From assembly GCA_050248995.1 (NCBI GenBank), contig JBFWRI010000008.1:3214-67213 (forward strand): DNA of 64,000 nucleotides, given 5' to 3'. The stretch comes from Bdellovibrionales bacterium. Its GTDB lineage: Bacteria; Pseudomonadota; Alphaproteobacteria; JAIXQD01. Shown here one piece after another: positions 1-64,000 of this stretch (positions are counted from its first letter, which is position 1; the number at the start of each line of letters is the position of its first letter). A program made the translations under genes and the position numbers. The notes under the pieces were generated by a model, which saw only the letters and a program-made list of their open reading frames with translations, was not told where the DNA came from and ran no database searches.

Positions 1-243
1 TGCGTCGGCAGCTACGCTGTGAATGGACACCAGCCGGTGGCGGCTTTCTATGCGGTCTGGCGCGCCGGTGCGACGTCACCGCAGCGCTATAGCACACTGG
101 CCGAACTGCAGGCAGCCCTGCCCCGCTGTGCCGCCACGTTGCGCGGCGCCGAACAGGTGATCGGCACGCGTGATTACTATAACTCCGTCAGCTTTAGCGC
201 GCTGATGGCCACCCGCAAGGACCAGCGCAGCTATGACATTTAA
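1..243 (+). CDS. C-terminal fragment of a hypothetical protein (gene starts left of the window)
   Basis: Frame 1 is open from nt 1 to the TAA at 241-243; no family motif recognised. Confidence 0.3.
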   Translation, partial: CVGSYAVNGHQPVAAFYAVWRAGATSPQRYSTLAELQAALPRCAATLRGAEQVIGTRDYYNSVSFSALMATRKDQRSYDI

Positions 244-634
244 GTTCATCACGCCGCTGGTTGTTGCCGCCAGCATCGGCGGGCAGGCCTTGCCCGCTGC
301 CGCGCGCGATTACACATCGTATACGCAGACAGCTGCCGCGCAGCCTTATGCGCGTTTCGCCAACGCGCCGCTGTGCATGGATGCCGATTACCAGTTTGAT
401 GATGGGCCGCAGATGTTCGTTGGCATCAGCGGGTCCATTCCCTTCGGCGTGCAGCAGGAGCGCCCGCGCCAACCACGCCTTAGCCTGCGCATCTCCAGCA
501 GCCGTGGCGAAACATGCGATACGGGCTGGAATACTTTATATGATTACAGCCTGACGCCACGCACGGTACCCGTGCAGCGCCCGACACCGCGCCAAGGTTT
601 GTATCTGGGCGGTTACGGGTTACGAAACGAATAA
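233..634 (+). CDS. hypothetical secreted protein (133 aa)
   Basis: N-terminal hydrophobic signal-like segment MTFKFITPLVVAASIGGQALPAAA; no family recognised. Confidence 0.4.
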   Translation: MTFKFITPLVVAASIGGQALPAAARDYTSYTQTAAAQPYARFANAPLCMDADYQFDDGPQMFVGISGSIPFGVQQERPRQPRLSLRISSSRGETCDTGWNTLYDYSLTPRTVPVQRPTPRQGLYLGGYGLRNE

Positions 635-805
635 GTTTCTTGCTGCGCCGTACCGCCTGCGACTTGTCCACAACGTTCTTGTGATGTGTGCGCTGCAAAA
701 AAGCAAAGCAATAAAACAACAGCCGTAATGCCTTGCTACCGCGCCAGCACCGGGTCAGACTATTTTCCTATGCCCACGAAAGCGTGAACGCCTGCAGGAG
801 GAATT

Positions 806-1405
806 ATGCGCAAGCTTACTGCCACCGCCGCGGCCCTGATGGGGGCCATCACCGTTGCCTGTTCGCCTGCGCCGCCGCCGGCTCCGCGCCTGTCGCCCGC
901 TGCAGGGTATGCAAATGACGCATCCTACCTTGCGTGCCTTACATTCAACCCGGAAGCCCGCATCCGCGATGCGCAGGGCAGCCTGTTGGTGGCAGAGCAG
1001 CGCCAGAGTGCGTGCCAGGTCTTCGTGCAGCATAACGCCACGGGCGAAATTGATGTGCGCAGCGGCATGGTGCCGATGCCGCTGTATCGCCCGGGTATTA
1101 TACCGCATTATAATGCACAGCAGGCTCCGGTTATATCCCTGATGAGTAATGTCCCGGACAGGACATGTGAAGCGCGCTATACGCTGGACTCTAATCTGGC
1201 AGTTACGGATGTCGATTATATTGCCAACACCAATACCAGCCGTCGCGTTTGGGATGATTTCGAGTCGTTCGCGCGCGACAATGCCGAGTGCGGGCTGAGT
1301 ATGCATAACTTCGAGCGCGAACTGCGCACGAATATCGAAACGCGGCGTAACGTGATGGCGCCGTTGAACCAGTTGGCGCAGGATCTGGGTAGCCGCCCAG
1401 CGTGA
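806..1405 (+). CDS. putative lipoprotein (199 aa)
   Basis: AGGAGG 5 nt upstream of the ATG; signal peptide ending in lipobox-like ITVAC; no family recognised. Confidence 0.5.
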   Translation: MRKLTATAAALMGAITVACSPAPPPAPRLSPAAGYANDASYLACLTFNPEARIRDAQGSLLVAEQRQSACQVFVQHNATGEIDVRSGMVPMPLYRPGIIPHYNAQQAPVISLMSNVPDRTCEARYTLDSNLAVTDVDYIANTNTSRRVWDDFESFARDNAECGLSMHNFERELRTNIETRRNVMAPLNQLAQDLGSRPA

Positions 1406-1558
1406 AGACGTCGCAGCGTATTCGGTTCTATACCAAAACGATATAGGCCATATCTGCCATTTTCCAAGTGCGACCGCATAGTAACAACTTGTTCAGCGTC
1501 TGCGGCGTAAACTCGCCATCGGGGACTTATATACAAAGAAGAATCCGAGGGTTTGATC

Positions 1559-2701
1559 ATGACGAATATCGTAATTGCCGCCTATTACCGCACGCCGTTT
1601 CAGCCGGCAACCAAGGGCACACTGGCCAAGGTACGGCCCGATGAGATGGCGGCGCAGCTGGCGCGCGGGTTGATTGCAAAAACCAAAATCGATGCGGGTA
1701 CGCTGGAAGACCTGATGATGGGTTGTGCCTTTCCGGAAGGCGAGCAGGGCTTCAACGTGGCGCGTCTTGTTGAACAGCTGGCCGATATACCAATCAGCGT
1801 GCCGGGTGTGACGATCAACCGCTTCTGCGGTTCGTCGATGACGGGCATCCACATGGCAGCCGGCCAGATAGCAGCCGGCGCAGGCGATGCCTTTCTATGC
1901 ATGGGCGTTGAAAGCATGAGCCGCATCCCGATGGGTGGCTTCAATCCGATGCCGCATCCCGAACTGGCTGCAAAAAACGAAGGCGCATATATGGCGATGG
2001 GCATCACCGCCGAGAACGTGGCCAAGAAATTCCAGATTAGCCGCGATGCGCAGGATGAATTCGCGATGAACAGCCACACGAAGGCAGCCGCCGCGCGCGA
2101 CGCAGGACGCCTGCAGAACGAAATCATGCCTGTATCCGACCCGAAAAGCGGCGCCGTGATCATGGATGACGGCTGTATCCGCGCTGAAACCAACCTGGCC
2201 AAGCTGGCGGAACTGAAGCCGAGTTTTCTGGAAGGCGGCGTTGTAACAGCCGGTACATCAAGCCCGCTGACTGATGGTGCTTCCGCTGTTATCGTATGCA
2301 CTGAAGAGTATGCGAAGAAGAATGGCCTGACGCCACTGGCGCGCATCAAGGCGTTTGCGGCGGCCGGCTGTGACCCGACCATCATGGGCATGGGGCCTGT
2401 TCCGGCCGTCAAGAAAGCGCTGGAGCGCGCGAAGCTGAAGATCAGCGATATCGACATCTTCGAACTGAATGAAGCTTTCGCTGCGCAGGCTTTGGCGGTC
2501 ATCCGCGAACTGGGAATGGACATCAACAAGGTGAACCTGGATGGCGGCGCGATCGCGATTGGCCACCCGTTGGGCGCATCGGGTGCGCGCATCACCGGTA
2601 AGGCCGCGGCGCTGCTAAGCCGCGAGCGCAAGAAATACGCTGTCGCCAGCATGTGCATTGGCGGCGGTCAGGGTGTAGCGACGGTACTGGAAGCGATCTA
2701 A
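1559..2701 (+). CDS. fadA: acetyl-CoA C-acyltransferase (3-ketoacyl-CoA thiolase)
   Basis: Thiolase signatures: active-site Cys context NRFCGSSM and C-terminal CIGGGQG. ORF opens at TTG 1553, but ATG 1559 follows a GAGGG Shine-Dalgarno. First gene of a tightly packed beta-oxidation operon. Confidence 0.9.
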   Translation: MTNIVIAAYYRTPFQPATKGTLAKVRPDEMAAQLARGLIAKTKIDAGTLEDLMMGCAFPEGEQGFNVARLVEQLADIPISVPGVTINRFCGSSMTGIHMAAGQIAAGAGDAFLCMGVESMSRIPMGGFNPMPHPELAAKNEGAYMAMGITAENVAKKFQISRDAQDEFAMNSHTKAAAARDAGRLQNEIMPVSDPKSGAVIMDDGCIRAETNLAKLAELKPSFLEGGVVTAGTSSPLTDGASAVIVCTEEYAKKNGLTPLARIKAFAAAGCDPTIMGMGPVPAVKKALERAKLKISDIDIFELNEAFAAQALAVIRELGMDINKVNLDGGAIAIGHPLGASGARITGKAAALLSRERKKYAVASMCIGGGQGVATVLEAI

Positions 2702-5029
2702 ATGGCTTTAGAAATCAAAAAAATAGCGGTCATCGGCGCCGGTGTGATGGGCGCACAGATTGCAGCACAATGCGCTAACGCCGGTGTGCCGGTTGTTCTG
2801 CTGGATATCGTGCCGAAAGAAGGTGAGCGTACGGCGTTGGCCAAGGGTGCGATTGATAAGCTGCTAACGATGGACCCGGCGCCGCTGATGCATAAGAAGA
2901 ATGCGTCGCTGATTACACCCGGCAATCTGGAAGACGACATCCAGCAGCTGGCCGAATGCGACTGGATCATCGAAGCGATTATCGAGCGGCTGGACCTGAA
3001 GCAGCAGCTGTATAAGAAAGTGGATATGGTGCGCAAAGCCGGCTCGGTGGTGTCATCGAACACATCAACCATCCCGCTGCGCGAACTGGTCAAGGGCCAA
3101 AGCGACGAATTCCAGCGCGACTTCATGGTTACGCACTTCTTCAACCCGCCGCGTTACATGCGCCTGCTGGAGCTGGTGCCGGGCGCAAAGACCGAGCGCG
3201 GCAAGCTGGAGATTATTCGCCAGTTCTGCGACGTTCGCCTGGGTAAGGGCGTAGTTGTCGCCAAGGATACGCCGGGCTTCATCGCAAACCGCATCGGCAT
3301 TTACTGGATCCAGACCGCCATCAACGCCGCGATTGATATGGGCCTGACGGTCGAAGAAACCGATGCGGCGCTGGGCAAGCCGATGGGCACACCCATGGGC
3401 GTGTTCAAGTTGGCCGACCTTGTGGGCCTTGACCTGATGCCGCACATCAACAAGTCGATGTTGGACCTGTTGCCGGAAAAAGATGCCTACCGCGGAGCCG
3501 TGCGTGATTTGCCGTTGATGACGAAGATGATTGCCGATGGTTATACCGGCCGCAAGGGTAAGGGTGGCTTCTATCGTCTGCTGCGCGAAGGTGAGCGTAA
3601 AGAAAAGCAGGTGATCGACCTGAAGACCGGCGAATATCGTGCCGAAGAAAAATCGCGCCTCGCATCACTGGATGCGCGGGGTCTGCAGAACGTTTTTAAG
3701 ATAAAAGACAAAGGCAGCGCCATCCTCGAACATGTGCTGGTGGAAGTAATTGATTATGCCGCCTCATTGCTGGGCACGATCGCCGACACAGCGGATGATA
3801 TCGACCGCGCGATGCGCATGGGATTCAACTGGAAGAAGGGCCCGTTCGAGCTGCTGGATGATGTGGGCGCCGACTGGCTGGCGGCAAAGCTGACCGAGAA
3901 AAAGCGCCCAGTTCCGGCGATTGTGGAAGCGGCGAAAGGCAAAACGATTTATCGGCTTGAGGGCGGCCGCATGGAAATGCTGGGCGCTGATGGCAAATAT
4001 GTGCCGCTGTCGCGCGGCGAAGGCGTTCTGCTGCTGAACGACATCAAGAAAACGCAGAAGCCGCTGTTGAAAAACGGCAGTGCCGCCGTGTGGGATATCG
4101 GCGACGGCGTTTTGTGTTTTGAATTCACCGGCAAGATGAATACTATCGACCCGTTCGTGTTCCAGCTGATGGGCGAGACGATCCAGAAAATCAGCGGCGA
4201 AAACAGCCTGCACCGTGCGCTGGTGATTTACAGCGAAGCCGACCAGTTCTCGGCCGGCGCCAACCTTGGTTTGGCACTGTTCGCACTGAACGTCGGCCTG
4301 TATGACCAGATTGCCGAGCTGGTGGCGCAGGGCCAGCAGATATACAAGGCGCTGAAGTATGCGCCGTTCCCCGTTGTCGGCGCGCCGGGCGGCCTTGCAC
4401 TTGGCGGCGGCTGCGAAATCCTGCTGCACTGTGATGCAGTTGTGGCGCATGCTGAACTGTATACCGGCCTTGTGGAATGCGGCGTCGGTATCGTGCCGGG
4501 CTGGGGCGGCTGCAAGGAACTGCTGAACCGCATGGCGCAGCGCAAGGGCGCGAAAGGCCCGATGCCGGCTGTTGTCGGTGCATTCGAGCAGATCAGCACG
4601 GCCAAATTCTCGAAATCGGCGATGGAAGCGCGCGACCTTCTGTACCTGCGCGAGTCAGACACGATCACCATGAATCGCGACCGCTTACTGTTTGATGCCA
4701 AGCAGCGCGCGCTGGAACTGGCGAACGGTTACAAGCCGCCGGAGCCGATGGCACCGTTACCGCTGCCCGGGCCGACCGGTAAAACGGCGGCGCTGATGGC
4801 GCTGGAAGGCTTCCGCCTTGCTGGCAAGGCGACCGCGCATGACGTGACGGTGTCGACAGGCCTGGCTGAAGTGCTGAGCGGCGGGCCCAAGGCCGACATG
4901 CTGACGCCAACCACCGAAGACCAGATACTGGCGCTGGAGCGCGACGTCTTTATGAAGCTGATCAAGACCAAGGAAACGCTGGCCCGCATCGAGCACATGC
5001 TGGAAACTGGCAAACCGCTGAGGAATTAA
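2702..5029 (+). CDS. bifunctional 3-hydroxyacyl-CoA dehydrogenase / enoyl-CoA hydratase (FadN-like domain order: dehydrogenase N-terminal, crotonase C-terminal)
   Basis: N-terminal Rossmann motif VIGAGVMGAQIA; C-terminal crotonase-like segment IYSEADQFSAGANLG. ATG directly abuts the thiolase stop. Confidence 0.9.
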   Translation: MALEIKKIAVIGAGVMGAQIAAQCANAGVPVVLLDIVPKEGERTALAKGAIDKLLTMDPAPLMHKKNASLITPGNLEDDIQQLAECDWIIEAIIERLDLKQQLYKKVDMVRKAGSVVSSNTSTIPLRELVKGQSDEFQRDFMVTHFFNPPRYMRLLELVPGAKTERGKLEIIRQFCDVRLGKGVVVAKDTPGFIANRIGIYWIQTAINAAIDMGLTVEETDAALGKPMGTPMGVFKLADLVGLDLMPHINKSMLDLLPEKDAYRGAVRDLPLMTKMIADGYTGRKGKGGFYRLLREGERKEKQVIDLKTGEYRAEEKSRLASLDARGLQNVFKIKDKGSAILEHVLVEVIDYAASLLGTIADTADDIDRAMRMGFNWKKGPFELLDDVGADWLAAKLTEKKRPVPAIVEAAKGKTIYRLEGGRMEMLGADGKYVPLSRGEGVLLLNDIKKTQKPLLKNGSAAVWDIGDGVLCFEFTGKMNTIDPFVFQLMGETIQKISGENSLHRALVIYSEADQFSAGANLGLALFALNVGLYDQIAELVAQGQQIYKALKYAPFPVVGAPGGLALGGGCEILLHCDAVVAHAELYTGLVECGVGIVPGWGGCKELLNRMAQRKGAKGPMPAVVGAFEQISTAKFSKSAMEARDLLYLRESDTITMNRDRLLFDAKQRALELANGYKPPEPMAPLPLPGPTGKTAALMALEGFRLAGKATAHDVTVSTGLAEVLSGGPKADMLTPTTEDQILALERDVFMKLIKTKETLARIEHMLETGKPLRN

Positions 5030-5031
5030 CG

Positions 5032-6828
5032 ATGCCCATCTATAAAGCCCCCATTCGTGACATGAACTTCGTACTGTTCGAGGTGCTGGGCGCCGAAGTG
5101 CTGGCACAGCTGCCGGGCTATGAAGAGGCCACGCCCGATATGTTCACGGCCGTGCTGGAAGAAGCAGGCAAGGTGGCCGAAGAAGTTCTGCTGCCGCTGA
5201 ACCGCACGGGCGACGAAGAAGGCTGCACCTATATGAACGGTGATGTGCGCACGCCGAAGGGCTTCCCCGAAGCGTATAAGACATTCCGCGAAGGCGGCTG
5301 GACGGCGCTGGCTGCGCCGACCGAGCACGGCGGACAAGGTCTGCCATTAACGCTCGACAGTGCTGTGGGCGAGATGTTCTGCAGCGCGAACCTGTCATTC
5401 AGCATGTACCCAGGCCTGTCGCACGGAGCGTTGCGCGCCATCGAAACATGGGGCACTGACGAACAAAAGCATGCCTATCTGCCGAAGCTGACCGATGGCA
5501 CATGGAGCGGCACGATGTGCCTGACCGAGCCGCACTGCGGCACCGATCTGGGCCTGATCCGCACCAAGGCGGTGCCGGATGGCAAGGGTGCTTACAAGAT
5601 TACCGGCACCAAGATTTTCATCAGTGCCGGCGAACACGACCTGACCGACAACATCATTCACCTTGTGCTGGCCAAGCTGCCGGATGCGCCTGCGGGCACC
5701 AAGGGTATTTCGCTGTTCATCGTGCCGAAGTTCATGCCGAAGGCAGATGGCACGGCAGGTGCGCGCAACGGCGTGCGCTGCGGCAGTATCGAACACAAAA
5801 TGGGCATCAAGGCTTCGGCCACCTGCGTGATGAACTTTGATGACGCGGTTGGCTACCTGATTGGGCCGCCGAACAGCGGCATGAAGGCCATGTTCACGAT
5901 GATGAACGCCGCGCGTCTGGGTGTGGGCCTGCAGGGCCTGTCGCTGGCGGAAATTGCCACGCAGAATGCCGTTTCTTACGCTAAGGACCGCCTGCAGGGC
6001 CGTTCTCTGGCGGGTGCGCAGTTCCCCGACAAGCCAGCCGACCCGCTGATTGTGCACCCGGATGTGCGCAAGAACCTGCTGACCATGAAAGCCTATACCG
6101 AAGGCTGCCGTGCGCTGGCGTTCTGGACGGCGATGCACCTTGATATTAGTCACAAGCATCCCGATGCAGCGGTGCGCAAGGAGGCTGACGATCTGGTGCA
6201 GCTGATGACGCCCATTGTGAAATCGCTGCTGACTGATAAGGGCAGCGAAGTCGCCAACCTCGGCATGCAGGTTTACGGTGGTCACGGGTACATTCGCGAA
6301 CACGGCATGGAACAGTATGTGCGCGACGCGCGCATCACGCAGATTTATGAAGGCGCCAACGGCATCCAGGCGCTGGACCTTGTGGGCCGCAAGCTGGGGG
6401 ACGGCATGGGCCGTCTGCTGCGCCGCTTTTTCCACCCGGCACTGGCCTTTATGGATGCCAACGCGGGCAATGCCGCGATCGGCGACCTGATCCCGCAATT
6501 CGGCAAGGCGTTCAACCGTCTGCAGCAGGCCACGCTGCTGGTAGCCGAAAAAGGCATGGCCAAGCCGGAAGAAGCCGGCGCGATGGCGATGGATTACCTG
6601 AACACGTTCGGCCTGGTGGCGGTTGCCTACATGTGGCTGCAAATGGCCAAGGTGGCATCGGAAAAACTGCCGACAGCCGCGAACGACGCCGAGAAAGCGT
6701 TCTATGACGCCAAGATCAAGACAGCGCAGTTCTATTTCGCCAAGATCCTGCCGCAGGTGAATGGCCTGTTGTTGTCGCTGCAATCAGGTGCAAAACCCCT
6801 TATGGCGATGACGGCCGACCAATTCTAG
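5032..6828 (+). CDS. acyl-CoA dehydrogenase, long (~600 aa) form with extra N- and C-terminal domains
   Basis: ACAD core motifs (GTMCLTEPHCGTDL, QVYGGHGYIREHGMEQYVRDARITQIYEGANGIQ); starts 2 nt after the preceding stop. Confidence 0.9.
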   Translation: MPIYKAPIRDMNFVLFEVLGAEVLAQLPGYEEATPDMFTAVLEEAGKVAEEVLLPLNRTGDEEGCTYMNGDVRTPKGFPEAYKTFREGGWTALAAPTEHGGQGLPLTLDSAVGEMFCSANLSFSMYPGLSHGALRAIETWGTDEQKHAYLPKLTDGTWSGTMCLTEPHCGTDLGLIRTKAVPDGKGAYKITGTKIFISAGEHDLTDNIIHLVLAKLPDAPAGTKGISLFIVPKFMPKADGTAGARNGVRCGSIEHKMGIKASATCVMNFDDAVGYLIGPPNSGMKAMFTMMNAARLGVGLQGLSLAEIATQNAVSYAKDRLQGRSLAGAQFPDKPADPLIVHPDVRKNLLTMKAYTEGCRALAFWTAMHLDISHKHPDAAVRKEADDLVQLMTPIVKSLLTDKGSEVANLGMQVYGGHGYIREHGMEQYVRDARITQIYEGANGIQALDLVGRKLGDGMGRLLRRFFHPALAFMDANAGNAAIGDLIPQFGKAFNRLQQATLLVAEKGMAKPEEAGAMAMDYLNTFGLVAVAYMWLQMAKVASEKLPTAANDAEKAFYDAKIKTAQFYFAKILPQVNGLLLSLQSGAKPLMAMTADQF

Positions 6829-6952
6829 AGGGCGGTCCGTCCTAGCGGGCGTCTAGCTTAGCTGCCTGCGCTTCCGGTGCTCACGTACTTCAATGTACGC
6901 TACGCTCCGGTTCTCGGCAGCGTCGCTATTCACCGCGCTATTACGAACCTTC
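6827..6952. repeat. ~125-nt imperfect palindromic intergenic repeat, copy A
   Basis: Core ctgcgcttccggtgctcacgtacttcaatgtacgctacgctccggttctcggcagc recurs at 22986-23052 with few substitutions. Left and right arms are largely complementary. Confidence 0.6.
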
Positions 6953-6954
6953 TA

Positions 6955-7200
6955 TTAGATTGTTGAAAACAAAACCTCAGGGTTACTTCTCGCTATAGAC
7001 TGTTTGTCTCTAATCCACTTTTTTAGTTTGCGAGCATCTCTTCGAAATAGAAGTTCAAACTCTTCTAACCACTTAAACTCTCCTGATTTATTTGGGATTT
7101 TTATATATAAGGTATCCCTTGTTTCATCGATGCCAACTCTCCAGGAGCTAGATCCGATTTGTTCTTGCGCTATTTCGAGCAGTTGACTGTTGCTAAGCAT
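6955..7200 (-). CDS. small hypothetical protein (81 aa from ATG 7200; ORF extends to GTG 7245) in an AT-rich patch
   Basis: Balanced protein-like composition. AAGAGA 6 nt upstream of ATG 7200. Local base composition is clearly more AT-rich than the flanks. Confidence 0.35.
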   Translation of the reverse strand: MLSNSQLLEIAQEQIGSSSWRVGIDETRDTLYIKIPNKSGEFKWLEEFELLFRRDARKLKKWIRDKQSIARSNPEVLFSTI

Positions 7201-7296
7201 ATAAGTCTCTTTCTGTTTTGCGCCCCCCGCCAAAAATGATTTCACGATACAAAGGCCGATTCAAGATTTTTTATTGCTGACCGCAAACGCGGTAGG

Positions 7297-8853
7297 CTAA
7301 GCGACGTTCGGTTCGTCGTCGCTGTTGCGGTTGGCCGGAACCTTATCAGGCCGCATGGTGAAGTACAGCAGCAGGCCGGTGGCCGTAAGGCCGGTAGCAG
7401 CTTCGATCACGCTATCTAGTGCGCCCAGCGGGTTGCGCGCCGCTTGTGAGGCCGCTTCCATCGCCGCGCCGGGATCGGTAACGGCCTGCACGGCTGTTTC
7501 GAAACCCTGCGCTGCCGCTTTACTGCTGGAGCTGATAATGGCGGTAACGGAATCGGGGCCCATAGCGGCCTTGGCTTGCAGTAGCTGGGCGGCATGGGCG
7601 CGGGCTTCGACCGGCAACAGAGCCACAGCGCCGATGGTGGCGGCGATTTTACCGAATGTTCCGGTGGCTGCGCGAACGCGTGCGTCGTGTGCAGCCTTGG
7701 CCCGGGCACGGGCTTCTGCATAGGTTGGTTCCCACACCTCGGGCGTATGGCAGTGAATTGTGAGATTTAGAAGGTCTGACTTGCCACCCGGCAGGCGGAA
7801 CAGACCAACACCTTTGGCCCTGAGGTTGTCAGGATGGTTTTCCTTGGCGAGAAAGTTTTCAAGGATATCTTCAAGCCCGATCGGATTGTCTTCGCCCGGG
7901 GGCTTCGTCAGATCGGGGCGCCGGCGGCGGCCCAGCTTCTCGGCAATGCACATGGCAATATCAAGCGAGTTTCCGCCCACCGTACCGACAATCGGTTCTG
8001 GCTGGATGTTATTGGGGCTGAAAGCGCGGCCGATAAGCGCGGCCGACAGGGCGCGGGTTTTCTCGACAGTATCAACGATGAAATCGGGCGTCAGGCCATC
8101 CAGCGTCTTGACCTTGGCAACCATGCGCACGGCCATGCGGGCGCCTTTACCCATCAAGCCGCGGGCCGCGGTTTTACCCAGCATCATATAGGTCAGTTCG
8201 CGCGCAACAACGCTGCTGGGGACGATATAGGGTATATTCGCTGCATTGATCTTTTCCATGGCCTGCCGGATTTCGGCCGCCACTTCCCGGCGCCGTTCCA
8301 TCGGCGCATGTTTCAGGCTGATGCTGCCAATATCCTCATAAATCTTATGGTCTTGCGATGCCAGAAAACGCGCACGCTGCGATTCTGGCGTGGTGCAGAA
8401 CATCTTGATGGTATGCTGTTTCAGGCCCTGCCCGACGGGAACCCATTGCATACTGCCATCTTCCTGCGGGATACATTCGGCCGGGTAGCCGTCAAGGTAG
8501 GCAAGAACCTTGCCGTTCTTTTTCAGGACGCCGCCCACATGGCCGTAACGTTCGACGGTGGGCCAGCCGATATGCAGGTGCGTGACGTTGAAGCTGATTT
8601 CATCAGCTTCCAAAAGCAGGGCTTCGGTTTGCGCTGGTGAATAACAATAAGTAGCGGGGATCTTTTCCACGGGATTGACCAGACCCGTTGTTTTCAGGCC
8701 TACAAATTCGCCGGTTTTCTCATCAATGATAAAATCCTGTTCTCCAACTTCGTAAGCATTGACAGGATCAAGGCGATGGGGGGTCATATCAATGTGCGCG
8801 CCACCGCCGGATGCGGAATGACCAGAACTATACGGTGGCAGCGGTTTACTCAT
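7297..8853 (-). CDS. hypothetical protein (518 aa), Ala-rich C-terminal third with one hydrophobic helix near the C-terminus
   Basis: Long uninterrupted ORF with protein-like composition. No P-loop or other catalytic motif recognised. Possible tail anchor GLTATGLLLYFTM. Confidence 0.6.
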   Translation of the reverse strand: MSKPLPPYSSGHSASGGGAHIDMTPHRLDPVNAYEVGEQDFIIDEKTGEFVGLKTTGLVNPVEKIPATYCYSPAQTEALLLEADEISFNVTHLHIGWPTVERYGHVGGVLKKNGKVLAYLDGYPAECIPQEDGSMQWVPVGQGLKQHTIKMFCTTPESQRARFLASQDHKIYEDIGSISLKHAPMERRREVAAEIRQAMEKINAANIPYIVPSSVVARELTYMMLGKTAARGLMGKGARMAVRMVAKVKTLDGLTPDFIVDTVEKTRALSAALIGRAFSPNNIQPEPIVGTVGGNSLDIAMCIAEKLGRRRRPDLTKPPGEDNPIGLEDILENFLAKENHPDNLRAKGVGLFRLPGGKSDLLNLTIHCHTPEVWEPTYAEARARAKAAHDARVRAATGTFGKIAATIGAVALLPVEARAHAAQLLQAKAAMGPDSVTAIISSSSKAAAQGFETAVQAVTDPGAAMEAASQAARNPLGALDSVIEAATGLTATGLLLYFTMRPDKVPANRNSDDEPNVA

Positions 8854-9088
8854 TCGAGACCCAATAGCTTGCCGAGAAAGGTGGAATGATTTTAACAGTT
8901 CTGACAGTTAAAAATGAGTTAACCACCTGATTTAGCAAGAAAATTTCTGCTGCGCCGCACAATCGGAGCCCATTTTGTTAATAAATAGGGGAAATCCCTG
9001 TGGAGAACCGGTGGATGGGCAGGAAAATATCGTTGGGATCGGGCACGCACCTAGCCGGCGATTCCGTGCAAATCCAGCAGGATAGTAG

Positions 9089-9850
9089 CTATTGCTTTGT
9101 CAACTTGTAGAGCAGGCCAGCGGTGGGTACGCGAATGCAGCCTGCGGGCTTGAAGAAGTGGTCGCGAACACCCTTCTTTGTATCATCTTCGCCGTCACGC
9201 CACGCAGCAACACGCAAATAATTCGTTCCATCCGCCGTCGTAATCACGTCGAAGCCGTCGATGTCATGGCTGAACGGGCCGTCTTCAATATCACGCGCGG
9301 TGTTTTCAGCGACAGCCATCGCGTGGCAGAAGCGCGCTTTCCAGTCGCGGCTGTTGATCAGGTCGCGCAGGGCATCGCGGTCGGCTTCTTTTTCCGTTCC
9401 GGCATTCTTGTCGCCCGCCCACACATCCATTTCCCATGTGCCTTCGGGAATCTTCTCGTCAAAAAAGCGGATGACAGGAGACCACACACCGCGGTGAAGC
9501 GCTGTTTCGGGCAGTGGCGCAGGGCGCATGCCGCGTTGGCTGCGATTGTGCTCATTCTTGATGTGGGCTGCGGCGCGCCATTCAGGCGTGGCTTCAGGCA
9601 TGTGCATATAAATTTTATGGTCAAGCGTGGTGCAGGGTTCGCGAATCTCGATTCTGGTCGCGCCAAGGTTTGTGGCCATTTGCTTCAGGCGCGCGTCATA
9701 GCTTTCGGCATCTTGCTGCATCTGGCGCAGTGTTTTCAGCGTCGAGCCGCCGATTTCAAAATAGCGCACACCGGTATTCGCCAGGAAATCGGGGCCTTTG
9801 TTTTCGTGGGCGAGAGAGCCTTTGATTGCCAGTTTTTTCATGGGGATCAC
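9089..9850 (-). CDS. hypothetical protein, tandem paralogue 3 of 3 (253 aa)
   Basis: Shares with 9873-10631 and 10632-11429: N-terminal DFLA-TG-RY---GG-TL, central RGVWSP ... G-W, and C-terminal ADG--YLR ... FF-PAGC. No signal peptide. Confidence 0.65.
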   Translation of the reverse strand: MIPMKKLAIKGSLAHENKGPDFLANTGVRYFEIGGSTLKTLRQMQQDAESYDARLKQMATNLGATRIEIREPCTTLDHKIYMHMPEATPEWRAAAHIKNEHNRSQRGMRPAPLPETALHRGVWSPVIRFFDEKIPEGTWEMDVWAGDKNAGTEKEADRDALRDLINSRDWKARFCHAMAVAENTARDIEDGPFSHDIDGFDVITTADGTNYLRVAAWRDGEDDTKKGVRDHFFKPAGCIRVPTAGLLYKLTKQ

Positions 9851-9872
9851 TTTAGGCTTCGCGGGCCCGGGG

Positions 9873-19720: not shown

Positions 19721-20515
19721 TTATCCCCCTCGTTTTTCCTGTAGCATCAGAAGGTCGTTCCACGCCTGGCGTTTTTGCGCCGGGTTGCGCAGCAGTGCGG
19801 CCGGGTGAAACATCGGCAACACCGGCACGGTTTTGCCTGTATTGGTCGTGAAGTCATACCATTTACCGCGCAGACGCGTAATGCCCTCGGTACGTTCCAG
19901 CAGCGTTTTGGTGGCAAGGCCGCCCAGCAGGACAATAATGCGCGGGTTAACCAGTTCGATATGTTTGTGCAGGAACGGCAGGCAGGCGGCGATCTCCATG
20001 TCGGTCGGCGTGCGGTTGCCGGGCGGGCGCCACGGCAGCACGTTGGTTATGTAATAGTCTTCGCGGCTGTTGATGCCGATGGCTGCCAGCATGCGGTCCA
20101 GCAACTGGCCGCTGCGGCCCACGAACGGCTGGCCCTGCCGGTCTTCGTCGGCGCCGGGCGCTTCGCCGATCAGCATAATGCCCGCTTGCGGGTTGCCTTC
20201 GCCGAACACAAGGTTTTTTGCGGTCTTCTTCAGCGCGCAGCCTTCAAACGCCGTCAGTTCTTTTTTCAGTTCTTCCAGACTCGCGGCAGCAACCTTCGAT
20301 GGCGGTGTTGAGGTAAACGTTGTCGGCGTTAGCGAGGTGACGATAGCGGCAGGTTTCGGCGGCGGTGACGGAAGCGGGCGGGCCGCAGCGGCAGCCGGGA
20401 CAGCTTTGGCGGGCGACGCTGAATAGTCGGCCCATTTCGCGGGAACCTCGCCGACGATATCGTCGGCGCCCATAACGGCAAGCCAGTCGAGTGCAGCAGC
20501 GGCGTTCAGTTCCAT
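19721..20515 (-). CDS. uracil-DNA glycosylase, family 4
   Basis: Motifs GEAPGADED and HPAALLRNP; Ala/Pro-rich N-terminal extension. Confidence 0.85.
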
Positions 20516-20554
20516 CCATCCTGTTTAGCAAAGCAGGGCGCAGGATGAAACCCG

Positions 20555-21256
20555 CTAGTTCAGGGCGTTTTTATCGACTTTCGGCCTGTTGATAACCGTA
20601 ACCGAGGCAATGCCCGGCGCTACCGGTACTACAGTGCCGGGTGCGGGTTTGCGGGGTTTATCGCCGAAGATGCGGTCAAGGATCTGTTCTTCCGCGTGCC
20701 GCAACGACGCATTGACATACAGCAGCGCCATCACACCCGGGTTGTTCATGACGCTGATGCTGTCAACTTCTTCGCCGTTTTCATAAACCTTGGTGATGGT
20801 CTCGGGGTAAGAAAGCTCGATGGCCGCTTTCTTCATAAGTGTGCAGGCATGGACAAGGACTTCAAGGTGGCCCTGCGCCTGCTGGCCATTCAGTGGATGC
20901 AGCAAATACATTTCCTTGTCTTCGGCGCGCTGCTGGATGTCTGACAATGTCGCGCGCAGGTCGGCGCCGTTCACAACCATCTCGCCGGTATATACCAAAG
21001 CGATATCGCGCATCTGTTCGAACACGGTTTGCGCAACAGCTGTTGATGACTCTTTTGTCTCTTCGATCACGCCGTTGAAAAATTCGACGTCGCCTTCCGT
21101 CATGCCGTCATATAGGCCGGCCCGCGCCGCCAGCGACAGCATCGAATCCTTAATCTCGTCGACTGACAGTTTGGAGTAGCGGTCCATCATATCGGCGAAG
21201 GCCCGCATGAACCTGCGTGCTGTTTCGTCGGGCTCGATAAAGGTCCAACCGCTCAT
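20555..21256 (-). CDS. hypothetical protein (233 aa)
   Basis: ATG 21256 (MSGWTFIEPDE) chosen because the longer ORF to 21466 would overlap the divergent ETF-QO gene. No family recognised. Confidence 0.5.
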   Translation of the reverse strand: MSGWTFIEPDETARRFMRAFADMMDRYSKLSVDEIKDSMLSLAARAGLYDGMTEGDVEFFNGVIEETKESSTAVAQTVFEQMRDIALVYTGEMVVNGADLRATLSDIQQRAEDKEMYLLHPLNGQQAQGHLEVLVHACTLMKKAAIELSYPETITKVYENGEEVDSISVMNNPGVMALLYVNASLRHAEEQILDRIFGDKPRKPAPGTVVPVAPGIASVTVINRPKVDKNALN

Positions 21257-21341
21257 ATCCAACGAATAGCAAAATGGGTCCGCCCCCGCAACGGACTTGT
21301 TCTTAATGGTAATTAAACCCAAATAATGCTGAGCTTCTGGC

Positions 21342-22961
21342 ATGACGCGCGAAGTGATGGAATACGATGTTCTGGTTGTGGGCGCAGGGCCCAGCGGCTT
21401 GGCGGCAGCCATACGCCTGAAGCAGCTGGCGGCAGCCGCCGGTAAGGAAATATCGGTCTGCATCATCGAGAAGGGCGCCGAGGTTGGTGCACACCTTCTT
21501 AGCGGCGCTGTGCTGGAACCGCGCGCGCTGGAAGAACTGTTTCCCGATTACAAGGAACGCGGTGCGCCACTGGAAACGCCGGTGCAGGAAGACAAGTTTT
21601 ATTTCCTGACCAAAGGCAGCGCTGTGCGTTTGCCGACACCGCCGCAAATGCACAACGAAGGCAACTTCATCATCTCGCTGGGTGCCGTTGCAAAGTGGAT
21701 GGCGCAGCAGGCCGAAGCGCTGGGCGTCGAGATTTACGCGGGCTTTGCCGGTGCCGAGGTTCTGTATGATGAACATGGCCATGTTGTGGGCGTGGCCACC
21801 GGCGACATGGGTGTAGCCAAGGACGGCAGCCACAAGCCCGATTACACGCCGGGTGTTGAACTGCGTGCCAAGCAGACCGTGTTTGCCGAAGGCGCGCGCG
21901 GTTCGCTGACCAAGACGATCATCAAGAAATTCGCGTTAGACGCCGGAAAACAGCCGCAAACGTACTCGCTGGGCGTGAAGGAAATATGGGAAATTGCGCC
22001 TGAAAAGTTCAGGGCTGGGCGCGTTATTCACACGATTGGCTGGCCGCTGGACAGCAGCACATATGGCGGCGGCTGGTGTTATCACTTTGGCGCCAACAAG
22101 GTCAGCATCGGTTTTGTGACCGGGCTTGATTACACAAATCCTTATCTGTCGCCGTACGAAGAAATGCAGCGTTATAAGACGCACCCGCTGTTTGCTGAAT
22201 TGCTGAAGGGTGGGCGACGCATCAATTACGGCGCACGCGCAATTGTGACTGGCGGCTTGCAGGCATTGCCGAAGCTGACATTCCCCGGTGGCTTGCTGGT
22301 GGGCGACACCGCAGGGTTCCTGAACGTACCGAAGATCAAGGGCAACCATACGGCAATGAAGTCGGGCATTCTGGCGGCCGAGGCGATTTTCGAGCAGATA
22401 TTCAACAGCGACGGGTTGGGCGAAGTCGTCAGTTATGCGCAGCGTTTCGAGCGGTCATGGCTGATGAACGAGCTGAGCCGCGTGCGCAATATCAAACCGG
22501 CGTTCAAGTGGGGCCTGTGGGCCGCACTTATCTATGGTGCAATCGACACTTATATATTGCGTGGGCGCGCGCCGTGGACATTGCCCACCAAGGCCGTGCA
22601 CACAACGCTGAAAAAAGCCAAGGATGTGAAGCCAATTGTGTATCCGAAGCCGGATGGCGTGCTGACGTTCGACCGCCTGACCAGTGTTTCACTAACCAAC
22701 ACCTTCCACGCCGAAGACCAGCCCGTGCACCTGCAGTTGGTGCGGGGCGGCGCCGTGATGGTGGACGTGAACAACAAGGTGTATGACTCGCCCGAGACCC
22801 GCTATTGCCCCGCCGGGGTGTACGAGTTTGTTGACGGTAAATTCCATATCAATGCGCAGAACTGCATTCACTGCAAAACCTGCGACATCAAAGACCCGAC
22901 GCAGAATATCAACTGGGTTGTGCCGGAAGGCTCGGGCGGCCCCAACTACGGCGAGATGTAA
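21342..22961 (+). CDS. electron-transfer flavoprotein:ubiquinone oxidoreductase
   Basis: FAD motif YDVLVVGAGPSGLAAA; C-terminal 4Fe-4S segment CPAGVY ... NAQNCIHCKTCDIKDP; 539 aa. Confidence 0.92.
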   Translation: MTREVMEYDVLVVGAGPSGLAAAIRLKQLAAAAGKEISVCIIEKGAEVGAHLLSGAVLEPRALEELFPDYKERGAPLETPVQEDKFYFLTKGSAVRLPTPPQMHNEGNFIISLGAVAKWMAQQAEALGVEIYAGFAGAEVLYDEHGHVVGVATGDMGVAKDGSHKPDYTPGVELRAKQTVFAEGARGSLTKTIIKKFALDAGKQPQTYSLGVKEIWEIAPEKFRAGRVIHTIGWPLDSSTYGGGWCYHFGANKVSIGFVTGLDYTNPYLSPYEEMQRYKTHPLFAELLKGGRRINYGARAIVTGGLQALPKLTFPGGLLVGDTAGFLNVPKIKGNHTAMKSGILAAEAIFEQIFNSDGLGEVVSYAQRFERSWLMNELSRVRNIKPAFKWGLWAALIYGAIDTYILRGRAPWTLPTKAVHTTLKKAKDVKPIVYPKPDGVLTFDRLTSVSLTNTFHAEDQPVHLQLVRGGAVMVDVNNKVYDSPETRYCPAGVYEFVDGKFHINAQNCIHCKTCDIKDPTQNINWVVPEGSGGPNYGEM

Positions 22962-23082
22962 GAATTACGCGAGGCTGGCCCATCTAGCGAACGTGGCTGC
23001 GCTTCCGGCACTCACGTATTCAACATACGCCCCGTTCCGGTTCTCGCCACGCTCTACTATCTGGCACAACCTGACGTAATTC
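22962..23082. repeat. ~120-nt imperfect palindromic intergenic repeat, copy B
   Basis: 8-bp terminal inverted repeat GAATTACG ... CGTAATTC. Core ctgcgcttccggcactcacgtattcaacatacgccccgttccggttctcgccacgc matches copy A. Confidence 0.6.
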
Positions 23083-23088
23083 TGACAA

Positions 23089-23124
23089 AGAAAAACCCCG
23101 CCGGTGAGGGCGGGGTTTCTTTTG
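23089..23124. terminator. bidirectional rho-independent terminator
   Basis: A-run, stem CCCCGCC / GGCGGGG with a 6-nt loop, then a T-run. Lies between the convergent ETF-QO and porin genes. Confidence 0.8.
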
Positions 23125-23160
23125 CAAGGCCCTGTTTAGCACAGGGATATCGGTGTCGCC

Positions 23161-24633
23161 TTAGAACGACGGGCGCACGGTGCCCCAGTCGAAGCTCTTT
23201 TCGCGGCCTGTTACGCCGTTGCGATCAGCTTGCAGTTTCAGCGTAAACTGGACAAAGAAGCGATCGGTGTCGTTAAACGGCGATCCATCGGCGGCGTTGA
23301 AGGAACCGAAGCCTGTATCCATCGTAACCCAGCTGCCGAGTTCCTGTTTATAGGTGACATTCCATTCGTCACCATAATCAGCGTCGTTGGTTTCTGCGCC
23401 AAAGTCATGCCATTCAAAGCGCAGCTTGGCGTCGTTGAAAAGGTTGCAGGTCGGCCAAATATCATCGACCTTATAGCCGAAGCTGACAGAACGGTCGACC
23501 AGACCCTCAGGGATGATGACGCCAGTAGTGATGGCATCGGTCAGCCCGTTGTGGCGGCTTAGGCCGGTATTGCTGGCCCACGGCGTCGTGACGGACGTGG
23601 TGTTGTCCCCCTCGAACACTTCATATCCGAACTGTGTGAACAGGCGGCCTGCCATAAAGTTCGGCGTGTACCACAGGCCGGGCTTCGCCATGTAGTAGTT
23701 GAGGCTGTAGTCGTTCGGGTTGGTACCGGCATCGGTCTGACGTGCATATGACAGGTCTAGCTTGAATGCAAATGGATCCAGACCCTTGTCCAGCAGGTTC
23801 AGCGGCAGGTCTGTCTTGGTGCGCAGGCCGTATGTGTTCGAGCTGAGGAAGTTTTCATCATCCATATCTACGATATAGCCAAATGCGCTTGCCCGTGTGT
23901 ATGGGATAAGGCCGGTGCCGAAGTTGAACAGGTGTGAATCGCTGTTCTGGATACCATCGGCGTTTTCATGACCAATGTGATTGCGACGCGCATCTACATA
24001 TGAATAGCGGAAGTCGACGGCCTGACCGAAGGACAGGCTGCCGTAGGCGGCATCATAATTGCTGCGGTTTTGGCGCCAGTCGGCAGCACCGATCCAGCGG
24101 CCATCGTCAAAATTGAGTGTCTGGCGGCCAACGCGGGTCTCAAATAGCGTGCCGTGCGGGCCCTTCAGCACGTCAATATTGCTGAGATCGAATTCGCGGA
24201 CATAGCCGATGTAGGCTTCACTGACTTCCATCGTCGCGGGGTCGAGGATAGTGGAGCGGGTACCGCCGAGGCTATTAACGCCGTTGGCGTATCTGTCGCC
24301 AAAAGGCACTATAACGCTTTCCACAGCACCGCGAGCATACAGGCCGCGCACTGGCAGGGTGGTTATGCCGAGCTTGGCGCCGAGAGTATTGGCATCAGAA
24401 CCGAGCAATCCTTCCTGCTCGGCATTTTCATAACGGGCACGCGCTTCAAGGTCGACCTTTAGTTCGGTAAGAGAGCGCAGGATGTCGGTGTTGCGCAATT
24501 CTTCAGCCGAGAAGGTGGTGACGGGCACAGGTGTATCGCTAATCGTTTGATGCCGGGCAGGGGCTGCATAAGCGGGGGTTGCGGCCAGCGATGTAAGTAC
24601 TATTAGGGTAGTGGCGAGGAATTGTTTGCTCAT
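23161..24633 (-). CDS. outer-membrane beta-barrel protein, alginate-export/AlgE-like porin family (paralogue 1, 490 aa)
   Basis: Signal peptide ending PAYA; C-terminal aromatic residue (PSF). Motifs ARARYEN and GRQTLNFDDGRWIGAADWRQNRSNYD resemble the alginate-export barrel signature as I recall it. Confidence 0.6.
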   Translation of the reverse strand: MSKQFLATTLIVLTSLAATPAYAAPARHQTISDTPVPVTTFSAEELRNTDILRSLTELKVDLEARARYENAEQEGLLGSDANTLGAKLGITTLPVRGLYARGAVESVIVPFGDRYANGVNSLGGTRSTILDPATMEVSEAYIGYVREFDLSNIDVLKGPHGTLFETRVGRQTLNFDDGRWIGAADWRQNRSNYDAAYGSLSFGQAVDFRYSYVDARRNHIGHENADGIQNSDSHLFNFGTGLIPYTRASAFGYIVDMDDENFLSSNTYGLRTKTDLPLNLLDKGLDPFAFKLDLSYARQTDAGTNPNDYSLNYYMAKPGLWYTPNFMAGRLFTQFGYEVFEGDNTTSVTTPWASNTGLSRHNGLTDAITTGVIIPEGLVDRSVSFGYKVDDIWPTCNLFNDAKLRFEWHDFGAETNDADYGDEWNVTYKQELGSWVTMDTGFGSFNAADGSPFNDTDRFFVQFTLKLQADRNGVTGREKSFDWGTVRPSF

Positions 24634-24723
24634 TATGGTCTCCCTGAAAAAATGCTGGTTTGACGCTACGATTTGGATAGTGGGCCGTCAATCTGGAAAA
24701 GCGCCGTTCCTCAGGGAGCTAAA

Positions 24724-24756
24724 GAAAAACCCCGCCGGTGAGGGCGGGGTTTTCTT
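24724..24756. terminator. rho-independent terminator, hairpin identical to 23089-23124
   Basis: aaaaaccccgccggtgagggcggggtttt, downstream (minus strand) of the second porin gene. Confidence 0.8.
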
Positions 24757-24781
24757 AGCTTTTCGCTAAATCAGGCGGAGA

Positions 24782-26002
24782 TTAGATCTTCGCGCTGACT
24801 TCGACGATGAACTTATCCGTATCGGCGCCGAAGGTATCAGCGTCATACGAGAAGAAGTATACACCGGCATTGTAGTGCTTGCCGAAGTCCTTGTTCAGAC
24901 CGACATTCCACTCGGTTCCGAGATCGGCGCCGCCGTTCTCAGCCGTGAAGTCATGCCATTCTGCACAGATGTTCAGGCCGTCAACCCATGGGTTGACCTG
25001 AGCAACTTCAACGTGAGCGCCGACGTACAGGTCTTCAAGACCGACGCCGCCGTTCGACAGGCCGATAACATCAGCACCGCCGTTGAACTTGTGTGCATCC
25101 GAGAACGGAGCCACGATGCCGTTGACGCCATCGGCTTCAGCAACTTCATAGCCAACCTTGGCTGTGAAGCTCTTGTAGCCTACGCCGCCTTCAAGGGCAT
25201 AGTAGTTCAGGTCGTAGCTGGCAGCATTGTCACCAGCATCTTCCTGATTGGCCCATTCAGCCGAGTACAGAGCGCGCCATGCGTTGTCGATGGCGTATTC
25301 ACCCGCACCGCGGACACCCCAGGTGGTGCTGCCTTGAGCGGCGATTTCATCGCTGTCAAGGAAGTAGCCGTAACCTGAAACCGTCAGGAACTTCAGCAGG
25401 TCGGTGCTGACGTTCAGCAGGTGGCTGTCATGCTCGACAGTACCTGTTGTCGCTTCGCTGCCGATGTTGGTGTTCAGCTGGCCAACGTAAGCGTAAGTGG
25501 CTGTGACACCCTTAAGCGCTTTGGTTTGCAACAGAACAGCATCATAGCTGGTGTGGTTCTGACGCCATGTGTCCGAACCAACCCAACGGCCGTTGTCCAT
25601 GTTTTCCAGCGTCTGACGACCGGCACGCAGGGTGCTGTCGAAGTTGCTGTATTGCAGGAAGGCCTGGTTGACTTCGGCTGTTTCCGGATCGGCGACCGTT
25701 GATTGGCCGACCTTGCCGTTGACAGTGTCGTTGTAGTCTTCGTTGAGGATGCCTGACACACCTTCGAATTCGACCATACCGCTTACGCCGTAGAAGTCGC
25801 CGGTGGTGTAGCCAAGACGTGCGCCAGCCGTAAAGGCATTGGCGTCATCCAGTGCGGTGGTGTCAACGTTTTCATAACGAACGCGTGCATCCCCCGACAC
25901 TTTACCTTCCGTGATCGCCTTGGTGAAATCGGTACCGGCGAACGCGGGAGCAGCGGCAACAAGCAGAACGCCCGCAGCAGCCATTACTAGTGTTTTGTTC
26001 AT
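24782..26002 (-). CDS. outer-membrane beta-barrel protein, same family (paralogue 2, 406 aa)
   Basis: ATG 26002 (MNKTLVMAAAGVLLVAAAPAFA) preceded by GGAG. Shares ARVRYEN and GRQTLENMDNGRWVGSDTWRQNHTSYD with paralogue 1. Confidence 0.6.
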   Translation of the reverse strand: MNKTLVMAAAGVLLVAAAPAFAGTDFTKAITEGKVSGDARVRYENVDTTALDDANAFTAGARLGYTTGDFYGVSGMVEFEGVSGILNEDYNDTVNGKVGQSTVADPETAEVNQAFLQYSNFDSTLRAGRQTLENMDNGRWVGSDTWRQNHTSYDAVLLQTKALKGVTATYAYVGQLNTNIGSEATTGTVEHDSHLLNVSTDLLKFLTVSGYGYFLDSDEIAAQGSTTWGVRGAGEYAIDNAWRALYSAEWANQEDAGDNAASYDLNYYALEGGVGYKSFTAKVGYEVAEADGVNGIVAPFSDAHKFNGGADVIGLSNGGVGLEDLYVGAHVEVAQVNPWVDGLNICAEWHDFTAENGGADLGTEWNVGLNKDFGKHYNAGVYFFSYDADTFGADTDKFIVEVSAKI

Positions 26003-26234
26003 GTAAAACTCCACAGTTGGTGAACGGACCAAATTTACGGGCGTGGTTAGAGTCGGTCAATCAACTGCGGATTCATGCAACTTTTCGTGTGATATTCCTG
26101 CCACGATACGCCTGGGGCCAAGTCTGTGGGTTATTCTGAATTCGCAAGCAAATGTATGCACCTAGAGCCACATATTGAAGCATCCGTTTTGTTAACGGTC
26201 CTTTCAAACATTGTTAACAATGCCTTAAGAATCA

Positions 26235-26317
26235 TTCCGGACCTTTAATTAATTCTTCAAATTAAGGGGTTACTCTGGTTCCCGGGAAATGCCTGTTTTT
26301 TGGGGGCGTAAGAGGAA
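26235..26317 (+). promoter_or_regulatory. conserved promoter/leader box, copy 1 (diverged)
   Basis: TTCCGG-N4-TTTAAT-N34-GGGAAATGCCTG-T6G5, then AAGAGG and the ATG. Confidence 0.5.
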
Positions 26318-28264
26318 ATGAGTAGCTGTCGTCACCACGCATTCGCTTGTGCGCAGGCATTCTGCCTGCTGTTGGCGCTTGTGTGCGTGATATCGCATCC
26401 TGCTGCCGCCCGTGAGGGGGGCAACACCAACGCGCCCGGTCTTGATGTCAGTAAAGTACAGGATAACGTCACGTCGGGCATGCATGTGACGCGCGTGGCG
26501 GGCACTGTTGAGGGCGCCGCTATCGTTGCTGGCGCCAGTGACGTATTGCTAAGCGCCCATGGCAGTGACCGCTACATTGATAATCTGTCCGGTAACAAGA
26601 TGCTGGTTCCGTTCCGCACCGTTGGTGAAATGACCTCATTCTTCAATGGTGTTAGCACGTCGCAGTTCCGCTTTGACTTTTACCGTCCGCAAACCACGCA
26701 GACGGTTGACTACCAGGATGGTGTGTCGGATGTCGCCAATCTGGTATTAGGCCAGTCGACAGAACAAATTGTTACACTGCCTGCGGCGCGCGTTGATACG
26801 CGCAGTGACAACGCCTTCAGCGCCTCGCGCGAAGTACGCCGCAGCCAGGACCTAAATATGGAGCGCAGTGATTGCCGCCGTCCGTACAACCCTTCAACCG
26901 GCCTCGAAGATATGACACAGCCGGCCAATGTCTGCAATGAACATAACTGGGTTGAAACCGTCACCGCCATTTTCACATACAACCCGACGCTGAGGAACAG
27001 CAGCAACCAATCGATTGACAGCCCGAGCCGCAGCGTGCTGTCGACTTCAGCTCGCAGTCTTGCCAGTTCGCTGACCCACCAGTGGTCGCTCAGCTGGGAT
27101 AATTCGGGCAACGCGCCTGCGGTCAGCTATCCTGACCCGCGCGCCTGTCCGCCAAGCTATACGCACGGACAACTTTATTGGGATGTCGCTTCAACTGGCA
27201 ACAGCCGCTCGGCGACAGCTGCAGAACTGTCCGCACTGGGTACGAACGGCGGCATGTGCCCCGAAGGCGTTGAAAGCGCAACGCGTACATGGGATGTCGA
27301 GCGCCGTTACCAGTGTTATGACGCACAATCCTTCCCGCAATCCACCACACGGGATGTGAACGTTGCCTATATCGACGTTGTGTGTAAGGAGCCGGCGGAC
27401 GAAGACGGCACCTGCGGCACGGCGTATGAATTCTACTTCGACCGTTCAACCCCGCCGCCTGCGGCCACCAACCGCACGCTGTGTGCAACCGGCGTAGCCA
27501 CGGCACCCGTGCGTGTGAACGCCGTTACATGGGGCTGGCAGTGCGAAGGCACGGAAACTTCGGCATCGTGCACGGCCATTCGCACCGGCGCTTATCAGTC
27601 CGTTTACTCCGATTGTCGCCCGCCAAACCATGAAACCAATGCGACGATGACTGCACAGCAATGGCAGCAAAGCGGCAGTTACAGGCAATACGTCTGCAAC
27701 GTTGACCGCAACCTGCCGACGAATTCGTACCTGACCCAGTATCAGGCCATCAATTCTGCCGCTGCGCCGAAAAGCTACCCGAGCAACCAGGCTGCGCTGT
27801 ATTCATGCCTGAAGGGAACGAACAATCAGATGCGCTATGTTCTGGGCGGCCGCACGGCCGGTGATGACTGGCACAACGCCAATTACAGAAACTGGGCGCC
27901 GCCTGGATTCCATCGTAATGCTACAGACTATCATCAGTTCTATCTGACCGGCAGCGCCAATGAGTGCGAAGGCTGCGTGGTGCTCCAGATGGTCTATTGC
28001 ACGGACGAGCCGGATTATCCGACCACATGCCCGGCGGCGACAGGATTGTTCTGGTACAACACGCCCTTCCAGCCGCCGTGTGAACCGGAAGTAGAGCCGA
28101 CCTATCATTATGACGGTTCACTGCCAGCAGGTACGCAGTTTGAAAGACGTGCCCTGGGCGACAGCGTGTATATGTGCGGCATGTACGGCCGCTGGACTTA
28201 CGCCAGCCAGCAAGGGAATTATGCGTCGAATAAGCTGGAACAGGAAAACCAAGTTTGCCAGTAG
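26318..28264 (+). CDS. secreted Cys-rich protein, array member 1 (648 aa)
   Basis: Signal peptide ending HPAAA. Diverged half-module GASDVLLSAHGSDRYIDNLSGNKMLVPFRTVGEMTSFFNG aligns with the module of members 2-5. Many Cys residues. CG...LC...WGWQC...SC module at aa 364-420. Confidence 0.7.
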   Translation: MSSCRHHAFACAQAFCLLLALVCVISHPAAAREGGNTNAPGLDVSKVQDNVTSGMHVTRVAGTVEGAAIVAGASDVLLSAHGSDRYIDNLSGNKMLVPFRTVGEMTSFFNGVSTSQFRFDFYRPQTTQTVDYQDGVSDVANLVLGQSTEQIVTLPAARVDTRSDNAFSASREVRRSQDLNMERSDCRRPYNPSTGLEDMTQPANVCNEHNWVETVTAIFTYNPTLRNSSNQSIDSPSRSVLSTSARSLASSLTHQWSLSWDNSGNAPAVSYPDPRACPPSYTHGQLYWDVASTGNSRSATAAELSALGTNGGMCPEGVESATRTWDVERRYQCYDAQSFPQSTTRDVNVAYIDVVCKEPADEDGTCGTAYEFYFDRSTPPPAATNRTLCATGVATAPVRVNAVTWGWQCEGTETSASCTAIRTGAYQSVYSDCRPPNHETNATMTAQQWQQSGSYRQYVCNVDRNLPTNSYLTQYQAINSAAAPKSYPSNQAALYSCLKGTNNQMRYVLGGRTAGDDWHNANYRNWAPPGFHRNATDYHQFYLTGSANECEGCVVLQMVYCTDEPDYPTTCPAATGLFWYNTPFQPPCEPEVEPTYHYDGSLPAGTQFERRALGDSVYMCGMYGRWTYASQQGNYASNKLEQENQVCQ

Positions 28265-28296
28265 AGCTGCCGGGTCTTTGTATAAATATAATTTAA

Positions 28297-28391
28297 AATC
28301 AATACCTTATTATATTCCGGTCTTTTAACGGTTTGTTTTGGTCTGCAGTATAGCCTGACTGTGGGAACTGCCTGTATTTGGGGGGCAATTA
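28297..28391 (+). promoter_or_regulatory. conserved promoter/leader box, copy 2
   Basis: ATCAAT ... TTCCGG-N4-TTTAAC-N33-GGGAACTGCCTG-tattt-GGGGGGCA-N5-GTG. Nearly identical to copy 3 over about 60 nt. Confidence 0.6.
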
Positions 28392-30398
28392 GTGACTCGC
28401 GCTTTCGCACGACCGATGTGGCTTAGGTACTGTCTTCTGGCGGTACTGCTGCTGTGCGCCAGCTTTGCATCAACGGCAGACGCGCGCAGCTGGGACACCT
28501 ATGGCTTTCGCGACAATGAATTAGAGCCGCGCGACCCAATCATTTATCCGGACGATACTTATACGCCGCCTGTGCAAGAGCCCGAACCAACGCCGACACC
28601 GACTCCTGAGCCAGAGCCGACACCAATGCCGACGCAGGATACAGGTGGGGTCATTCCTTCTGTCAGTGAACTTCCACCGCTGGATGAAATTGTCGGCGAC
28701 GGCGCGCAAACAGCCGTTGATTTCGCAGAGGATGTTCTGGATTCCGTCGAAGATATTGCTACGGCCATTCGTGATATGCTGCGCGCGGATGACCGCATTG
28801 ACATTTCAGAGGGTGGTGCGCTGTCGGTCGGTGCACAAAACGTCCTTGTGTACGAACATGGTATTTGCCGCTGGCTGGATAACGAAAGCGTCGGCGCCGA
28901 GCTGCTCGTTCCTTACAGAACGAGTGCCGAATGGCAGGCCTTCCTTGATAACGCGCCCGCCGGCGTGACGCGTGCGGGCTGCTGCCCCGCTGCGACAGCT
29001 ATGCTGACATCATCGGATGGGCAATCGGTCTCATTTGAACTGGATATCGGCCGTGACGGTGCGCTGAACTCGCTGGGCCGCCGCATGCTGAGCCATACGT
29101 TTACGCTGGGTGCTGGCGGCACGGAAACGGTGCGCCAGATTTATGTCTGCACAGGTGATGCATGGGTTGGAGAAGGTGTTGTGCGCACCAGCGACCCTGG
29201 CGACGAAACAACCGAACCGACCACTGAGGAAAATGATCCTGTAACACCTGATGGCCCGGCTGACGTTTGCTATCCGGCGTCGTCACGCGATGTGAAGGTG
29301 ACATGGACGGGTCAATGGCGTCGTGGATGGAGCGGCAACGCCACGTTCACCAAGAGCGGTATCGGCAGGGTGCAGCAAGTCTATATGAATGCTGATGGTA
29401 CCATTACCAGCAACGGTAGTGGCGACCGCAGTACGGCGATCTTCAATCTTGAAGAACCAATCGCCGATGCTGACGTGAAGGTTACAGCCGTATACGGTAG
29501 CTATAGCGGTGACCTGAACGGCGGCCCTGGCCCCTTCAGCCGCGGCGAAGCCAAGGTTGCAGAGTTCCATATTGCTTCAGGGCAGAATATCAACCTGAGC
29601 AATACGCCAGCCACCGGCATCTTCTATTCGCGCCAGCGCATGGGCCGTCCGTTCATGATGACGAACAACGCAATCTATATGCCGTCGTATGATAGTTCGC
29701 CGAACCTGAAGAGTCTGACGGTTGAATATACAAAGGACACAGGTGCGGCCGAAGTCGATCCGAGCCTGATCCCAGCCTGTACACCGATGCCTGAGAATTT
29801 CCAAGTTGGTATCCATGCCTATGACGGCGACAGGTTCGAAGTTGAATTCGACCTTAAAACCGGCACGGCGCAGCTGATCTTCCTGAACTACACACGTCGC
29901 GGCACTGAATATGGCGTCGGTAAGGGATGGTATGCCAGCATTCCGACGCTGAGCTATGATGACTTGTGCGAGGGCAGCTCGACAATGGATATCGGCTCGG
30001 CCAATGCGCGGTTGTGGATTTCGGGCGATAGTGTGGACGGATCGGTTGACTACATCGTCACCCAAAAACCGACGTGCGAGAACGGGCTTGTCGGCCGCGT
30101 AGCGGTTGATGACACAACGAACGGCTGGGGTAAATATCGCCACCCGGTCAGTGGCCTGTTTACGTTCCCGCTGACACGTGCGTGCCAGTGTTCAAATGCA
30201 TGCACAGCAGACCAGGAGATCTGGGGTGGAGCATGTGTGTCGAAATGCCCAACCGGCCAAGTGCGCAATACTTCGACAGGCGTATGTTATACACCGGTCC
30301 CAGTTGAATCTAACCCCTGCGAGTCGAAGCCTTGGCTTTGTGAGGATGGTGGCCGCGTTGATAGTGATGGGGAAAACATCTATCAAAACCTGCAGTAA
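28392..30398 (+). CDS. secreted Cys-rich protein, array member 2 (668 aa)
   Basis: GTG start 6 nt after the G6 tract. Signal peptide ending STADA. Pro/Thr/Glu linker. Conserved module at aa 137-264. EGF-like Cys-rich C-terminus ending in the KPWLCED motif. Confidence 0.7.
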   Translation: MTRAFARPMWLRYCLLAVLLLCASFASTADARSWDTYGFRDNELEPRDPIIYPDDTYTPPVQEPEPTPTPTPEPEPTPMPTQDTGGVIPSVSELPPLDEIVGDGAQTAVDFAEDVLDSVEDIATAIRDMLRADDRIDISEGGALSVGAQNVLVYEHGICRWLDNESVGAELLVPYRTSAEWQAFLDNAPAGVTRAGCCPAATAMLTSSDGQSVSFELDIGRDGALNSLGRRMLSHTFTLGAGGTETVRQIYVCTGDAWVGEGVVRTSDPGDETTEPTTEENDPVTPDGPADVCYPASSRDVKVTWTGQWRRGWSGNATFTKSGIGRVQQVYMNADGTITSNGSGDRSTAIFNLEEPIADADVKVTAVYGSYSGDLNGGPGPFSRGEAKVAEFHIASGQNINLSNTPATGIFYSRQRMGRPFMMTNNAIYMPSYDSSPNLKSLTVEYTKDTGAAEVDPSLIPACTPMPENFQVGIHAYDGDRFEVEFDLKTGTAQLIFLNYTRRGTEYGVGKGWYASIPTLSYDDLCEGSSTMDIGSANARLWISGDSVDGSVDYIVTQKPTCENGLVGRVAVDDTTNGWGKYRHPVSGLFTFPLTRACQCSNACTADQEIWGGACVSKCPTGQVRNTSTGVCYTPVPVESNPCESKPWLCEDGGRVDSDGENIYQNLQ

Positions 30399-30489
30399 CA
30401 TACGCTTACACAGTCAAGTCAGCCTGCTGCCATAGGTTGTTTTGAATCACAGAATTATGAAATATCATTAAGTATCAAGCAATTAGTCG

Positions 30490-30566
30490 TTCCGACTCTT
30501 TAACGGTTTGTTTTGGTCTGTAGTATAGCCTGACTGTGGGAAATGCCTGATTGGGGGGCAATAGAC
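30490..30566 (+). promoter_or_regulatory. conserved promoter/leader box, copy 3
   Basis: TTCCG-N5-TTTAAC-N33-GGGAAATGCCTG-att-GGGGGGCA-N6-GTG. Confidence 0.6.
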
Positions 30567-32255
30567 GTGTCGGGGCTGACAGTAATAAAAATAATGTGTT
30601 TGCGCTGCATGACGCTCGCTGCACTTTGTGTAGTGCTTGCTGCCCCTGCTTATGCCACCCCGCCGCGCGAATTCGAGCCGATTGATCCCTATGACAGACC
30701 GTTCCCCGAGATTCCCGATATTCAGCTGCCGTCCACCGACGGTGTGGGCAACACGGTTGGCGGTACCGCTACCGATGCTAACGAACAGGTCGTGGAGCCT
30801 GTTGTTGAAACTGTCAAAGATCTACTGACGGACACCAGCCAGATTGCTTCAGCAGCTGCTACTGCCCTGCGCCGTGATTTAATTGCAGCACTGGGTGTTG
30901 ACATCGCAAATGGTGGCGTTCTGCCTTTTGGCGTCAGCAATGCGCTGGTTGACCGCCATGGCATGTGCCGCTGGTTGGATAATGCCAGCAGTGTCGATTA
31001 CTTTGTGCCTCTTCGCACTGCTGCGGAATGGGCCGCTTTCGTTAACAACGCGCCACCCAACGTTACGCGCGCTGCCTGCTGTCCGGCGCGCAGTGTTACG
31101 CTGGTGGCGTCCGACGGGCAGTCGGTCAGCTTCAACCTTGATACGGGGCGCGAAGGCGCAACATCCGAACTGGGCGTGCAATCGCTCAGTCATGTCTTTA
31201 CATTGGCCGATTCATCGACCGAAACCGTCAGCGAAGTTTATGTCTGCCAGGGCGAAGTATGGACGGGCCAAGGCGTGACACGCGATGGCGAGGAGACAGA
31301 AGAAGTCCCTGGCGATTGGGCAAACGCTGGCTGTGGTGGCGCAATTTCGACAGGCTTTAACTGTGTATCAGCAGAACCTGTATTCACGACTTGTCCAGCG
31401 GGTACGATGGCGCAGGAATCGACCTTGCCGATGATGGATTATGACTGCCCCGGTGAAGACGGCTACATCCTTGCGCCAGTAGCAGGCCGCTGTGTAGCCG
31501 ATGCGTCATGCGCAGTGCCTGAAGAGCCCGAGGTGGTGGATGGCTGCTTTGTAGGTCAGGACCTGTTGTTTATTCAGGATGTGACGGGGTCGTACAAGGA
31601 CGATATTCCAAACCTGAATAGCGCCTTTAGCGCGCTGGCTACGGATCCGCGCGTTAGCGAGTGGGGCTTCGGGGTTATGACTTTCGGGCCTCAAAATGAC
31701 ACGCATAATAACTTTATGAGTATGGCAGATAGCAAGTTAGGCAGCTTCAGTTACCGCAAACTTCTGCAACCAAGCAAGTTGCGAGGCAATTCGAAGTCGC
31801 AGATGCAGGCCATGGAGTATGCGTTGAAGACTTATACAAGGACAAGCGGCCGCCTTGCTGTTGTATTGGCAACAGATGATGCTGACTTTGGTAACGATTT
31901 CCTGAGCAGCCGACTTCCTGCAGCCACCCTGCTGCGCGCAGCCAATGCCGAGCTATTCGTGCTGCAAGGTACGCTACCGGGTAAAGAAACCGATGTGCGC
32001 CTCTTTTATCAGAAGTTCATGAACGACAACCAGATCAACGGCCGCATCGTGCCGCTGACGGCGAACTCGGCGAACCTTTACGACAAGATCATCGAAACCG
32101 TGTGCGATGGATCGGCGCCACCGCCACCACCGCCGCCGCCGCTGAATACGACGCCTGACCCTGATACCGGGACCAGCATATGCGATATGAAGCCGTGGAT
32201 GTGCGAAGACCTGGGTAGCGTTGCCGACCGATTTAGTGGTTATTCTATCTACTAA
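30543..32255 (+). CDS. secreted protein, array member 3 (570 aa from ATG 30543): conserved module + Cys-rich linker + integrin-beta-like VWA domain
   Basis: By analogy with members 2 and 4 the real start is probably GTG 30567. Signal peptide ending APAYA. Module at aa 120-244. VWA-like region with DLLFIQDVTGSYKDD, WGFGVMTFG and AVVLATDD. Poly-Pro tract, then KPWMCED. Confidence 0.7.
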   Translation: MPDWGAIDVSGLTVIKIMCLRCMTLAALCVVLAAPAYATPPREFEPIDPYDRPFPEIPDIQLPSTDGVGNTVGGTATDANEQVVEPVVETVKDLLTDTSQIASAAATALRRDLIAALGVDIANGGVLPFGVSNALVDRHGMCRWLDNASSVDYFVPLRTAAEWAAFVNNAPPNVTRAACCPARSVTLVASDGQSVSFNLDTGREGATSELGVQSLSHVFTLADSSTETVSEVYVCQGEVWTGQGVTRDGEETEEVPGDWANAGCGGAISTGFNCVSAEPVFTTCPAGTMAQESTLPMMDYDCPGEDGYILAPVAGRCVADASCAVPEEPEVVDGCFVGQDLLFIQDVTGSYKDDIPNLNSAFSALATDPRVSEWGFGVMTFGPQNDTHNNFMSMADSKLGSFSYRKLLQPSKLRGNSKSQMQAMEYALKTYTRTSGRLAVVLATDDADFGNDFLSSRLPAATLLRAANAELFVLQGTLPGKETDVRLFYQKFMNDNQINGRIVPLTANSANLYDKIIETVCDGSAPPPPPPPPLNTTPDPDTGTSICDMKPWMCEDLGSVADRFSGYSIY

Positions 32256-32293
32256 TCAGTACAATACTATTATAAATCAATTAGTTATAATAT

Positions 32294-32371
32294 TTCCGGG
32301 TATTTAACATTTAATTTTATCTATCCCTGTATTCTCAGTATGGGAATTGCCTGTTTTTGGGGGGCATAGGG
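32294..32371 (+). promoter_or_regulatory. conserved promoter/leader box, copy 4
   Basis: TTCCGG-N4-TTTAAC-N33-GGGAATTGCCTG-ttttt-GGGGGGCA-N5-GTG. Confidence 0.6.
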
Positions 32372-34027
32372 GTGTTGGGTTTCAAGGCCATATCTGTAAC
32401 CGCGTTACGCTGCATGGCAGCAGCCTTCCTTTGCATGCTCGTTTTTGCGTTGCCCGCCCATGCAGTTGAACAGCCGGGCGGAGACGATCCGCTTGTGCGC
32501 AACAGCCTGCAGCAGGATCGTAATATGGATATCGGCAACGGCGGCGCCCTGAGTGCTGGCGCGCAGAACGTTCTGGTCGATAAGTGGGGCCAGTGCCGTT
32601 GGCTGGATAACGCCGATGACCAGATTTACCTTGTACCCTATCGCAGCAGTGCCGAGTGGGCCGCGTTCCTGAATAATGCTCCGTCACTGATTACGCGCGC
32701 CCGCTGCTGCCCAGCGCGGACCATCACGTTGTCGGCATCCGACGGACAGTCAGTGAACTTTGATATTGATACGGGCCGTGAAGGCGGTGCCGGAGTGCTG
32801 GGCGCACGGTCATTTAGTCATACCTTCACACTGGCCGATTCATCCACCGAGACTGTCAGTGAAGTCTATATCTGCCAGAACGAAGTATGGACCGGTCAGG
32901 GCCCGACTACGGTAACGACACCCGGCGATTGCGGCGCCTATAGCCATGGCGATACATGGTGGGTTGATGGTGCCACGGAACACACGGATACGGATATCGT
33001 TTGCCCGGACGGCCAGGCTGGTATTCACCGCGATTACTTCCAGATGCAAAATCAATATATCTGTAACAGCGGTTCATCGGACCCGACCGGAGTGACGCAA
33101 ACAGTTGATGTGGGTGGCGACGAGGATATCTGTCCGCCATCGACCGACTTTGACGAATTCGTTTTTGCCAGCAGCTGCGAAGCGGTGATGGGTGCCGTGA
33201 AGTCGTGTGTCAGCGATGGCACATCTTGCGTAACGCCAAAAAATGGCCCGGGCATCGTGCAACCGATGAATCGCGCATCGCACGATGGCATGTGGTGCAG
33301 TTCGATCGCCTCGCACGATACGGGCCTGGATGGTGCCAAGTCGGTATTCGATCTGGCGGATGTGATGAGCCGTGCGCCCGCGGGCCCTGTGCTGGTTATC
33401 TTGCCGGTTGACCCATGGGGCGGCCTGCGTACGAAGGAGTACGCCCACCATGTGGCGAGCCCGACAATGCCAAGTTACATTTATGATGTTGGATATCCTT
33501 CGCCTACGTACGGCGCTACGGGAAGCGTAGCGGCAATCAAGATGGTAATCACCGACCGCAACGTCAGTCAGTCGAAAACCATCACCCAGTCAACCGTGGC
33601 TCTGGTCAGCGGTCGTCCGGAAGACTTGTCGCAGAACATCACCATCAAGCTTAATTACGATGGCAGCACCAAGCAAATGGCGATCGAGTATGGCCGCAGC
33701 GGCCGCTGGATGAAGAACAACTTCACGCCGTGGCAGAGCCAGCTTGAGAAGGGTTGGGGTAACGGCAAGGTCTGGAGCGAAGTGCGCGTCATGGCGCCGG
33801 TGCGCCCTGTGTGTGGTGCCGGGTATTGCGGCAGCATCCCGCCCCTTGAGGCGCGTTGTGTCCTTGGCACGCCCAGCACAGTGACAACGTATAATATTCC
33901 GCCGGCCGAGCAGGTTCTGTTTGGCCCGACCGTTCGCCACACGTGGACGTGTATGGGCCCTGAGGGCGATACGGCGTCGTGCGTATCGCAGGATGGCGGC
34001 CTGTGCGGCATGAGCTTTGGTATGTAG
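32357..34027 (+). CDS. secreted Cys-rich protein, array member 4 (556 aa from TTG 32357; likely GTG 32372)
   Basis: Signal peptide ending LPAHA. Module at aa 58-182. C-terminal CG..C...WTC...SC module at aa 486-543. Confidence 0.7.
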   Translation: MGGIGVLGFKAISVTALRCMAAAFLCMLVFALPAHAVEQPGGDDPLVRNSLQQDRNMDIGNGGALSAGAQNVLVDKWGQCRWLDNADDQIYLVPYRSSAEWAAFLNNAPSLITRARCCPARTITLSASDGQSVNFDIDTGREGGAGVLGARSFSHTFTLADSSTETVSEVYICQNEVWTGQGPTTVTTPGDCGAYSHGDTWWVDGATEHTDTDIVCPDGQAGIHRDYFQMQNQYICNSGSSDPTGVTQTVDVGGDEDICPPSTDFDEFVFASSCEAVMGAVKSCVSDGTSCVTPKNGPGIVQPMNRASHDGMWCSSIASHDTGLDGAKSVFDLADVMSRAPAGPVLVILPVDPWGGLRTKEYAHHVASPTMPSYIYDVGYPSPTYGATGSVAAIKMVITDRNVSQSKTITQSTVALVSGRPEDLSQNITIKLNYDGSTKQMAIEYGRSGRWMKNNFTPWQSQLEKGWGNGKVWSEVRVMAPVRPVCGAGYCGSIPPLEARCVLGTPSTVTTYNIPPAEQVLFGPTVRHTWTCMGPEGDTASCVSQDGGLCGMSFGM

Positions 34028-34033
34028 GAAATC

Positions 34034-35038
34034 ATGAAGCGGTTCATGACACGGAAAAACATTATAGCTGTGCCCAACCTGTCTGGTGTGGCGTTACTGC
34101 TTCTGTACAGCATTTTTGTTGGTTCCATTGCGCACGCTCAGGAGCAGCAAGGGCTTTCTAATTACCCCGTACGCAATGATCTGCAACAAGACCGCAATAT
34201 GAGCATCAGCAACGGTGGTGCATTGAGCGTTGGTGCCCAGAACGTTCTGGTCGACCAATGGGGCCAGTGCCGCTGGCTGGATAACGCCGATAACAAGGTT
34301 TACCTTGTGCCCTACCGCAGCAGCACTGAATGGGCTGCGTTCCTGAATCACGCGCCTGCACTTATTACCCGTGCGCGATGCTGCCCGGCCCGCACCGTGA
34401 GTTTGACAGCATCAGACGGCCAGTCGGCGAGTTTTGATCTTGATACGGGCCGTGTCGGCGCAGGCAATATGCTGGGTGTACGTTCGCTAAGCCACGTCTT
34501 CACGTTGGCAGATGCGTCCACCGAGACCGTTAGCGAGATTTTCGTCTGCCAGGATGGTGTATGGACCGGGCAGGGTGTTGTGCGCGATGGCGAACCGGTT
34601 GAAGAGCCTGAAGTGCCTGAAACCCCCGATGAGCCGGTGCTGCCGGAAGAAGACCCACCGGTTATCGAGGCAGAAACCTGTGTGCCGACCAATGAGGAGT
34701 GGAATTTCTTTGGCTGGTATGAAAGCTGGGAAGGCGCCTGTGCTGAGCGCGTACGCGCCGCTGCTGAACTGGGATCACTGACGCCTGCAGAGAGGGTAGA
34801 GCTTGCCACCTATTCAGTTGGGCGCATCGTGCGGATGTTCATTGATCTGCCGCCGTGCCCTGCCGAAGGTGTTGCCATCAGTACCGGGGCCTGTATCACA
34901 CGCGTCACCGTCAGGGACTCGCGGACGATTGGCAACATGGGCCCGATGCCGTGGTATTGCTCGGTGAAAGTCAGGTCATGCAGCGGCCCGCCTGAGCTGC
35001 GTGCGTATGAGTCTCCCTTCATGGAACTGGCAGATTAA
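34034..35038 (+). CDS. secreted protein, array member 5 (334 aa)
   Basis: Starts 6 nt after member 4 and has no leader box of its own. Signal peptide ending SIAHA. Module at aa 57-181, closest to member 4. Confidence 0.7.
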   Translation: MKRFMTRKNIIAVPNLSGVALLLLYSIFVGSIAHAQEQQGLSNYPVRNDLQQDRNMSISNGGALSVGAQNVLVDQWGQCRWLDNADNKVYLVPYRSSTEWAAFLNHAPALITRARCCPARTVSLTASDGQSASFDLDTGRVGAGNMLGVRSLSHVFTLADASTETVSEIFVCQDGVWTGQGVVRDGEPVEEPEVPETPDEPVLPEEDPPVIEAETCVPTNEEWNFFGWYESWEGACAERVRAAAELGSLTPAERVELATYSVGRIVRMFIDLPPCPAEGVAISTGACITRVTVRDSRTIGNMGPMPWYCSVKVRSCSGPPELRAYESPFMELAD

Positions 35039-35053
35039 ATCTTGTGACAGAAA

Positions 35054-35088
35054 TAAAAAGGCCGGGAATTTCTTCCCGGCCTTTTTTG
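35054..35088. terminator. bidirectional rho-independent terminator
   Basis: A-run, stem GGCCGGGAA / TTCCCGGCC with loop TTTC, then T6. Lies between convergent array member 5 and nrdB. Confidence 0.85.
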
Positions 35089-35111
35089 TGTCTGGAGCGA
35101 CTACATAAACT

Positions 35112-36110
35112 TTAAAAAACCTCTTCCCATGTGCCTTGGGTGGCGGCCTTTGAATATTCGGTGGCGCGGGCTTCGAAGAAGTTGGCGTGTTCAACACCGT
35201 TCATCATCTCATCCATCCACGGCAGCGGATTCTTGTTGGTGCCATACAGCGGCTTCAGGCCTAGCTGGCCCAGGCGGCGGTCGGCGATGTAGCGGATGTA
35301 AGCCTTCACTTCGTCGCTGGTTAGACCTTCGATGCCACCCATTTCGAAGGCGAGGTCGATGAATGCATCTTCGTGTTCGACGATCGTGTCGCAGACTTCC
35401 AGCAGCGCCTGGTCTAGTTCAGGTCCCTGGATCTGCGGGTTTTCCTGAACGAAGGTCTTGAACAGGCGCATGATTGACTGGCAGTGCAGGGTTTCATCGC
35501 GCACTGACCAGGTGACAATCTGGCCCATACCCTTCATTTTACCGAAGCGCGGGAAGTTCATCAGGATCGCGAACGAAGCAAACAGCTGCAGGCCTTCGGT
35601 GAACGCGCCAAAAGCGGCCAGCGTTTTGGCGATTTCAAACGGGTTATCGACGCTGAAGGTGTGCATGTAATCGTACTTGTCCTTCATCTGCTTGTACTTC
35701 ATGAAGGCCGAGTATTCGGTTTCGGGCATGCCGATGGTGTCGAGCAGGTGGCTGTAGGCGGCCACATGCACGGTTTCCATGTTTGCGAACGCCGTCAGCA
35801 TCATGACGATCTCGGTCGGCTGGAATACCTGACTGTACTGCTTGTTGTAGCAGTTGTTCACTTCAACGTCGGCCTGCGTGAAGAAGCGGAAGATCTGGGT
35901 CAGCAGGTTGCGCTCGGCAGCGGTCAGCTTCTTTTGCCAGTCCTTGACGTCGTCTGTCATCGGCACTTCTTCCGGCAACCAGTGCAGCTGCTGCTGTTTC
36001 AGCCATGCTTCATAAGCCCACGGATACTTGAACGGCTTGTAAACCGGGTTCGGCGTCATCAGTTGGCAAAGGTGCTGGGTATCTTCCATCTTGGCGGCTG
36101 CAAATGTCAT
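35112..36110 (-). CDS. nrdB: class I ribonucleotide reductase, beta subunit
   Basis: Di-iron/tyrosyl motif ETVHVAAYSHL (E-x2-H-x3-Y). ATG 36110 has GGAG 9 nt upstream; the ORF extends to ATG 36125. Confidence 0.9.
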   Translation of the reverse strand: MTFAAAKMEDTQHLCQLMTPNPVYKPFKYPWAYEAWLKQQQLHWLPEEVPMTDDVKDWQKKLTAAERNLLTQIFRFFTQADVEVNNCYNKQYSQVFQPTEIVMMLTAFANMETVHVAAYSHLLDTIGMPETEYSAFMKYKQMKDKYDYMHTFSVDNPFEIAKTLAAFGAFTEGLQLFASFAILMNFPRFGKMKGMGQIVTWSVRDETLHCQSIMRLFKTFVQENPQIQGPELDQALLEVCDTIVEHEDAFIDLAFEMGGIEGLTSDEVKAYIRYIADRRLGQLGLKPLYGTNKNPLPWMDEMMNGVEHANFFEARATEYSKAATQGTWEEVF

Positions 36111-36200
36111 AAAAGTGAACTCCATACATAGAACGAATAGGCGGGTTTGTTACCCCACTTTATTCCCTGATTGGAAGAATAAAGTGGGGCGGCTTGCCTT

Positions 36201-38084
36201 TTATTGGCAGGCCAGACATTCCTCGTATTTATTTTCTTCTTCTTTGGCCGCTGCGCCGCCCAGTTCCTGCAGGGGCAGGTACGGCTCTTTTTGTTTTTCT
36301 TCAACGGCACGCTTGCCGGCGTCTTTCACCAGATCGCTGGTGAAGCTGCTTTCAGCGCGTTGCAGCGACTTCGAGCGGCAGTAATACATCGTCTTCACGC
36401 CGCGCTGCCACGCCATCATGTGGATCTGGTGCAGGTCCTTCTTATGCACGTCGGCCGGCAGGAACACGTTGAGCGACTGCGCCTGGCAAATGTACGGCGT
36501 GCGGTCGGCGGCCAGTTCGATGATCCAGCGCTGGTCGAGTTCGAACGCGGTCTTGAACACCATCTTTTCCTGATCGGTCAGGAAGTCGAGGTGCTGGACC
36601 GAGCCGCCCTTCAGCGTGATCGAGCTCCATGTGTCGTCATCGTTCTTGCCATGCGCTTCAAGGATCTGCATCAGCCACTTGTTGCGGACCGGGAAGCTGC
36701 CCGACAACGTTTTGTGCGTATAGCTGTTGGTGACCATTGGCTCGATGCCCGGGCTTGAACCGCCGCAGATGATGCTGATGCTTGCCGTTGGTGCAACCGC
36801 CAGCTTGTTCGAGAAGCGCTCGTTGATCCCGTAGTCGGCAGCATCGGGGCAAGCGCCGCGTTCGGCGGCCAACTTTTGCGACGCGGCGTCGGCCTGGCGC
36901 TTGATCTGCGAGAACATCTTGGTGTTCCAGACCTTGGCCATAACCGATTCCATCGCCACGTTCTGCGACTGCAGGAACGAGTGGAAGCCCATGACGCCCA
37001 GACCCACCGAACGTTCACGCATGGCTGAGTACGCCGCATTGCTGTGGCCGCCTGATATCTGCATCGATTGTTCGATAAAGCTTTGCAGCACGTTATCAAG
37101 GAAGCGCAGGCAGTCTTCCACCAGTGTCGGGTGGTTCTGCCATTCAAGGTAGGTTTCAAGGTTGAGCGAGCTAAGGCAGCACACAGCCGTGCGGTTCTTG
37201 CCGAAGCGGTCGATACCGGTTGGTAGCGTGATTTCGCTGCACAGGTTGCTGGTTTTGACCGTCAGGCCGGCCAGTTTCTGGTGTTCGGGAATCGCGCGGT
37301 TCACATGATCGCTGAAGATCAGGTACGGTTCGCCGGTTTCAACGCGCGCCGTCAGGATGCGGATCCACAGCTGGCGTGCGTTGATCTTGCGGATGATGTG
37401 GCCATCCTTCGGCGAGATCAGTGCCCACTCCTCGTCATTCTGCACAGCGCGCATGAACGCGTCGGGCACCAGAACGCCGTGGTGCAGGTTCAGCGTTTTG
37501 CGGTTGGTATCACCACCAGTGGGGCGGCGGATTTCGATGAACTCTTCAATTTCAGGGTGGTGCACATCAAGGTACACGGCAGCCGAACCACGACGCAGTG
37601 AACCTTGCGAGATCGCCAGCGTCTGGCTGTCCATCACCTTCATGAAAGGTACGACGCCGGATGTCTTGCCGACCTGGCCAATCTTTTCACCGATCGAGCG
37701 CAAGTTGCCCCAATAGGTGCCGATGCCGCCGCCGCGCGCTGCCAGCCACGCGTTTTCACTCCATATATTGACGATGCCCTCAAGGCTGTCGGGCACTTCG
37801 TTCAGGAAGCATGAAATGGGCAGGCCGCGATCGGTCCCGCCGTTCGACAGCACGGGGGTGGCCGGCATGAACCACAGGTTGCTTATATAGTCATACAGGC
37901 GCTGGGCATGGGCCGTATCGTCGGCATAGGCCATGGCGACGCGGGCGAACATGTCCTGCGGGTCTTCGCCGGGCAGCAGGTAGCGGTCGGCCAGGGTATC
38001 CATACCGAATTTGGTCAGTTTGGCATTCCGAGAGCGATCGACGACAACCTTGGCACCGTGTTGAACCTGTACGACATCAAGCAT
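36201..38084 (-). CDS. nrdA: class I ribonucleotide reductase, alpha subunit (no ATP-cone)
   Basis: PVLSNGGT ... ISCFL near the N-terminus leaves no room for an ATP-cone. Catalytic NLCSEI. C-terminal redox tail ECLACQ. 627 aa. Confidence 0.9.
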   Translation of the reverse strand: MLDVVQVQHGAKVVVDRSRNAKLTKFGMDTLADRYLLPGEDPQDMFARVAMAYADDTAHAQRLYDYISNLWFMPATPVLSNGGTDRGLPISCFLNEVPDSLEGIVNIWSENAWLAARGGGIGTYWGNLRSIGEKIGQVGKTSGVVPFMKVMDSQTLAISQGSLRRGSAAVYLDVHHPEIEEFIEIRRPTGGDTNRKTLNLHHGVLVPDAFMRAVQNDEEWALISPKDGHIIRKINARQLWIRILTARVETGEPYLIFSDHVNRAIPEHQKLAGLTVKTSNLCSEITLPTGIDRFGKNRTAVCCLSSLNLETYLEWQNHPTLVEDCLRFLDNVLQSFIEQSMQISGGHSNAAYSAMRERSVGLGVMGFHSFLQSQNVAMESVMAKVWNTKMFSQIKRQADAASQKLAAERGACPDAADYGINERFSNKLAVAPTASISIICGGSSPGIEPMVTNSYTHKTLSGSFPVRNKWLMQILEAHGKNDDDTWSSITLKGGSVQHLDFLTDQEKMVFKTAFELDQRWIIELAADRTPYICQAQSLNVFLPADVHKKDLHQIHMMAWQRGVKTMYYCRSKSLQRAESSFTSDLVKDAGKRAVEEKQKEPYLPLQELGGAAAKEEENKYEECLACQ

Positions 38085-38194
38085 TGGGTTTCTCCTCTCA
38101 TCTTAAGTAGTTCTTCCCACCCCTGAGAAAAACCGAAAAATTTACCGCTCGGGGCCAACTCACCCCAAGGTTTAGTATCTAAAACAACCACCAT

Positions 38195-38210
38195 ATACCA
38201 TATATGGTGG
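38195..38210. promoter_or_regulatory. NrdR-box-like palindrome in the nrdA leader
   Basis: ATACCATATATGGTGG, with perfect inner palindrome CCATATATGG, about 110 nt upstream of the nrdA ATG. Confidence 0.45.
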
Positions 38211-38414
38211 GTAGTGTATGGAAGCGTCATCAGACTCAGTTGTGGTGAATCCAGTGACAATATTTAGGCTATCATAAAACTGTGACCTGTCACGCCTCAA
38301 AGAAGCCATTTTTGAGCCCGTAAACATTAACGTTTTTTGATGTTAACCGAAAAATTCAGGAAAACCGGGACAATTTCGTTTTCGTGGTCTGCGTAATTTT
38401 ATTGCTTATATACT

Positions 38415-38462
38415 TGGCAACATATAGTGCGGTTTCTTGAAGATGCACACTATATGTAGTAA
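38415..38462. promoter_or_regulatory. tandem NrdR boxes
   Basis: tggcaacatatagtgc and ACACTATATGTAGTAA (13/16 to acaCwAtATaTwgtGt as I recall it). Centres are about 32 bp apart, the usual NrdR phasing. Confidence 0.55.
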
Positions 38463-38543
38463 CTGTAGGGATATAGTCCGCCCTGCTGCCCATCGGCCTT
38501 TTGCAGGGCGCAGAATTGCTAGCACGATAGGAATTTAGTCAAG

Positions 38544-38564
38544 TTATCCACAACCTGTGGATGT
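38544..38564. promoter_or_regulatory. inverted pair of DnaA boxes
   Basis: Perfect TTATCCACA at 38544-38552 and TGTGGATgt at 38556-38564, in the nrdA / SBP divergent intergenic region. Confidence 0.6.
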
Positions 38565-38690
38565 GTAGGCAGACAACCGGAGCGGGGCACAGGCTGATTC
38601 TGGTCATGAATCAGGGGGCGGGTGAGTCGCCAGCGTCTGGCGAGCACGCTGTGCCGTGCTAAGGTGCGCGCAGTTATAAAGGAGACCCCG

Positions 38691-39539
38691 ATGAAAAAGC
38701 TTTTCCTTCTTGCAGCACTTCTTTTGTTGGCTGCCTGTGATCAGCAGGGCAGCAATGCATCATCGGCCCCGCAGGCTGATGAGGTTTACCACCGTGTGAT
38801 GAAATCAGGCGTTCTGCGCTGCGGGTATTCGGTATGGCCACCGTTATTCAAGGTTGATCCGAACACAGGCGAGAAGGGCGGCATCGTCGGCGATATGATG
38901 GTCGAGCTGGCGAAGCGCTATGGCCTGAAGATCGAATGGGTAGAAGAGCTGGGCTGGGGCACCGTTACCGAAGCGCTGGAGCAAAAGCGCGTGGACGCAG
39001 CCTGCGCGGGGTATTGGGCCAACACCAGCCGCAGCAAGTATGTATACTTCACCGTGCCGCTGTTCTATTCACCGACCTTCGTGTGGATGCGCGGCGACGA
39101 TACGCGCAACCCAGAAACTATCGACACGCTGGATGACCCGGCATGGACAGCGGGCCATGTGGATGGCTCGGCCGAAGGCAAGGCTATTGCCATACGCTTC
39201 CCCAAGGCCAAAACCTTCACCATTCCCGAGCTGATGCCCTCATCCGACCTGTTCGAGGCCCTGAAGGCCGGCAAGCTGGATTTCGTGGTGATGGACTATG
39301 CCAGTGTTGCCGACTTCCTGAACAAGAACCCGGGCGCGCTGAAAATGATGTTCCCCAATGACCCGGTCAGCATCCTGCCCGACGTGATGATGGTGCCGGG
39401 CGGCGAAAACCGCCTGAAGTCGCTGTTCGACAACGCCATCCGGGAAATGCAGTACGACGGCACGGTTGACCGTATTCTGGAAAAGAACGGCGCTGCCGGG
39501 ATGTACCCGAAGTCACTCAGCAAGTTCGATAAGGAATAA
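38691..39539 (+). CDS. family-3 solute-binding lipoprotein, orphan paralogue 2
   Basis: ATG 38691 preceded by AAGGAG; lipobox LLLAAC; VLRCGY ... GLKIEW ... VDAACAG pattern. Confidence 0.8.
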   Translation: MKKLFLLAALLLLAACDQQGSNASSAPQADEVYHRVMKSGVLRCGYSVWPPLFKVDPNTGEKGGIVGDMMVELAKRYGLKIEWVEELGWGTVTEALEQKRVDAACAGYWANTSRSKYVYFTVPLFYSPTFVWMRGDDTRNPETIDTLDDPAWTAGHVDGSAEGKAIAIRFPKAKTFTIPELMPSSDLFEALKAGKLDFVVMDYASVADFLNKNPGALKMMFPNDPVSILPDVMMVPGGENRLKSLFDNAIREMQYDGTVDRILEKNGAAGMYPKSLSKFDKE

Positions 39540-39545
39540 GAAGTA

Positions 39546-39839
39546 TTACTTCTTCTGCCGGGCTTCCATGCGCGGGATTTCGTAATCGTGCGCGGCGTCG
39601 ATGATTGCTTCCCAGATGCGGCGCACCATGTCTTCGGGCAGGCCATGCAGTGCGCCGGTTAGCACGTTACGGTCAATCACTTCAGCGACGCGTGCCGGGT
39701 CGGGCGAGGGCAGGCCGTTGGCGACCTTCACATTCACAACTTCGGCCAGCAGGGCATAGCGCTTGCCTAATAGGGCAAGGACAGCGTCGTCCAGTGCGTT
39801 GATCTGCTGACGCAGGTCGTGCAGCGGGTGCAGAGGCAT
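39546..39839 (-). CDS. chorismate mutase (AroQ type, 97 aa)
   Basis: LRQQINALDDAVLALLGKRYALLAEV pattern and size. Confidence 0.75.
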   Translation of the reverse strand: MPLHPLHDLRQQINALDDAVLALLGKRYALLAEVVNVKVANGLPSPDPARVAEVIDRNVLTGALHGLPEDMVRRIWEAIIDAAHDYEIPRMEARQKK

Positions 39840-39853
39840 GGGAGCGTGAAAAC

Positions 39854-40501
39854 CTAGGCGCGGGCGGTGCGACGAACGCGCATACCGGTTTCGGTAACGC
39901 CATTATCCACCATCATGACCGGACGAACGTCGCCGTTGGCGCCCTGCATGGCCCCGGGCACCAGTTCAAGGCCTAGGAAACGCTCGGGTTCGACGGGGGT
40001 TGCCAGCAGTACGCCTTGTGTCAGGTGGCGTGTGAAGCCAAAGCGGCCGTAGTACGGACCATCGCCAACCAGCAGCACAATCTTGTGACCCAGATCACGC
40101 GCGCGGCCGAGACCAAGGTTGATCATCTGTGCGCCAAGACCGCGCGAATGGAATCCGGGAGCCCCGGCACTCGGGCCGAGCAGCAGTGCCGGCGTTACCG
40201 GACCGATCATCACCGGCCAGAAACGCAGCGTGCCGACGACTTCGCCGTAATCTTCGGCAATCAGGCACAGGTCGGCAACCGGCATGGTGCTGTCGCGCAG
40301 ATAGCTGACGGGACTGGAAGGATGGGCGGCGCCGAAGCTTTTGACATAAAGCTTTTCAATGCCGGGAATGTCGGCGGCGTTTTCAACACGGATGTTGGTG
40401 TTCGAGAGATTGGTGGGAGAAACAGAAGAAGGTGTCAGTTTGATAATCGGGCTAAGGCTGCCTTTGGTCGAGGGCGATGTGCCTTTGGGCGGTAGCGACA
40501 T
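39854..40501 (-). CDS. GNAT-family N-acetyltransferase
   Basis: VGTLRFWPV ... HSRGLGAQMINLGLGRA ... YYGRFGF matches the acetyl-CoA binding core of YhbS-like GNATs; Ser/Pro-rich N-terminal extension. Confidence 0.7.
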   Translation of the reverse strand: MSLPPKGTSPSTKGSLSPIIKLTPSSVSPTNLSNTNIRVENAADIPGIEKLYVKSFGAAHPSSPVSYLRDSTMPVADLCLIAEDYGEVVGTLRFWPVMIGPVTPALLLGPSAGAPGFHSRGLGAQMINLGLGRARDLGHKIVLLVGDGPYYGRFGFTRHLTQGVLLATPVEPERFLGLELVPGAMQGANGDVRPVMMVDNGVTETGMRVRRTARA

Positions 40502-40568
40502 GAGGGGCGACTCCTGAAGGGGCTGCGCGGGAACTGCGCGTGTCTCGAATGACGAAAAGAGCTAACAT

Positions 40569-40720
40569 GATTCGAATCCCGATTAAAGAAAACAGTCGTA
40601 GAATCAGTCACGCGCGATGGTTGTTGTGGATAAAAAGCAACGCATGGTTTCATCGGATTGACGCGGATAACTGCGGTGTATGTGGACACTCTGTGCATAA
40701 CTAGGAAGCAATCTATCCAC
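40569..40720. promoter_or_regulatory. cluster of DnaA-box-like and GANTC motifs
   Basis: Perfect TGTGGATAA at 40625-40633. Near matches TGTGGACAC (40680-40688) and CTATCCACC (40712-40720). GANTC at 40569, 40574 and 40601, plus 40757 just outside. Confidence 0.4.
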
Positions 40721-40824
40721 CACAATTTTCAAAAAGTCCCCAACCAAAGGCCCTACGAATCATTGGCAGCAGGGGCAAATCAGCCAAGAAATTACTTTCA
40801 GAAATTTGGTGTATAACAAGGGTC

Positions 40825-41226
40825 ATGGAAACAATGTTTACAAAAACCACGCGCGACATCACGGTGACGGTCGAGCCGACGTATCTGGAACTGCAGTCGG
40901 ATCCGGATGCGCAGAAGTTTGTGTGGGCGTATCATATCCGCATCGAAAACCGCGGCGACACACGCGTGACTTTACAAACACGCCGCTGGCAGGTGACCGA
41001 TGCATTCGGCCGTGCACAAACCGTTCAGGGTGTCGGCGTTGTTGGCCAGCAACCTGTTCTGGAGCCTGGCGATCATTTTGAATACACAAGCGGTACGCCG
41101 CTTGATACGCCGTCAGGTATCATGGTCGGCAGCTACACGATGCAGAATGCCGCAGGTGACATGTTCGAGGTTGCCGTGCCGGCATTCTCGCTGGACTGTC
41201 CGCATGAACGCAAAACACTTCACTAA
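40825..41226 (+). CDS. apaG: ApaG (DUF525) protein
   Basis: FVWAYHIRIEN-G ... LQTRRWQVTDAFGR ... V-G-GVVGQQPVL-PG--F-YTSG is the ApaG signature. Confidence 0.88.
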   Translation: METMFTKTTRDITVTVEPTYLELQSDPDAQKFVWAYHIRIENRGDTRVTLQTRRWQVTDAFGRAQTVQGVGVVGQQPVLEPGDHFEYTSGTPLDTPSGIMVGSYTMQNAAGDMFEVAVPAFSLDCPHERKTLH

Positions 41227-41334
41227 AACATAACGGTACAGTCGAAGCGTATCGATTCCGCGATAGTCGCGCAGGATTTTTCGTAACCAATTGTTAGGCC
41301 TCTTAACCTAAAATTAGGCATAAGGGGATTTGCC

Positions 41335-41946
41335 ATGACGGCAGAAGAAACACCTGTTTCTGAAGAAGTTTCTGAAGCGCCGGCTGCAGCCAGGCGCCGC
41401 ATTCACCTGACTCCCAGGCAGGGTATATATATAGCATTGGCGATTGTCCTTTCGGTTGCCGGGGGCGGTGCCCTGCCGCAGGGTCACAGTTACAGAATTA
41501 CCGGGGAGCCACCATCGGTCGCAGACCCCGCACTGGCCTCAGGCTGGCAGCCGCTGGGTGCTTATGTGCTGGAGCGCGGCCTGACGCGCGCCATGACGCT
41601 GGATGAACGCCTGCAGCATGAAGCCGAGCAGCGCAAGCTGCTGAACCCGGTGGACGAGCCGGAACAGAAACTGAATGTTCGCATTCCTTTGCTGCCAGGC
41701 CCCGTGCAGCGCGCCGACAGCCAGCCCGTTATTCCGCCGACGATCGAGTCGACTGCTGCACAGTTGGCGCCGCCGCCGGCCGTGGTTGAACAGGTGAAAG
41801 CCGAACCGCAACCCGCACCGACCAAGGCCGACCCACTGGCCGAGAATCTGGAGACGCTGAAAGCGCTGCAGGACGCACTGGAGCAGATGAACGCCGAGCG
41901 GAATGCAGAAATAAGCACCTACCGCAATGACCAGGTCGATCAGTAA
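41335..41946 (+). CDS. hypothetical single-pass membrane protein, Pro-rich (203 aa)
   Basis: One TM helix IYIALAIVLSVAGGGAL; AAGGGGA upstream of the ATG; no family recognised. Confidence 0.5.
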   Translation: MTAEETPVSEEVSEAPAAARRRIHLTPRQGIYIALAIVLSVAGGGALPQGHSYRITGEPPSVADPALASGWQPLGAYVLERGLTRAMTLDERLQHEAEQRKLLNPVDEPEQKLNVRIPLLPGPVQRADSQPVIPPTIESTAAQLAPPPAVVEQVKAEPQPAPTKADPLAENLETLKALQDALEQMNAERNAEISTYRNDQVDQ

Positions 41947-41981
41947 CTGTCGTTAAAACAGCGTCACTGCATACCAGCTAA

Positions 41982-42845
41982 TTATCTTTGAAAACTGGGT
42001 GCGCGGCGCCAGAACGTATGCGGCGCCGGTTCGTACTTGGCGATGATCGCATCGATACGGCCATTGTTGTGCATCACTTCCAGCATCATGTTGACCATGC
42101 TGAGCAGGTTATGATCGCCCTTGCGGACTTCGAACACATTGGGGTTGATCTGTAACGGGTTGTCCGGCGTGATATTCTTGATGGTGCCAGGGTTGGCCAC
42201 GCTGTACTGGGCGCCGAAGTAGGCTTCGACAAAACCGATATCGGCCTTTTTCTCGGCGACACTCAGCAGGTTGGCGGCATAGGCGGCCATTTCCGGCAGC
42301 GAGTAGATTTTAGCATTCGGGAAGCGCTTGGCCGCGATAATGCTGGGCGCACTGCCGTCGGTGGCCGCAATCGTCACATCAGGGCTGTTGACGTTTGCCA
42401 GCGTACTGTCAAAACGGCTATCATCGGCGCGCACCCATGCGCTGACAGCTGAATAATAGACAGGAACGGTCGCCATCAGGCGAGTCATTTCCGGCACCTG
42501 AATGGCCCATGCGGCACCGCAGAACATATCGAACTTGCCGTCGGTCAAGTCTGAGATATAAGTGGCCCAGCCGCCGGCCTGTACCCACTCGATTTTCAGG
42601 CCCAGTTCTTTGCCTATTTCTTCGGCCACCTCGTACAGGATGCCCTTCATCTCATTGGTCTTGGCATCGCGGAAGTTGGCGGGCTCGTAATCGACAAAGC
42701 CACAGCGAAGCGTCTTGGTTTCCAGCACGCGGGCCAGCGTATCCTGCGCTGTGGCAGAGGCCTTTTCACCGCGCTGGCCGACATACCATGCGGTGCCGGC
42801 GCTGATCACAATGATAAGGACAAGTGAAAGAAGACGTTTAAACAT
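41982..42845 (-). CDS. family-3 solute-binding protein, orphan paralogue 3
   Basis: TLRCGF ... GLKIEWVQ ... FDMFCG pattern; N-terminal anchor. Confidence 0.8.
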   Translation of the reverse strand: MFKRLLSLVLIIVISAGTAWYVGQRGEKASATAQDTLARVLETKTLRCGFVDYEPANFRDAKTNEMKGILYEVAEEIGKELGLKIEWVQAGGWATYISDLTDGKFDMFCGAAWAIQVPEMTRLMATVPVYYSAVSAWVRADDSRFDSTLANVNSPDVTIAATDGSAPSIIAAKRFPNAKIYSLPEMAAYAANLLSVAEKKADIGFVEAYFGAQYSVANPGTIKNITPDNPLQINPNVFEVRKGDHNLLSMVNMMLEVMHNNGRIDAIIAKYEPAPHTFWRRAPSFQR

Positions 42846-42910
42846 GGAAAAGGGCCCCGAATATTATTCGAGGCCCATATTGCCATACCAGTCCCAAACC
42901 ACCAGTACCG

Positions 42911-43246
42911 TTAGACGGTTGCCGGCTTTTCCTCGTCAGGCTTGTCGACAGGCGCACCCTGCGCTGTCAGACCAGCGCGCAGATAGGCCAGTGCAGCTTG
43001 CGAAGGGACCTGTTGGGAAACTTCGCCGTTGCTGCCAACGAATTCTGTAACCACCGCACCGGCCAGACTATCCTGGACAATGCGTGGGCTAATCGGCTGC
43101 GGCACATCACCTGGCTTTTGCAGAACCGTTTCAGGAGCTGCCTGAACCGGTGCCGGTGCGGGACGAGCCACGGCGCGCGAAGCAGCAGCATCGCTTACTT
43201 TTGCATCGCCGACGCTTGTAACTGCGCTAAGCATAATCGCCTCCAT
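42911..43246 (-). CDS. FlaG-like flagellar protein (tentative)
   Basis: Size, divergent position from flagellin, and C-terminal GAVVTEFVGSNGEVSQQVPSQAALAYL resembling the FlaG core. Confidence 0.4.
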   Translation of the reverse strand: MEAIMLSAVTSVGDAKVSDAAASRAVARPAPAPVQAAPETVLQKPGDVPQPISPRIVQDSLAGAVVTEFVGSNGEVSQQVPSQAALAYLRAGLTAQGAPVDKPDEEKPATV

Positions 43247-43502
43247 TTGCGTGCCATGGCACGCGACCCTTATTTATAATGTACTCGAAATAGTCGCACG
43301 AAACAAGTAAAAACGCCTTTAAATCAGCATCTTCGTGCACGTTCTCGAATACACTTACCTAAACCCAACATGATATATGCAAACGCCAAGCCAATTTCGA
43401 ATCTGGGGGAAAAATAATCACCACAACGAAGACAACGAAAACAAAAGCATAGGTTTTTGTTTTAATAACTTAGTAACACTTCGACGCATGCTGCAGGAAT
43501 AA

Positions 43503-43575
43503 TTTGCCGATTTTCGATCTGCTAGGAAATTTTTGCCGGCATTTTTTGCCGGTTAGGGCATTTACAACCGGCAAA
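43503..43575. repeat. four copies of TTTGCCGG (three direct, one inverted) upstream of flagellin
   Basis: TTTGCCG 43503; TTTGCCGG 43532 and 43545; CCGGCAAA 43568. Confidence 0.5.
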
Positions 43576-43784
43576 TGTTAACATGAACTATGGTGCATGC
43601 CCGTATGTGTTTGAGATGTTTTACTGTTCTTAAAAAGCCAAATTAACCAGCATGTTGGCACGTTTATCGCAAATCATTCGCGCGTATCTACGGCATTCGT
43701 ATGTTTGCAGTGGGTCGGTTTGCCGGATGGTCTGGCAAATAAAAAGGCGGAAGGAGTCCGCTGCAACCGTAAGGAGTACACTCT

Positions 43785-44606
43785 ATGGCTACCAATTCAA
43801 TCTCGCTTTCGGCTTCAGCACGGGCGAACCTGCTGTCGTTGAAAGACACCACCGATGCGCTTGCCCGCACCCAGAATCGTCTGGCCACCGGTAAGCGGGT
43901 CAACACCGCTATTGATGGCGCTTCGGCGTTCTTCAGCAGCCAGGGCTTCTTGAACCGTGCGAACGACTTCGCATCGGTTAAGGAAAACCTTGGTACCGCG
44001 CTGCAGACACTGAACGCGGTGTCAAACGCGATCGACGCGATTACCGCCGTCGTTCAGCAGGCACAAGGTATCACGGTTTCGGCGCTGAACACGACCGATG
44101 CGGACGAACGTACAGCGTTCGCCTCGCAGTTCAACGCGCTGCTGACCCAGATCAACAGCCTTGTTGCCGACGCGACCTTCAACGGTGTGAACCTGTTGTC
44201 GAGCGGTAACTTGACCGTCAACTTCAACGAAAGCACGGCTATCGAACTGACAGTCGCCGCGGTCAACACCTATGTTGGCTCGGGCGGTCTGAACATCGTG
44301 GCAGCTGCTACGGGTTGGTCAGGTGACGCGCAGATTAACGCCTCGGTGACCGACCTTTCGGCCGCCCTGTCGACCCTGCGTACAACGGCCTCGGGCTTCG
44401 GTAACAACGCGACGCTTATCCAAACGCGTCAAGACTTTACCGATACCCTTATCAACACGCTTCAGGTTGCTTCGGATAACCTGGTGCTGGCCGACGAAAA
44501 CGAGGAAGGCGCGAACCTTCAAGCCCTGCAGGCCCGCCTGCAGCTTGGTGTCGTGTCTCTCGGCATCTCAGGCCAACAGCTGCAAGCTATCTTGCGTCTG
44601 TTCTAA
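43785..44606 (+). CDS. flagellin (short, 273 aa, Caulobacter-type)
   Basis: N-terminal NLLSLKDTTDALARTQNRLATGKRVN and C-terminal EEGANLQALQARLQLGV ... LRLF conserved flagellin helices. AAGGAG upstream. Confidence 0.92.
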   Translation: MATNSISLSASARANLLSLKDTTDALARTQNRLATGKRVNTAIDGASAFFSSQGFLNRANDFASVKENLGTALQTLNAVSNAIDAITAVVQQAQGITVSALNTTDADERTAFASQFNALLTQINSLVADATFNGVNLLSSGNLTVNFNESTAIELTVAAVNTYVGSGGLNIVAAATGWSGDAQINASVTDLSAALSTLRTTASGFGNNATLIQTRQDFTDTLINTLQVASDNLVLADENEEGANLQALQARLQLGVVSLGISGQQLQAILRLF

Positions 44607-44619
44607 TAAGGCTAAAAGG

Positions 44620-44650
44620 ATGGGCGGCCCTCGGGCCGCCCATTTCTTCT
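44620..44650 (+). terminator. rho-independent terminator after flagellin
   Basis: Stem ATGGGCGGCCC / GGGCCGCCCAT followed by a T-rich tail. Confidence 0.8.
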
Positions 44651-44740
44651 ATAGAGTTTGTTTAGGTAAGTACAGTAGAATCGAAGTTAGTTTAGTGATC
44701 GACAGTAAGTCGGTTGAATGCTGGAAGGAGTCTAGCGCAC

Positions 44741-45184
44741 ATGCCTCTCAAAATCCGTGTCAAACCCGAAGCCAAGATTTTCGCCGGCGGTGCCGTGCTG
44801 AAAAACGTGGGCACCCGCCCGGCCGACCTGCTGATCCTGTCCGACGGCCCTGTGCTGCGTGACAGCTATATGATGAACCCCGACCAGAAAGATGAAAGCG
44901 ACGCCGCCAGCGTCTATTTCCTGCTGCAGGTTCTGTATTGCTTTAAGGGCAAAGGCCAGAAGATCGACCACATGGTGATGGATACGCTGCGCAGTTTTGC
45001 GCGTCTGTACCCGGCCCTGGCGCCCCGCATCAACGATATCGCCGCGCTGCTGGAAGCCGGCGACAGTTTCAAGGCCCTGAAGCTGGCGCAAGGCCTGCTG
45101 GGAAGCCCTGAAAAGCCGGTTGATAGCGCCGTACCCTATGCGGCGCTGTTGGGAGCGGACGCACAGGTTGAGGGAGAGGTATAG
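44741..45184 (+). CDS. flbT: flagellar biosynthesis repressor FlbT
   Basis: MPLKIRVKPEAKIFAGGAVLKNVG matches the FlbT N-terminus. ATG 44741 preceded by GGAAGGAG. Confidence 0.8.
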   Translation: MPLKIRVKPEAKIFAGGAVLKNVGTRPADLLILSDGPVLRDSYMMNPDQKDESDAASVYFLLQVLYCFKGKGQKIDHMVMDTLRSFARLYPALAPRINDIAALLEAGDSFKALKLAQGLLGSPEKPVDSAVPYAALLGADAQVEGEV

Positions 45185-45640
45185 ATGGCAAATAATCCAT
45201 ACGGCGCATACCAGAAACAGCAGGAGCAGCAGGAAGACATACGTTTGTCGGAAGCGCGGGCCTTGTTGCGCATGGCGGCATTGATGGAAGAAATGCAGAA
45301 ACCCGGTGCCTCGTACCTTGATTACAGCGATGCAGTACGCCAGAACCAGCAGCTTTGGACCCTGTTCCAGGCAGCGATGATGGAAGAAGACAACAAACTG
45401 CCGCACGCGCTGAAGCAGACCCTGAAGGGGCTTAGCATTTATGTCGACCGCCGCAGTCTTAAGGCGATCGGTAATCACGAACCGCGATTGTTAAGCGTGT
45501 TGATTAACATCAACAAGGAAATCGCGGCCGGGCTGATGGAAAGCGTGAAGAACGATGTCTCTGCGGCCGGCGCGGTGCTGAATGCGCCGCCCCAGTCACC
45601 GTCACCGCAAAGCGGCGGCAGCATCAGCGGCCAGTTTTAA
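45185..45640 (+). CDS. flaF: flagellar biosynthesis regulator FlaF
   Basis: EARALLRMA ... AVRQNQQLWTLF ... NKLP-ALKQTLKGLSIYV pattern; follows flbT directly. Confidence 0.75.
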   Translation: MANNPYGAYQKQQEQQEDIRLSEARALLRMAALMEEMQKPGASYLDYSDAVRQNQQLWTLFQAAMMEEDNKLPHALKQTLKGLSIYVDRRSLKAIGNHEPRLLSVLININKEIAAGLMESVKNDVSAAGAVLNAPPQSPSPQSGGSISGQF

Positions 45641-47804
45641 TCCACGACTCGTAAGCGTCGGCATAGAAGGTGTTCAGGCGCTCACCCACGCCTGGATCGG
45701 CGTGTAATGCCGGTAGGGCAGCCTGAAGTTTTGCGCGAAGCGCTGTGCGTTGCGCGGGGTCATTACCCAGTTTAACTGCAATATCAATATAATCCTGCAC
45801 GGTGCTGCCGATCAGTTCGGGAACGCCCATCAGCTGCAGGCAGCCGGACGTGTGACGGCCGCGCATAAAACGCCCGGCCTGCGTCACAACGAGCCCGCCC
45901 AGCTCCAGCGCCTCAAACGTGGTGTTGGCGCCCGACCAGCCCAAACTATCCAGTGTGATATCGGCCAACATGTGCAGTGCGCGATAGCCGTCCTGTTCCT
46001 GAAAAGGCAGGAAGATAAGGTGTTTGTCGGGGTCGAGCCCGTGATCGCGGAACGGCTGTTCCATGCGGTGGCGGAACACGTCGGCAACGGCGGCATTTTC
46101 GGCGTGGTTGATGAACACGAATTTGCTGTTCGGTACTTTTTCGGCAATCGCCGCATGCACATTATCGAACTCGGGCAGGTATTTCTGCACTGACTGCAGA
46201 CACAAATAAAAGACATCTGTATCGGTCAGGCCAAAGTCGGCGCGAGCCATGTCCTGATAGATGCGGTCGGAGACATTGAAGATAGGTTGCGGAACAACCG
46301 ACAGGCCGGGCAGGCTGACCAGTGTTTCGGTATAATGCGCGGCAGCGCCTTCGGGCTCCATCAGTTCACTCGAAAGGTAATAATCCATCGTCGGCAGGCC
46401 GCTGGTGACCGGGTGGCCCCATGTCGTGCACTGAACGGGAGCCAGACGCAGGGCGGCCAACTTTATGGTGAGCGGTTTCAGGCCGACGTTCGTATACTGG
46501 ATGATATCGGGTTGGTCGGCACGCAGGCGCGCCAGAACACCGTTGAAATCGTCGGGGTAATGGTGCAGTTCGTCCACCATGTCGGCAATTTGCTTTGTGT
46601 AGGCGTCAATGCGCGTGCCGACGTGATAGCAGGTGATGTGGTACCGGCTGCGGTCGAGCCGTTTCAGCCAGCTGCGGCGCAGCTTCATATTGGAGTGGTA
46701 GAAAAACGTTTCTGACACGAAGGCAAGGCGGGTTTTGCCATCCGTATTGCGGGCGTCGCGTTCGGGAACCGTCAGCAGGCGGTGTGCGCCGAAGCGGCGT
46801 GCCAGAACATCGCTGAACAACTCGCCGGTCACGCGCTGGGCTTCGGTGATATTCTCGCCGGTATAGGCCAGGAACAATGGGTAAGCCATGTTGAACAGAT
46901 CTTCCACACCCTGTAGAGCGCCGTCGGGCAGGGTTTTGACGAAGGCATGCAGGTCGCGCACGGCCTGCGTATAGCGCGTCATGTGTTCTTTTATCTGCGC
47001 CGTGCTTTCGTAAATCGGCAGCACCAGTGCGAACGTGCGGAACCAACGCGCATCCAGCTGCGCCGGGTCAAGCTGCTGCGCCTTGGCGAAGTAGCCTTCG
47101 GCTTCCATATTACGTGAATGGGCCAGCGCGATGCGGCCAAGCGCAGTCCACGCGGCGGGGTCGTCTGGCGCAATAGTAGTATGGCGCACGGCCCAGTCCC
47201 ACTGACGTTGGGGCTGCAGCAGGTGTTTATCAACAGCAGCGATCAGCGCGAATGCCTGGCGGCGCGCATCCGCATCGGCTTGCGCCAGGGCCAACTCCAG
47301 CGCCTTCTCGGCATTGGTGCGCGCTTCTTCGAACAGGCCGGCGCGCTCTTCCGCCTGCGCCAGCTCCAGCCATGCGGCGGGCAGTTGCGGCGCCAGCGTG
47401 ACAAGGTTTTCAAACGTGGCCAGTGCGGCGTTATTCTCGCCGCCTTCGGTGTAGGCGCGGCCGAGCGCCAGCCAGAAATCAACCCGCGTAGGCGCGCGCT
47501 TGGCGGCTTCCATGAAAGCGGCAGCCGCTTCCTTGTACTGGCGGTGATCGAAGAAGATCATGCCCATGTTGAACCATGCGGGCGGGTTGTTGGCATCGAG
47601 CACAAGCGCCTGCCGGATCATGTTCAGGCCTTCTTCACTGCGGCCCTGCGTGTGGCGCAGGCTGCCCAGCAGGTTCAGCGCATCGATATCTTTGGGATTG
47701 TCGGCTAAAATTGTTTCATACAGCAGCACAGCACGGCCGATATCGCCCTGCTGGTGGGCTTCCATGGCTTGCTGAAGGGCGGTAGCGGACATTATTGTTC
47801 CCAC
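45624..47804 (-). CDS. TPR-repeat glycosyltransferase (SPINDLY/O-GlcNAc-transferase-like C-terminal domain; FlmG-like architecture)
   Basis: N-terminal ~300 aa of TPR repeats plus a ~400-aa C-terminal GT-like domain. Alternative ATG 47792 shares 1 nt with the upstream SBP stop (TAATG). Confidence 0.7.
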   Translation of the reverse strand: MGTIMSATALQQAMEAHQQGDIGRAVLLYETILADNPKDIDALNLLGSLRHTQGRSEEGLNMIRQALVLDANNPPAWFNMGMIFFDHRQYKEAAAAFMEAAKRAPTRVDFWLALGRAYTEGGENNAALATFENLVTLAPQLPAAWLELAQAEERAGLFEEARTNAEKALELALAQADADARRQAFALIAAVDKHLLQPQRQWDWAVRHTTIAPDDPAAWTALGRIALAHSRNMEAEGYFAKAQQLDPAQLDARWFRTFALVLPIYESTAQIKEHMTRYTQAVRDLHAFVKTLPDGALQGVEDLFNMAYPLFLAYTGENITEAQRVTGELFSDVLARRFGAHRLLTVPERDARNTDGKTRLAFVSETFFYHSNMKLRRSWLKRLDRSRYHITCYHVGTRIDAYTKQIADMVDELHHYPDDFNGVLARLRADQPDIIQYTNVGLKPLTIKLAALRLAPVQCTTWGHPVTSGLPTMDYYLSSELMEPEGAAAHYTETLVSLPGLSVVPQPIFNVSDRIYQDMARADFGLTDTDVFYLCLQSVQKYLPEFDNVHAAIAEKVPNSKFVFINHAENAAVADVFRHRMEQPFRDHGLDPDKHLIFLPFQEQDGYRALHMLADITLDSLGWSGANTTFEALELGGLVVTQAGRFMRGRHTSGCLQLMGVPELIGSTVQDYIDIAVKLGNDPAQRTALRAKLQAALPALHADPGVGERLNTFYADAYESWIKTGR

Positions 47805-48643
47805 TCCGGCGCGTCGCGGCGCACGGCCAGTTTGCGCTCAGGGTCATATTTATCCAGGATCTTATCCATAATCCCGACATCAAACAGTATTTCCATGCCC
47901 TGATTCAGCATTTGCAACAGGGCGTGCTGGTTTTTGCCAACGCTCATGCCCGTTGGGATAAAGCCGTAGGGCCTTGCAAACAGTGGCTTGATGGCGCCTG
48001 GATACTGAGCTTCGGTCATGCTGACAGTAACGGGATCAACTAGAACGACATCAGCCTTGTTATCAATAACATTTAGCACCAGCAGGCTAGGGTCAGCCAT
48101 ATTCGGTAGACTTAGCATCTTGGCTTGCGGGAAACTCTCTACAGCATAGACTGTACTGAGATCGCCATCGAGCGCCGAGAATGTGACATCCGGGCTGTTC
48201 AGGTCGGCCGGGATTTTGAACCGAGTTTCATTCGCGCGGCCATAAACATCAATACGGAACTTGGCAAACGGCGTGACGAAATCTTCATATGCTGCACTTT
48301 TCCAGTTAAATGGGCCGTTGGCGGCACAGATGGCGTCTACTTTGGTTGTCTGCAAGGCTTCAACTTCGCTCCCAATAGCAACTTCAGTCCATTCAACCTT
48401 CAGGCCGAATTTTTGTGCAACACTTTCAGCAACATCAAATGCGATGCCTGACAGCGCGCCGGTATTCGGGTCTTTATCTACAAACTTGGGCCATAAGAAA
48501 TAGCCGCAGCGCAGCGTGCCAGTGCGCATCACGCGGTCATACGCGCTTTCGTGGCTGATGCCGGGCGTATAGGTGCGCACGGCCACTGTGGCACCGAAGA
48601 AACCGGCAGCAAGACACAAAAGGACAAGAAGCGCTTTCTTCAT
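47792..48643 (-). CDS. family-3 solute-binding protein, orphan paralogue 4
   Basis: TLRCGY ... GLKVEWTE ... VDAICA pattern. Confidence 0.8.
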   Translation of the reverse strand: MKKALLVLLCLAAGFFGATVAVRTYTPGISHESAYDRVMRTGTLRCGYFLWPKFVDKDPNTGALSGIAFDVAESVAQKFGLKVEWTEVAIGSEVEALQTTKVDAICAANGPFNWKSAAYEDFVTPFAKFRIDVYGRANETRFKIPADLNSPDVTFSALDGDLSTVYAVESFPQAKMLSLPNMADPSLLVLNVIDNKADVVLVDPVTVSMTEAQYPGAIKPLFARPYGFIPTGMSVGKNQHALLQMLNQGMEILFDVGIMDKILDKYDPERKLAVRRDAPEWEQ

Positions 48644-48651
48644 ATGTACCT

Positions 48652-49506
48652 CTAGTTGGCCATAAGGTGCGGGCGCACGAAGATGGGCGGGCTTTCATCG
48701 TATTTGTCGATAATCGCATCCAGCTGGCCGTTGTAGATCATTTCCTGCGTTGCCAGATCAAGCACGCGTTTCAGCTTTGTTTCGCCATGCTTGATAGGGA
48801 TAGCGAAGGGCGAGACCACAAACGGTTCTAGCGTGCGCACATGGCGGACTTGCCCGGGATTTAGTTTATCATAGCGCTTGCCGACAAAGTGAGTTGCGAT
48901 GACAACATCGGCCTTACCCGTGGCGACATATAGCAATGGGTCGGTATCCGGTGACAACTGTACAAGCTCTGTCAGCGTGGCTTTGGGAAAGTGCTGGCGG
49001 GCGATCTTGCCGAAGATATCGCCTTCGATGGCAACGATTTTCACAGAAGGATCGTTTATTTTTTCGATATTACCATCAAAACGGTTGTCATCCTGTCGCA
49101 CATAAAGCCAGAAGATGTTGCCGATATAGGGCATTGTATAATCAGCGGCTTTGGCGCGTTCGGCGCTGATCGACATCGCCGTGCAATAGGCGTCGATGCG
49201 GTCGGCCTGCAGGGCAGGGCCAAAGTCGCCGCGGCCCAGTTCTTCCGTCCATTCCACCTTCAGGCCAAGGTTCTTCGCCAGCTGTTCCATATAGTCATAA
49301 ACGATGCCGTGCAGCTGATTACGGTTGACATCAATTTCCAGAAAGACAGTGGATGACAGATAACCGCAGCGGATTGTGCCTGTACGCATGACGCGGTCGT
49401 ATACCGACTCGATGGCGGCGGTTTCTTTCGCCGCTTCTTTATTGAACAGCCACGCCCCAGCGAAGCCAGCCGCTAGTGCGAGTAGGACAAGAAGGAAGGT
49501 ACGCAT
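48652..49506 (-). CDS. family-3 solute-binding protein, orphan paralogue 5
   Basis: TIRCGY ... GLKVEWTE ... IDAYCT pattern; starts 18 nt after the gyrB stop. Confidence 0.8.
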   Translation of the reverse strand: MRTFLLVLLALAAGFAGAWLFNKEAAKETAAIESVYDRVMRTGTIRCGYLSSTVFLEIDVNRNQLHGIVYDYMEQLAKNLGLKVEWTEELGRGDFGPALQADRIDAYCTAMSISAERAKAADYTMPYIGNIFWLYVRQDDNRFDGNIEKINDPSVKIVAIEGDIFGKIARQHFPKATLTELVQLSPDTDPLLYVATGKADVVIATHFVGKRYDKLNPGQVRHVRTLEPFVVSPFAIPIKHGETKLKRVLDLATQEMIYNGQLDAIIDKYDESPPIFVRPHLMAN

Positions 49507-49524
49507 GAGGACTCCGGATGGAGA

Positions 49525-51966
<2,442 letters not shown>

Positions 51967-52005
51967 TCAAAAAGTGATGAATTCATGACCTGAAAATTAC
52001 CCTTT

Positions 52006-53145
52006 TCAGGCCGCTGACGCCACCACTTTTTTCGCACTACCCACACCAATCTGGTAGGTCACCAGAGGCCCCGGAAACCCTTTAAAAAGGCCTGTTTCCA
52101 CGCCGGTCATCCACACCTGTGCACCCAGTGCGTGAAGGCTTGTGAATAATGCCTGACGGCGGGCGGAATCAAGGTGGCTGGCGACCTCGTCCAGCAGCAA
52201 AATCGGGGCGGCTCCGCGGGCCTCGGCAACCAGGCTGGCGTGGGTCAGAAGCAGCGTGATCATCAGTGCTTTTTGCTCGCCGGTTGAACACATTTCAGCC
52301 GGTGTGTTTTTCGCGGTGTAGAATGCCTGAATATCGGTGCGGTGTGCGCCGGCTTCCACCGTTTGGTATTGCGCATCGCGCCCGCGTGTGCGCACGAACG
52401 TGGCCCGCAGGTTGTCTTCCACCGTCAGTGCCGGGTTATCGCGCAGCTGGATTTCGATGCCGTGTTTGATGCGCAGGTCAACGCAGGGGAACTGCCCGGC
52501 CACGCCCGGGGCTTTCTCGTTCAGCGCCTGCATCAGGTGCATACGGGCAGCGGCGATGGCCACGGCCGTGGCGGCCAGTTCGTCTTCCAGCGTTTCCATC
52601 CAGGTATGGTCATAGCCGCCGGGCTGGGTCAGCAGGGCGACCCGCTCGCGCAGCTGCTTTTCATAGCGTGTCAGGCGGCCGGTATGGGCGGGGTCGAAGG
52701 CGGCCACAAGGCGGTCGAAGAACCGGCGCTTGTCGCCCGGGCCTTCGGCCAGCATGCGGTCCATTTCCGGGGTCAGCCACGACAAGGCGATGTAATCGGC
52801 AAAGTCCGATATGCTGGCTGGGTTGTTATTCAGCTGTGCTGTGCGTTTTTCGTTGTCGGCCGATGTCTCGCGCCCAGTGGCCAGCTGCTGGGTACCTTCG
52901 GGGCCCTCAACGGCGGCGACGATACCCCAGGGCTGCTCGGCCGCCGCTGTCATCTGTTTAACTTCAGACAATTCAGCGCGGCGCAGGCCACGGCCTGGGA
53001 TCAGTAGGCTGATCGCTTCAAGGATGTTGGTTTTACCCGTGCCGTTCGGCCCCGCCAGCGCCACCGACGCCGGACCGGGCGTAAGTTCCAGCCACGCATA
53101 ACTGCGGAAATGGGTCAGGGCAAGGCGCGTAACGCGGTAGGGCAT
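52006..53145 (-). CDS. recF: DNA replication/repair protein RecF
   Basis: LALTHFRSY ... GPNGTGKTNILEAI Walker A; C-terminal LLLDEV. Confidence 0.93.
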   Translation of the reverse strand: MPYRVTRLALTHFRSYAWLELTPGPASVALAGPNGTGKTNILEAISLLIPGRGLRRAELSEVKQMTAAAEQPWGIVAAVEGPEGTQQLATGRETSADNEKRTAQLNNNPASISDFADYIALSWLTPEMDRMLAEGPGDKRRFFDRLVAAFDPAHTGRLTRYEKQLRERVALLTQPGGYDHTWMETLEDELAATAVAIAAARMHLMQALNEKAPGVAGQFPCVDLRIKHGIEIQLRDNPALTVEDNLRATFVRTRGRDAQYQTVEAGAHRTDIQAFYTAKNTPAEMCSTGEQKALMITLLLTHASLVAEARGAAPILLLDEVASHLDSARRQALFTSLHALGAQVWMTGVETGLFKGFPGPLVTYQIGVGSAKKVVASAA

Positions 53146-53169
53146 AAGCTGACTGTAGGGGAAAGCGGC

Positions 53170-54018
53170 CTAACGCACCAGCAGGTTGCGGCCCCATGTA
53201 TTGGGGTAGGTTTCGTTGGCCTGCATAACCTTTTCCATCTTACCCGACAGGATGACCTCGCGTGTGGCGGCGCCAATCAGGTTAGCCAGTTCATGTTCAG
53301 TATTTGCAACCGCAACGCCGAACGGGAAACTACGCACGGGCTGACGGGCAACAACTTCACGGATCTTGCCGGGGCTGTTCTTCATGAAGGGGCCGGCCTG
53401 CGCGGGATCTGACAGGATGGCGTCAGCTTTGTTTTGCGCGATGCCGACAAACAGTTCACTGTGCTCGACCAACTGCGGCACGCTGACCAGCGTTGCATTC
53501 GGGAATTCGGCCTTAGTGACGAACTGGCTGCTTTCACCGTCAACGACATTGAAACGCACAGAGGCATCATTCATGGCTGCGATGTTATTATCAAAGCGCA
53601 CATCATCCGCCCGCACATAGGCGCGCATCTGCACATAGCCCACGGGTTCGGCGACAATCGAACCCCATGCACGCTTGGCGTTTTCACCAAACGCTCCGCA
53701 GATGGCATCAACGCGACCTGTACGCAGAGCTTCCAGTGAGTCACCAAGACCGATTTCGGCTGACCATTCGATTTTCAGACCGGCGGCGTCAGCAATGGCC
53801 ATAGATGCATCATGCATCAGGCCTTTCATCTGGCCGCTGGTCTGGTCTTTTTCAAAATACCCCGCGCGGTACATATAGCCGCAACGCAGAACGCGGTCAC
53901 GCGACACACGTTCAAAGGCCGTTTCTTTCGCGGCGACATCAGCGGTTTTGGCCGGAGCGAGATAGCTGCCGGCAAAACCGGCAGCCAAGGCTAGCAGGAT
54001 GAGGAGAAATCCCCTCAT
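53170..54018 (-). CDS. family-3 solute-binding protein, orphan paralogue 6 (between dnaN and recF)
   Basis: VLRCGY ... GLKIEWSAE ... VDAICG pattern. Its ATG shares 1 nt with the dnaN stop (TGATG). recF starts 24 nt after its stop. Confidence 0.8.
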   Translation of the reverse strand: MRGFLLILLALAAGFAGSYLAPAKTADVAAKETAFERVSRDRVLRCGYMYRAGYFEKDQTSGQMKGLMHDASMAIADAAGLKIEWSAEIGLGDSLEALRTGRVDAICGAFGENAKRAWGSIVAEPVGYVQMRAYVRADDVRFDNNIAAMNDASVRFNVVDGESSQFVTKAEFPNATLVSVPQLVEHSELFVGIAQNKADAILSDPAQAGPFMKNSPGKIREVVARQPVRSFPFGVAVANTEHELANLIGAATREVILSGKMEKVMQANETYPNTWGRNLLVR

Positions 54019-55136
54019 CAGACACGCATCGGCATCAGCACGTACAGCGCCGACTGGTCGCTGGTGTCTTCGATCAGCGCCGGGGCGCCGGCGTCTGCCA
54101 GCACGATGCGGGTGGTTTCACCGCTGATCTGCTGGGCAACATCCAGCAGGTACTTGGCGTTGAAGCCGATTTCGATCTTGCTGTCGTTGTAATCGACATC
54201 CAGTTCGTCGGTGGCGCTACCTGCTTCCGGCGATTGAGCTGTCAGGACCAGTTGGCCCTTGCTGACCGTCAGCTTCACGGCGCGCGACTTTTCGGTGCTG
54301 ATGGTGGCAACGCGGTCGACAGCCGAAGCGAACTGGCGGGTCGAGCAGGTGGCAACCTTGTCATTGCCGGTCGGGATGACGCGTTCGTAATCCGGGTATG
54401 TGCCGTCGATCAGCTTCGATGTCAGCGTTACCATGCCGCTGGTGGCGCGGATCTTGGTGGCCGACAGTTCGACGACGATGCTGTCATCGGTTTCGTCCAG
54501 CAGCTTGCGCAGTTCCTGTACGGTCTTGCGCGGGATGATGACGGAAGGCATTTCGGCAGTGCCCTTCGGTGCTTCGCATTCAGCGCGGGCCAGGCGGTGG
54601 CCGTCGGTGGCGACAGCGCGCAGCACATCGCGGCCGTTCGACTTGGTGACATGCAGGTAGATACCGTTCAGGTAGTAACGTGTTTCTTCGGTGCTGATCG
54701 CGAACTTGGTGCGGTCGATCATGCTGCGCAGGGCGGTCGCCGGAATCTGGAAGCGCACAGCCAGCGCGTCTTCGCGCATCTGTGGGAAATCTTCAACAGG
54801 CAGCGTGCCGAGCTTGAAGTTCGACTTGCCGGCCTTCAGCGTGACCTGCGTGCTGTTGTCGCCGCGTTCGATATCAACCTTGGCGTCATCCGGCAGTTTG
54901 CGCACGATGTCATACAGCATGTGGGCGCTGACGGTGATCTCGCCCGGCTTGCCGACAGTGGCGGCTATGGTTTCGTTCATCTCGACATCCATGTCGGTTG
55001 CAGTCACAGTCACCGTGCTGCCCTGCGCGCGGATCAGGATGTTCGACAGAATGGGAATGGTGTTGCGGCGTTCAACAACGCTTTGCACGTGACCGAGGGT
55101 TTTAAGAAGCGCGGCGCGCTCGAGAGAAATTTTCAT
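54018..55136 (-). CDS. dnaN: DNA polymerase III beta sliding clamp
   Basis: MKISLERAALLKTLGHVQSVVERRNTIPILSN ... LMPMRV. ATG 55136 gives the canonical 372 aa; the ORF extends to 55190. Confidence 0.93.
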   Translation of the reverse strand: MKISLERAALLKTLGHVQSVVERRNTIPILSNILIRAQGSTVTVTATDMDVEMNETIAATVGKPGEITVSAHMLYDIVRKLPDDAKVDIERGDNSTQVTLKAGKSNFKLGTLPVEDFPQMREDALAVRFQIPATALRSMIDRTKFAISTEETRYYLNGIYLHVTKSNGRDVLRAVATDGHRLARAECEAPKGTAEMPSVIIPRKTVQELRKLLDETDDSIVVELSATKIRATSGMVTLTSKLIDGTYPDYERVIPTGNDKVATCSTRQFASAVDRVATISTEKSRAVKLTVSKGQLVLTAQSPEAGSATDELDVDYNDSKIEIGFNAKYLLDVAQQISGETTRIVLADAGAPALIEDTSDQSALYVLMPMRV

Positions 55137-55237
55137 GGGAGAGCCTGACGAAGTGGCGGGTGGCGTCTGTTTCAGGGCAGCTTGGGTCATGCCTTTTTGA
55201 TAGCAAAACGGCTGATGCCCGGCAAGAGGAAAGGCCC

Positions 55238-55246
55238 TGTGGATAA
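55238..55246. promoter_or_regulatory. perfect DnaA box (TGTGGATAA) between dnaA and dnaN
   Basis: Exact 9-mer match to the reverse complement of TTATCCACA. Confidence 0.55.
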
Positions 55247-55258
55247 GGCGGGATCTAT

Positions 55259-55450
55259 CTAGAAATCCAGTGAGCCGCCACCACGGCAGATGTTTCTGGC
55301 CGTGTAGGGGTGGTGGGGTTCCGGTAGTGGCACATGGCCTGGCTTACCAAGGTCTTCGAATACCGCAGCGACAACCGGCGCGAGGCTCACTACGGTAAGG
55401 ACGGCAAAAGCTGATCCGGTGATGAGGGTAAACGCGTCGGGGCTAGCCAT
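55259..55450 (-). CDS. possible small membrane protein (63 aa)
   Basis: Only ORF on the operon strand in the dnaA-dnaN gap; one hydrophobic helix; no homology recognised. Confidence 0.25.
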   Translation of the reverse strand: MASPDAFTLITGSAFAVLTVVSLAPVVAAVFEDLGKPGHVPLPEPHHPYTARNICRGGGSLDF

Positions 55451-55558
55451 AATGGGTTACTTTCAAATGCAAGTGCCCGGAGGGGCTGAATGCCAGCAGG
55501 ATAGCCGGGGCAAGGGGCCGCCGCAACAAAAATGTGCGGCGGCTATACCTTTTAAAAC

Positions 55559-57004
55559 CTAGTTCTTCAGCGTGCGTTCCAGCACCGTCACATCATCGGC
55601 CAGTGTCTGGTCTTCGCGGCACAGTTTATCAATGGTGCGCACGGCGTGCAGAACGGTCGTGTGATCACGGCCACCAAACTTGCGGCCGATTTCCGGCAGG
55701 CTGCGGGTGGTCAGCGTTTTGGCCAGATACATGGCCACTTGGCGCGGACGGGCCACAGCGCGCGCCCGGCGCGGCGAGGTCATGTCGGTCAGCTTGATGT
55801 TGAAGTGTTCGGCCACGCGGCGCTGGATGTCATCGATGGTGACACGGCGGTCATAGGCGCGCAGCAGGTCAGCCAGCTGTTCCTGTGCGGTTTCCAGCGT
55901 TACCGGACGGCCAACCAGATCGGCCTGGGCCACAAGGCGGTTTAAGGCGCCTTCCAGTTCACGCACGTTGTTGGTGATTTTCTGGGCCAGGAACTGCAGC
56001 ACTTCGCCCGGAACCTTTACGCCGGCCTTCAGGTTTTCCAGCTTCGTCTGCAGGATGCCAAGGCGCAGTTCGTAGGTTGTGGGGTGGATATCGGCGCACA
56101 GGCCCCAGCCGAGGCGCGAGCGCAGGCGGTCTTGCAGGCCTTCAAGGTCGGTCGGCGACTTGTCGGCCGACAGGATGATCTGCTTGTTCTGCTCGATCAG
56201 CACGTTGAACGTCTGGAAGAATTCTTCCTGCGTATTGTCCTTGCCGCAGATGAACTGCACGTCATCGATCATCAGTACGTCGACGTTGCGGAACTGCTCC
56301 TTGAAAGAAACCGTATCGCGTGAACGCAGGGCGCGGATGAACTGGTACATGAATTTTTCGGCCGACAGGTACATGACCTTGCGCTCAGGTGTCTTTTCCT
56401 TGATGGCCCAGGCGATGGCGTGCATCAGGTGGGTCTTGCCAAGGCCGACGCCGCCATACAGGAACAGCGGGTTCAGGTTTGGCTGGAAGCCTTCGGCGAC
56501 GCGCAGGGCGGCGGCATAGGCCAGCTCGTTCGGCTTGCCGACCACAAAGTTCTCAAAGCGGAAGCGGGGGTCCAGCGGGGCCGACAGGGCCACCGGGGCC
56601 GTTTCAGCGGTGAAAGCGGGCTGCACGTCGTCAATGCCGGTGACAACCGGGGCGCCGATTGCGGCGCCGGCGATGTTGCCCAGCATGTTTTCGACAGCGA
56701 AGTTGACGCTGACGGCGTGCCCGGCTTCCTGGCTGACGAGATCGAAAATCTTGTCGCGGTAATGGGTTTCAACCCAGTCGCGCTGGAACTTGCTGGGCAA
56801 GGTCAGTGTGATATCGGTATCCGACAGTTCGGCAAATGACAGCGACGACAGCCAGCGCTTATAGGTCGTGGCACCCAGGTCCGCTTCAAGGCGTGAGGCG
56901 ACGCGGCCCCAGAGATTTTCACCATTGTCGCTGGTATTGTCGAAGCCTTTTACGGCCAGGTTGTTTACACCCATATGGTTGCCCCCAAATGTAAAGCCCA
57001 ACAT
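55559..57004 (-). CDS. dnaA: chromosomal replication initiator DnaA
   Basis: AAA+ Walker A GGVGLGKTHLMHA; sensor and DNA-binding domain GGRDHTTVLHA; 481 aa. Confidence 0.97.
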   Translation of the reverse strand: MLGFTFGGNHMGVNNLAVKGFDNTSDNGENLWGRVASRLEADLGATTYKRWLSSLSFAELSDTDITLTLPSKFQRDWVETHYRDKIFDLVSQEAGHAVSVNFAVENMLGNIAGAAIGAPVVTGIDDVQPAFTAETAPVALSAPLDPRFRFENFVVGKPNELAYAAALRVAEGFQPNLNPLFLYGGVGLGKTHLMHAIAWAIKEKTPERKVMYLSAEKFMYQFIRALRSRDTVSFKEQFRNVDVLMIDDVQFICGKDNTQEEFFQTFNVLIEQNKQIILSADKSPTDLEGLQDRLRSRLGWGLCADIHPTTYELRLGILQTKLENLKAGVKVPGEVLQFLAQKITNNVRELEGALNRLVAQADLVGRPVTLETAQEQLADLLRAYDRRVTIDDIQRRVAEHFNIKLTDMTSPRRARAVARPRQVAMYLAKTLTTRSLPEIGRKFGGRDHTTVLHAVRTIDKLCREDQTLADDVTVLERTLKN

Positions 57005-57352
57005 TAATCACTTCAGCCGCACGAACCCGATGTTCGTGCCGGCCGCATTAGTGCGTAATACTTGGCAGGAATAAGCGGTACACAACACCTGCTTTAAGCG
57101 CAGCTTCCCCCGAAGCCTTGCTGAAAGTTTGTGATGATGTCGTGGTGCTTGTCATGGGATGATAAGAAGCAAACTCCGAGACCCAATGCAAGACCTCTTG
57201 GTAAAAAAGAAAAAAACGTGCGAATTTTTTTCAACGGCGTTTTTTTACTTGCAGTGCTTATTTTATCGGAAGAAATCGAACGCGATTTTGCGTCTCAATT
57301 TCAAGAATGCGGAAGTCAATAAGAAAAGTTTTCCGCAAAAAAATATTTTTTA

Positions 57353-57610
57353 TTATTTGCCGGCTTTGTTCGCGGTACGCGCGAGCTTTGACTGACGGCG
57401 AGCGGCCGTGTTCTTGTGCAGGATGCCGCGCTTTGCTGCGCGCTGAACCAGCTTGTCGGCTGTTTTCAGAGCTGTTGTTGCTGTTTTTTTGTCTGTGGCG
57501 GTCTCAACCTTCTTTGAAGCCGTGCGCAAAGCTGCCTTGCGTGACTTGTTGCGTGCCGTACGCTTGATGGTTTGACGGGCGCGCTTTTTGGCTGATTTGT
57601 GGTTGGCCAT
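57353..57610 (-). CDS. rpsT: 30S ribosomal protein S20
   Basis: MANHKSAKKRARQ ... basic 85-aa protein. Confidence 0.95.
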   Translation of the reverse strand: MANHKSAKKRARQTIKRTARNKSRKAALRTASKKVETATDKKTATTALKTADKLVQRAAKRGILHKNTAARRQSKLARTANKAGK

Positions 57611-57695
57611 AGAAAGAATTCCTTGTGTTCGTTGGATATGTTTAAGACAGGAACGCGATTTAGCCGATTTTGACGCCCAAGGTCAAGCGTAGCGA

Positions 57696-58526
57696 TTATG
57701 ACTGTTTGACTGGGCAGAAATACGATGACCTGCCGCCCTGAACGATTTTTTTGACCTGCTTTTTGCCCCGGCAGGTGCAGCCCGGGCAGGGCTGGTTTTC
57801 GCGGTCATAAACAGCAAAACGATCCTGAAAATATCCAAGTTCTCCATTGGCTTGCACATAATTGCGCATGCTGGTTCCCCCAGCCTTCAGGGCAGCGTTC
57901 AGGACCTTTTTAATGGCGGGCACAAGCTTCTTTATTTCGGTGCGTGTGATTTTCCCACCTGGCCGTGTCGGGCGGATGCCGGCGTGGAATAACGCTTCCG
58001 AGACGTAAATGTTGCCCAACCCGGCTACGACTCGTTGGTCAAGCAGCAGGTTTTTGATTGGCGCCTTTTTACCCGCCAAGGTTGTAAGCATGTGCTCGAC
58101 AGTCAGTCCGCCCAAAGGTTCGGGACCGATCGCGCGCAGCAGTTTGTGCGTGCCGTGCGCAGTGATCGGCATCAGGTCCATCACACCGAAGCGGCGCGGG
58201 TCGTTGAACGCAATGCGTTTGTTGTTGTCGAGCGTGAAGATAATATGGTCGTGTTTCTCGGGCTCGGCTTTTGCACTCACCTGTGTCATGCGGCCCGACA
58301 TGCCAAGATGGACCAGCAGCGTTTCGCCGCTATCAAGGTTCAGCAGGATGTACTTGGCGCGTCGGGTGATTGATAGGATGCGCGTGCCTGCCAGCCGCGC
58401 GGCGAATTTCGGCGGCAATGGAAAGCGCAGCTTTTTGGTGCGGACATCCACCGCTTTCAGGCGGCGCCCTTCCATTAGCGTGCGCAGGCCGCGGATTGTG
58501 GTTTCAACTTCGGGGAGTTCGGGCAT
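57696..58526 (-). CDS. mutM: formamidopyrimidine-DNA glycosylase
   Basis: Canonical N-terminus MPELPEVE at ATG 58526; H2TH region; C-terminal zinc-finger-like CPGCTC ... FCP. The upstream ORF extension to 58841 is rejected. Confidence 0.9.
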   Translation of the reverse strand: MPELPEVETTIRGLRTLMEGRRLKAVDVRTKKLRFPLPPKFAARLAGTRILSITRRAKYILLNLDSGETLLVHLGMSGRMTQVSAKAEPEKHDHIIFTLDNNKRIAFNDPRRFGVMDLMPITAHGTHKLLRAIGPEPLGGLTVEHMLTTLAGKKAPIKNLLLDQRVVAGLGNIYVSEALFHAGIRPTRPGGKITRTEIKKLVPAIKKVLNAALKAGGTSMRNYVQANGELGYFQDRFAVYDRENQPCPGCTCRGKKQVKKIVQGGRSSYFCPVKQS

Positions 58527-58532
58527 AGACGA

Positions 58533-59990
58533 GTGATAGCCAATTTGGTACAAAAGTTCATGCAAAAAAGGGCACTCGATCAGGTGGTTCTGGAGCTGCT
58601 GGCGGTGGCCGAAAGCGGCGATAAAGGCCGCCAGAACGAGCTGTTTGCCGCCCTGAAGGCCGAATGCCCGGGGGCAGACCTGCCAAGCCTGATCGGGCTG
58701 GTGGCCGGGGCCCTGACCGAAAACGAAATCGACCTCAAAGCCGCGCTGGATGCCAAGCCGCAGCAGGATGCCGTCTTCCATCTGGCCCGTATGGTTTACC
58801 TGAGCCGTGCCCGTGTGGATCCGGCGGCGCGCGCCGCCCACGCTGCAGTGATTACAGATGATCTAAGGGCCGCCGCGACAGGAAGCCCCGACCTTCTGCT
58901 GGCGAAATTCCGTTACCTGCACCAGCGCATCACGCTGGGTGGCTGGGATGAAACCATGACGCCGCTGCTGGGTGATATACTGCAGTTCCCGCTGTCGCCG
59001 CGCGATGTGGAAACGCTGGGCGTAATCCTGTTCGGCGGCGGCGCCCTGCCGCAGGCGACCAAGTTGCTTAGCGAAGCGCTGCAGGCCGTGACCGGCAATG
59101 ACAGCCGGCAGGTGCTGGGTTTTACACTGGTCACGGCGCTGATGGCGGCAGGTATGGCTCCGGCAGCCCAGCAATTACAGGCTTTATTGCCGCAACCGGC
59201 CCCGCTGCCCTGGGCGCAGCCTTTGCCGGCCGATACTTATACGGGCCCGGCAGCGACGGTTGTGGTTACAACGCATATCAGCCCGAATCTTGTATATTAT
59301 AAAGACAGCGCGCCGCCGTCCGACCTGATGATCCGCACGACACTGGAAAGCTTTTACGGGCAGTTGCAGGGGCCGAAAGATTGGCCGGTGCTGATTTACT
59401 TTGATGAGCCGCGTGACCCGGCGCTGAAAGAACAGGCCGATGCGTACCGCGCGAAGCTGGAGCAGGTGGCTAAAGACTATAATGCGACGCTATTGTGCCG
59501 CCCGGGTCTTGGCCTGCGCCAAAACCTTTTGGACGCACTGGGGCGCATTGCCACGCCGTATTACTTCTTCCTGGAACACGACTGGACATTTGCCGACCAT
59601 GCGCCGCCGGTGATTGATTTGCTGATGGTGCTGGAAGCGCACCACGACCTGCACGCCCTGCGTTACAACTACAACTATAACCTGCTGACCCGGCATGACC
59701 CGGTGCTGATGCCTGTGCCGTCAACGCTGCCGCTGCTGGCCAGCGCCCATTATTGCAACCACCCCGGCCTGATCCGTACGGCCAAAATGAAGCGCGACTG
59801 GCTGCCGCTGCTGGCCGATACGCAATACGACGCCCACAACGGGGGCGCCGGCGGGGTGGAAGAAACCATTTATGCGGCAACGCTGAAGATTATCGAACAG
59901 CACGGTCTATTGCCGGCCATTGCTGCCATGGGTTGCGCCGTAATCGGCCAGCCGGGCGACTTGCCACGCGCCCTGCATTGGGGGATATAA
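58533..59990 (+). CDS. hypothetical protein; C-terminal half looks like a GT-A-fold glycosyltransferase (tentative)
   Basis: ORF opens at GTG 58533; first ATG is 58560. C-terminal VVVTTHISPN ... YYFFLEHDW resembles nucleotide-sugar transferase folds. No firm family. Confidence 0.5.
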   Translation: MIANLVQKFMQKRALDQVVLELLAVAESGDKGRQNELFAALKAECPGADLPSLIGLVAGALTENEIDLKAALDAKPQQDAVFHLARMVYLSRARVDPAARAAHAAVITDDLRAAATGSPDLLLAKFRYLHQRITLGGWDETMTPLLGDILQFPLSPRDVETLGVILFGGGALPQATKLLSEALQAVTGNDSRQVLGFTLVTALMAAGMAPAAQQLQALLPQPAPLPWAQPLPADTYTGPAATVVVTTHISPNLVYYKDSAPPSDLMIRTTLESFYGQLQGPKDWPVLIYFDEPRDPALKEQADAYRAKLEQVAKDYNATLLCRPGLGLRQNLLDALGRIATPYYFFLEHDWTFADHAPPVIDLLMVLEAHHDLHALRYNYNYNLLTRHDPVLMPVPSTLPLLASAHYCNHPGLIRTAKMKRDWLPLLADTQYDAHNGGAGGVEETIYAATLKIIEQHGLLPAIAAMGCAVIGQPGDLPRALHWGI

Positions 59991-59995
59991 GGGAT

Positions 59996-60658
59996 ATGGA
60001 AAAGCACATCATTCTGTACTCGCATGGCTTCGGGGTTGATAAGACCGACCGCGGACTGTTTACCGATATTGCAGCTGCACTGCCCAATGCTGAACATGTG
60101 ATGTTCGATTACAATGATGTCGATACCAAAACCCGCAATATGACGATTAACCCACTGTCAGCTCAGGCGGTTAATTTGCAACGCCGTTATGATGATGTGG
60201 CTGCTCAAAATCCCGGCGCTGTGATTGACCTTGTTTGCCATTCGCAGGGATGCGTGGCCGCAGCCAAAGCTAATCTGAACGGCGTGCGCCGTATGGTTTT
60301 TCTGACTGCGCCTTCTGTTCTGAGCGTGAAGGACATGGTGGATCGCTTTGGCAGCAAGGCCGGGTCGTCGATTGACCTGAACGGCATGTCGCAACTGGCC
60401 CGTGCTGACGGTACCACAACATATGTGCCACCGATTTACTGGCAGGAACTGGATGCGCTTGAGCCGATTAAGGACTACACGGTTATAGCTCCAAAGAACG
60501 ACCTGACGATTATTCAGGCTGAAGAAGATCATGTGTTGGGCCGCGTTGAGTTAACCGGCGTACCGGCCAAGGTAAGCTTTATGCCGGGCGATCATAACTT
60601 TGATGGCGCCGCACGCCCTGCATTGGTGCAACGCGTGGCCGAGGTGCTACGTGTCTAA
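59996..60658 (+). CDS. alpha/beta hydrolase (220 aa)
   Basis: MEKHIILYSHGFG ... nucleophile elbow VCHSQGC. ATG 59996 lies just after the preceding stop. Confidence 0.65.
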   Translation: MEKHIILYSHGFGVDKTDRGLFTDIAAALPNAEHVMFDYNDVDTKTRNMTINPLSAQAVNLQRRYDDVAAQNPGAVIDLVCHSQGCVAAAKANLNGVRRMVFLTAPSVLSVKDMVDRFGSKAGSSIDLNGMSQLARADGTTTYVPPIYWQELDALEPIKDYTVIAPKNDLTIIQAEEDHVLGRVELTGVPAKVSFMPGDHNFDGAARPALVQRVAEVLRV

Positions 60659-61400
60659 TCCCGAAGAAAACTGGTTTGGATATGCGAAAGCTGCTGGAGC
60701 AGGCGATAAAACACGCCGTGTAAAAGCCGTCTTTGAAAGCGTGGCTGACAACTATGACATTATGAACGACCTGATGTCACTGGGCATGCACCGCCTGTGG
60801 AAGCGGACGTTTGTGCGCCATGTGGCCCCGGTGGATGGTGAAAAGATTCTGGATGTTGCAGGCGGCACCGGCGATATTGCCTTCCTGATGAAGAAGCGCG
60901 CACCGAAGGCCGCCATTACGGTGTGCGATATCAACCCCGAGATGCTGCGCGTTGGTAAGAACCGCGCGATTGATAAAGGGTTTGTCGATGCCTTTAAATG
61001 GGTTGAAGGTAATGCGGAATCGCTGCCGTTCCCGGCGCGCCAGTTCGATGTGCTGACGATTGCCTTTGGCTTGCGCAACGTGGCGCGCATCGATGATGCG
61101 CTGGCCGACTTTGCCCGCGTGCTGAAGCCGGGCGGGCGCTTCCTATGTCTTGAGTTCGCGCCGGTTGATAAGCCAGTGCTAAAAGAAGCGTATGACGCAT
61201 ATTCATTCACGCTGCTGCCGTTCCTTGGTCGCGTGGTGGCGAACGACGCAGACTCGTATCAGTATCTGGCTGAAAGCATTCGCAAGTTCCCGAAGCCGGA
61301 AGCGCTGGCCAAGCGTATTGCGGCGGCTGGCTTTGTATCGGTTACACACACGGGGCTGGCGGGTGGTATCGTGAATATCCACGAAGGGATCCGCGTATGA
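60651..61400 (+). CDS. ubiE: demethylmenaquinone/ubiquinone C-methyltransferase
   Basis: VFESVADNYDIMNDLMSLGMHRLWKR and SAM motif LDVAGGTGD. GTG 60651 overlaps the preceding stop by 8 nt. Confidence 0.9.
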   Translation: MSNPEENWFGYAKAAGAGDKTRRVKAVFESVADNYDIMNDLMSLGMHRLWKRTFVRHVAPVDGEKILDVAGGTGDIAFLMKKRAPKAAITVCDINPEMLRVGKNRAIDKGFVDAFKWVEGNAESLPFPARQFDVLTIAFGLRNVARIDDALADFARVLKPGGRFLCLEFAPVDKPVLKEAYDAYSFTLLPFLGRVVANDADSYQYLAESIRKFPKPEALAKRIAAAGFVSVTHTGLAGGIVNIHEGIRV

Positions 61401-62221
61401 GCGTGCGGGACATCCTGCAGAAGTATGCGGCCGAAGGGCCCAAGCGCGCCACGTATTTCCTCGATTTAAAAGGCAAAGCACCGGAGTTCGGTCATCTGGC
61501 GGACGAGCCGATGCCTTGCGCCAGTGTGATAAAGCTGGCGGTGGCCATGGCATTATATAAAAGCGGACAAGACCTGAGCCAGCGCGTGCCGATCGCCTCA
61601 CTGAACCAATCGTTGTATTGTTCGCTGTTCGAAGTGTTCGAACACACCAAGGACGTTAGCCTTGGCGAGCTTGCCAATATCATGCTGATCATCAGCGACA
61701 ACCCGGCCACGACAGAAATTACCAAACGTGTCGGCATGGACAATGTAAACAAGCTGATGCGCAATCTGGGCTGCAGTAAGCACGCCATGATGGCAATGGA
61801 CTTTAGTGACCGTGACGAGACAGCAGATTGGCGCAGCAATATTTTAACGGCGCGTGACTGTGGCATCCTGCTGCGCGAGATTGCAACCAATCCAGTCTAC
61901 AAGCGTCTGCGTCATTTGCTGGTGCACAGCCTGCGCAACAACCGTTTGGCCGCGAAACTGCCCGAGCAGGTGCAAATAGCACACAAAACAGGCACGATTT
62001 CCGGCATGGCGAATGACGCTGCCCTGGTTACCGAAGGGCCGCCTGCAACCAGCCCTGTAGAATACATTCTGGTCTGCCTGTGGGCTGACGAGGTCCCTAA
62101 CAGCGTTAATAATGCACAGGGAGAGCTAGGCTTAGCAGTGCATAAGGCCATGATGGAAGGCCATCCCCATGCTGCACCGCAGCATCGTATTTGGTTGCAT
62201 GAATCGGCTGTAGGCTCTTAG
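61397..62221 (+). CDS. class A beta-lactamase-related serine hydrolase
   Basis: S-x-x-K (ASVIK), SDN (IISDNPA) and KTG (HKTGT) motifs in the canonical order; ATGA overlap with ubiE. Confidence 0.7.
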   Translation: MSVRDILQKYAAEGPKRATYFLDLKGKAPEFGHLADEPMPCASVIKLAVAMALYKSGQDLSQRVPIASLNQSLYCSLFEVFEHTKDVSLGELANIMLIISDNPATTEITKRVGMDNVNKLMRNLGCSKHAMMAMDFSDRDETADWRSNILTARDCGILLREIATNPVYKRLRHLLVHSLRNNRLAAKLPEQVQIAHKTGTISGMANDAALVTEGPPATSPVEYILVCLWADEVPNSVNNAQGELGLAVHKAMMEGHPHAAPQHRIWLHESAVGS

Positions 62222-62248
62222 GTAGAGCCCATAGTTCGAGGGGAATTC

Positions 62249-63460
62249 ATGCAGCAAAGGCTGCGCGCAAACAGTAAAGACCAGAAGCACGTCGTGTTCA
62301 GCAGCGGGGGTGGATTCTTCTGCGCATTCGGCGGTGGCCTGCAGGAAGCTGCGGCGTACGGTGATGAAAAGTGCCCCGACGTTTATGTTGTTTACAGCGG
62401 CGGCCTGATCAACGCACTGGCGCGCGCGGCGGCTGAAGACCATATCACCGACCTGGCTGATGCGCGCGGTGCGCCTTTAAGCAATAAAGAGCGCGGCGAT
62501 ATCATCCATAAAATCCAGGTTTATGTGTGGGACAAGATCGAGAAAGATTTTGGCCCGCGCCGCAGCGTTGTCGGCAAAGTCAGCCAAGCGGTGCTTGAGC
62601 AGATGGTCATGCATGGCTCTTACTCTTCGCTGCTCTTTGCCAAGAATGAAGCGATTAGCAAGCAAATCGGCCGGAACGCCGTCGAGCAGTTTAAGCAGAT
62701 GCTGGATCCATGGATGCCATTTGGCGTTCGTGCGGCTGATCCATGGATCAGGGCAGCACAAGACGTTGCTACAGAAAACCATTTTTGGGCCACTTACCTG
62801 CGCAACATGTTTGCCGAGATTGATATTGATATCGACAAGGTGATTGCCAACCCGAAGGTGCCCCGCATCATCGCCGTGGCGCATGACTACATCACCGACA
62901 AACCGGTTTACCTTGATACGCGCCCGGCAAAGGGCGAGCCTGCCACGCTGGGCCAGCTGGTGGCGACCATGAGCATCCCGAACCCGACCGGTATGATCCA
63001 GCCGGTGATGAACCGTCTTGTTGACGGCGGCATCACAGGATTTAACGGCGACAGTTTCGAAGTGATGCTGCGCCTGATGCGCGAAGACCCAGCTTATGGC
63101 GACGCCAAGGTGACATTCGTGAACCTTGGCAAGGCCGACATTTGCACCGAAGAGCAGATGTTGAGCCTGAACCCGAATTACCTGAAGAACCAGGCGCGCG
63201 CCCGTATTTCAAAAGACATAATCCAGAAGATGTTCGCTTACCGTGAACTGCATATGGATCGCACCGGCGAATGGAAGAGCGGCAAGGATAAGTTCGTGCC
63301 GCGCGAAGGCGTGATCGCCAAGCTGCGTGAGCAAGGCCGCGAGCATTATCGCATCAATCATAAGTGGCGTGGCCCCAGCCCAAGCATGAAGGGCCTATCG
63401 ATCGACGATAAAATCATGATGCTGAGCAACGGCCTGAATGGCGTGCCCGTACCCGTTTAA
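62249..63460 (+). CDS. hypothetical protein, possibly patatin-like with a degenerate nucleophile elbow
   Basis: Gly-rich FSSGGGFF, then VYSGG about 35 aa later, and a distal LVDGG. The order matches patatin motifs, but the first Gly of G-x-S-x-G is missing. Confidence 0.35.
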   Translation: MQQRLRANSKDQKHVVFSSGGGFFCAFGGGLQEAAAYGDEKCPDVYVVYSGGLINALARAAAEDHITDLADARGAPLSNKERGDIIHKIQVYVWDKIEKDFGPRRSVVGKVSQAVLEQMVMHGSYSSLLFAKNEAISKQIGRNAVEQFKQMLDPWMPFGVRAADPWIRAAQDVATENHFWATYLRNMFAEIDIDIDKVIANPKVPRIIAVAHDYITDKPVYLDTRPAKGEPATLGQLVATMSIPNPTGMIQPVMNRLVDGGITGFNGDSFEVMLRLMREDPAYGDAKVTFVNLGKADICTEEQMLSLNPNYLKNQARARISKDIIQKMFAYRELHMDRTGEWKSGKDKFVPREGVIAKLREQGREHYRINHKWRGPSPSMKGLSIDDKIMMLSNGLNGVPVPV

Positions 63461-63472
63461 CGCCCTGCGGCT

Positions 63473-64000
63473 TTAATATCCCGAAGCAATCCGTTCAACC
63501 AGCTGGCGCACCGTCGGCACGAAGCCGTTGGCATACCAGGGATCGCTGCCAAAGCGATAGGCATTATGGCCGCTGAACATCAGCTGGTTATCAACCTCAT
63601 TGCTGTGGCTGATTTTCTGCAAGGTCTTCTGGATGCAGAAGCTGCGCGGATCGGGCGTGCGGCCGGTGGTGTTCTTCACATCATCGTGCTGCGACCAGTT
63701 GCTGAACTGGCAGGCCGACAGGCAGCCCATGCAGGCAATCTGGTCGGCGCGCACTTCGGCGGCTTTCTCGGGTGTTTCAAACACAAAGGTCTGGTCGGGC
63801 GTGCGCAGTGCTTCGGTGAAGCCTTGCGCCAACCATGCCTCGGCGCGGTGCTTGTCTTCGGTGGCCACATAAATCGTGCGGCCAGCGCGGTTGCCCTTGG
63901 CGCCGATTTCCATCGGCGTATCCAGCTCGCCCACCGGCTCCAGCGAATAGGGGATCTGGCGCTCTGAACGTGCGCGCAGGCCCTTGATGAACGGGTTGTT
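63473..64000 (-). CDS. nitronate monooxygenase / NAD(P)H-dependent flavin oxidoreductase family, C-terminal part (gene start lies right of the window)
   Basis: Frame stays open to nt 64000. The C-terminal segment CMGCLSACQFSNW ... FCIQKTL ... MFSGHNAYRF resembles long NMO-family proteins as I recall them. Confidence 0.45.
   Translation of the reverse strand, partial: NNPFIKGLRARSERQIPYSLEPVGELDTPMEIGAKGNRAGRTIYVATEDKHRAEAWLAQGFTEALRTPDQTFVFETPEKAAEVRADQIACMGCLSACQFSNWSQHDDVKNTTGRTPDPRSFCIQKTLQKISHSNEVDNQLMFSGHNAYRFGSDPWYANGFVPTVRQLVERIASGY

What the first reader, a model, noticed from the sequence alone, without database searches (positions are those of the whole stretch)
23161..35088. Divergent locus: two AlgE-like outer-membrane barrels facing an array of five secreted Cys-rich paralogues with one shared N-terminal module and different C-terminal domains
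Seen in sequence: two paralogous beta-barrel genes on the minus strand (23161-24633, 24782-26002) diverge from five plus-strand genes (26318-35038), all with signal peptides. Members 2-5 share a ~125-aa module: GGALSVGAQNVLV--WG-CRWLDN------LVPYR-S-EWAAFLN-AP---TRA-CCPAR---L-ASDGQS-SF-LDTGR-G---LG---LSH-FTLAD-STETVSE-YVCQ---WTGQG, with four invariant Cys. It lies at nt 28800-29183, 30900-31274, 32528-32902 and 34202-34576. Member 1 keeps a diverged half of it (26513-26662). Downstream of the module each protein differs: an EGF-like Cys-rich tail, an integrin-beta-like VWA domain, CG..WxWxC modules, or a short acidic tail. Inference: a constant N-terminal targeting or docking module with swappable C-terminal heads is the logic of polymorphic surface adhesins or toxins. 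However, there are no interleaved immunity-like small ORFs and no recognisable secretion ATPase, so it fits no described system I know. The adjacent barrels could be the export or anchoring partners. I do not recognise the module as any named family.
Basis: partly seen in the sequence, partly recalled or inferred. Interest (0 to 1): 0.85.

Follow-up and report, generated by a model that had tools for sequence, protein, structure and literature searches.

The report
Secreted mosaic proteins, undescribed N-terminal module
Five neighbouring genes in an uncultured bacterium encode exported, cysteine-rich proteins that share a previously undescribed N-terminal module and carry shuffled C-terminal parts, most likely binding proteins, and the two neighbouring membrane pores look like ordinary porins rather than proven partners.

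Summary
Two paralogous outer-membrane barrel genes (34% identical) face five tandem genes for signal-peptide proteins that share a ~130-aa module.

- **Member 1:** it carries the whole module, not half, with large insertions and without the four Cys.
- **The module:** it matches no Pfam, NCBIfam or PDB sequence. A confident model (pLDDT 95) has no Foldseek match in PDB or BFVD.
- **Family size:** exhaustive HMMER finds 465 representative proteins. A minority of the best 150 carry the whole module. The rest share only its first ~55 aa, placed just after a signal peptide and followed by TSP1, FISUMP, Kelch, RCC1, BNR or SPRY domains.
- **Heads:** they are recombined between genomes.
- **Barrels:** they belong to PF13372, but their profile matches general porins, not AlgE. 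Module genes lie beside the barrel orthologue in four of five readable loci, all close relatives with the same gene order. Elsewhere module genes sit on conjugative elements without a barrel.

Best reading (0.5): diversifying, Sec-exported, disulfide-stabilised binding proteins on a constant base module. Barrel-coupled display is possible but weak (~0.12–0.15). A toxin system is unsupported. Interest is moderate.

The parts
23161..24633 (-). Barrel 1: 490-aa outer-membrane beta-barrel protein of the PF13372 (alginate-export) family, with a signal peptide (..PAYA/AP) and a C-terminal Phe
   Evidence: ORF. Pfam PF13372 at 1.1e-9 and 38 bits (cut-off 25.2), covering the N-terminal 130 aa only. 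34% identical to barrel 2. No PDB sequence match.
23095..23111 (-). Terminator-like hairpin after barrel 1, identical to the one after barrel 2
24782..26002 (-). Barrel 2: 406-aa paralogue (the ORF could also start at TTG 26032). It is the copy with orthologues in related genomes.
   Evidence: orthologues 57-67% identical, annotated PF13372; profile matches porin-like PDB chains, not AlgE.
24729..24745 (-). Terminator-like hairpin after barrel 2
26003..26317 (.). Divergent intergenic region between barrel 2 and member 1. It contains the leader copy of member 1 (26234-26310).
26318..28264 (+). Member 1: 648 aa with a signal peptide. The whole module (26507-27025) carries insertions and has no module Cys. 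The head has 18 Cys, including one 'CG..WxWxC' unit and a 'CPP..HG..W' unit.
   Evidence: The C-terminal part of the head is shared with P0026 (E 5e-58).
28315..28389 (+). Conserved leader upstream of member 2
28392..30398 (+). Member 2: 668 aa. Signal peptide, Pro/Glu/Thr-rich linker, module (28803-29198), beta-rich head block, Cys-rich tail.
   Evidence: head block shared with P0006, P0014 and P0015. No PDB match.
30490..30564 (+). Conserved leader upstream of member 3, 86% identical to the member 2 leader. It overlaps the first ATG of the ORF.
30543..32255 (+). Member 3: 570-aa ORF with a probable start at GTG 30567. Module at 30903-31295. The head has D-x-T-G-S and ATDD motifs (VWA-like by motif only), a poly-Pro stretch, and a C-terminal 'KPWMCED' tail shared with member 2.
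32294..32368 (+). Conserved leader upstream of member 4
32357..34027 (+). Member 4: 556-aa ORF with a probable start at GTG 32372. Module at 32534-32917. The head has a 'C..HG..W' unit, a block shared with P0006, and one 'CG..WxWxC' unit.
34034..35038 (+). Member 5: 334 aa. It starts 6 nt after the stop of member 4 and has no leader of its own. Module at 34205-34597, then an acidic linker and a ~100-aa Cys-containing end shared with P0009.
35055..35086 (.). Hairpin terminator between member 5 and the convergent ribonucleotide reductase small-subunit gene

Best explanation
The five genes encode a diversifying family of Sec-exported, disulfide-stabilised mosaic proteins that act outside the cytoplasm as ligand-binding (adhesin-like) proteins.

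Each protein has four parts in order:
- a signal peptide;
- an optional disordered linker;
- a constant ~130-aa two-lobed module of an undescribed fold;
- a set of Cys-rich head blocks that are exchanged by recombination between paralogues and between genomes.

The heads would give the specificity. The constant module would supply a function common to all members. The most likely such function is holding the protein at the producer's envelope, or assembling it, by binding one conserved partner.

Genes 1-4 each carry their own copy of a conserved leader, so they are probably transcribed separately and regulated alike. Gene 5 is probably co-transcribed and translationally coupled with gene 4, since it starts 6 nt after gene 4's stop and has no leader of its own.

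The two barrel genes are porin-family genes that belong to the conserved backbone of this chromosomal site. A functional tie to the array is not needed to explain the data.

Shown here: the paralogy, the export signals, the novelty of the module, the head shuffling and the distribution. Inferred: extracellular binding, and the anchoring or assembly role of the module.
For: **Paralogy and module.**

**Export signals.** Hydrophobic signal-peptide-like N-termini in all five window proteins and in 138 of the best 150 family representatives. The module starts at a median residue 47.

**No known family or fold.** Searches find no family. The model has pLDDT 95.2 and pTM 0.81 and no Foldseek match (best E 0.28 in PDB, 0.04 in BFVD, TM below 0.3).

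**Family size.** 465 representatives at E<=1e-3.

**Binding-type heads in relatives.** TSP1 (8 of 121), FISUMP (4), RCC1, Kelch, BNR, SPRY and an endostatin-like domain sit behind the same N-terminal sub-domain.

**Head shuffling.**

**Disulfides.** The Cys pattern and its co-loss in the member-1 subfamily fit two disulfides.

**No catalytic or toxin domain.** No such family is detected at E<=1, and there are no immunity-like ORFs.

**Leader.** A conserved leader lies upstream of genes 1-4 only.
Against: - No homologue has been studied experimentally.
- The heads of the five window proteins themselves match no recognised binding domain. The binding-type domains are seen in relatives only.
- Localisation (surface, released or periplasmic) is not known, and no route across the outer membrane has been identified.
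- The role of the constant module rests on analogy.
- The near-constant adjacency to a barrel in the closest relatives could still mean a functional link.
Confidence: 0.5

Rival explanations
1. Barrel-coupled display. The PF13372 barrels export or anchor the module proteins. The constant module (or the linker before it) docks in or on the barrel and presents the variable heads on the cell surface.
For: A module gene lies divergently and directly upstream of the barrel-2 orthologue in the window, in GCA_041447075.1, in L008 and in L014. That is four of five readable loci. The window has a second barrel paralogue.
Against: - These loci share overall gene order (UDG, ETF-QO, barrel, array, RNR) and are related (ETF-QO 75-83% identical), so the adjacency may be inherited.
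- L009 keeps the barrel but has no module gene in 14.5 kb.
- Module genes in L001, L003, L004 and L013 have no barrel within reach.
- Proteins with only the N-terminal sub-domain in L005, L007, L011 and L012 have no barrel nearby.
- Barrel homologues at 35-42% identity occur in Marinobacter, Sphingopyxis, and Nitrospirae and Rickettsiales MAGs.
- The barrel profile matches porin-like PDB chains, not a protein translocator, and there is no POTRA or plug domain.
- The leader element is absent from the barrel genes.
Confidence: 0.15
2. Periplasmic or envelope-internal proteins. The family stays in the periplasm, for example binding peptidoglycan or envelope polymers, and is never surface-exposed.
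For: Only a Sec signal is evident, and no outer-membrane translocation signal or system is seen in the window. Disulfide-rich proteins fold in the periplasm.
Against: Heads in relatives (TSP1, Kelch, RCC1, FISUMP, SPRY) are typical of extracellular recognition. Rapid head turnover between close genomes suits interaction with variable external targets. One family member (L012) sits among giant surface-type proteins.
Confidence: 0.15
3. Cargo of conjugative elements that acts in cell-to-cell contact during mating, comparable in role to TraN. The chromosomal array would be a domesticated copy.
For: L001 carries two family genes beside VirD4/TraG, ArdC and two DUF736 genes. L003 has DUF736 next to P0014. 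Two to three of 121 family representatives hit NCBIfam TraN models, best 6e-35.
Against: - The window locus is chromosomal, about 20 kb from dnaA, with no transfer genes.
- There is no tblastn match in 72,556 plasmids.
- None of the 44 representatives re-scanned one by one hit TraN.
- The window proteins do not match TraN: the only hit is member 1 at E 0.86.
Confidence: 0.08
4. Polymorphic toxin or effector family with a constant trafficking domain and variable toxic tips.
For: The general layout: constant N-terminus, variable C-terminus, tandem paralogues.
Against: - No toxin or enzyme domain in any member of the window.
- No downstream immunity-like ORFs; the gaps are 6-144 nt.
- No T5b, T6 or T7 component nearby.
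- The proteins have Sec signal peptides and many disulfide Cys, unlike most delivered toxins.
Confidence: 0.05

Closest known systems
Multi-paralogue secreted adhesin or binding-protein families with a conserved N-terminal part and exchangeable C-terminal tips. From my own knowledge: the mosaic adhesive fibres of Bdellovibrio, and phage receptor-binding proteins with a constant anchor and variable tips.
   Same: A constant N-terminal part, variable and recombining C-terminal parts, several paralogues per genome, and binding-type heads in relatives.
   Different: There are no coiled-coil or trimeric fibre signatures. The proteins are Sec-exported. The constant module has no sequence or fold match to any of those anchors.
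PF13372 'Alginate_exp' outer-membrane barrels (AlgE of Pseudomonas is the founding member)
   Same: Barrel 1 passes the Pfam threshold, and orthologues of barrel 2 are annotated PF13372. Both have a signal peptide and a size that fits a large barrel.
   Different: There are no alginate genes nearby. There is no detectable sequence match to AlgE structures. The family profile instead matches a 'major outer membrane protein' (2.3e-5) and an Acinetobacter porin (0.02). NCBIfam gives a weak 'Opr family porin' hit.
Two-partner secretion (TpsA/TpsB)
   Same: An outer-membrane barrel gene next to genes for large exported proteins with a conserved N-terminal domain.
   Different: No TPS domain, no Omp85/POTRA barrel, and divergent rather than operonic order.
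TraN mating-pair stabilisation proteins
   Same: Cys-rich exported proteins. Some family members are on conjugative elements. A few distant members hit TraN models.
   Different: The window proteins do not match TraN (E 0.86 only). There is no plasmid match. The locus is chromosomal.
FISUMP / DUF1566-type lectin-like domains
   Same: A local motif resemblance: FVPT.T..EW..F against W(H/R)(I/L)PT..EW. FISUMP domains follow the N-terminal sub-domain in 4 of 121 relatives.
   Different: The profile-profile comparison is not significant (probability 0.4%). The sub-domain is only ~55 aa.

Membership tests
PF13372 alginate-export (AlgE-type) barrel | Pfam model matched above the curated cut-off | tested here: met
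   Barrel 1 scores 38.1 bits against a cut-off of 25.2, over the N-terminal 130 aa only. Barrel 2 gave no hit itself, but its 59-65% identical orthologues carry PF13372.
PF13372 alginate-export (AlgE-type) barrel | Detectable similarity to the solved AlgE structure | tested here: not met
   phmmer with both barrels and hmmsearch with a 30-sequence profile find no AlgE chain. The best matches are porin-like chains.
PF13372 alginate-export (AlgE-type) barrel | Linkage to alginate or other exopolysaccharide synthesis genes | tested here: not met
   The neighbours are UDG, ETF-QO, the five module genes and ribonucleotide reductase. A GT4 gene lies next to the orthologue only in L009 and L010.
Polymorphic toxin systems | C-terminal toxin domain | tested here: not met
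   No Pfam or NCBIfam toxin or enzyme family at E<=1.
Polymorphic toxin systems | Immunity gene immediately downstream of each toxin gene | tested here: not met
   The intergenic gaps are 127, 144, 101 and 6 nt, with no ORF.
Polymorphic toxin systems | Dedicated secretion system (T5b, T6SS, T7SS and the like) | tested here: not met
   None in the 64-kb window. The rest of the genome was not available.
Two-partner secretion | TPS domain in the cargo and an Omp85/POTRA transporter | tested here: not met
   No such Pfam hits. The barrel belongs to PF13372.
TraN | Match to TraN family models above threshold | tested here: not met
   The only hit is member 1 at E 0.86 and 8 bits against a cut-off of 416.
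VWA / integrin beta-I-like domain (head of member 3) | Match to a VWA family model or to a solved VWA domain | tested here: not met
   No Pfam hit at E<=1 and no PDB sequence hit.
VWA / integrin beta-I-like domain (head of member 3) | MIDAS motif D-x-S/T-x-S plus downstream T and D | tested here: inconclusive
   'DVTGS' and 'ATDDAD' are present in the sequence.
Thrombospondin type 1 repeat proteins | TSP1 Pfam match | tested here: not met
   None in the five window proteins. Present in 8 of 121 relatives, including the syntenic P0008 and P0009.
New family defined here (N-terminal module) | Match to the module profile directly behind a signal peptide | tested here: met
   All five window proteins match, E 5e-30 to 2e-53. 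There are 465 representatives in 1.84 billion proteins, with a median start at residue 47.

The most novel reading that the evidence does not exclude
The constant module is the recognition or docking element of an undescribed outer-membrane display route. A porin-family (PF13372) barrel would hold or pass the N-terminal linker and module, and present interchangeable Cys-rich heads on the cell surface of these alphaproteobacteria. The N-terminal ~55-aa sub-domain would be a general 'handle' reused across many phyla.
Probability: 0.12. Interest if true: 0.85.

Novelty: new variant of a known kind. Interest (0 to 1): 0.5.

Why it matters
- **An uncharted domain.** The locus defines a protein module with a confidently predicted structure that matches no family or solved fold. 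The module heads several hundred clusters of exported proteins from uncultured bacteria, so it is a clear candidate for a new domain family.
- **Diversification visible between genomes.** In one small clade the genes form arrays at a fixed chromosomal site, and their heads are reshuffled between close relatives. This is the signature of molecules that meet a changing outside target, such as a host, prey, matrix or other cells.
- **How to find the function.** Identifying what the constant module binds would show how these proteins are held or assembled. It would also settle whether the neighbouring porin-family barrel takes part.
- **The low end.** If the barrel has no role, the finding is still a useful new domain of unknown function, but not a new system.

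Tried and rejected
**Searches that found nothing or failed**
- The word-indexed protein search with the module alignment (A2) and with an 82-sequence alignment of the N-terminal sub-domain (A6) returned nothing. That index does not reach this family; only the exhaustive HMMER search did.
- The genome-collection scan gave one locus (L001), the metagenome scan three, and the viral scan none.
- tblastn of the module against plasmids and phages found no match.
- Foldseek against PDB and BFVD found no match. The first structure model, from 4 sequences, was too poor to use (pLDDT 65).
- PDB sequence searches of four heads and of both barrels gave nothing useful.

**Hypotheses tested and dropped**
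- That the N-terminal sub-domain is a reduced FISUMP/DUF1566 lectin-like domain: hhalign probability 0.4%.
- That a recalled F-plasmid TraN C-terminal sequence matches the family: no hit.

**Questions left open**
- Which family members give the TraN hits: 44 proteins re-scanned, none found.
- The name of the organism: cluster look-ups gave no named relatives. I infer Alphaproteobacteria only from GcrA and DUF736 contexts of relatives, the Caulobacteraceae MAG, and a 273-aa flagellin.
- An RNA structure for the leader: the predicted pairs are invariant, with no covariation, and Rfam finds nothing.
- Literature: two searches found no description of the family, and one preprint on Cys-rich repeats was not relevant.

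Full report
**1. What is in the sequence**

- On the minus strand lie two outer-membrane barrel genes: 23161-24633 (490 aa) and 24782-26002 (406 aa).
- On the plus strand lie five genes: 26318-28264, 28392-30398, 30543-32255, 32357-34027 and 34034-35038.

The barrels are paralogues, 34% identical over 423 aa with E 4e-57. All seven products begin with signal-peptide-like segments.

Members 2-5 share a module with 57 of 139 columns invariant, including four Cys. A profile built from the module and its relatives places it at 28803-29198, 30903-31295, 32534-32917 and 34205-34597. The same profile finds the whole module in member 1 as well (26507-27025, E 5e-30). There it is split by insertions and lacks all four Cys. 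No further copy exists in the 64-kb window.

**2. Local anatomy**

The window is chromosomal and close to the replication origin genes. dnaA lies at 55559-57004, gyrB at 49525-51954 and SMC at 11517-15029. The locus sits between UDG/ETF-QO and ribonucleotide reductase. No tRNA or Rfam element is present.

Genes 1-4 are each preceded by a copy of a conserved 75-110 nt leader, at 26234-26310, 28315-28389, 30490-30564 and 32294-32368.
- The copies before genes 2 and 3 are 86% identical, which is more than the coding modules (61-64%).
- Its core, GGGAANTGCCTG, occurs exactly only at these four places in the window.
- The leader overlaps the first in-frame start codons of the ORFs of members 3 and 4. 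The likely starts are therefore GTG 30567 and GTG 32372, which give two very similar signal peptides.
- A hairpin over the G-rich ribosome-binding stretch is predicted, but without covariation.

Gene 5 starts 6 nt after gene 4 and has no leader. Both barrel genes end in an identical terminator hairpin.

**3. The module is an undescribed domain**

No sequence library recognises the five proteins.
- None of them matches a Pfam or NCBIfam family at E<=1, apart from low-complexity noise.
- The module profile finds nothing meaningful among PDB sequences.
- The word-indexed protein search failed.

The exhaustive HMMER search of 1.84 billion representative proteins did reach the family. It found 465 at E<=1e-3, 32 at 1e-10 and 16 at 1e-30.
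- The top four hits are the window's own proteins.
- About 30 to 50 of the best 150 cover the full module.
- The others match only its first ~55 aa, with the consensus IDxHGxCRxVxNxxxxxxFVPTxTxxEWxAFxxNxPxGVxxxxC.
- In 138 of the best 150 a hydrophobic N-terminus precedes the domain, and the domain starts at a median residue 47.
- Pfam and NCBIfam scans of 121 of these proteins show no model covering the N-terminal domain itself.

With a 32-sequence alignment, AlphaFold2 gives a confident model (pLDDT 95.2, pTM 0.81). It has an N-terminal lobe of four strands, a helix and a strand, followed by a six-stranded beta lobe. Foldseek finds no match in the PDB (best E 0.28, TM below 0.3) or in BFVD (best E 0.04). 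The two lobes could not be searched separately, so a match for one lobe alone is not excluded.

The Cys pattern suggests two disulfides.
- The member-1-like protein of L001 keeps only the first two Cys.
- Member 1 has lost all four.
- The short form of the domain keeps the first pair.
- This points to C27-C64 within the N-lobe and C65-C120 stapling the lobes. This pairing is inference.

**4. The heads are exchangeable**

The C-terminal regions of the five proteins are unrelated to one another, except for short shared units. Searching them against the family set shows a mosaic:

| Window head | Also found in |
|---|---|
| Member 2, residues 10-184 | P0006 (same protein as the member 4 block), P0014, P0015 |
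| Member 4, residues 76-362 | P0006 (same protein as the member 2 block) |
| Member 4, first ~105 residues of the head | P0013 |
| Member 1, C-terminal 270 aa | P0026 (a 'Bdellovibrionales' MAG by its NCBI label) |
| Member 5, end of the head | end of P0009 |
| Member 3 | nowhere else in the set |

Relatives carry TSP1 repeats (8 of 121), FISUMP (4), RCC1, Kelch, BNR, SPRY and endostatin-like domains behind the same N-terminal domain.

In P0008 and the L014 protein, a Cys-rich 'C..HG..W..CP.G' unit sits before the module. The module is therefore usually, but not always, the first domain.

The window heads match no PDB sequence. The VWA reading of member 3 rests only on the motifs DVTGS and ATDD.

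**5. Are the barrels partners?**

*What the barrels are.* Barrel 1 passes the PF13372 threshold, and orthologues of barrel 2 are annotated PF13372. Neither barrel, nor a 30-sequence family profile, matches AlgE in the PDB. The profile instead matches a 'major outer membrane protein' (2.3e-5) and an Acinetobacter porin (0.02). NCBIfam gives a weak 'Opr family porin' hit. Homologues at 35-42% identity occur in Marinobacter, Sphingopyxis, and Nitrospirae and Rickettsiales MAGs.

*Loci with the barrel-2 orthologue (57-67% identical).*

| Locus | Module genes beside the barrel |
|---|---|
| Window | five |
| GCA_041447075.1 (gene order UDG, ETF-QO, 160-aa gene, alkaline phosphatase, barrel, then P0009, P0006, P0008, then RNR) | three |
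| L008 | at least two, both member-1-like |
| L014 | at least one |
| L009 | none in 14.5 kb |
| L010 | cannot be read: contig ends 216 bp upstream |

These genomes are related (ETF-QO 83% identical in L008, 75% in L009 and L010) and share the surrounding gene order. The adjacency follows phylogeny.

*Module genes without a barrel.*
- L001 is a Caulobacteraceae MAG. Its two family genes lie beside VirD4/TraG, ArdC, two DUF736 genes and a Peptidase_S74 protein, which is the context of a conjugative element.
- L003 has a DUF736 gene next to P0014.
- L013 has GcrA and MazEF as neighbours.
- L004 and L002 show no barrel within their short contigs.

*Short-form proteins.* L005, L007, L011 and L012 have no barrel nearby. 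L012 is a 38% GC, 1.5-Mb contig with PrgI/TraC-like genes and giant SPRY/DUF7483 proteins.

*Conclusion.* The barrel link is possible within one clade, but it is not a property of the family.

**6. Most likely mechanism**

I read the array as a diversifying set of Sec-exported, disulfide-stabilised binding proteins. The exchangeable heads recognise different external ligands. The constant module provides a shared function, most plausibly retention at the envelope or assembly through one conserved partner. I give this a confidence of about 0.5.

The parts that are shown are the paralogy, the export signals, the novelty of the module, the head shuffling and the phylogenetic distribution. The binding function and the role of the module are inferred, from the domain types in relatives and from the lack of any enzyme, toxin or immunity feature.

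Rival readings:
- barrel-coupled display, 0.15;
- a periplasmic role, 0.15;
- contact proteins linked to conjugative elements, 0.08;
- polymorphic toxins, 0.05.

**7. Comparison with known systems**

The layout resembles adhesin or receptor-binding families with a constant N-terminal anchor and variable tips. The module itself matches none of them.

| Family | Outcome |
|---|---|
| AlgE-type exporter | Family model met; similarity to AlgE and polysaccharide gene context not met |
| Two-partner secretion | No TPS domain, no Omp85/POTRA barrel |
| Polymorphic toxin system | No toxin domain, no immunity gene, no secretion system |
| TraN | E 0.86 only |
| FISUMP / DUF1566 lectin-like domain | Profile-profile probability 0.4% |

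**8. Novelty and score**

The module is a new domain family with no recognisable fold relative. The kind of system, a paralogous family of exported mosaic binding proteins, is known. I therefore rate it a new variant of a known kind, with interest 0.5.

The most novel reading still open is a porin-family barrel acting as a display partner for the module. I give it a probability of about 0.12, and it would be of high interest if true.

**9. Limits**

- The organism is an unnamed MAG. Alphaproteobacteria is inferred only from relatives and from a 273-aa flagellin.
- The TraN hits among distant relatives could not be traced.

Noticed in passing
window 26234-26310, 28315-28389, 30490-30564, 32294-32368: A conserved 75-110 nt leader precedes genes 1-4 of the array. 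The core GGGAANTGCCTG...TTGGGGGG occurs exactly only at these four sites, and the copies before genes 2 and 3 are 86% identical. A predicted hairpin covers the G-rich ribosome-binding stretch, but there is no covariation and no Rfam match. The leader implies later start codons for member 3 (GTG 30567) and member 4 (GTG 32372).
   Followed up: partly
window 23095-23111 and 24729-24745: An identical terminator hairpin (ACCCCGCCGGTGAGGGC followed by a T-run on the minus strand) follows both barrel genes, although the proteins are only 34% identical. These are the only two copies in the window.
   Followed up: partly
window 20555-21466 (-): A 303-aa ORF without any Pfam match fills the gap between UDG and ETF-QO and overlaps the ETF-QO start by 125 nt. 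The syntenic contig of GCA_041447075.1 has only 47 nt there. It may be an insertion or a spurious ORF.
   Followed up: no
window 43785-44606 and 45624-47804: A short flagellin (273 aa) lies near a TPR plus GT41-type glycosyltransferase. From my own knowledge this pairing recalls flagellin glycosylation (FlmG-type) in Caulobacter, and it hints at an alphaproteobacterial host.
   Followed up: no
window 49525-57004: dnaA and gyrB lie on one strand, with two or three ORFs of dnaN and recF size between them. The array is therefore about 20 kb from the probable replication origin region.
   Followed up: no
window 7297-8853 (-) and 58533-59990 (+): Two large ORFs (518 and 485 aa) have no Pfam match.
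   Followed up: no
window 18874-19716, 38622-39539, 41982-42845: Three paralogous family-3 solute-binding protein genes are scattered around the locus.
   Followed up: no
L001 (Caulobacteraceae MAG) 988-12804: Two family genes sit within a conjugative-element context: VirD4/TraG, ArdC, two DUF736 genes and a Peptidase_S74 tail-fibre-like protein. The second gene (9806-11206) ends in three ~45-aa repeats, 'WDENWTGNNFWCDAGY...NNANWYEC'.
   Followed up: partly
L012 (1.5-Mb contig, 38% GC) 5178-22502: A protein with only the N-terminal sub-domain (P0067, with SPRY and DUF7483) lies among giant surface-type proteins (one over 4000 aa), a Peptidase_S74 protein and PrgI/TraC-like genes. The organism may be a small-genome, possibly monoderm one.
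   Followed up: no
family representatives (alignment A3): Two to three of 121 family representatives hit NCBIfam TraN models (best E 6e-35). Re-scanning 44 candidates one by one did not find which ones.
   Followed up: partly
GCA_041447075.1 syntenic locus; L009 and L010: In relatives the barrel orthologue is flanked by an alkaline phosphatase gene (GCA_041447075.1) or a GT4 glycosyltransferase gene (L009, L010). This may hint at what the porin normally serves.
   Followed up: no

What the first reader, a model, noticed from the sequence alone, without database searches (positions are those of the whole stretch)
26235..32371. An ~80-100-nt promoter/5'-leader box repeated in front of four of the five array genes, with a variable T(n)G(n) homopolymer junction
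Seen in sequence: copies at 26235-26317, 28297-28391, 30490-30566 and 32294-32371 share the architecture TTCCGG-N3-5-TTTAA(C/T)-N33-34-GGGAA(A/C/T)TGCCTG-(T-rich 3-6 nt)-G5-6-CA-N5-7-start codon. Copies 2 and 3 are almost identical over about 60 nt (ctttaacggtttgttttggtctg[c/t]agtatagcctgactgtgggaa). Length differences between copies are not multiples of three, and the box falls in different frames relative to the CDS, so conservation is at the nucleotide/RNA level, not peptide level. The T/G runs differ between copies (T6G5, tatttG6, attG6, T5G6). In copy 1 the box ATG (26289) opens a 10-codon uORF whose TGA overlaps the main ATG. In copy 3 the same ATG is in frame with the CDS, and in copies 2 and 4 it is CTG/TTG. 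Inference: TTAACG-N18-TATAGC may be a sigma-70-like promoter that places the transcription start near GGGAA. That would make GGGAANTGCCTG...G6 a shared short 5' UTR acting as a translational operator or an SD-like G-tract. The homopolymer junction could allow slipped-strand expression switching.
Basis: partly seen in the sequence, partly recalled or inferred. Interest (0 to 1): 0.7.

Follow-up and report, generated by a model that had tools for sequence, protein, structure and literature searches.

The report
Shared promoter-leader box of paralogous genes
Four neighbouring genes for related secreted proteins each keep their own copy of a roughly 100-base control region (a probable activator-dependent promoter plus a short, highly conserved mRNA leader that contains the ribosome-binding site); this is an ordinary kind of element and there is no sign that it works as a slippage switch.

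Summary
Four copies share a rigid layout, and none is expected by chance. The layout is WAWCAA-N4-TTA, N4-7, TTCCG-N4-TTTAAY, N21, TAnnCT, N6-7, GGGAAnTGCCTG, a T/A-rich stretch plus G5-6 (11, 11, 9 and 11 nt), then 6-11 nt to the start codon.

The genes g1-g4 are old paralogues: four-fold synonymous sites among the g2-g5 domains are only 22-49% identical. Yet the 25-nt GGGAA...G-run segment is 80-92% identical in every pair, so it is under selection.

My reading is that each box is a self-contained promoter plus leader. TAnnCT is the -10 element. TTCC-N6-TTAAY would then be centred near -41.5, where an activator would sit. The G-run is the Shine-Dalgarno sequence, 6-8 nt before the GTG starts of g2-g4, and it can pair into a 5-bp hairpin (UGCCU/GGGCA).

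Homologues in other alphaproteobacterial contigs carry consensus CtrA boxes (TTAA-N7-TTAA) in front of a conserved -10-like element and a G-rich Shine-Dalgarno sequence. This makes CtrA a candidate activator, but the window boxes deviate from that consensus.

Slipped-strand switching is not supported. The runs are only 5-6 nt, and three of the four T/G blocks have the same total length, so they differ by substitution.

Verdict: a new member of a known kind, of modest interest.

The parts
26215..26227 (+). Box 1 upstream AT-rich element TAACAATGCCTTA. It is one mismatch from the IHF consensus. It lies inside an exact TTAA-N7-TTAA site at 26214-26228.
26235..26249 (+). Box 1 TTCCG-N4-TTTAAT (TTCC-N6-TTAA direct-repeat-like site, predicted -48 to -34).
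26271..26276 (+). Box 1 predicted -10 element TACTCT.
   Evidence: Invariant TA..CT columns; geometry.
26284..26306 (+). Box 1 leader core GGGAAATGCCTG + T6G5, with predicted hairpin UGCCU/GGGCG. g1 has a separate GAGGA just before its ATG at 26318.
26318..28264 (+). g1, a 648-aa secreted cysteine-rich protein and a very divergent paralogue (ATG start).
28297..28309 (+). Box 2 AATCAATACCTTA, an exact match to the IHF consensus WATCAANNNNTTR.
28315..28329 (+). Box 2 TTCCG-N4-TTTAAC.
28351..28356 (+). Box 2 predicted -10 element TAGCCT.
28363..28385 (+). Box 2 leader core GGGAACTGCCTG + TATTTG6. The G6 run is the Shine-Dalgarno sequence, 6 nt before the GTG at 28392.
28392..30398 (+). g2, 668 aa, GTG start. 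It carries the shared 135-aa N-terminal domain.
30473..30485 (+). Box 3 TATCAAGCAATTA, an exact match to the IHF consensus.
30490..30504 (+). Box 3 TTCCG-N4-TTTAAC.
30526..30531 (+). Box 3 predicted -10 element TAGCCT.
30538..30558 (+). Box 3 leader core GGGAAATGCCTG + ATTG6. The G6 run lies 8 nt before the GTG at 30567.
30567..32255 (+). g3, 562 aa from the GTG start. An in-frame ATG at 30543 lies inside the leader core.
32275..32287 (+). Box 4 AATCAATTAGTTA, an exact match to the IHF consensus.
32294..32308 (+). Box 4 TTCCG-N4-TTTAAC.
32330..32335 (+). Box 4 predicted -10 element TATTCT.
32342..32364 (+). Box 4 leader core GGGAATTGCCTG + T5G6. The G6 run lies 7 nt before the GTG at 32372.
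32372..34027 (+). g4, 551 aa, GTG start.
34034..35038 (+). g5, 334 aa, with no box. It starts 6 nt after the g4 stop and is presumably co-transcribed with g4.
35055..35086 (.). 14-bp hairpin flanked by an A-run and a T-run. It looks like a bidirectional terminator that closes the array against the convergent ribonucleotide reductase genes.
   Evidence: (I15)

Best explanation
Each box is a self-contained promoter plus short 5' leader. It was duplicated together with the paralogous genes and has been kept by selection, so g1, g2, g3 and g4(+g5) are separately but coordinately expressed.

Proposed anatomy (inferred from conservation and spacing; there is no transcript data):
- TAnnCT is the -10 element.
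- Transcription starts at or within 2 nt of the first G of GGGAA.
- TTCC-N6-TTAAY then spans about -48 to -35, centred near -41.5. It is the site of a dimeric activator that replaces a proper -35 contact. A CtrA-type response regulator is the leading candidate.
- WAWCAA-N4-TTA at about -66 to -54 is an AT-rich architectural site (IHF-like) or UP-like site.
- The 29-34-nt leader begins GGGAAnUGCCUG, followed by a U-rich stretch and G5-6.
- In g2-g4 the G-run is the Shine-Dalgarno sequence. It can pair with UGCCU into a 5-bp hairpin. That hairpin could protect the 5' end of the mRNA or damp translation initiation.

The differences in T/G run length are fixed differences between paralogues, not a switch.
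For: Shown:
- There are four copies with identical spacing of five conserved blocks, while the sequence between the blocks has diverged.
- Four-fold synonymous sites of the paralogous domains are saturated (22-49% identity). The 25-nt leader core is 80-92% identical in all six pairs. The flanking upstream DNA and the first 90 nt of coding sequence sit at the roughly 45-60% alignment background.
- T-12, A-11 and T-7 of the proposed -10 element are invariant.
- The G-run lies 6-8 nt from GTG in g2-g4. The signal peptides need those GTG starts to have a charged N-region.
- The UGCCU/GGGCA hairpin is predicted in the consensus and in three of the four single-sequence folds.

Comparative:
- Eleven homologous genes on other contigs have TTAA-N7-TTAA exactly (7 of 11), with N6 spacing (1 of 11) or with one mismatch (2 of 11). 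The site lies within about 65 nt upstream of the start. Per-locus chance is 0.0004-0.02.
- In these loci a -10-like TAnATT follows inside a conserved GCGATACATTC, then a short leader and GGGGG or GGAGG before ATG.
- Box 1 has an exact TTAA-N7-TTAA 7 nt upstream of its TTCCG.

Literature:
- The full CtrA site is TTAA-N7-TTAA, the half-site is TTAA, and an ungapped form is TTAACCAT.
- Activating sites lie at the -35 region.
- N6-spaced sites are functional.
- Rhodobacter sphaeroides CtrA-dependent promoters have an invariant A at -11 and 12-33 nt between transcription start and start codon (PMC6180460, PMC11264516).

Host context fits an alphaproteobacterium:
- The only hit among the genome representatives scanned is a Caulobacteraceae MAG.
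- A gcrA gene lies next to one homologue.
- The flagellin gene in the window has a sigma-54-type promoter.
Against: - There are no transcript data. The transcription start and the -10 register (TAnnCT, or TATAGC 2 nt upstream) are inferred.
- The window boxes do not match the CtrA consensus. The upstream half is TTCC, not TTAA, and the spacing is N6.
- A profile of the homologues' promoters does not detect the window boxes at all.
- The geometry also differs. The site is centred at about -31 in the homologues and about -41.5 in the window.
- The hairpin has no covariation, because all pairs are invariant. The leader folds are no more stable than shuffles (z-scores -0.3 to +1.2).
- In g1 the G-run is 11 nt from the ATG and a separate GAGGA is present. 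Shine-Dalgarno function alone therefore does not explain conservation of the core.
- The near-identity of boxes 2 and 3 (92% in the promoter part) probably reflects a short gene-conversion tract rather than selection.
Confidence: 0.62

Rival explanations
1. The whole 80-100-nt box is transcribed from a promoter further upstream, or by read-through from the preceding gene. It then acts as a structured cis-regulatory RNA, such as a riboswitch-like leader or a protein or sRNA operator.
For: - There is no convincing terminator after g1 or g3, so read-through transcripts would contain the boxes.
- The 25-nt core is far more conserved than a Shine-Dalgarno sequence needs to be, also in g1 where it is not the Shine-Dalgarno sequence.
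- RNAalifold pairs TTCC with GGAA and UGCCU with GGGCA.
Against: - There is no covariation in any pair, and only 11 pairs are predicted over about 110 nt.
- No Rfam family matches, even at E<=1.
- The sequence between the conserved blocks is unconstrained, but its length is fixed. That is the signature of DNA-protein spacing rather than of RNA helices.
- Homologous loci conserve promoter-like DNA motifs, not a structure.
Confidence: 0.12
2. GGGAAC is the -35 element (GGAAC) of an ECF-sigma promoter. The G-run lies in the spacer. Transcription starts near the annotated GTG, and translation starts at the downstream ATGs chosen by the automatic gene caller.
For: - GGAAC is the typical ECF -35 core.
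- The gene calls on the Logan contig start g2, g3 and g4 at downstream ATGs (660, 548 and 530 aa).
- Box 1 has CGTAA 17 nt after GGAAA.
Against: - The base after GGGAA is the one variable position of the core (A, C, A, T).
- No conserved CGT-type -10 element lies 16-17 nt downstream in boxes 2-4 (CAAT, ATAG, CATA).
- The downstream ATGs have no Shine-Dalgarno sequence and would give signal peptides without a charged N-region.
- The G-run sits at ideal Shine-Dalgarno spacing from GTG.
- Most homologues have no GGAAC.
Confidence: 0.06
3. The T(n)G(n) junction is a slipped-strand phase-variation switch that turns individual array genes on and off.
For: - The homopolymer runs differ between copies.
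- The array encodes variable secreted proteins, a gene class that is often phase-variable.
Against: - The runs are only 5-6 nt. From general knowledge, known switches use about 7 or more, usually 8 or more.
- The total T/G block is 11 nt in three copies (T6G5, TATTTG6, T5G6), so they differ by substitution and not by length.
- The Logan assembly of the same locus is identical over 10.5 kb, although it may come from the same sample.
- Homologues elsewhere have ordinary GGGGGAG or GGAGGG Shine-Dalgarno sequences.
Confidence: 0.03
4. The similarity is only a leftover of tandem duplication or gene conversion, with no function of its own.
For: - Boxes 2 and 3 are 92% identical in the promoter part, including the otherwise unconstrained spacer. 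This suggests a recent short conversion tract.
Against: - Synonymous sites of the paralogues are saturated.
- g1 shares only about 20% protein identity with the others, yet its leader core is 80-88% identical to theirs.
- Conservation is block-wise, with fixed spacing and diverged fillers.
Confidence: 0.05

Closest known systems
CtrA-dependent promoters of Alphaproteobacteria (Caulobacter crescentus class II flagellar genes, ccrM, pilA, ctrA P2; Rhodobacter sphaeroides fla2)
   Same: - A TTAA-type direct-repeat site overlaps or replaces the -35 element.
- N6 spacing variants are known to be functional.
- A at -11 is conserved.
- Leaders are very short.
- Homologues of the array genes in other alphaproteobacterial contigs carry exact TTAA-N7-TTAA(C) and, in one locus, an N6-spaced site ending in TTAACCAT (PMC6180460, PMC11264516).
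   Different: - In the window boxes the upstream half is an invariant TTCC(G), not TTAA.
- Only the TTAAC half-site is canonical.
- The site is centred about 10 bp further upstream than in the homologues.
- Binding was not tested, and ctrA is not in the window.
Class II activator-dependent sigma-70 promoters (activator centred at -41.5, weak or absent -35)
   Same: - A recognisable -10 element with T-12, A-11 and T-7.
- No -35 match at 17 +/- 1 bp.
- A conserved bipartite site predicted at -48 to -35.
- Rigid spacing.
   Different: The position is computed from a predicted transcription start, not a measured one.
5'-terminal stem-loops and Shine-Dalgarno-sequestering hairpins in short leaders (ompA-type stabilisers, fourU/ROSE-type thermometers)
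   Same: A small hairpin (UGCCU/GGGCA, about -6 to -8 kcal/mol) lies close to the predicted 5' end. Its 3' arm is part of the G-rich Shine-Dalgarno sequence, and its loop is U-rich.
   Different: - The stem has only 5 bp and shows no covariation.
- It is not more stable than shuffled sequence.
- It has no similarity to any Rfam family.
Homopolymer-tract phase variation in promoters or leaders (Neisseria porA/opc poly-G or poly-C, Bordetella fim poly-C)
   Same: Homopolymer T and G runs lie between the promoter and the start codon of genes for surface or secreted proteins.
   Different: - The runs are 5-6 nt.
- The block has constant total length in three of four copies.
- No heterogeneity was seen.
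- The runs lie in the leader and Shine-Dalgarno sequence, not in the -35/-10 spacer.

Membership tests
CtrA binding site / CtrA-activated promoter | Sequence TTAA-N7-TTAA (or the N6 variant, or the TTAACCAT half-site) | tested here: inconclusive
   - The boxes have TTCC-N6-TTAA(C/T). The downstream half is exact in 4 of 4 copies (TTAAC in 3 of 4). The upstream half matches 2 of 4 bases.
- Box 1 has an additional exact TTAA-N7-TTAA at 26214-26228.
- Homologous genes elsewhere: exact in 7 of 11, N6 in 1, one mismatch in 2.
- A profile of those promoters does not hit the boxes.
CtrA binding site / CtrA-activated promoter | Site located at or overlapping the -35 region of the regulated promoter | tested here: inconclusive
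   With the predicted -10 element TAnnCT, the TTAA half lies at -38 to -35 and the whole site at -48 to -35. The transcription start is not measured.
CtrA binding site / CtrA-activated promoter | Binding by CtrA~P and CtrA-dependent expression | not testable with these tools
   This needs ChIP, EMSA or depletion experiments. No ctrA gene lies in the 64-kb window.
Sigma-70 consensus promoter | -35 TTGACA and -10 TATAAT hexamers 16-18 bp apart | tested here: not met
   - The consensus scan (at least 9 of 12 matches) finds no site at any box.
- Only the -10-like TA..CT is invariant.
IHF binding site | Match to WATCAANNNNTTR in AT-rich context | tested here: met
   The only three exact matches in 64 kb are at boxes 2-4. 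Box 1 has one mismatch. Binding is not tested, and a sequence match alone is weak evidence.
Phase-variable simple-sequence contingency locus | Long homopolymer or short tandem repeat (typically 7-8 units or more) whose length varies within populations | tested here: not met
   - The runs are T2-6 and G5-6.
- The T/G block is 11 nt in three copies.
- An independent assembly record (Logan SRR27751816) is identical.
ECF-sigma promoter | GGAAC -35 element and a conserved CGT-type -10 element 16-17 bp downstream | tested here: not met
   The C of GGAAC is the variable base of the core (A, C, A, T). No conserved -10 element lies at the required distance.
Known cis-regulatory RNA family (Rfam 15) | Covariance-model match | tested here: not met
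   There is no match at the boxes at E<=1 in 24000-36000. There is none at the gathering score in the whole window.

The most novel reading that the evidence does not exclude
The invariant 25-nt leader GGGAAnUGCCUG-U(n)-G(5-6)-CA is more than a transcription start plus a Shine-Dalgarno sequence. It would be a dedicated post-transcriptional operator, bound by an unknown RNA-binding protein or sRNA or acting as a temperature- or ligand-sensitive Shine-Dalgarno hairpin. It would co-regulate a lineage-specific array of secreted, cysteine-rich proteins. Their shared N-terminal domain has no Pfam family and no PDB fold match. In other Alphaproteobacteria the family appears to be wired to the CtrA cell-cycle regulator.
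Probability: 0.15. Interest if true: 0.5.

Novelty: new member of a known kind. Interest (0 to 1): 0.3.

Why it matters
The result explains how a tandem array of orphan secreted-protein genes is expressed. There is one promoter per gene for g1-g4, g5 rides on g4, and all share the same control logic.

It also gives a testable regulatory link. Relatives of these genes in other Alphaproteobacteria sit behind textbook CtrA boxes. This uncharacterised protein family may therefore belong to the cell-cycle and polar-development regulon.

Finally, it removes a tempting but unsupported phase-variation reading.

The element itself is of a familiar kind. It matters mostly for annotation: correct GTG starts, promoter positions and operon structure.

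Tried and rejected
1. Rfam at permissive thresholds over the locus and at gathering scores over the window found nothing at the boxes.
2. Sigma-54 reading. The GG/GC spacing is off by one in boxes 2 and 3, and the element is absent in box 4. A true sigma-54-like site exists only upstream of the flagellin gene.
3. ECF reading of GGGAAC. The -10 element is not conserved and the C is variable.
4. uORF or peptide reading of the NTG inside the core. It gives a 10-codon uORF in copy 1, is in frame with the coding sequence in copies 2 and 3, and is out of frame in copy 4. This is inconsistent.
5. Terminator reading of the T-run. No adequate upstream stem exists.
6. CcrM GANTC sites. They are present only in boxes 1 and 3 (read).
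7. A profile of the homologues' promoter searched against the window gave no hit at the boxes. A box profile searched against all loci found only the four copies.
8. Search for closer relatives that could show box conservation:
   - The word-based protein search found only the window's own proteins.
   - The genome scan found one distant locus.
   - The metagenome scan found two very distant loci.
   - No plasmid homologues were found.
   - The one syntenic genome (GCA_041447075.1: porin, three array genes, ribonucleotide reductase) could not be read because no DNA was served.
9. Structure search of the shared N-terminal domain. The AlphaFold2 model is confident (pLDDT 92), but there is no PDB match with E<0.1.
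10. Comparison with the Logan assembly for tract heterogeneity. The sequences are identical, so this is uninformative.

Full report
**1. Observation**

The region 26.0-35.1 kb holds five co-oriented genes:
- g1, 26318-28264
- g2, 28392-30398
- g3, 30567-32255
- g4, 32372-34027
- g5, 34034-35038

The array lies between a divergent porin-like gene (24782-26032, minus strand) and convergent ribonucleotide reductase genes.

g2-g5 share a 135-aa N-terminal domain at 62-76% identity and have unrelated C-termini. g1 is only about 20% identical to the others.

- In a MAFFT alignment of the four copies, 50 columns are invariant.
- The repeat finder recovers them as families D5 and D9.
- The composite pattern TTCCG-N3-6-TTTAA-N30-38-GGGAA hits only these four places, against 0.00 expected.
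- GGGAANTGCCTG is exact only there.
- TTCC-N6-TTAAY occurs only there, against 0.34 expected.
- An nhmmer profile of the box finds no fifth copy in the window or in any fetched locus.

g5 has no box and starts 6 nt after the g4 stop.

**2. Refined anatomy**

The spacing is the same in all four copies:

TTCCG - N4 - TTTAAY - N21 - TAnnCT - N6 (N7 in copy 1) - GGGAAnTGCCTG - (T/A)nG5-6 - 6 to 11 nt - start codon

- The T/G block is 11 nt in copies 1, 2 and 4 and 9 nt in copy 3.
- The filler between TTTAAY and TAnnCT is unrelated between copies 1, 2/3 and 4, but it always has the same length.
- The box also extends upstream. The IHF consensus WATCAANNNNTTR occurs three times in the whole window, each time 4-6 nt upstream of the TTCCG of boxes 2-4.
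- Box 1 has TAACAATGCCTTA at the homologous place. This is at the same time an exact TTAA-N7-TTAA.

**3. Is the conservation meaningful?**

- Four-fold degenerate third positions of identical codons in the shared domain are only 22-49% identical between paralogues. They are saturated.
- The 50-60 nt upstream of the boxes and the first 90 nt of the coding sequences align at 43-60%, which is the background level of the aligner.
- The 25-nt segment from GGGAA to the end of the G-run (+CA/CG) is 80-92% identical in all six pairs, including pairs with g1.
- The promoter part is 53-61% identical overall. Its identity is concentrated in the blocks named above.
- The exception is boxes 2 and 3, which are 92% identical there, including the otherwise free spacer.

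I conclude that the blocks and their spacing are under purifying selection. The near-identity of boxes 2 and 3 is probably a short gene-conversion tract.

**4. What the blocks are (inference)**

*The -10 element.* TA..CT keeps T-12, A-11 and T-7 of a -10 hexamer in all copies (TACTCT, TAGCCT, TAGCCT, TATTCT).

*The transcription start.* Six or seven bases further on lies the first G of GGGAA, so the start is predicted at GGGAA.

*The -35 region.* No -35 hexamer lies 17 +/- 1 bp upstream of TA..CT, and the simple sigma-70 scan reports nothing at the boxes. Instead TTTAAY occupies -39 to -34 and TTCC occupies -48 to -45. TTCC-N6-TTAA is therefore a 14-bp bipartite site centred near -41.5. That is the position of class II activators (established knowledge).

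*The start codons.* The Logan gene calls start g2-g4 at downstream ATGs. Three points favour the GTG starts:
- Each GTG is preceded at 6-8 nt by the G6 run.
- The GTG starts give signal peptides with a charged N-region and include the shared LR(Y)C motif.
- The downstream ATGs have no Shine-Dalgarno sequence.

The G-run is therefore best read as the Shine-Dalgarno sequence of g2-g4. In g1 it lies 11 nt upstream of the ATG and a separate GAGGA is present. Shine-Dalgarno function alone thus does not explain conservation of the core.

*The hairpin.* Folding predicts a 5-bp hairpin UGCCU/GGG(G)CA with a U-rich loop, in the consensus and in three of the four single-sequence folds (about -6 to -8 kcal/mol). 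Its 3' arm is part of the G-run. All of its pairs are invariant, so covariation cannot test it. The leaders are not more stable than shuffles. A role in 5'-end protection or in damping initiation is plausible but unproven.

**5. Evidence from relatives**

The protein family is rare.
- The word-indexed search returned only the window's own proteins.
- An exhaustive profile search of 1.8 billion representatives found 459 proteins at E<=0.001. About two dozen of them match most or all of the domain.
- The domain has no Pfam or NCBIfam model.
- A confident AlphaFold2 model (pLDDT 92) has no PDB fold match.

One NCBI genome (GCA_041447075.1) has a syntenic array: a porin-like (Alginate_exp) gene, three family genes, then the ribonucleotide reductase genes. 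ETF-QO lies a few genes upstream, as in the window. Its DNA could not be retrieved.

I obtained upstream DNA for eleven homologous genes on ten other contigs: L002 (two genes), L003, L004, L006, L007, L008, L010, L011, L012 and L013. Their architecture is strikingly uniform:

TTAA-N7-TTAA(C/T) - N5 - GCGATAcATTC (containing TAnATT) - 6 to about 40 nt - GGGGG or GGAGG - 3 to 11 nt - ATG

- TTAA-N7-TTAA is exact in seven genes.
- It is N6-spaced in L003, where it reads TTAA-N6-TTAACCAT.
- It is one mismatch off in L007 and L011.
- It is absent in L012.
- Dinucleotide-preserving shuffles of each 120-nt upstream region contain such a site with a frequency of only 0.0004-0.02.

TTAA-N7-TTAA, the TTAA half-site and TTAACCAT are the recognised CtrA motifs. 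According to PMC6180460 and PMC11264516:
- activating sites lie at the -35 region;
- N6-spaced sites are functional (Rhodobacter sphaeroides flgB2p and fliI2p, Caulobacter ctrA P2);
- R. sphaeroides CtrA-dependent promoters have an invariant A at -11 and 12-33 nt between transcription start and start codon.

The hosts look alphaproteobacterial:
- L002 is from a Caulobacteraceae MAG.
- L012 carries gcrA next to the homologue.
- The window has a sigma-54-type promoter in front of its flagellin gene, as in Caulobacter.

By regulog logic, CtrA is the leading candidate for the activator of the window boxes. Three caveats keep me from filing the boxes as CtrA sites:
- The window boxes deviate from the consensus (invariant TTCC instead of TTAA, with N6 spacing).
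- They sit about one helical turn further upstream than in the homologues.
- They are not detected by a profile of the homologues' promoters.

I put the CtrA sub-claim at roughly 0.35-0.4.

**6. Slipped-strand switching**

- The runs are 5-6 nt. This is below the lengths at which homopolymers slip at useful rates in known contingency loci (general knowledge).
- T6G5, TATTTG6 and T5G6 all total 11 nt, so they differ by substitution and not by length. Only copy 3 is 2 nt shorter.
- The only other assembly of the locus (Logan SRR27751816) is identical over 10,570 bp. It may derive from the same sample, so this is weak evidence.
- Homologues elsewhere have ordinary G-rich Shine-Dalgarno sequences.

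I consider this reading very unlikely.

**7. Other rivals**

*ECF promoter with GGAAC as the -35 element.* This fails because the critical C is the one variable base of the core, and no -10 element is conserved 16-17 bp downstream.

*Long structured leader RNA.* This is not excluded, because read-through from upstream genes is possible. It has no covariation and no Rfam support. The pattern of fixed spacing with free filler sequence is what DNA-protein contacts produce.

*Neutral leftover of duplication.* This is contradicted by the saturated synonymous sites.

**8. Verdict**

The finding is real and its core interpretation is essentially right: a promoter plus a short leader, a start near GGGAA, and the G-tract as the Shine-Dalgarno sequence.

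The -35 reading should be replaced by an activator site, with CtrA as a candidate. The phase-variation idea should be dropped.

The element is a new member of a known kind. The most interesting residue is the 25-nt invariant leader, whose conservation exceeds what a transcription start and a Shine-Dalgarno sequence require. The second is the apparent wiring of an uncharacterised secreted-protein family to CtrA boxes across Alphaproteobacteria.

Noticed in passing
window 28779-29183, 30876-31280, 32504-32908, 34178-34582 (shared N-terminal domain of g2-g5): This is an uncharacterised secreted-protein domain of 135 aa with conserved C-R-W-x-D-N and C-C-P motifs. It has no Pfam or NCBIfam model. 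The AlphaFold2 model has pLDDT 92 and no PDB fold match. There are about 459 relatives among 1.8 billion representatives. Some relatives are fused to TSP1, He_PIG or glycine-rich C-terminal modules.
   Followed up: partly
L002 5930-5977 and 9768-9842; L003, L004, L007, L010, L013 upstream regions: A near-identical promoter motif TTAA-N7-TTAAC-N5-GCGATACATTC precedes family members from unrelated metagenomes, although the proteins are only about 40-50% identical. No paper in the library contains this 11-mer in a bacterial context.
   Followed up: partly
window 43656-43670, upstream of flagellin gene 43785-44606: A sigma-54-type promoter TGGCAC-N5-TCGC is the only match in the window. It lies about 115 nt upstream of a Flagellin_N gene. 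This suggests a Caulobacter-like flagellar hierarchy.
   Followed up: partly
window 8908-8922 and 8989-9000: An exact TTAA-N7-TTAACC site in an intergenic region is followed 67 nt later by GGGAAATCCCTG, one mismatch from the box core. Only a 34-codon ORF lies downstream, so this is possibly a small gene or sRNA.
   Followed up: no
window 15819-15833: TTAACCATTTGTTAA combines a canonical CtrA full site with the TTAACCAT half-site. It lies in the intergenic region upstream of a mutY-like gene (16036-17346).
   Followed up: no
window 49525-57004: gyrB, recF and dnaA lie here, with an unscanned ORF at 54018-55190 between recF and dnaA where dnaN would be expected. The window is therefore close to the chromosomal replication origin.
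   Followed up: no
window 28324-28374 vs 30499-30549: Boxes 2 and 3 differ at only 2 of about 52 positions, while the adjacent coding and upstream DNA is at background identity. This looks like a short gene-conversion tract between two promoters.
   Followed up: partly
GCA_041447075.1 (no DNA served): This genome has a syntenic locus: ETF-QO, alkaline phosphatase, Alginate_exp porin, three family genes (two with TSP1_ADAMTS repeats), then the small and large ribonucleotide reductase subunits. It is the best place to test box conservation.
   Followed up: no
window 35055-35086: A perfect 14-bp inverted repeat AAAAAGGCCGGGAA/TTCCCGGCCTTTTT lies between g5 and the convergent ribonucleotide reductase small-subunit gene. 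It is a likely bidirectional terminator.
   Followed up: no

Follow-up and report, generated by a model that had tools for sequence, protein, structure and literature searches.

Why do genes for exported solute-binding proteins (SBPs) stand between genes for DNA replication and repair, some of them with overlapping start and stop codons? The question is raised by a window of 64,000 nt (the whole stretch of DNA that was analysed; a window coordinate is the coordinate on contig C8 minus 3213) from a small-genome uncultured alphaproteobacterium. The sequence-only reading had offered two answers: either the family was repeatedly captured into constitutively expressed operons, or its expression is deliberately tied to replication and the cell cycle.

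An ORF check of the 64-kb window found all six ORFs. Five of them passed PF00497 (SBP_bac_3) with E-values from 2.6e-10 to 3.3e-20, and the sixth corresponds to the match C8:22135-22800 of the whole-genome search. SBP6 (53170..54018, minus strand, 282 aa, E 2.6e-10) is an exported family-3 SBP between dnaN and recF, and its signal sequence is MRGFLLILLALAAGFAGS. SBP5 (48652..49506, minus strand, 284 aa, E 3.3e-20) is exported and lies 18 nt 3' of gyrB, and the exported SBP4 (47792..48643, minus strand, 283 aa, E 3.4e-13) follows 8 nt 3' of SBP5. SBP3 (41982..42845, minus strand, 287 aa, E 3.9e-20) is also an exported SBP. SBP2 (38691..39539, plus strand, 282 aa, E 2.6e-19) is of the lipoprotein type with the lipobox LLLAAC. 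SBP1 (18874..19716, minus strand, 280 aa, E 1.3e-19) is the sixth ORF, an exported SBP between a uracil-DNA glycosylase (UDG) gene and rnhB. The N-terminus of each of the six is a signal or anchor sequence. By coordinates and PF00497 matches, the six family-3 SBP ORFs are real, and by their N-termini they carry putative export signals.

The neighbours that had been named were confirmed by domain matches, and all lie on the minus strand. dnaN (DNA polymerase III beta clamp, 54018..55190) carries three beta-clamp Pfam domains (E 1e-35 to 1e-43), and recF (52006..53145) matches SMC_N/RecF (E 1.9e-21) with 58% identity to recF of the relative G001. gyrB (49525..51954) contains DNA_gyraseB, Toprim, HATPase_c and a C-terminal domain. 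The gene at 45624..47804 combines TPR repeats with a GT41-type glycosyltransferase (Glyco_transf_41, E 4.9e-27). The family-4-type UDG (19721..20515) matches PF03167 (E 4.7e-42), and rnhB (RNase HII, 18257..18874) matches NF000595 (E 2e-73). dnaA (55559..57004, minus strand) has tblastn orthologues upstream of dnaN in relatives.

Every junction that had been described (TGATG, TAATG and gaps of 4, 8, 18 and 24 nt) was found in the sequence. The dnaN stop overlaps the SBP6 start by one base (gtcTGATGagg), and the SBP6 stop TAG is followed after 24 nt by the recF ATG. The gyrB TAA precedes the SBP5 ATG by 18 nt, which include GGAG, and 8 nt separate the SBP5 TAG from the SBP4 ATG. The SBP4 stop in turn overlaps the start of the TPR-glycosyltransferase (caaTAATGtcc). 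SBP1 has a 4-nt gap from UDG, and its overlap with rnhB (-1 nt) reads gacTGATGccc. The dnaN overlap and the short gaps to recF and gyrB favour the idea that SBP expression is deliberately coupled to replication and cell-cycle transcription via the dnaA-dnaN-recF-gyrB and repair operons. Such packing is, however, the norm in this genome, in which the coding share is 93%. Overlaps occur in 30% of the 1041 same-strand gene pairs without an SBP, whose gaps have a median of 23 nt; for the 32 pairs involving an SBP, the values are 37.5% and 8.5 nt (Mann-Whitney p = 0.13). The start/stop overlaps at SBP genes are ordinary for this genome. A consensus promoter/terminator scan found sites no more numerous than in shuffled sequence.

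The whole genome (1.77 Mb) gave 26 PF00497 matches, which represent 25 SBP genes on 14 contigs, as one gene is split across two contig ends. The six window ORFs and the 26 matches scored 35-82 bits against the PF00497 cut-off of 26.4. Most copies are co-directional with, and tightly packed against, housekeeping genes of all classes: uvrC-pgsA, miaA, rpoD, rplO, secY, era, folA-sixA, ddl, cvpA, lolD, TrcR, dnaN-recF, gyrB and UDG-rnhB. Five of the 25 copies adjoin DNA-metabolism genes (dnaN/recF, two at gyrB, UDG/rnhB and uvrC) and one follows the cell-cycle regulator gene TrcR, as coupling to replication would predict, but the remaining 20 adjoin ribosomal, secretion, cell-wall, tRNA-modification, folate and lipoprotein-sorting genes. 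Because the neighbours are housekeeping genes of every kind genome-wide, there is no specific link to replication or repair. Repeated capture into constitutively expressed operons fits broadly, given 25 scattered copies that are mostly packed against housekeeping genes.

We compared the dnaN locus with that of the order's only other genome, with about 75 further alphaproteobacterial dnaN loci and with 16 other genomes that have the SBP family. In none of these (about 100 alphaproteobacterial loci) did dnaN-SBP-recF occur. In the order's only other genome, the dnaN-recF gap holds a terminator and a reverse ORF and no SBP; in other SBP-family genomes, this junction often holds unrelated inserted ORFs. 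In G001, the TPR-glycosyltransferase directly follows gyrB (25-nt gap; synteny in L013), and no SBP remnants were found in the corresponding G001 gaps. Two points still speak for coupling. A near-identical strain keeps an SBP6 allele, although a highly diverged one, at the same dnaN-recF place, and an SBP follows gyrB at 3 nt in G179. The G179 copy is, however, not orthologous to SBP4 or SBP5 in the tree, and its position is due to chance or to a weak preference for this place, which goes beyond the shared-importer model set out below. The arrangement is missing from the sister genus and about 90 other genomes. The comparison shows that none of the three placements (dnaN-recF, 3' of gyrB, UDG-rnhB) has a replication-specific meaning. 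Deliberate coupling to replication or the cell cycle is thus unsupported, and we regard it as very unlikely. That SBPs stand between dnaN, recF and other essential genes is most likely due to the dense packing of the genome and not to a tie with DNA replication. Annotators should note that, in a compact genome, a gene tightly coupled to dnaN or gyrB is not necessarily linked to it in function.

In the trees, paralogues of G000, G155, G179 and G001 interleave and form at least eight supported cross-genome orthologous groups at differing loci. SBP4 is orthologous to an SBP of G001 that adjoins a permease, SBP3 has an orthologue in G155 (support 98), SBP1 has one in G179 at an unrelated site, and SBP2 pairs as sister with the copy at uvrC-pgsA, likewise a lipoprotein. 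The duplications are old, as identity is low (23-35% to SBP6) and the end branches reach about 1 substitution per site. The repertoire is thus old and position-changing, with orthologues at different sites in different lineages. The shared orthologous groups imply that G001 probably lost many copies; the SBPs at the sites studied here would be either a gain in the G000 lineage or a loss in G001. The subfamily is also expanded in other small-genome alphaproteobacteria (21, 19 and 11 copies), and the genomes with such an expansion are streamlined (1.3-2.0 Mb). Public data hold about 1,250 clusters at E < 1e-30, a so far uncharacterised clade.

Where, then, is the transporter? The reported absence of an ABC permease or ATPase from the window holds: a profile search found no BPD_transp_1 permease on contig C8, and the only ABC_tran match in the window was one of 24.6 bits within a 1179-aa frame. 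Genome-wide, there are four BPD_transp_1 permeases, only one of which is of the GlnP/HisM/ArtQ type. This 220-aa GlnP/HisM-like permease is encoded with an ArtP/GlnQ-like ATPase (PAAT-type) at C2:58044-59440, among four SBP genes (C2:54457-61147); the other 21 of the 25 copies are unlinked to this operon. Of the 18 genomes with the SBP subfamily, 17 carry an orthologue of the permease (59-80% identity); of 14 same-class controls, none does. The orthologue occurs as one copy per genome, whether the SBP count is 1 or 25, and adjoins SBP genes in most of the subfamily-carrying genomes. The possibility that cognate transporters elsewhere account for all copies is therefore borne out in part, by one PAAT-type set on C2 that is a conserved single-copy partner. 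By gene counts, many SBPs face one matching permease and ATPase, and the set is an orphan-SBP expansion.

We consider it probable (about 70%) that the 25 SBPs are alternative receptors for one importer, that their sites have no replication meaning and that they are expressed by read-through. Most likely, all paralogues dock on the single C2 importer as alternative substrate receptors, as gene counts and co-occurrence suggest. Differing ligand-contact positions would then widen the range of amino acids, related carboxylates or amines taken up, while the cell would need just a single membrane machine. The family relocates over evolutionary time. The genome may have few free-standing promoters, so that a copy would persist where a constitutively expressed neighbour reads through into it, with translation probably starting from its own ribosome-binding site.

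The 25 proteins are class-II SBPs, presumably exported, and form a distinct Cys-pair subfamily within Pfam family 3 (polar-amino-acid type). The motifs LRCGY, GLKxEW and DxxC, already pointed out in the window copies, are conserved across an alignment of 23 paralogues: D104 is found in every sequence, and R45, C46, W85 and C107 each occur in at least 90% of them. On visual inspection, every copy starts with a K/R-rich segment and contains about 17 hydrophobic residues in a row, which could be either a cleaved signal or a membrane anchor; two have a lipobox and two a Tat-like KR(D/E)FLK. No copy in the genome has internal stops. The AlphaFold2 model of SBP6 (pLDDT 90.4, pTM 0.81) has the two-lobed class-II SBP fold. 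Foldseek matched it at E 1e-19 and a target-normalised TM of 0.79-0.83 to 9e2b (Trp-bound), 5eyf (Glu-bound) and 5t0w (Arg-bound), with sequence identities of about 14-21%. In a PDB profile search, the best match was AncCDT-1 (5t0w, E 1.5e-49), and 5hpq (CDT) was weaker (E 3.3e-27). The closest solved relatives are thus the cationic-amino-acid binder AncCDT-1 and the cyclohexadienyl-dehydratase (CDT) clade.

For the ligand site, we take Arg77 of LAO to be the alpha-carboxylate contact and Asp161 the alpha-ammonium contact. The equivalent positions were mapped by a motif alignment to AncCDT-1 and the known binding site of LAO. Both residues are retained in 11 of the 23 paralogues, and one or both are missing in 12. 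SBP6 retains both, SBP5 retains the Arg and has Thr at the Asp161 equivalent, and SBP4 has Ser at the Arg77 equivalent and retains the Asp. About half of the paralogues thus lack the canonical alpha-amino-acid dyad, and CDT, a member of the nearest solved clade, is an enzyme; some copies may hence not be transport receptors. One could go further and regard most orphan copies as CDT-like periplasmic enzymes, ligand buffers, or sensors acting via a kinase or the single chemoreceptor. The solved clade also contains Pu1068, which binds a ligand other than an amino acid (10.1101/157495), the genome has one MCP gene, and the window SBPs lack an adjacent membrane partner. Yet the co-occurrence with one dedicated permease/ATPase is tight, core SBP-permease-ATPase operons exist in G001, G033, G155 and G179, no copy is fused to a signalling domain, and a single MCP stands against 25 SBPs. 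We therefore judge a largely non-transport role improbable. The AncCDT-1/Ws0279/Pu1068/CDT clade (10.1101/157495; 5T0W, 5KKW, 5HPQ) gave the best profile matches (E 1e-49 to 1e-27) and shares the two-lobed fold and, with most copies here, the alpha-carboxylate Arg; as in Pu1068, the amino-acid dyad is lost in some copies. AncCDT-1, in contrast, lacks the Cys pair (LRCGY ... DxxC) and GLKxEW where aligned, and CDT enzymes use a general-acid Glu173 and prephenate-binding Lys residues (10.1101/157495).

Shared importers are known. In Salmonella and E. coli, HisJ and LAO (ArgT), of the same Pfam family (SBP_bac_3), are likewise diverged SBPs with differing ligand profiles that serve one ABC translocator, HisQMP2, and in Pseudomonas aeruginosa DppA1-5 serve one Dpp permease (PMC12728205). 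In both systems, not all SBP genes are located in the permease operon, as here. One translocator is shared by 2 to 5 SBPs in these systems, whereas 25 would share one here, and their SBPs have their own regulated promoters, whereas those described here are mostly wedged into unrelated housekeeping operons. The orphan TctC/'Bug' SBPs of Bordetella (PMC11452294) similarly form a lineage-specific excess of scattered orphans with few membrane components, and Rhodoplanes has 434 copies (PMC5994714). They differ in SBP fold family, use a secondary tripartite tricarboxylate transporter (TTT) and not an ABC transporter, and occur in large genomes; the set described here is small-genome, and is an old repertoire common to lineages and not a recent burst. 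It is a further example of the known multi-receptor design, not a new type, and illustrates the reach of that design: in a genome of 1.77 Mb, about 1.3-1.5% of the genes would encode receptors for a single importer. The subfamily is a good target for ligand screens, which could reveal the diet of uncultured landfill and sludge bacteria.

As to the sites, new or relocated genes gain expression when they enter a transcription unit that already exists, and the spacers are often short. Operons reportedly grow by the insertion of new genes, a view said to be set out by Price, Arkin and Alm in 'The life-cycle of operons' of 2006. Compared with such general growth, one family appears to have entered operons about 15-20 times in one genome here, including the highly conserved dnaN-recF-gyrB block.

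Could the arrangement be an artefact of assembly or binning? The source genome is a 48-contig MAG, and the split SBP gene lies at contig ends. Against this, recF-SBP6-dnaN (52723-54168) and TPR-GT-SBP4-SBP5-gyrB (47323-49702) are each covered with 0 differences by independent single contigs from two landfill samples, and a related strain from a third study has the same gene order; the chance of an artefact is negligible.

Recent insertion of a mobile, cassette-like or horizontally acquired element, with the SBPs as neutral passengers, would agree with the empty sites in G001, with SBP sites that differ in every lineage, and with the allele replacement of SBP4 and SBP6 in a related strain, whose limits coincide with the ends of the genes. 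However, no flanking repeats, attC-like hairpins or shared non-coding motif were found at the SBP copies. Many junctions (-4 to +10 nt) are too short for such an element. GC3 is native (0.646 against 0.657 in other genes, p = 0.24), and the duplications are old. In SBP5, all 24 listed nucleotide differences from a related strain are synonymous, and the gene is under strong purifying selection. We give insertion of this kind hardly any credence.

The shared-importer reading could be extended to this deep-branching group of small-genome alphaproteobacteria: a receptor array would serve one translocator, promoter-less SBPs would lie in essential operons, and the essential flanks would anchor allele swaps by homologous recombination. 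We hold this extension to be conceivable but unlikely. Such swapping would explain the sharp divergence islands of SBP4 and SBP6, and, if true, a population could re-tune its nutrient spectrum fast with regulation untouched. To judge by the islands of allele replacement, SBP loci seem to rank with the regions that change fastest in these genomes. In strain X3, the interior of SBP4 is replaced by 708 unlike letters. Strain-level divergence islands were seen at two SBP loci, SBP4 and SBP6.

All six window ORFs assigned to the family-3 solute-binding proteins (SBP1 to SBP6, numbered by position) score above the PF00497 threshold. Each carries a basic and hydrophobic export signal at its N-terminus, and SBP2 (38691-39539) has a lipobox. 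The placements described in the sequence-only reading are present, and their junctions are exact to the letter. SBP6 (53170-54018, minus strand) lies between dnaN (54018-55190, minus) and recF (52006-53145, minus). It overlaps the dnaN stop codon in TGATG and is separated from recF by 24 nt; dnaA (55559-57004) is also on the minus strand. SBP5 (48652-49506, minus) follows gyrB (49525-51954, minus) after 18 nt, SBP4 (47792-48643, minus) follows SBP5 after 8 nt, and SBP4 runs via TAATG into a TPR/GT41 glycosyltransferase gene (45624-47804, minus). SBP1 (18874-19716) lies between the UDG gene and rnhB, with a 4-nt gap after the former and a TGATG overlap into the latter. SBP3 is found at 41982-42845. 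Contigs of two independent landfill samples cross all of these junctions without a difference, which excludes an assembly artefact. In this order, the conserved downstream member of the block dnaN-recF-gyrB is this glycosyltransferase, which combines TPRs with a GT41-type (O-GlcNAc-transferase-like) domain (L013:11359-13128 in the sister genome).

The genome, in which the window occupies C8:3214-67213, belongs to an uncultured alphaproteobacterium that occurs in landfill, sludge and soil metagenomes, and its assembly comprises 1.77 Mb in 48 contigs (98% complete). PF00497 and a family-specific HMM each gave 26 matches. Two of these are halves of one gene split across contigs C20 and C22, and the count was therefore corrected to 25 SBP genes. 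The two halves (C20:33272-33620 and C22:1-731) lie at contig ends that share an overlap of 210 nt (3 mismatches) within the gene. Joining the contigs gives lolC-lolD-SBP followed by queA in the opposite orientation, and the break resembles an assembly bubble caused by strain variation in the SBP.

Outside the window, SBP copies neighbour uvrC (overlap -1) and pgsA (overlap -4), miaA (overlap -4), rpoD (19 nt), secY, era (9 nt), folA (overlap -4) and sixA (overlap -1), ddl (3 nt), cvpA (overlap -4), lolC-lolD (9 nt), and an OmpA-like gene, TrcR and a Nudix gene; two further copies follow rplO. As these are housekeeping operons of all kinds, the family is not particular to replication and repair operons. 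Thus, the proposal that SBP genes were repeatedly captured into constitutively expressed operons is broadly right, except for its emphasis on replication genes. The second proposal, that their expression is tied to replication, is unsupported, as the neighbours are of every kind and the linkage to them is not conserved.

Start/stop overlap is the general build of this genome, in which coding density is 93% by a crude ORF call. Overlaps occur in 30% of non-SBP same-strand gene pairs (n = 1041; median gap 23 nt) and in 37.5% of SBP-containing pairs (n = 32; median gap 8.5 nt). The SBP pairs are not significantly more tightly spaced (Mann-Whitney p = 0.13). In a scan for consensus promoters and terminators, sites were no commoner than in shuffled sequence, and none matched on the coding strand at the SBP junctions. 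A GGAG-like ribosome-binding site precedes most SBP starts, even where it lies inside the upstream gene. Given these sequence features, co-transcription with the neighbours, with independent or coupled translation, would be the default expectation. None of the RNA sequencing runs searched matched the window stretch. The copy at C2:54457 has strong hairpin terminators on both sides and probably stands alone.

The sequence-only reading had noted that transporter partners are missing from the window. Counted over the whole genome, the 25 SBP genes are accompanied by one matching permease and ATPase, on contig C2. Of four BPD_transp_1 permeases, only C2:58044-58706 (220 aa) is of the GlnP/HisM/ArtQ type. 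An ArtP/GlnQ-like ATPase gene (C2:58706-59440) follows directly, and the pair is flanked by four SBP paralogues. Orthologues of this permease (80% identity in the sister genome, 59-75% elsewhere) are present as one copy each in 17 of the 18 other genomes with the SBP subfamily and in none of 14 control genomes of the same class. In most genomes, the permease gene directly adjoins at least one SBP gene. Its copy number is one in genomes with a single SBP as in those with 25. This constancy is the main support for the idea that many SBPs would dock on a single translocator. The genome has one chemoreceptor gene, and none of its SBPs carries a fused signalling domain.

The best explanation, to which we assign a probability of about 0.7, is that this compact genome encodes many alternative receptors that share a single ABC importer. 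HisJ/LAO, DppA1-5 and the Bug/TctC expansions are known examples of the same kind. Other small genomes (1.3-1.9 Mb) have expansions as well, with 21 copies in G155, 19 in G299 and 11 in G179. Distinctive here are the 25:1 ratio in 1.77 Mb, an uncharacterised subfamily with a cysteine pair, and islands of divergence between strains. The set is hence a worthwhile case and not a categorically new one.

At E <= 1e-30, 1,247 of 1.84 billion cluster representatives belong to the subfamily. Where database entries are named at all, the only name is "polar amino acid transport system substrate-binding protein". A word-based protein search with SBP6 returned itself and one 34% match, with no close orthologue or gene context, and cluster look-ups aimed at the contigs of a related strain gave single-member clusters only. 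With a profile of 23 full-length paralogues, the best PDB match is AncCDT-1 (5t0w, E 1.5e-49), followed by other reconstructed ancestors and extant cyclohexadienyl dehydratases (CDTs) and then by ordinary amino-acid SBPs. AncCDT-1 is a reconstructed cationic-amino-acid binder, and its clade also holds the enzyme CDT and SAR11 Pu1068, a non-amino-acid binder (10.1101/157495). For SBP6, AlphaFold gives a confident model (pLDDT 90.4), and its superposition on SBPs with bound Trp, Glu or Arg yields a target-normalised TM of ~0.8.

LRCGY, GLKxEW and DxxC are the hallmark motifs of the subfamily, and their two cysteines are kept in at least 90% of copies. In the SBP6 model they lie on two beta-strands (residues 43-48 and 105-111) and may form a disulfide. 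The sister paralogues C10:8053-8907 and C1:105608-106492 have a Tat-like signal, MEKR(D/E)FLKT, and have lost the first cysteine. This loss fits a disulfide and would also fit folding before export.

Arg77 and Asp161 of LAO, which contact the alpha-carboxylate and the alpha-ammonium group of amino-acid ligands, respectively, were mapped onto the 23 paralogues via the motif alignment. Both positions are retained in 11/23, an Arg or Lys alone in 7, the acidic residue alone in 4, and neither in 1. That the paralogues differ exactly at the ligand-holding positions would fit divergent specificities.

The paralogues share 23-35% identity with SBP6. In maximum-likelihood trees, the copies of this genome form no single clade and interleave with those of G001 (the sister genome), G022, G033, G155, G179 and locus L017 as much as shuffled labels do. 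Support is good for at least eight groups that span genomes. SBP4 groups with G001_b and G022_b, SBP5 with two copies from G155, SBP3 with one from G155, SBP1 with copies from G179 and G155, and the era copy with one from G179. The secY copy groups with G001_a, the rpoD copy with copies from G155 and G179, and the ompA copy with copies from G155. In each group, the members occupy unrelated sites in the different genomes. Therefore, the repertoire is old and its members move. With GC3 being native, horizontal acquisition of the SBP genes was rejected; their overall GC is lower (0.550 vs 0.572), which reflects amino-acid composition. No flanking repeat or shared non-coding motif was found around the 26 SBP matches.

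The order has one other genome in the database, G001 (OZ251993.1), whose DnaN is 74% identical. At every comparable insertion site, the flanking genes are syntenic in G001 and the SBP is absent. The corresponding gaps measure 25 nt between gyrB and the TPR glycosyltransferase, 20 nt between lolD and queA, and 104 nt between ddl and its neighbour; between dnaN and recF lie a terminator and a reverse 156-aa ORF (L013:7185-7655). Searches of the matching intergenic gaps for SBP remnants gave noise only (E above 0.2). Hence, the linkage to flanking genes is not conserved, whether by gain in the window's lineage or by loss in that of G001. G001 has two intact copies, both beside the permease, and a third (G001:C1:1346186-1346914) interrupted by a TAG stop, which suggests that this lineage is still losing the family.

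recF directly follows dnaN in most of about 75 alphaproteobacterial dnaN loci. The order dnaN-SBP-recF, for which the sequence-only reading had asked about conservation, occurs in 0 of 16 SBP-family genomes with an identified dnaN, and G001 is also without it. Unrelated inserts at this junction are a 316-aa protein with a signal-like N-terminus in G155 (L236:535-1494), a 329-aa ORF in G377 (L239:2664-3707), a DUF6228 gene in G048 (L231:2621-3109) and a short ORF in G225. In this part of the tree, insertions are thus tolerated at the junction, which looks like an insertion hot spot in small-genome alphaproteobacteria. In locus L017 (MAG CBDFFU010000003.1), a subfamily SBP gene (7232-8062) lies just after dnaN on the opposite strand, with no recF within 6 kb. 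In G179, from a different family of the class, gyrB is followed after 3 nt by a subfamily SBP (C30; L206/L213 135-3464). An ancestral gyrB-SBP linkage was rejected because the G179 copy is no orthologue of SBP4 or SBP5 in the trees and the other 15 SBP-family genomes show nothing similar. The L017 and G179 arrangements are both probably coincidences.

Bioreactor-sludge runs (X3/X4) contain a strain whose recF, dnaN, gyrB and glycosyltransferase are 97-100% identical to the window. All 24 differences listed in SBP5 are synonymous. Within a single contig that matches on both sides, 708 unlike letters take the place of the SBP4 interior (47794-48497). At SBP6, the match extends from recF across the spacer and the stop codon to the end of the last seven codons; beyond these, only 18/30 bases are identical, and the diverged stretch spans 53194-53665+. 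Sharp-edged islands at two of the three SBP genes of the block suggest allele replacement by recombination, a lead in which one of the alleles is read over 30 letters only. The C-terminus of the sludge SBP6 allele is still recognisably orthologous (RANEEFPDTY vs QANETYPNTW). As this orthologue is kept at the same place, dnaN-SBP6-recF is shared at the strain or species level.
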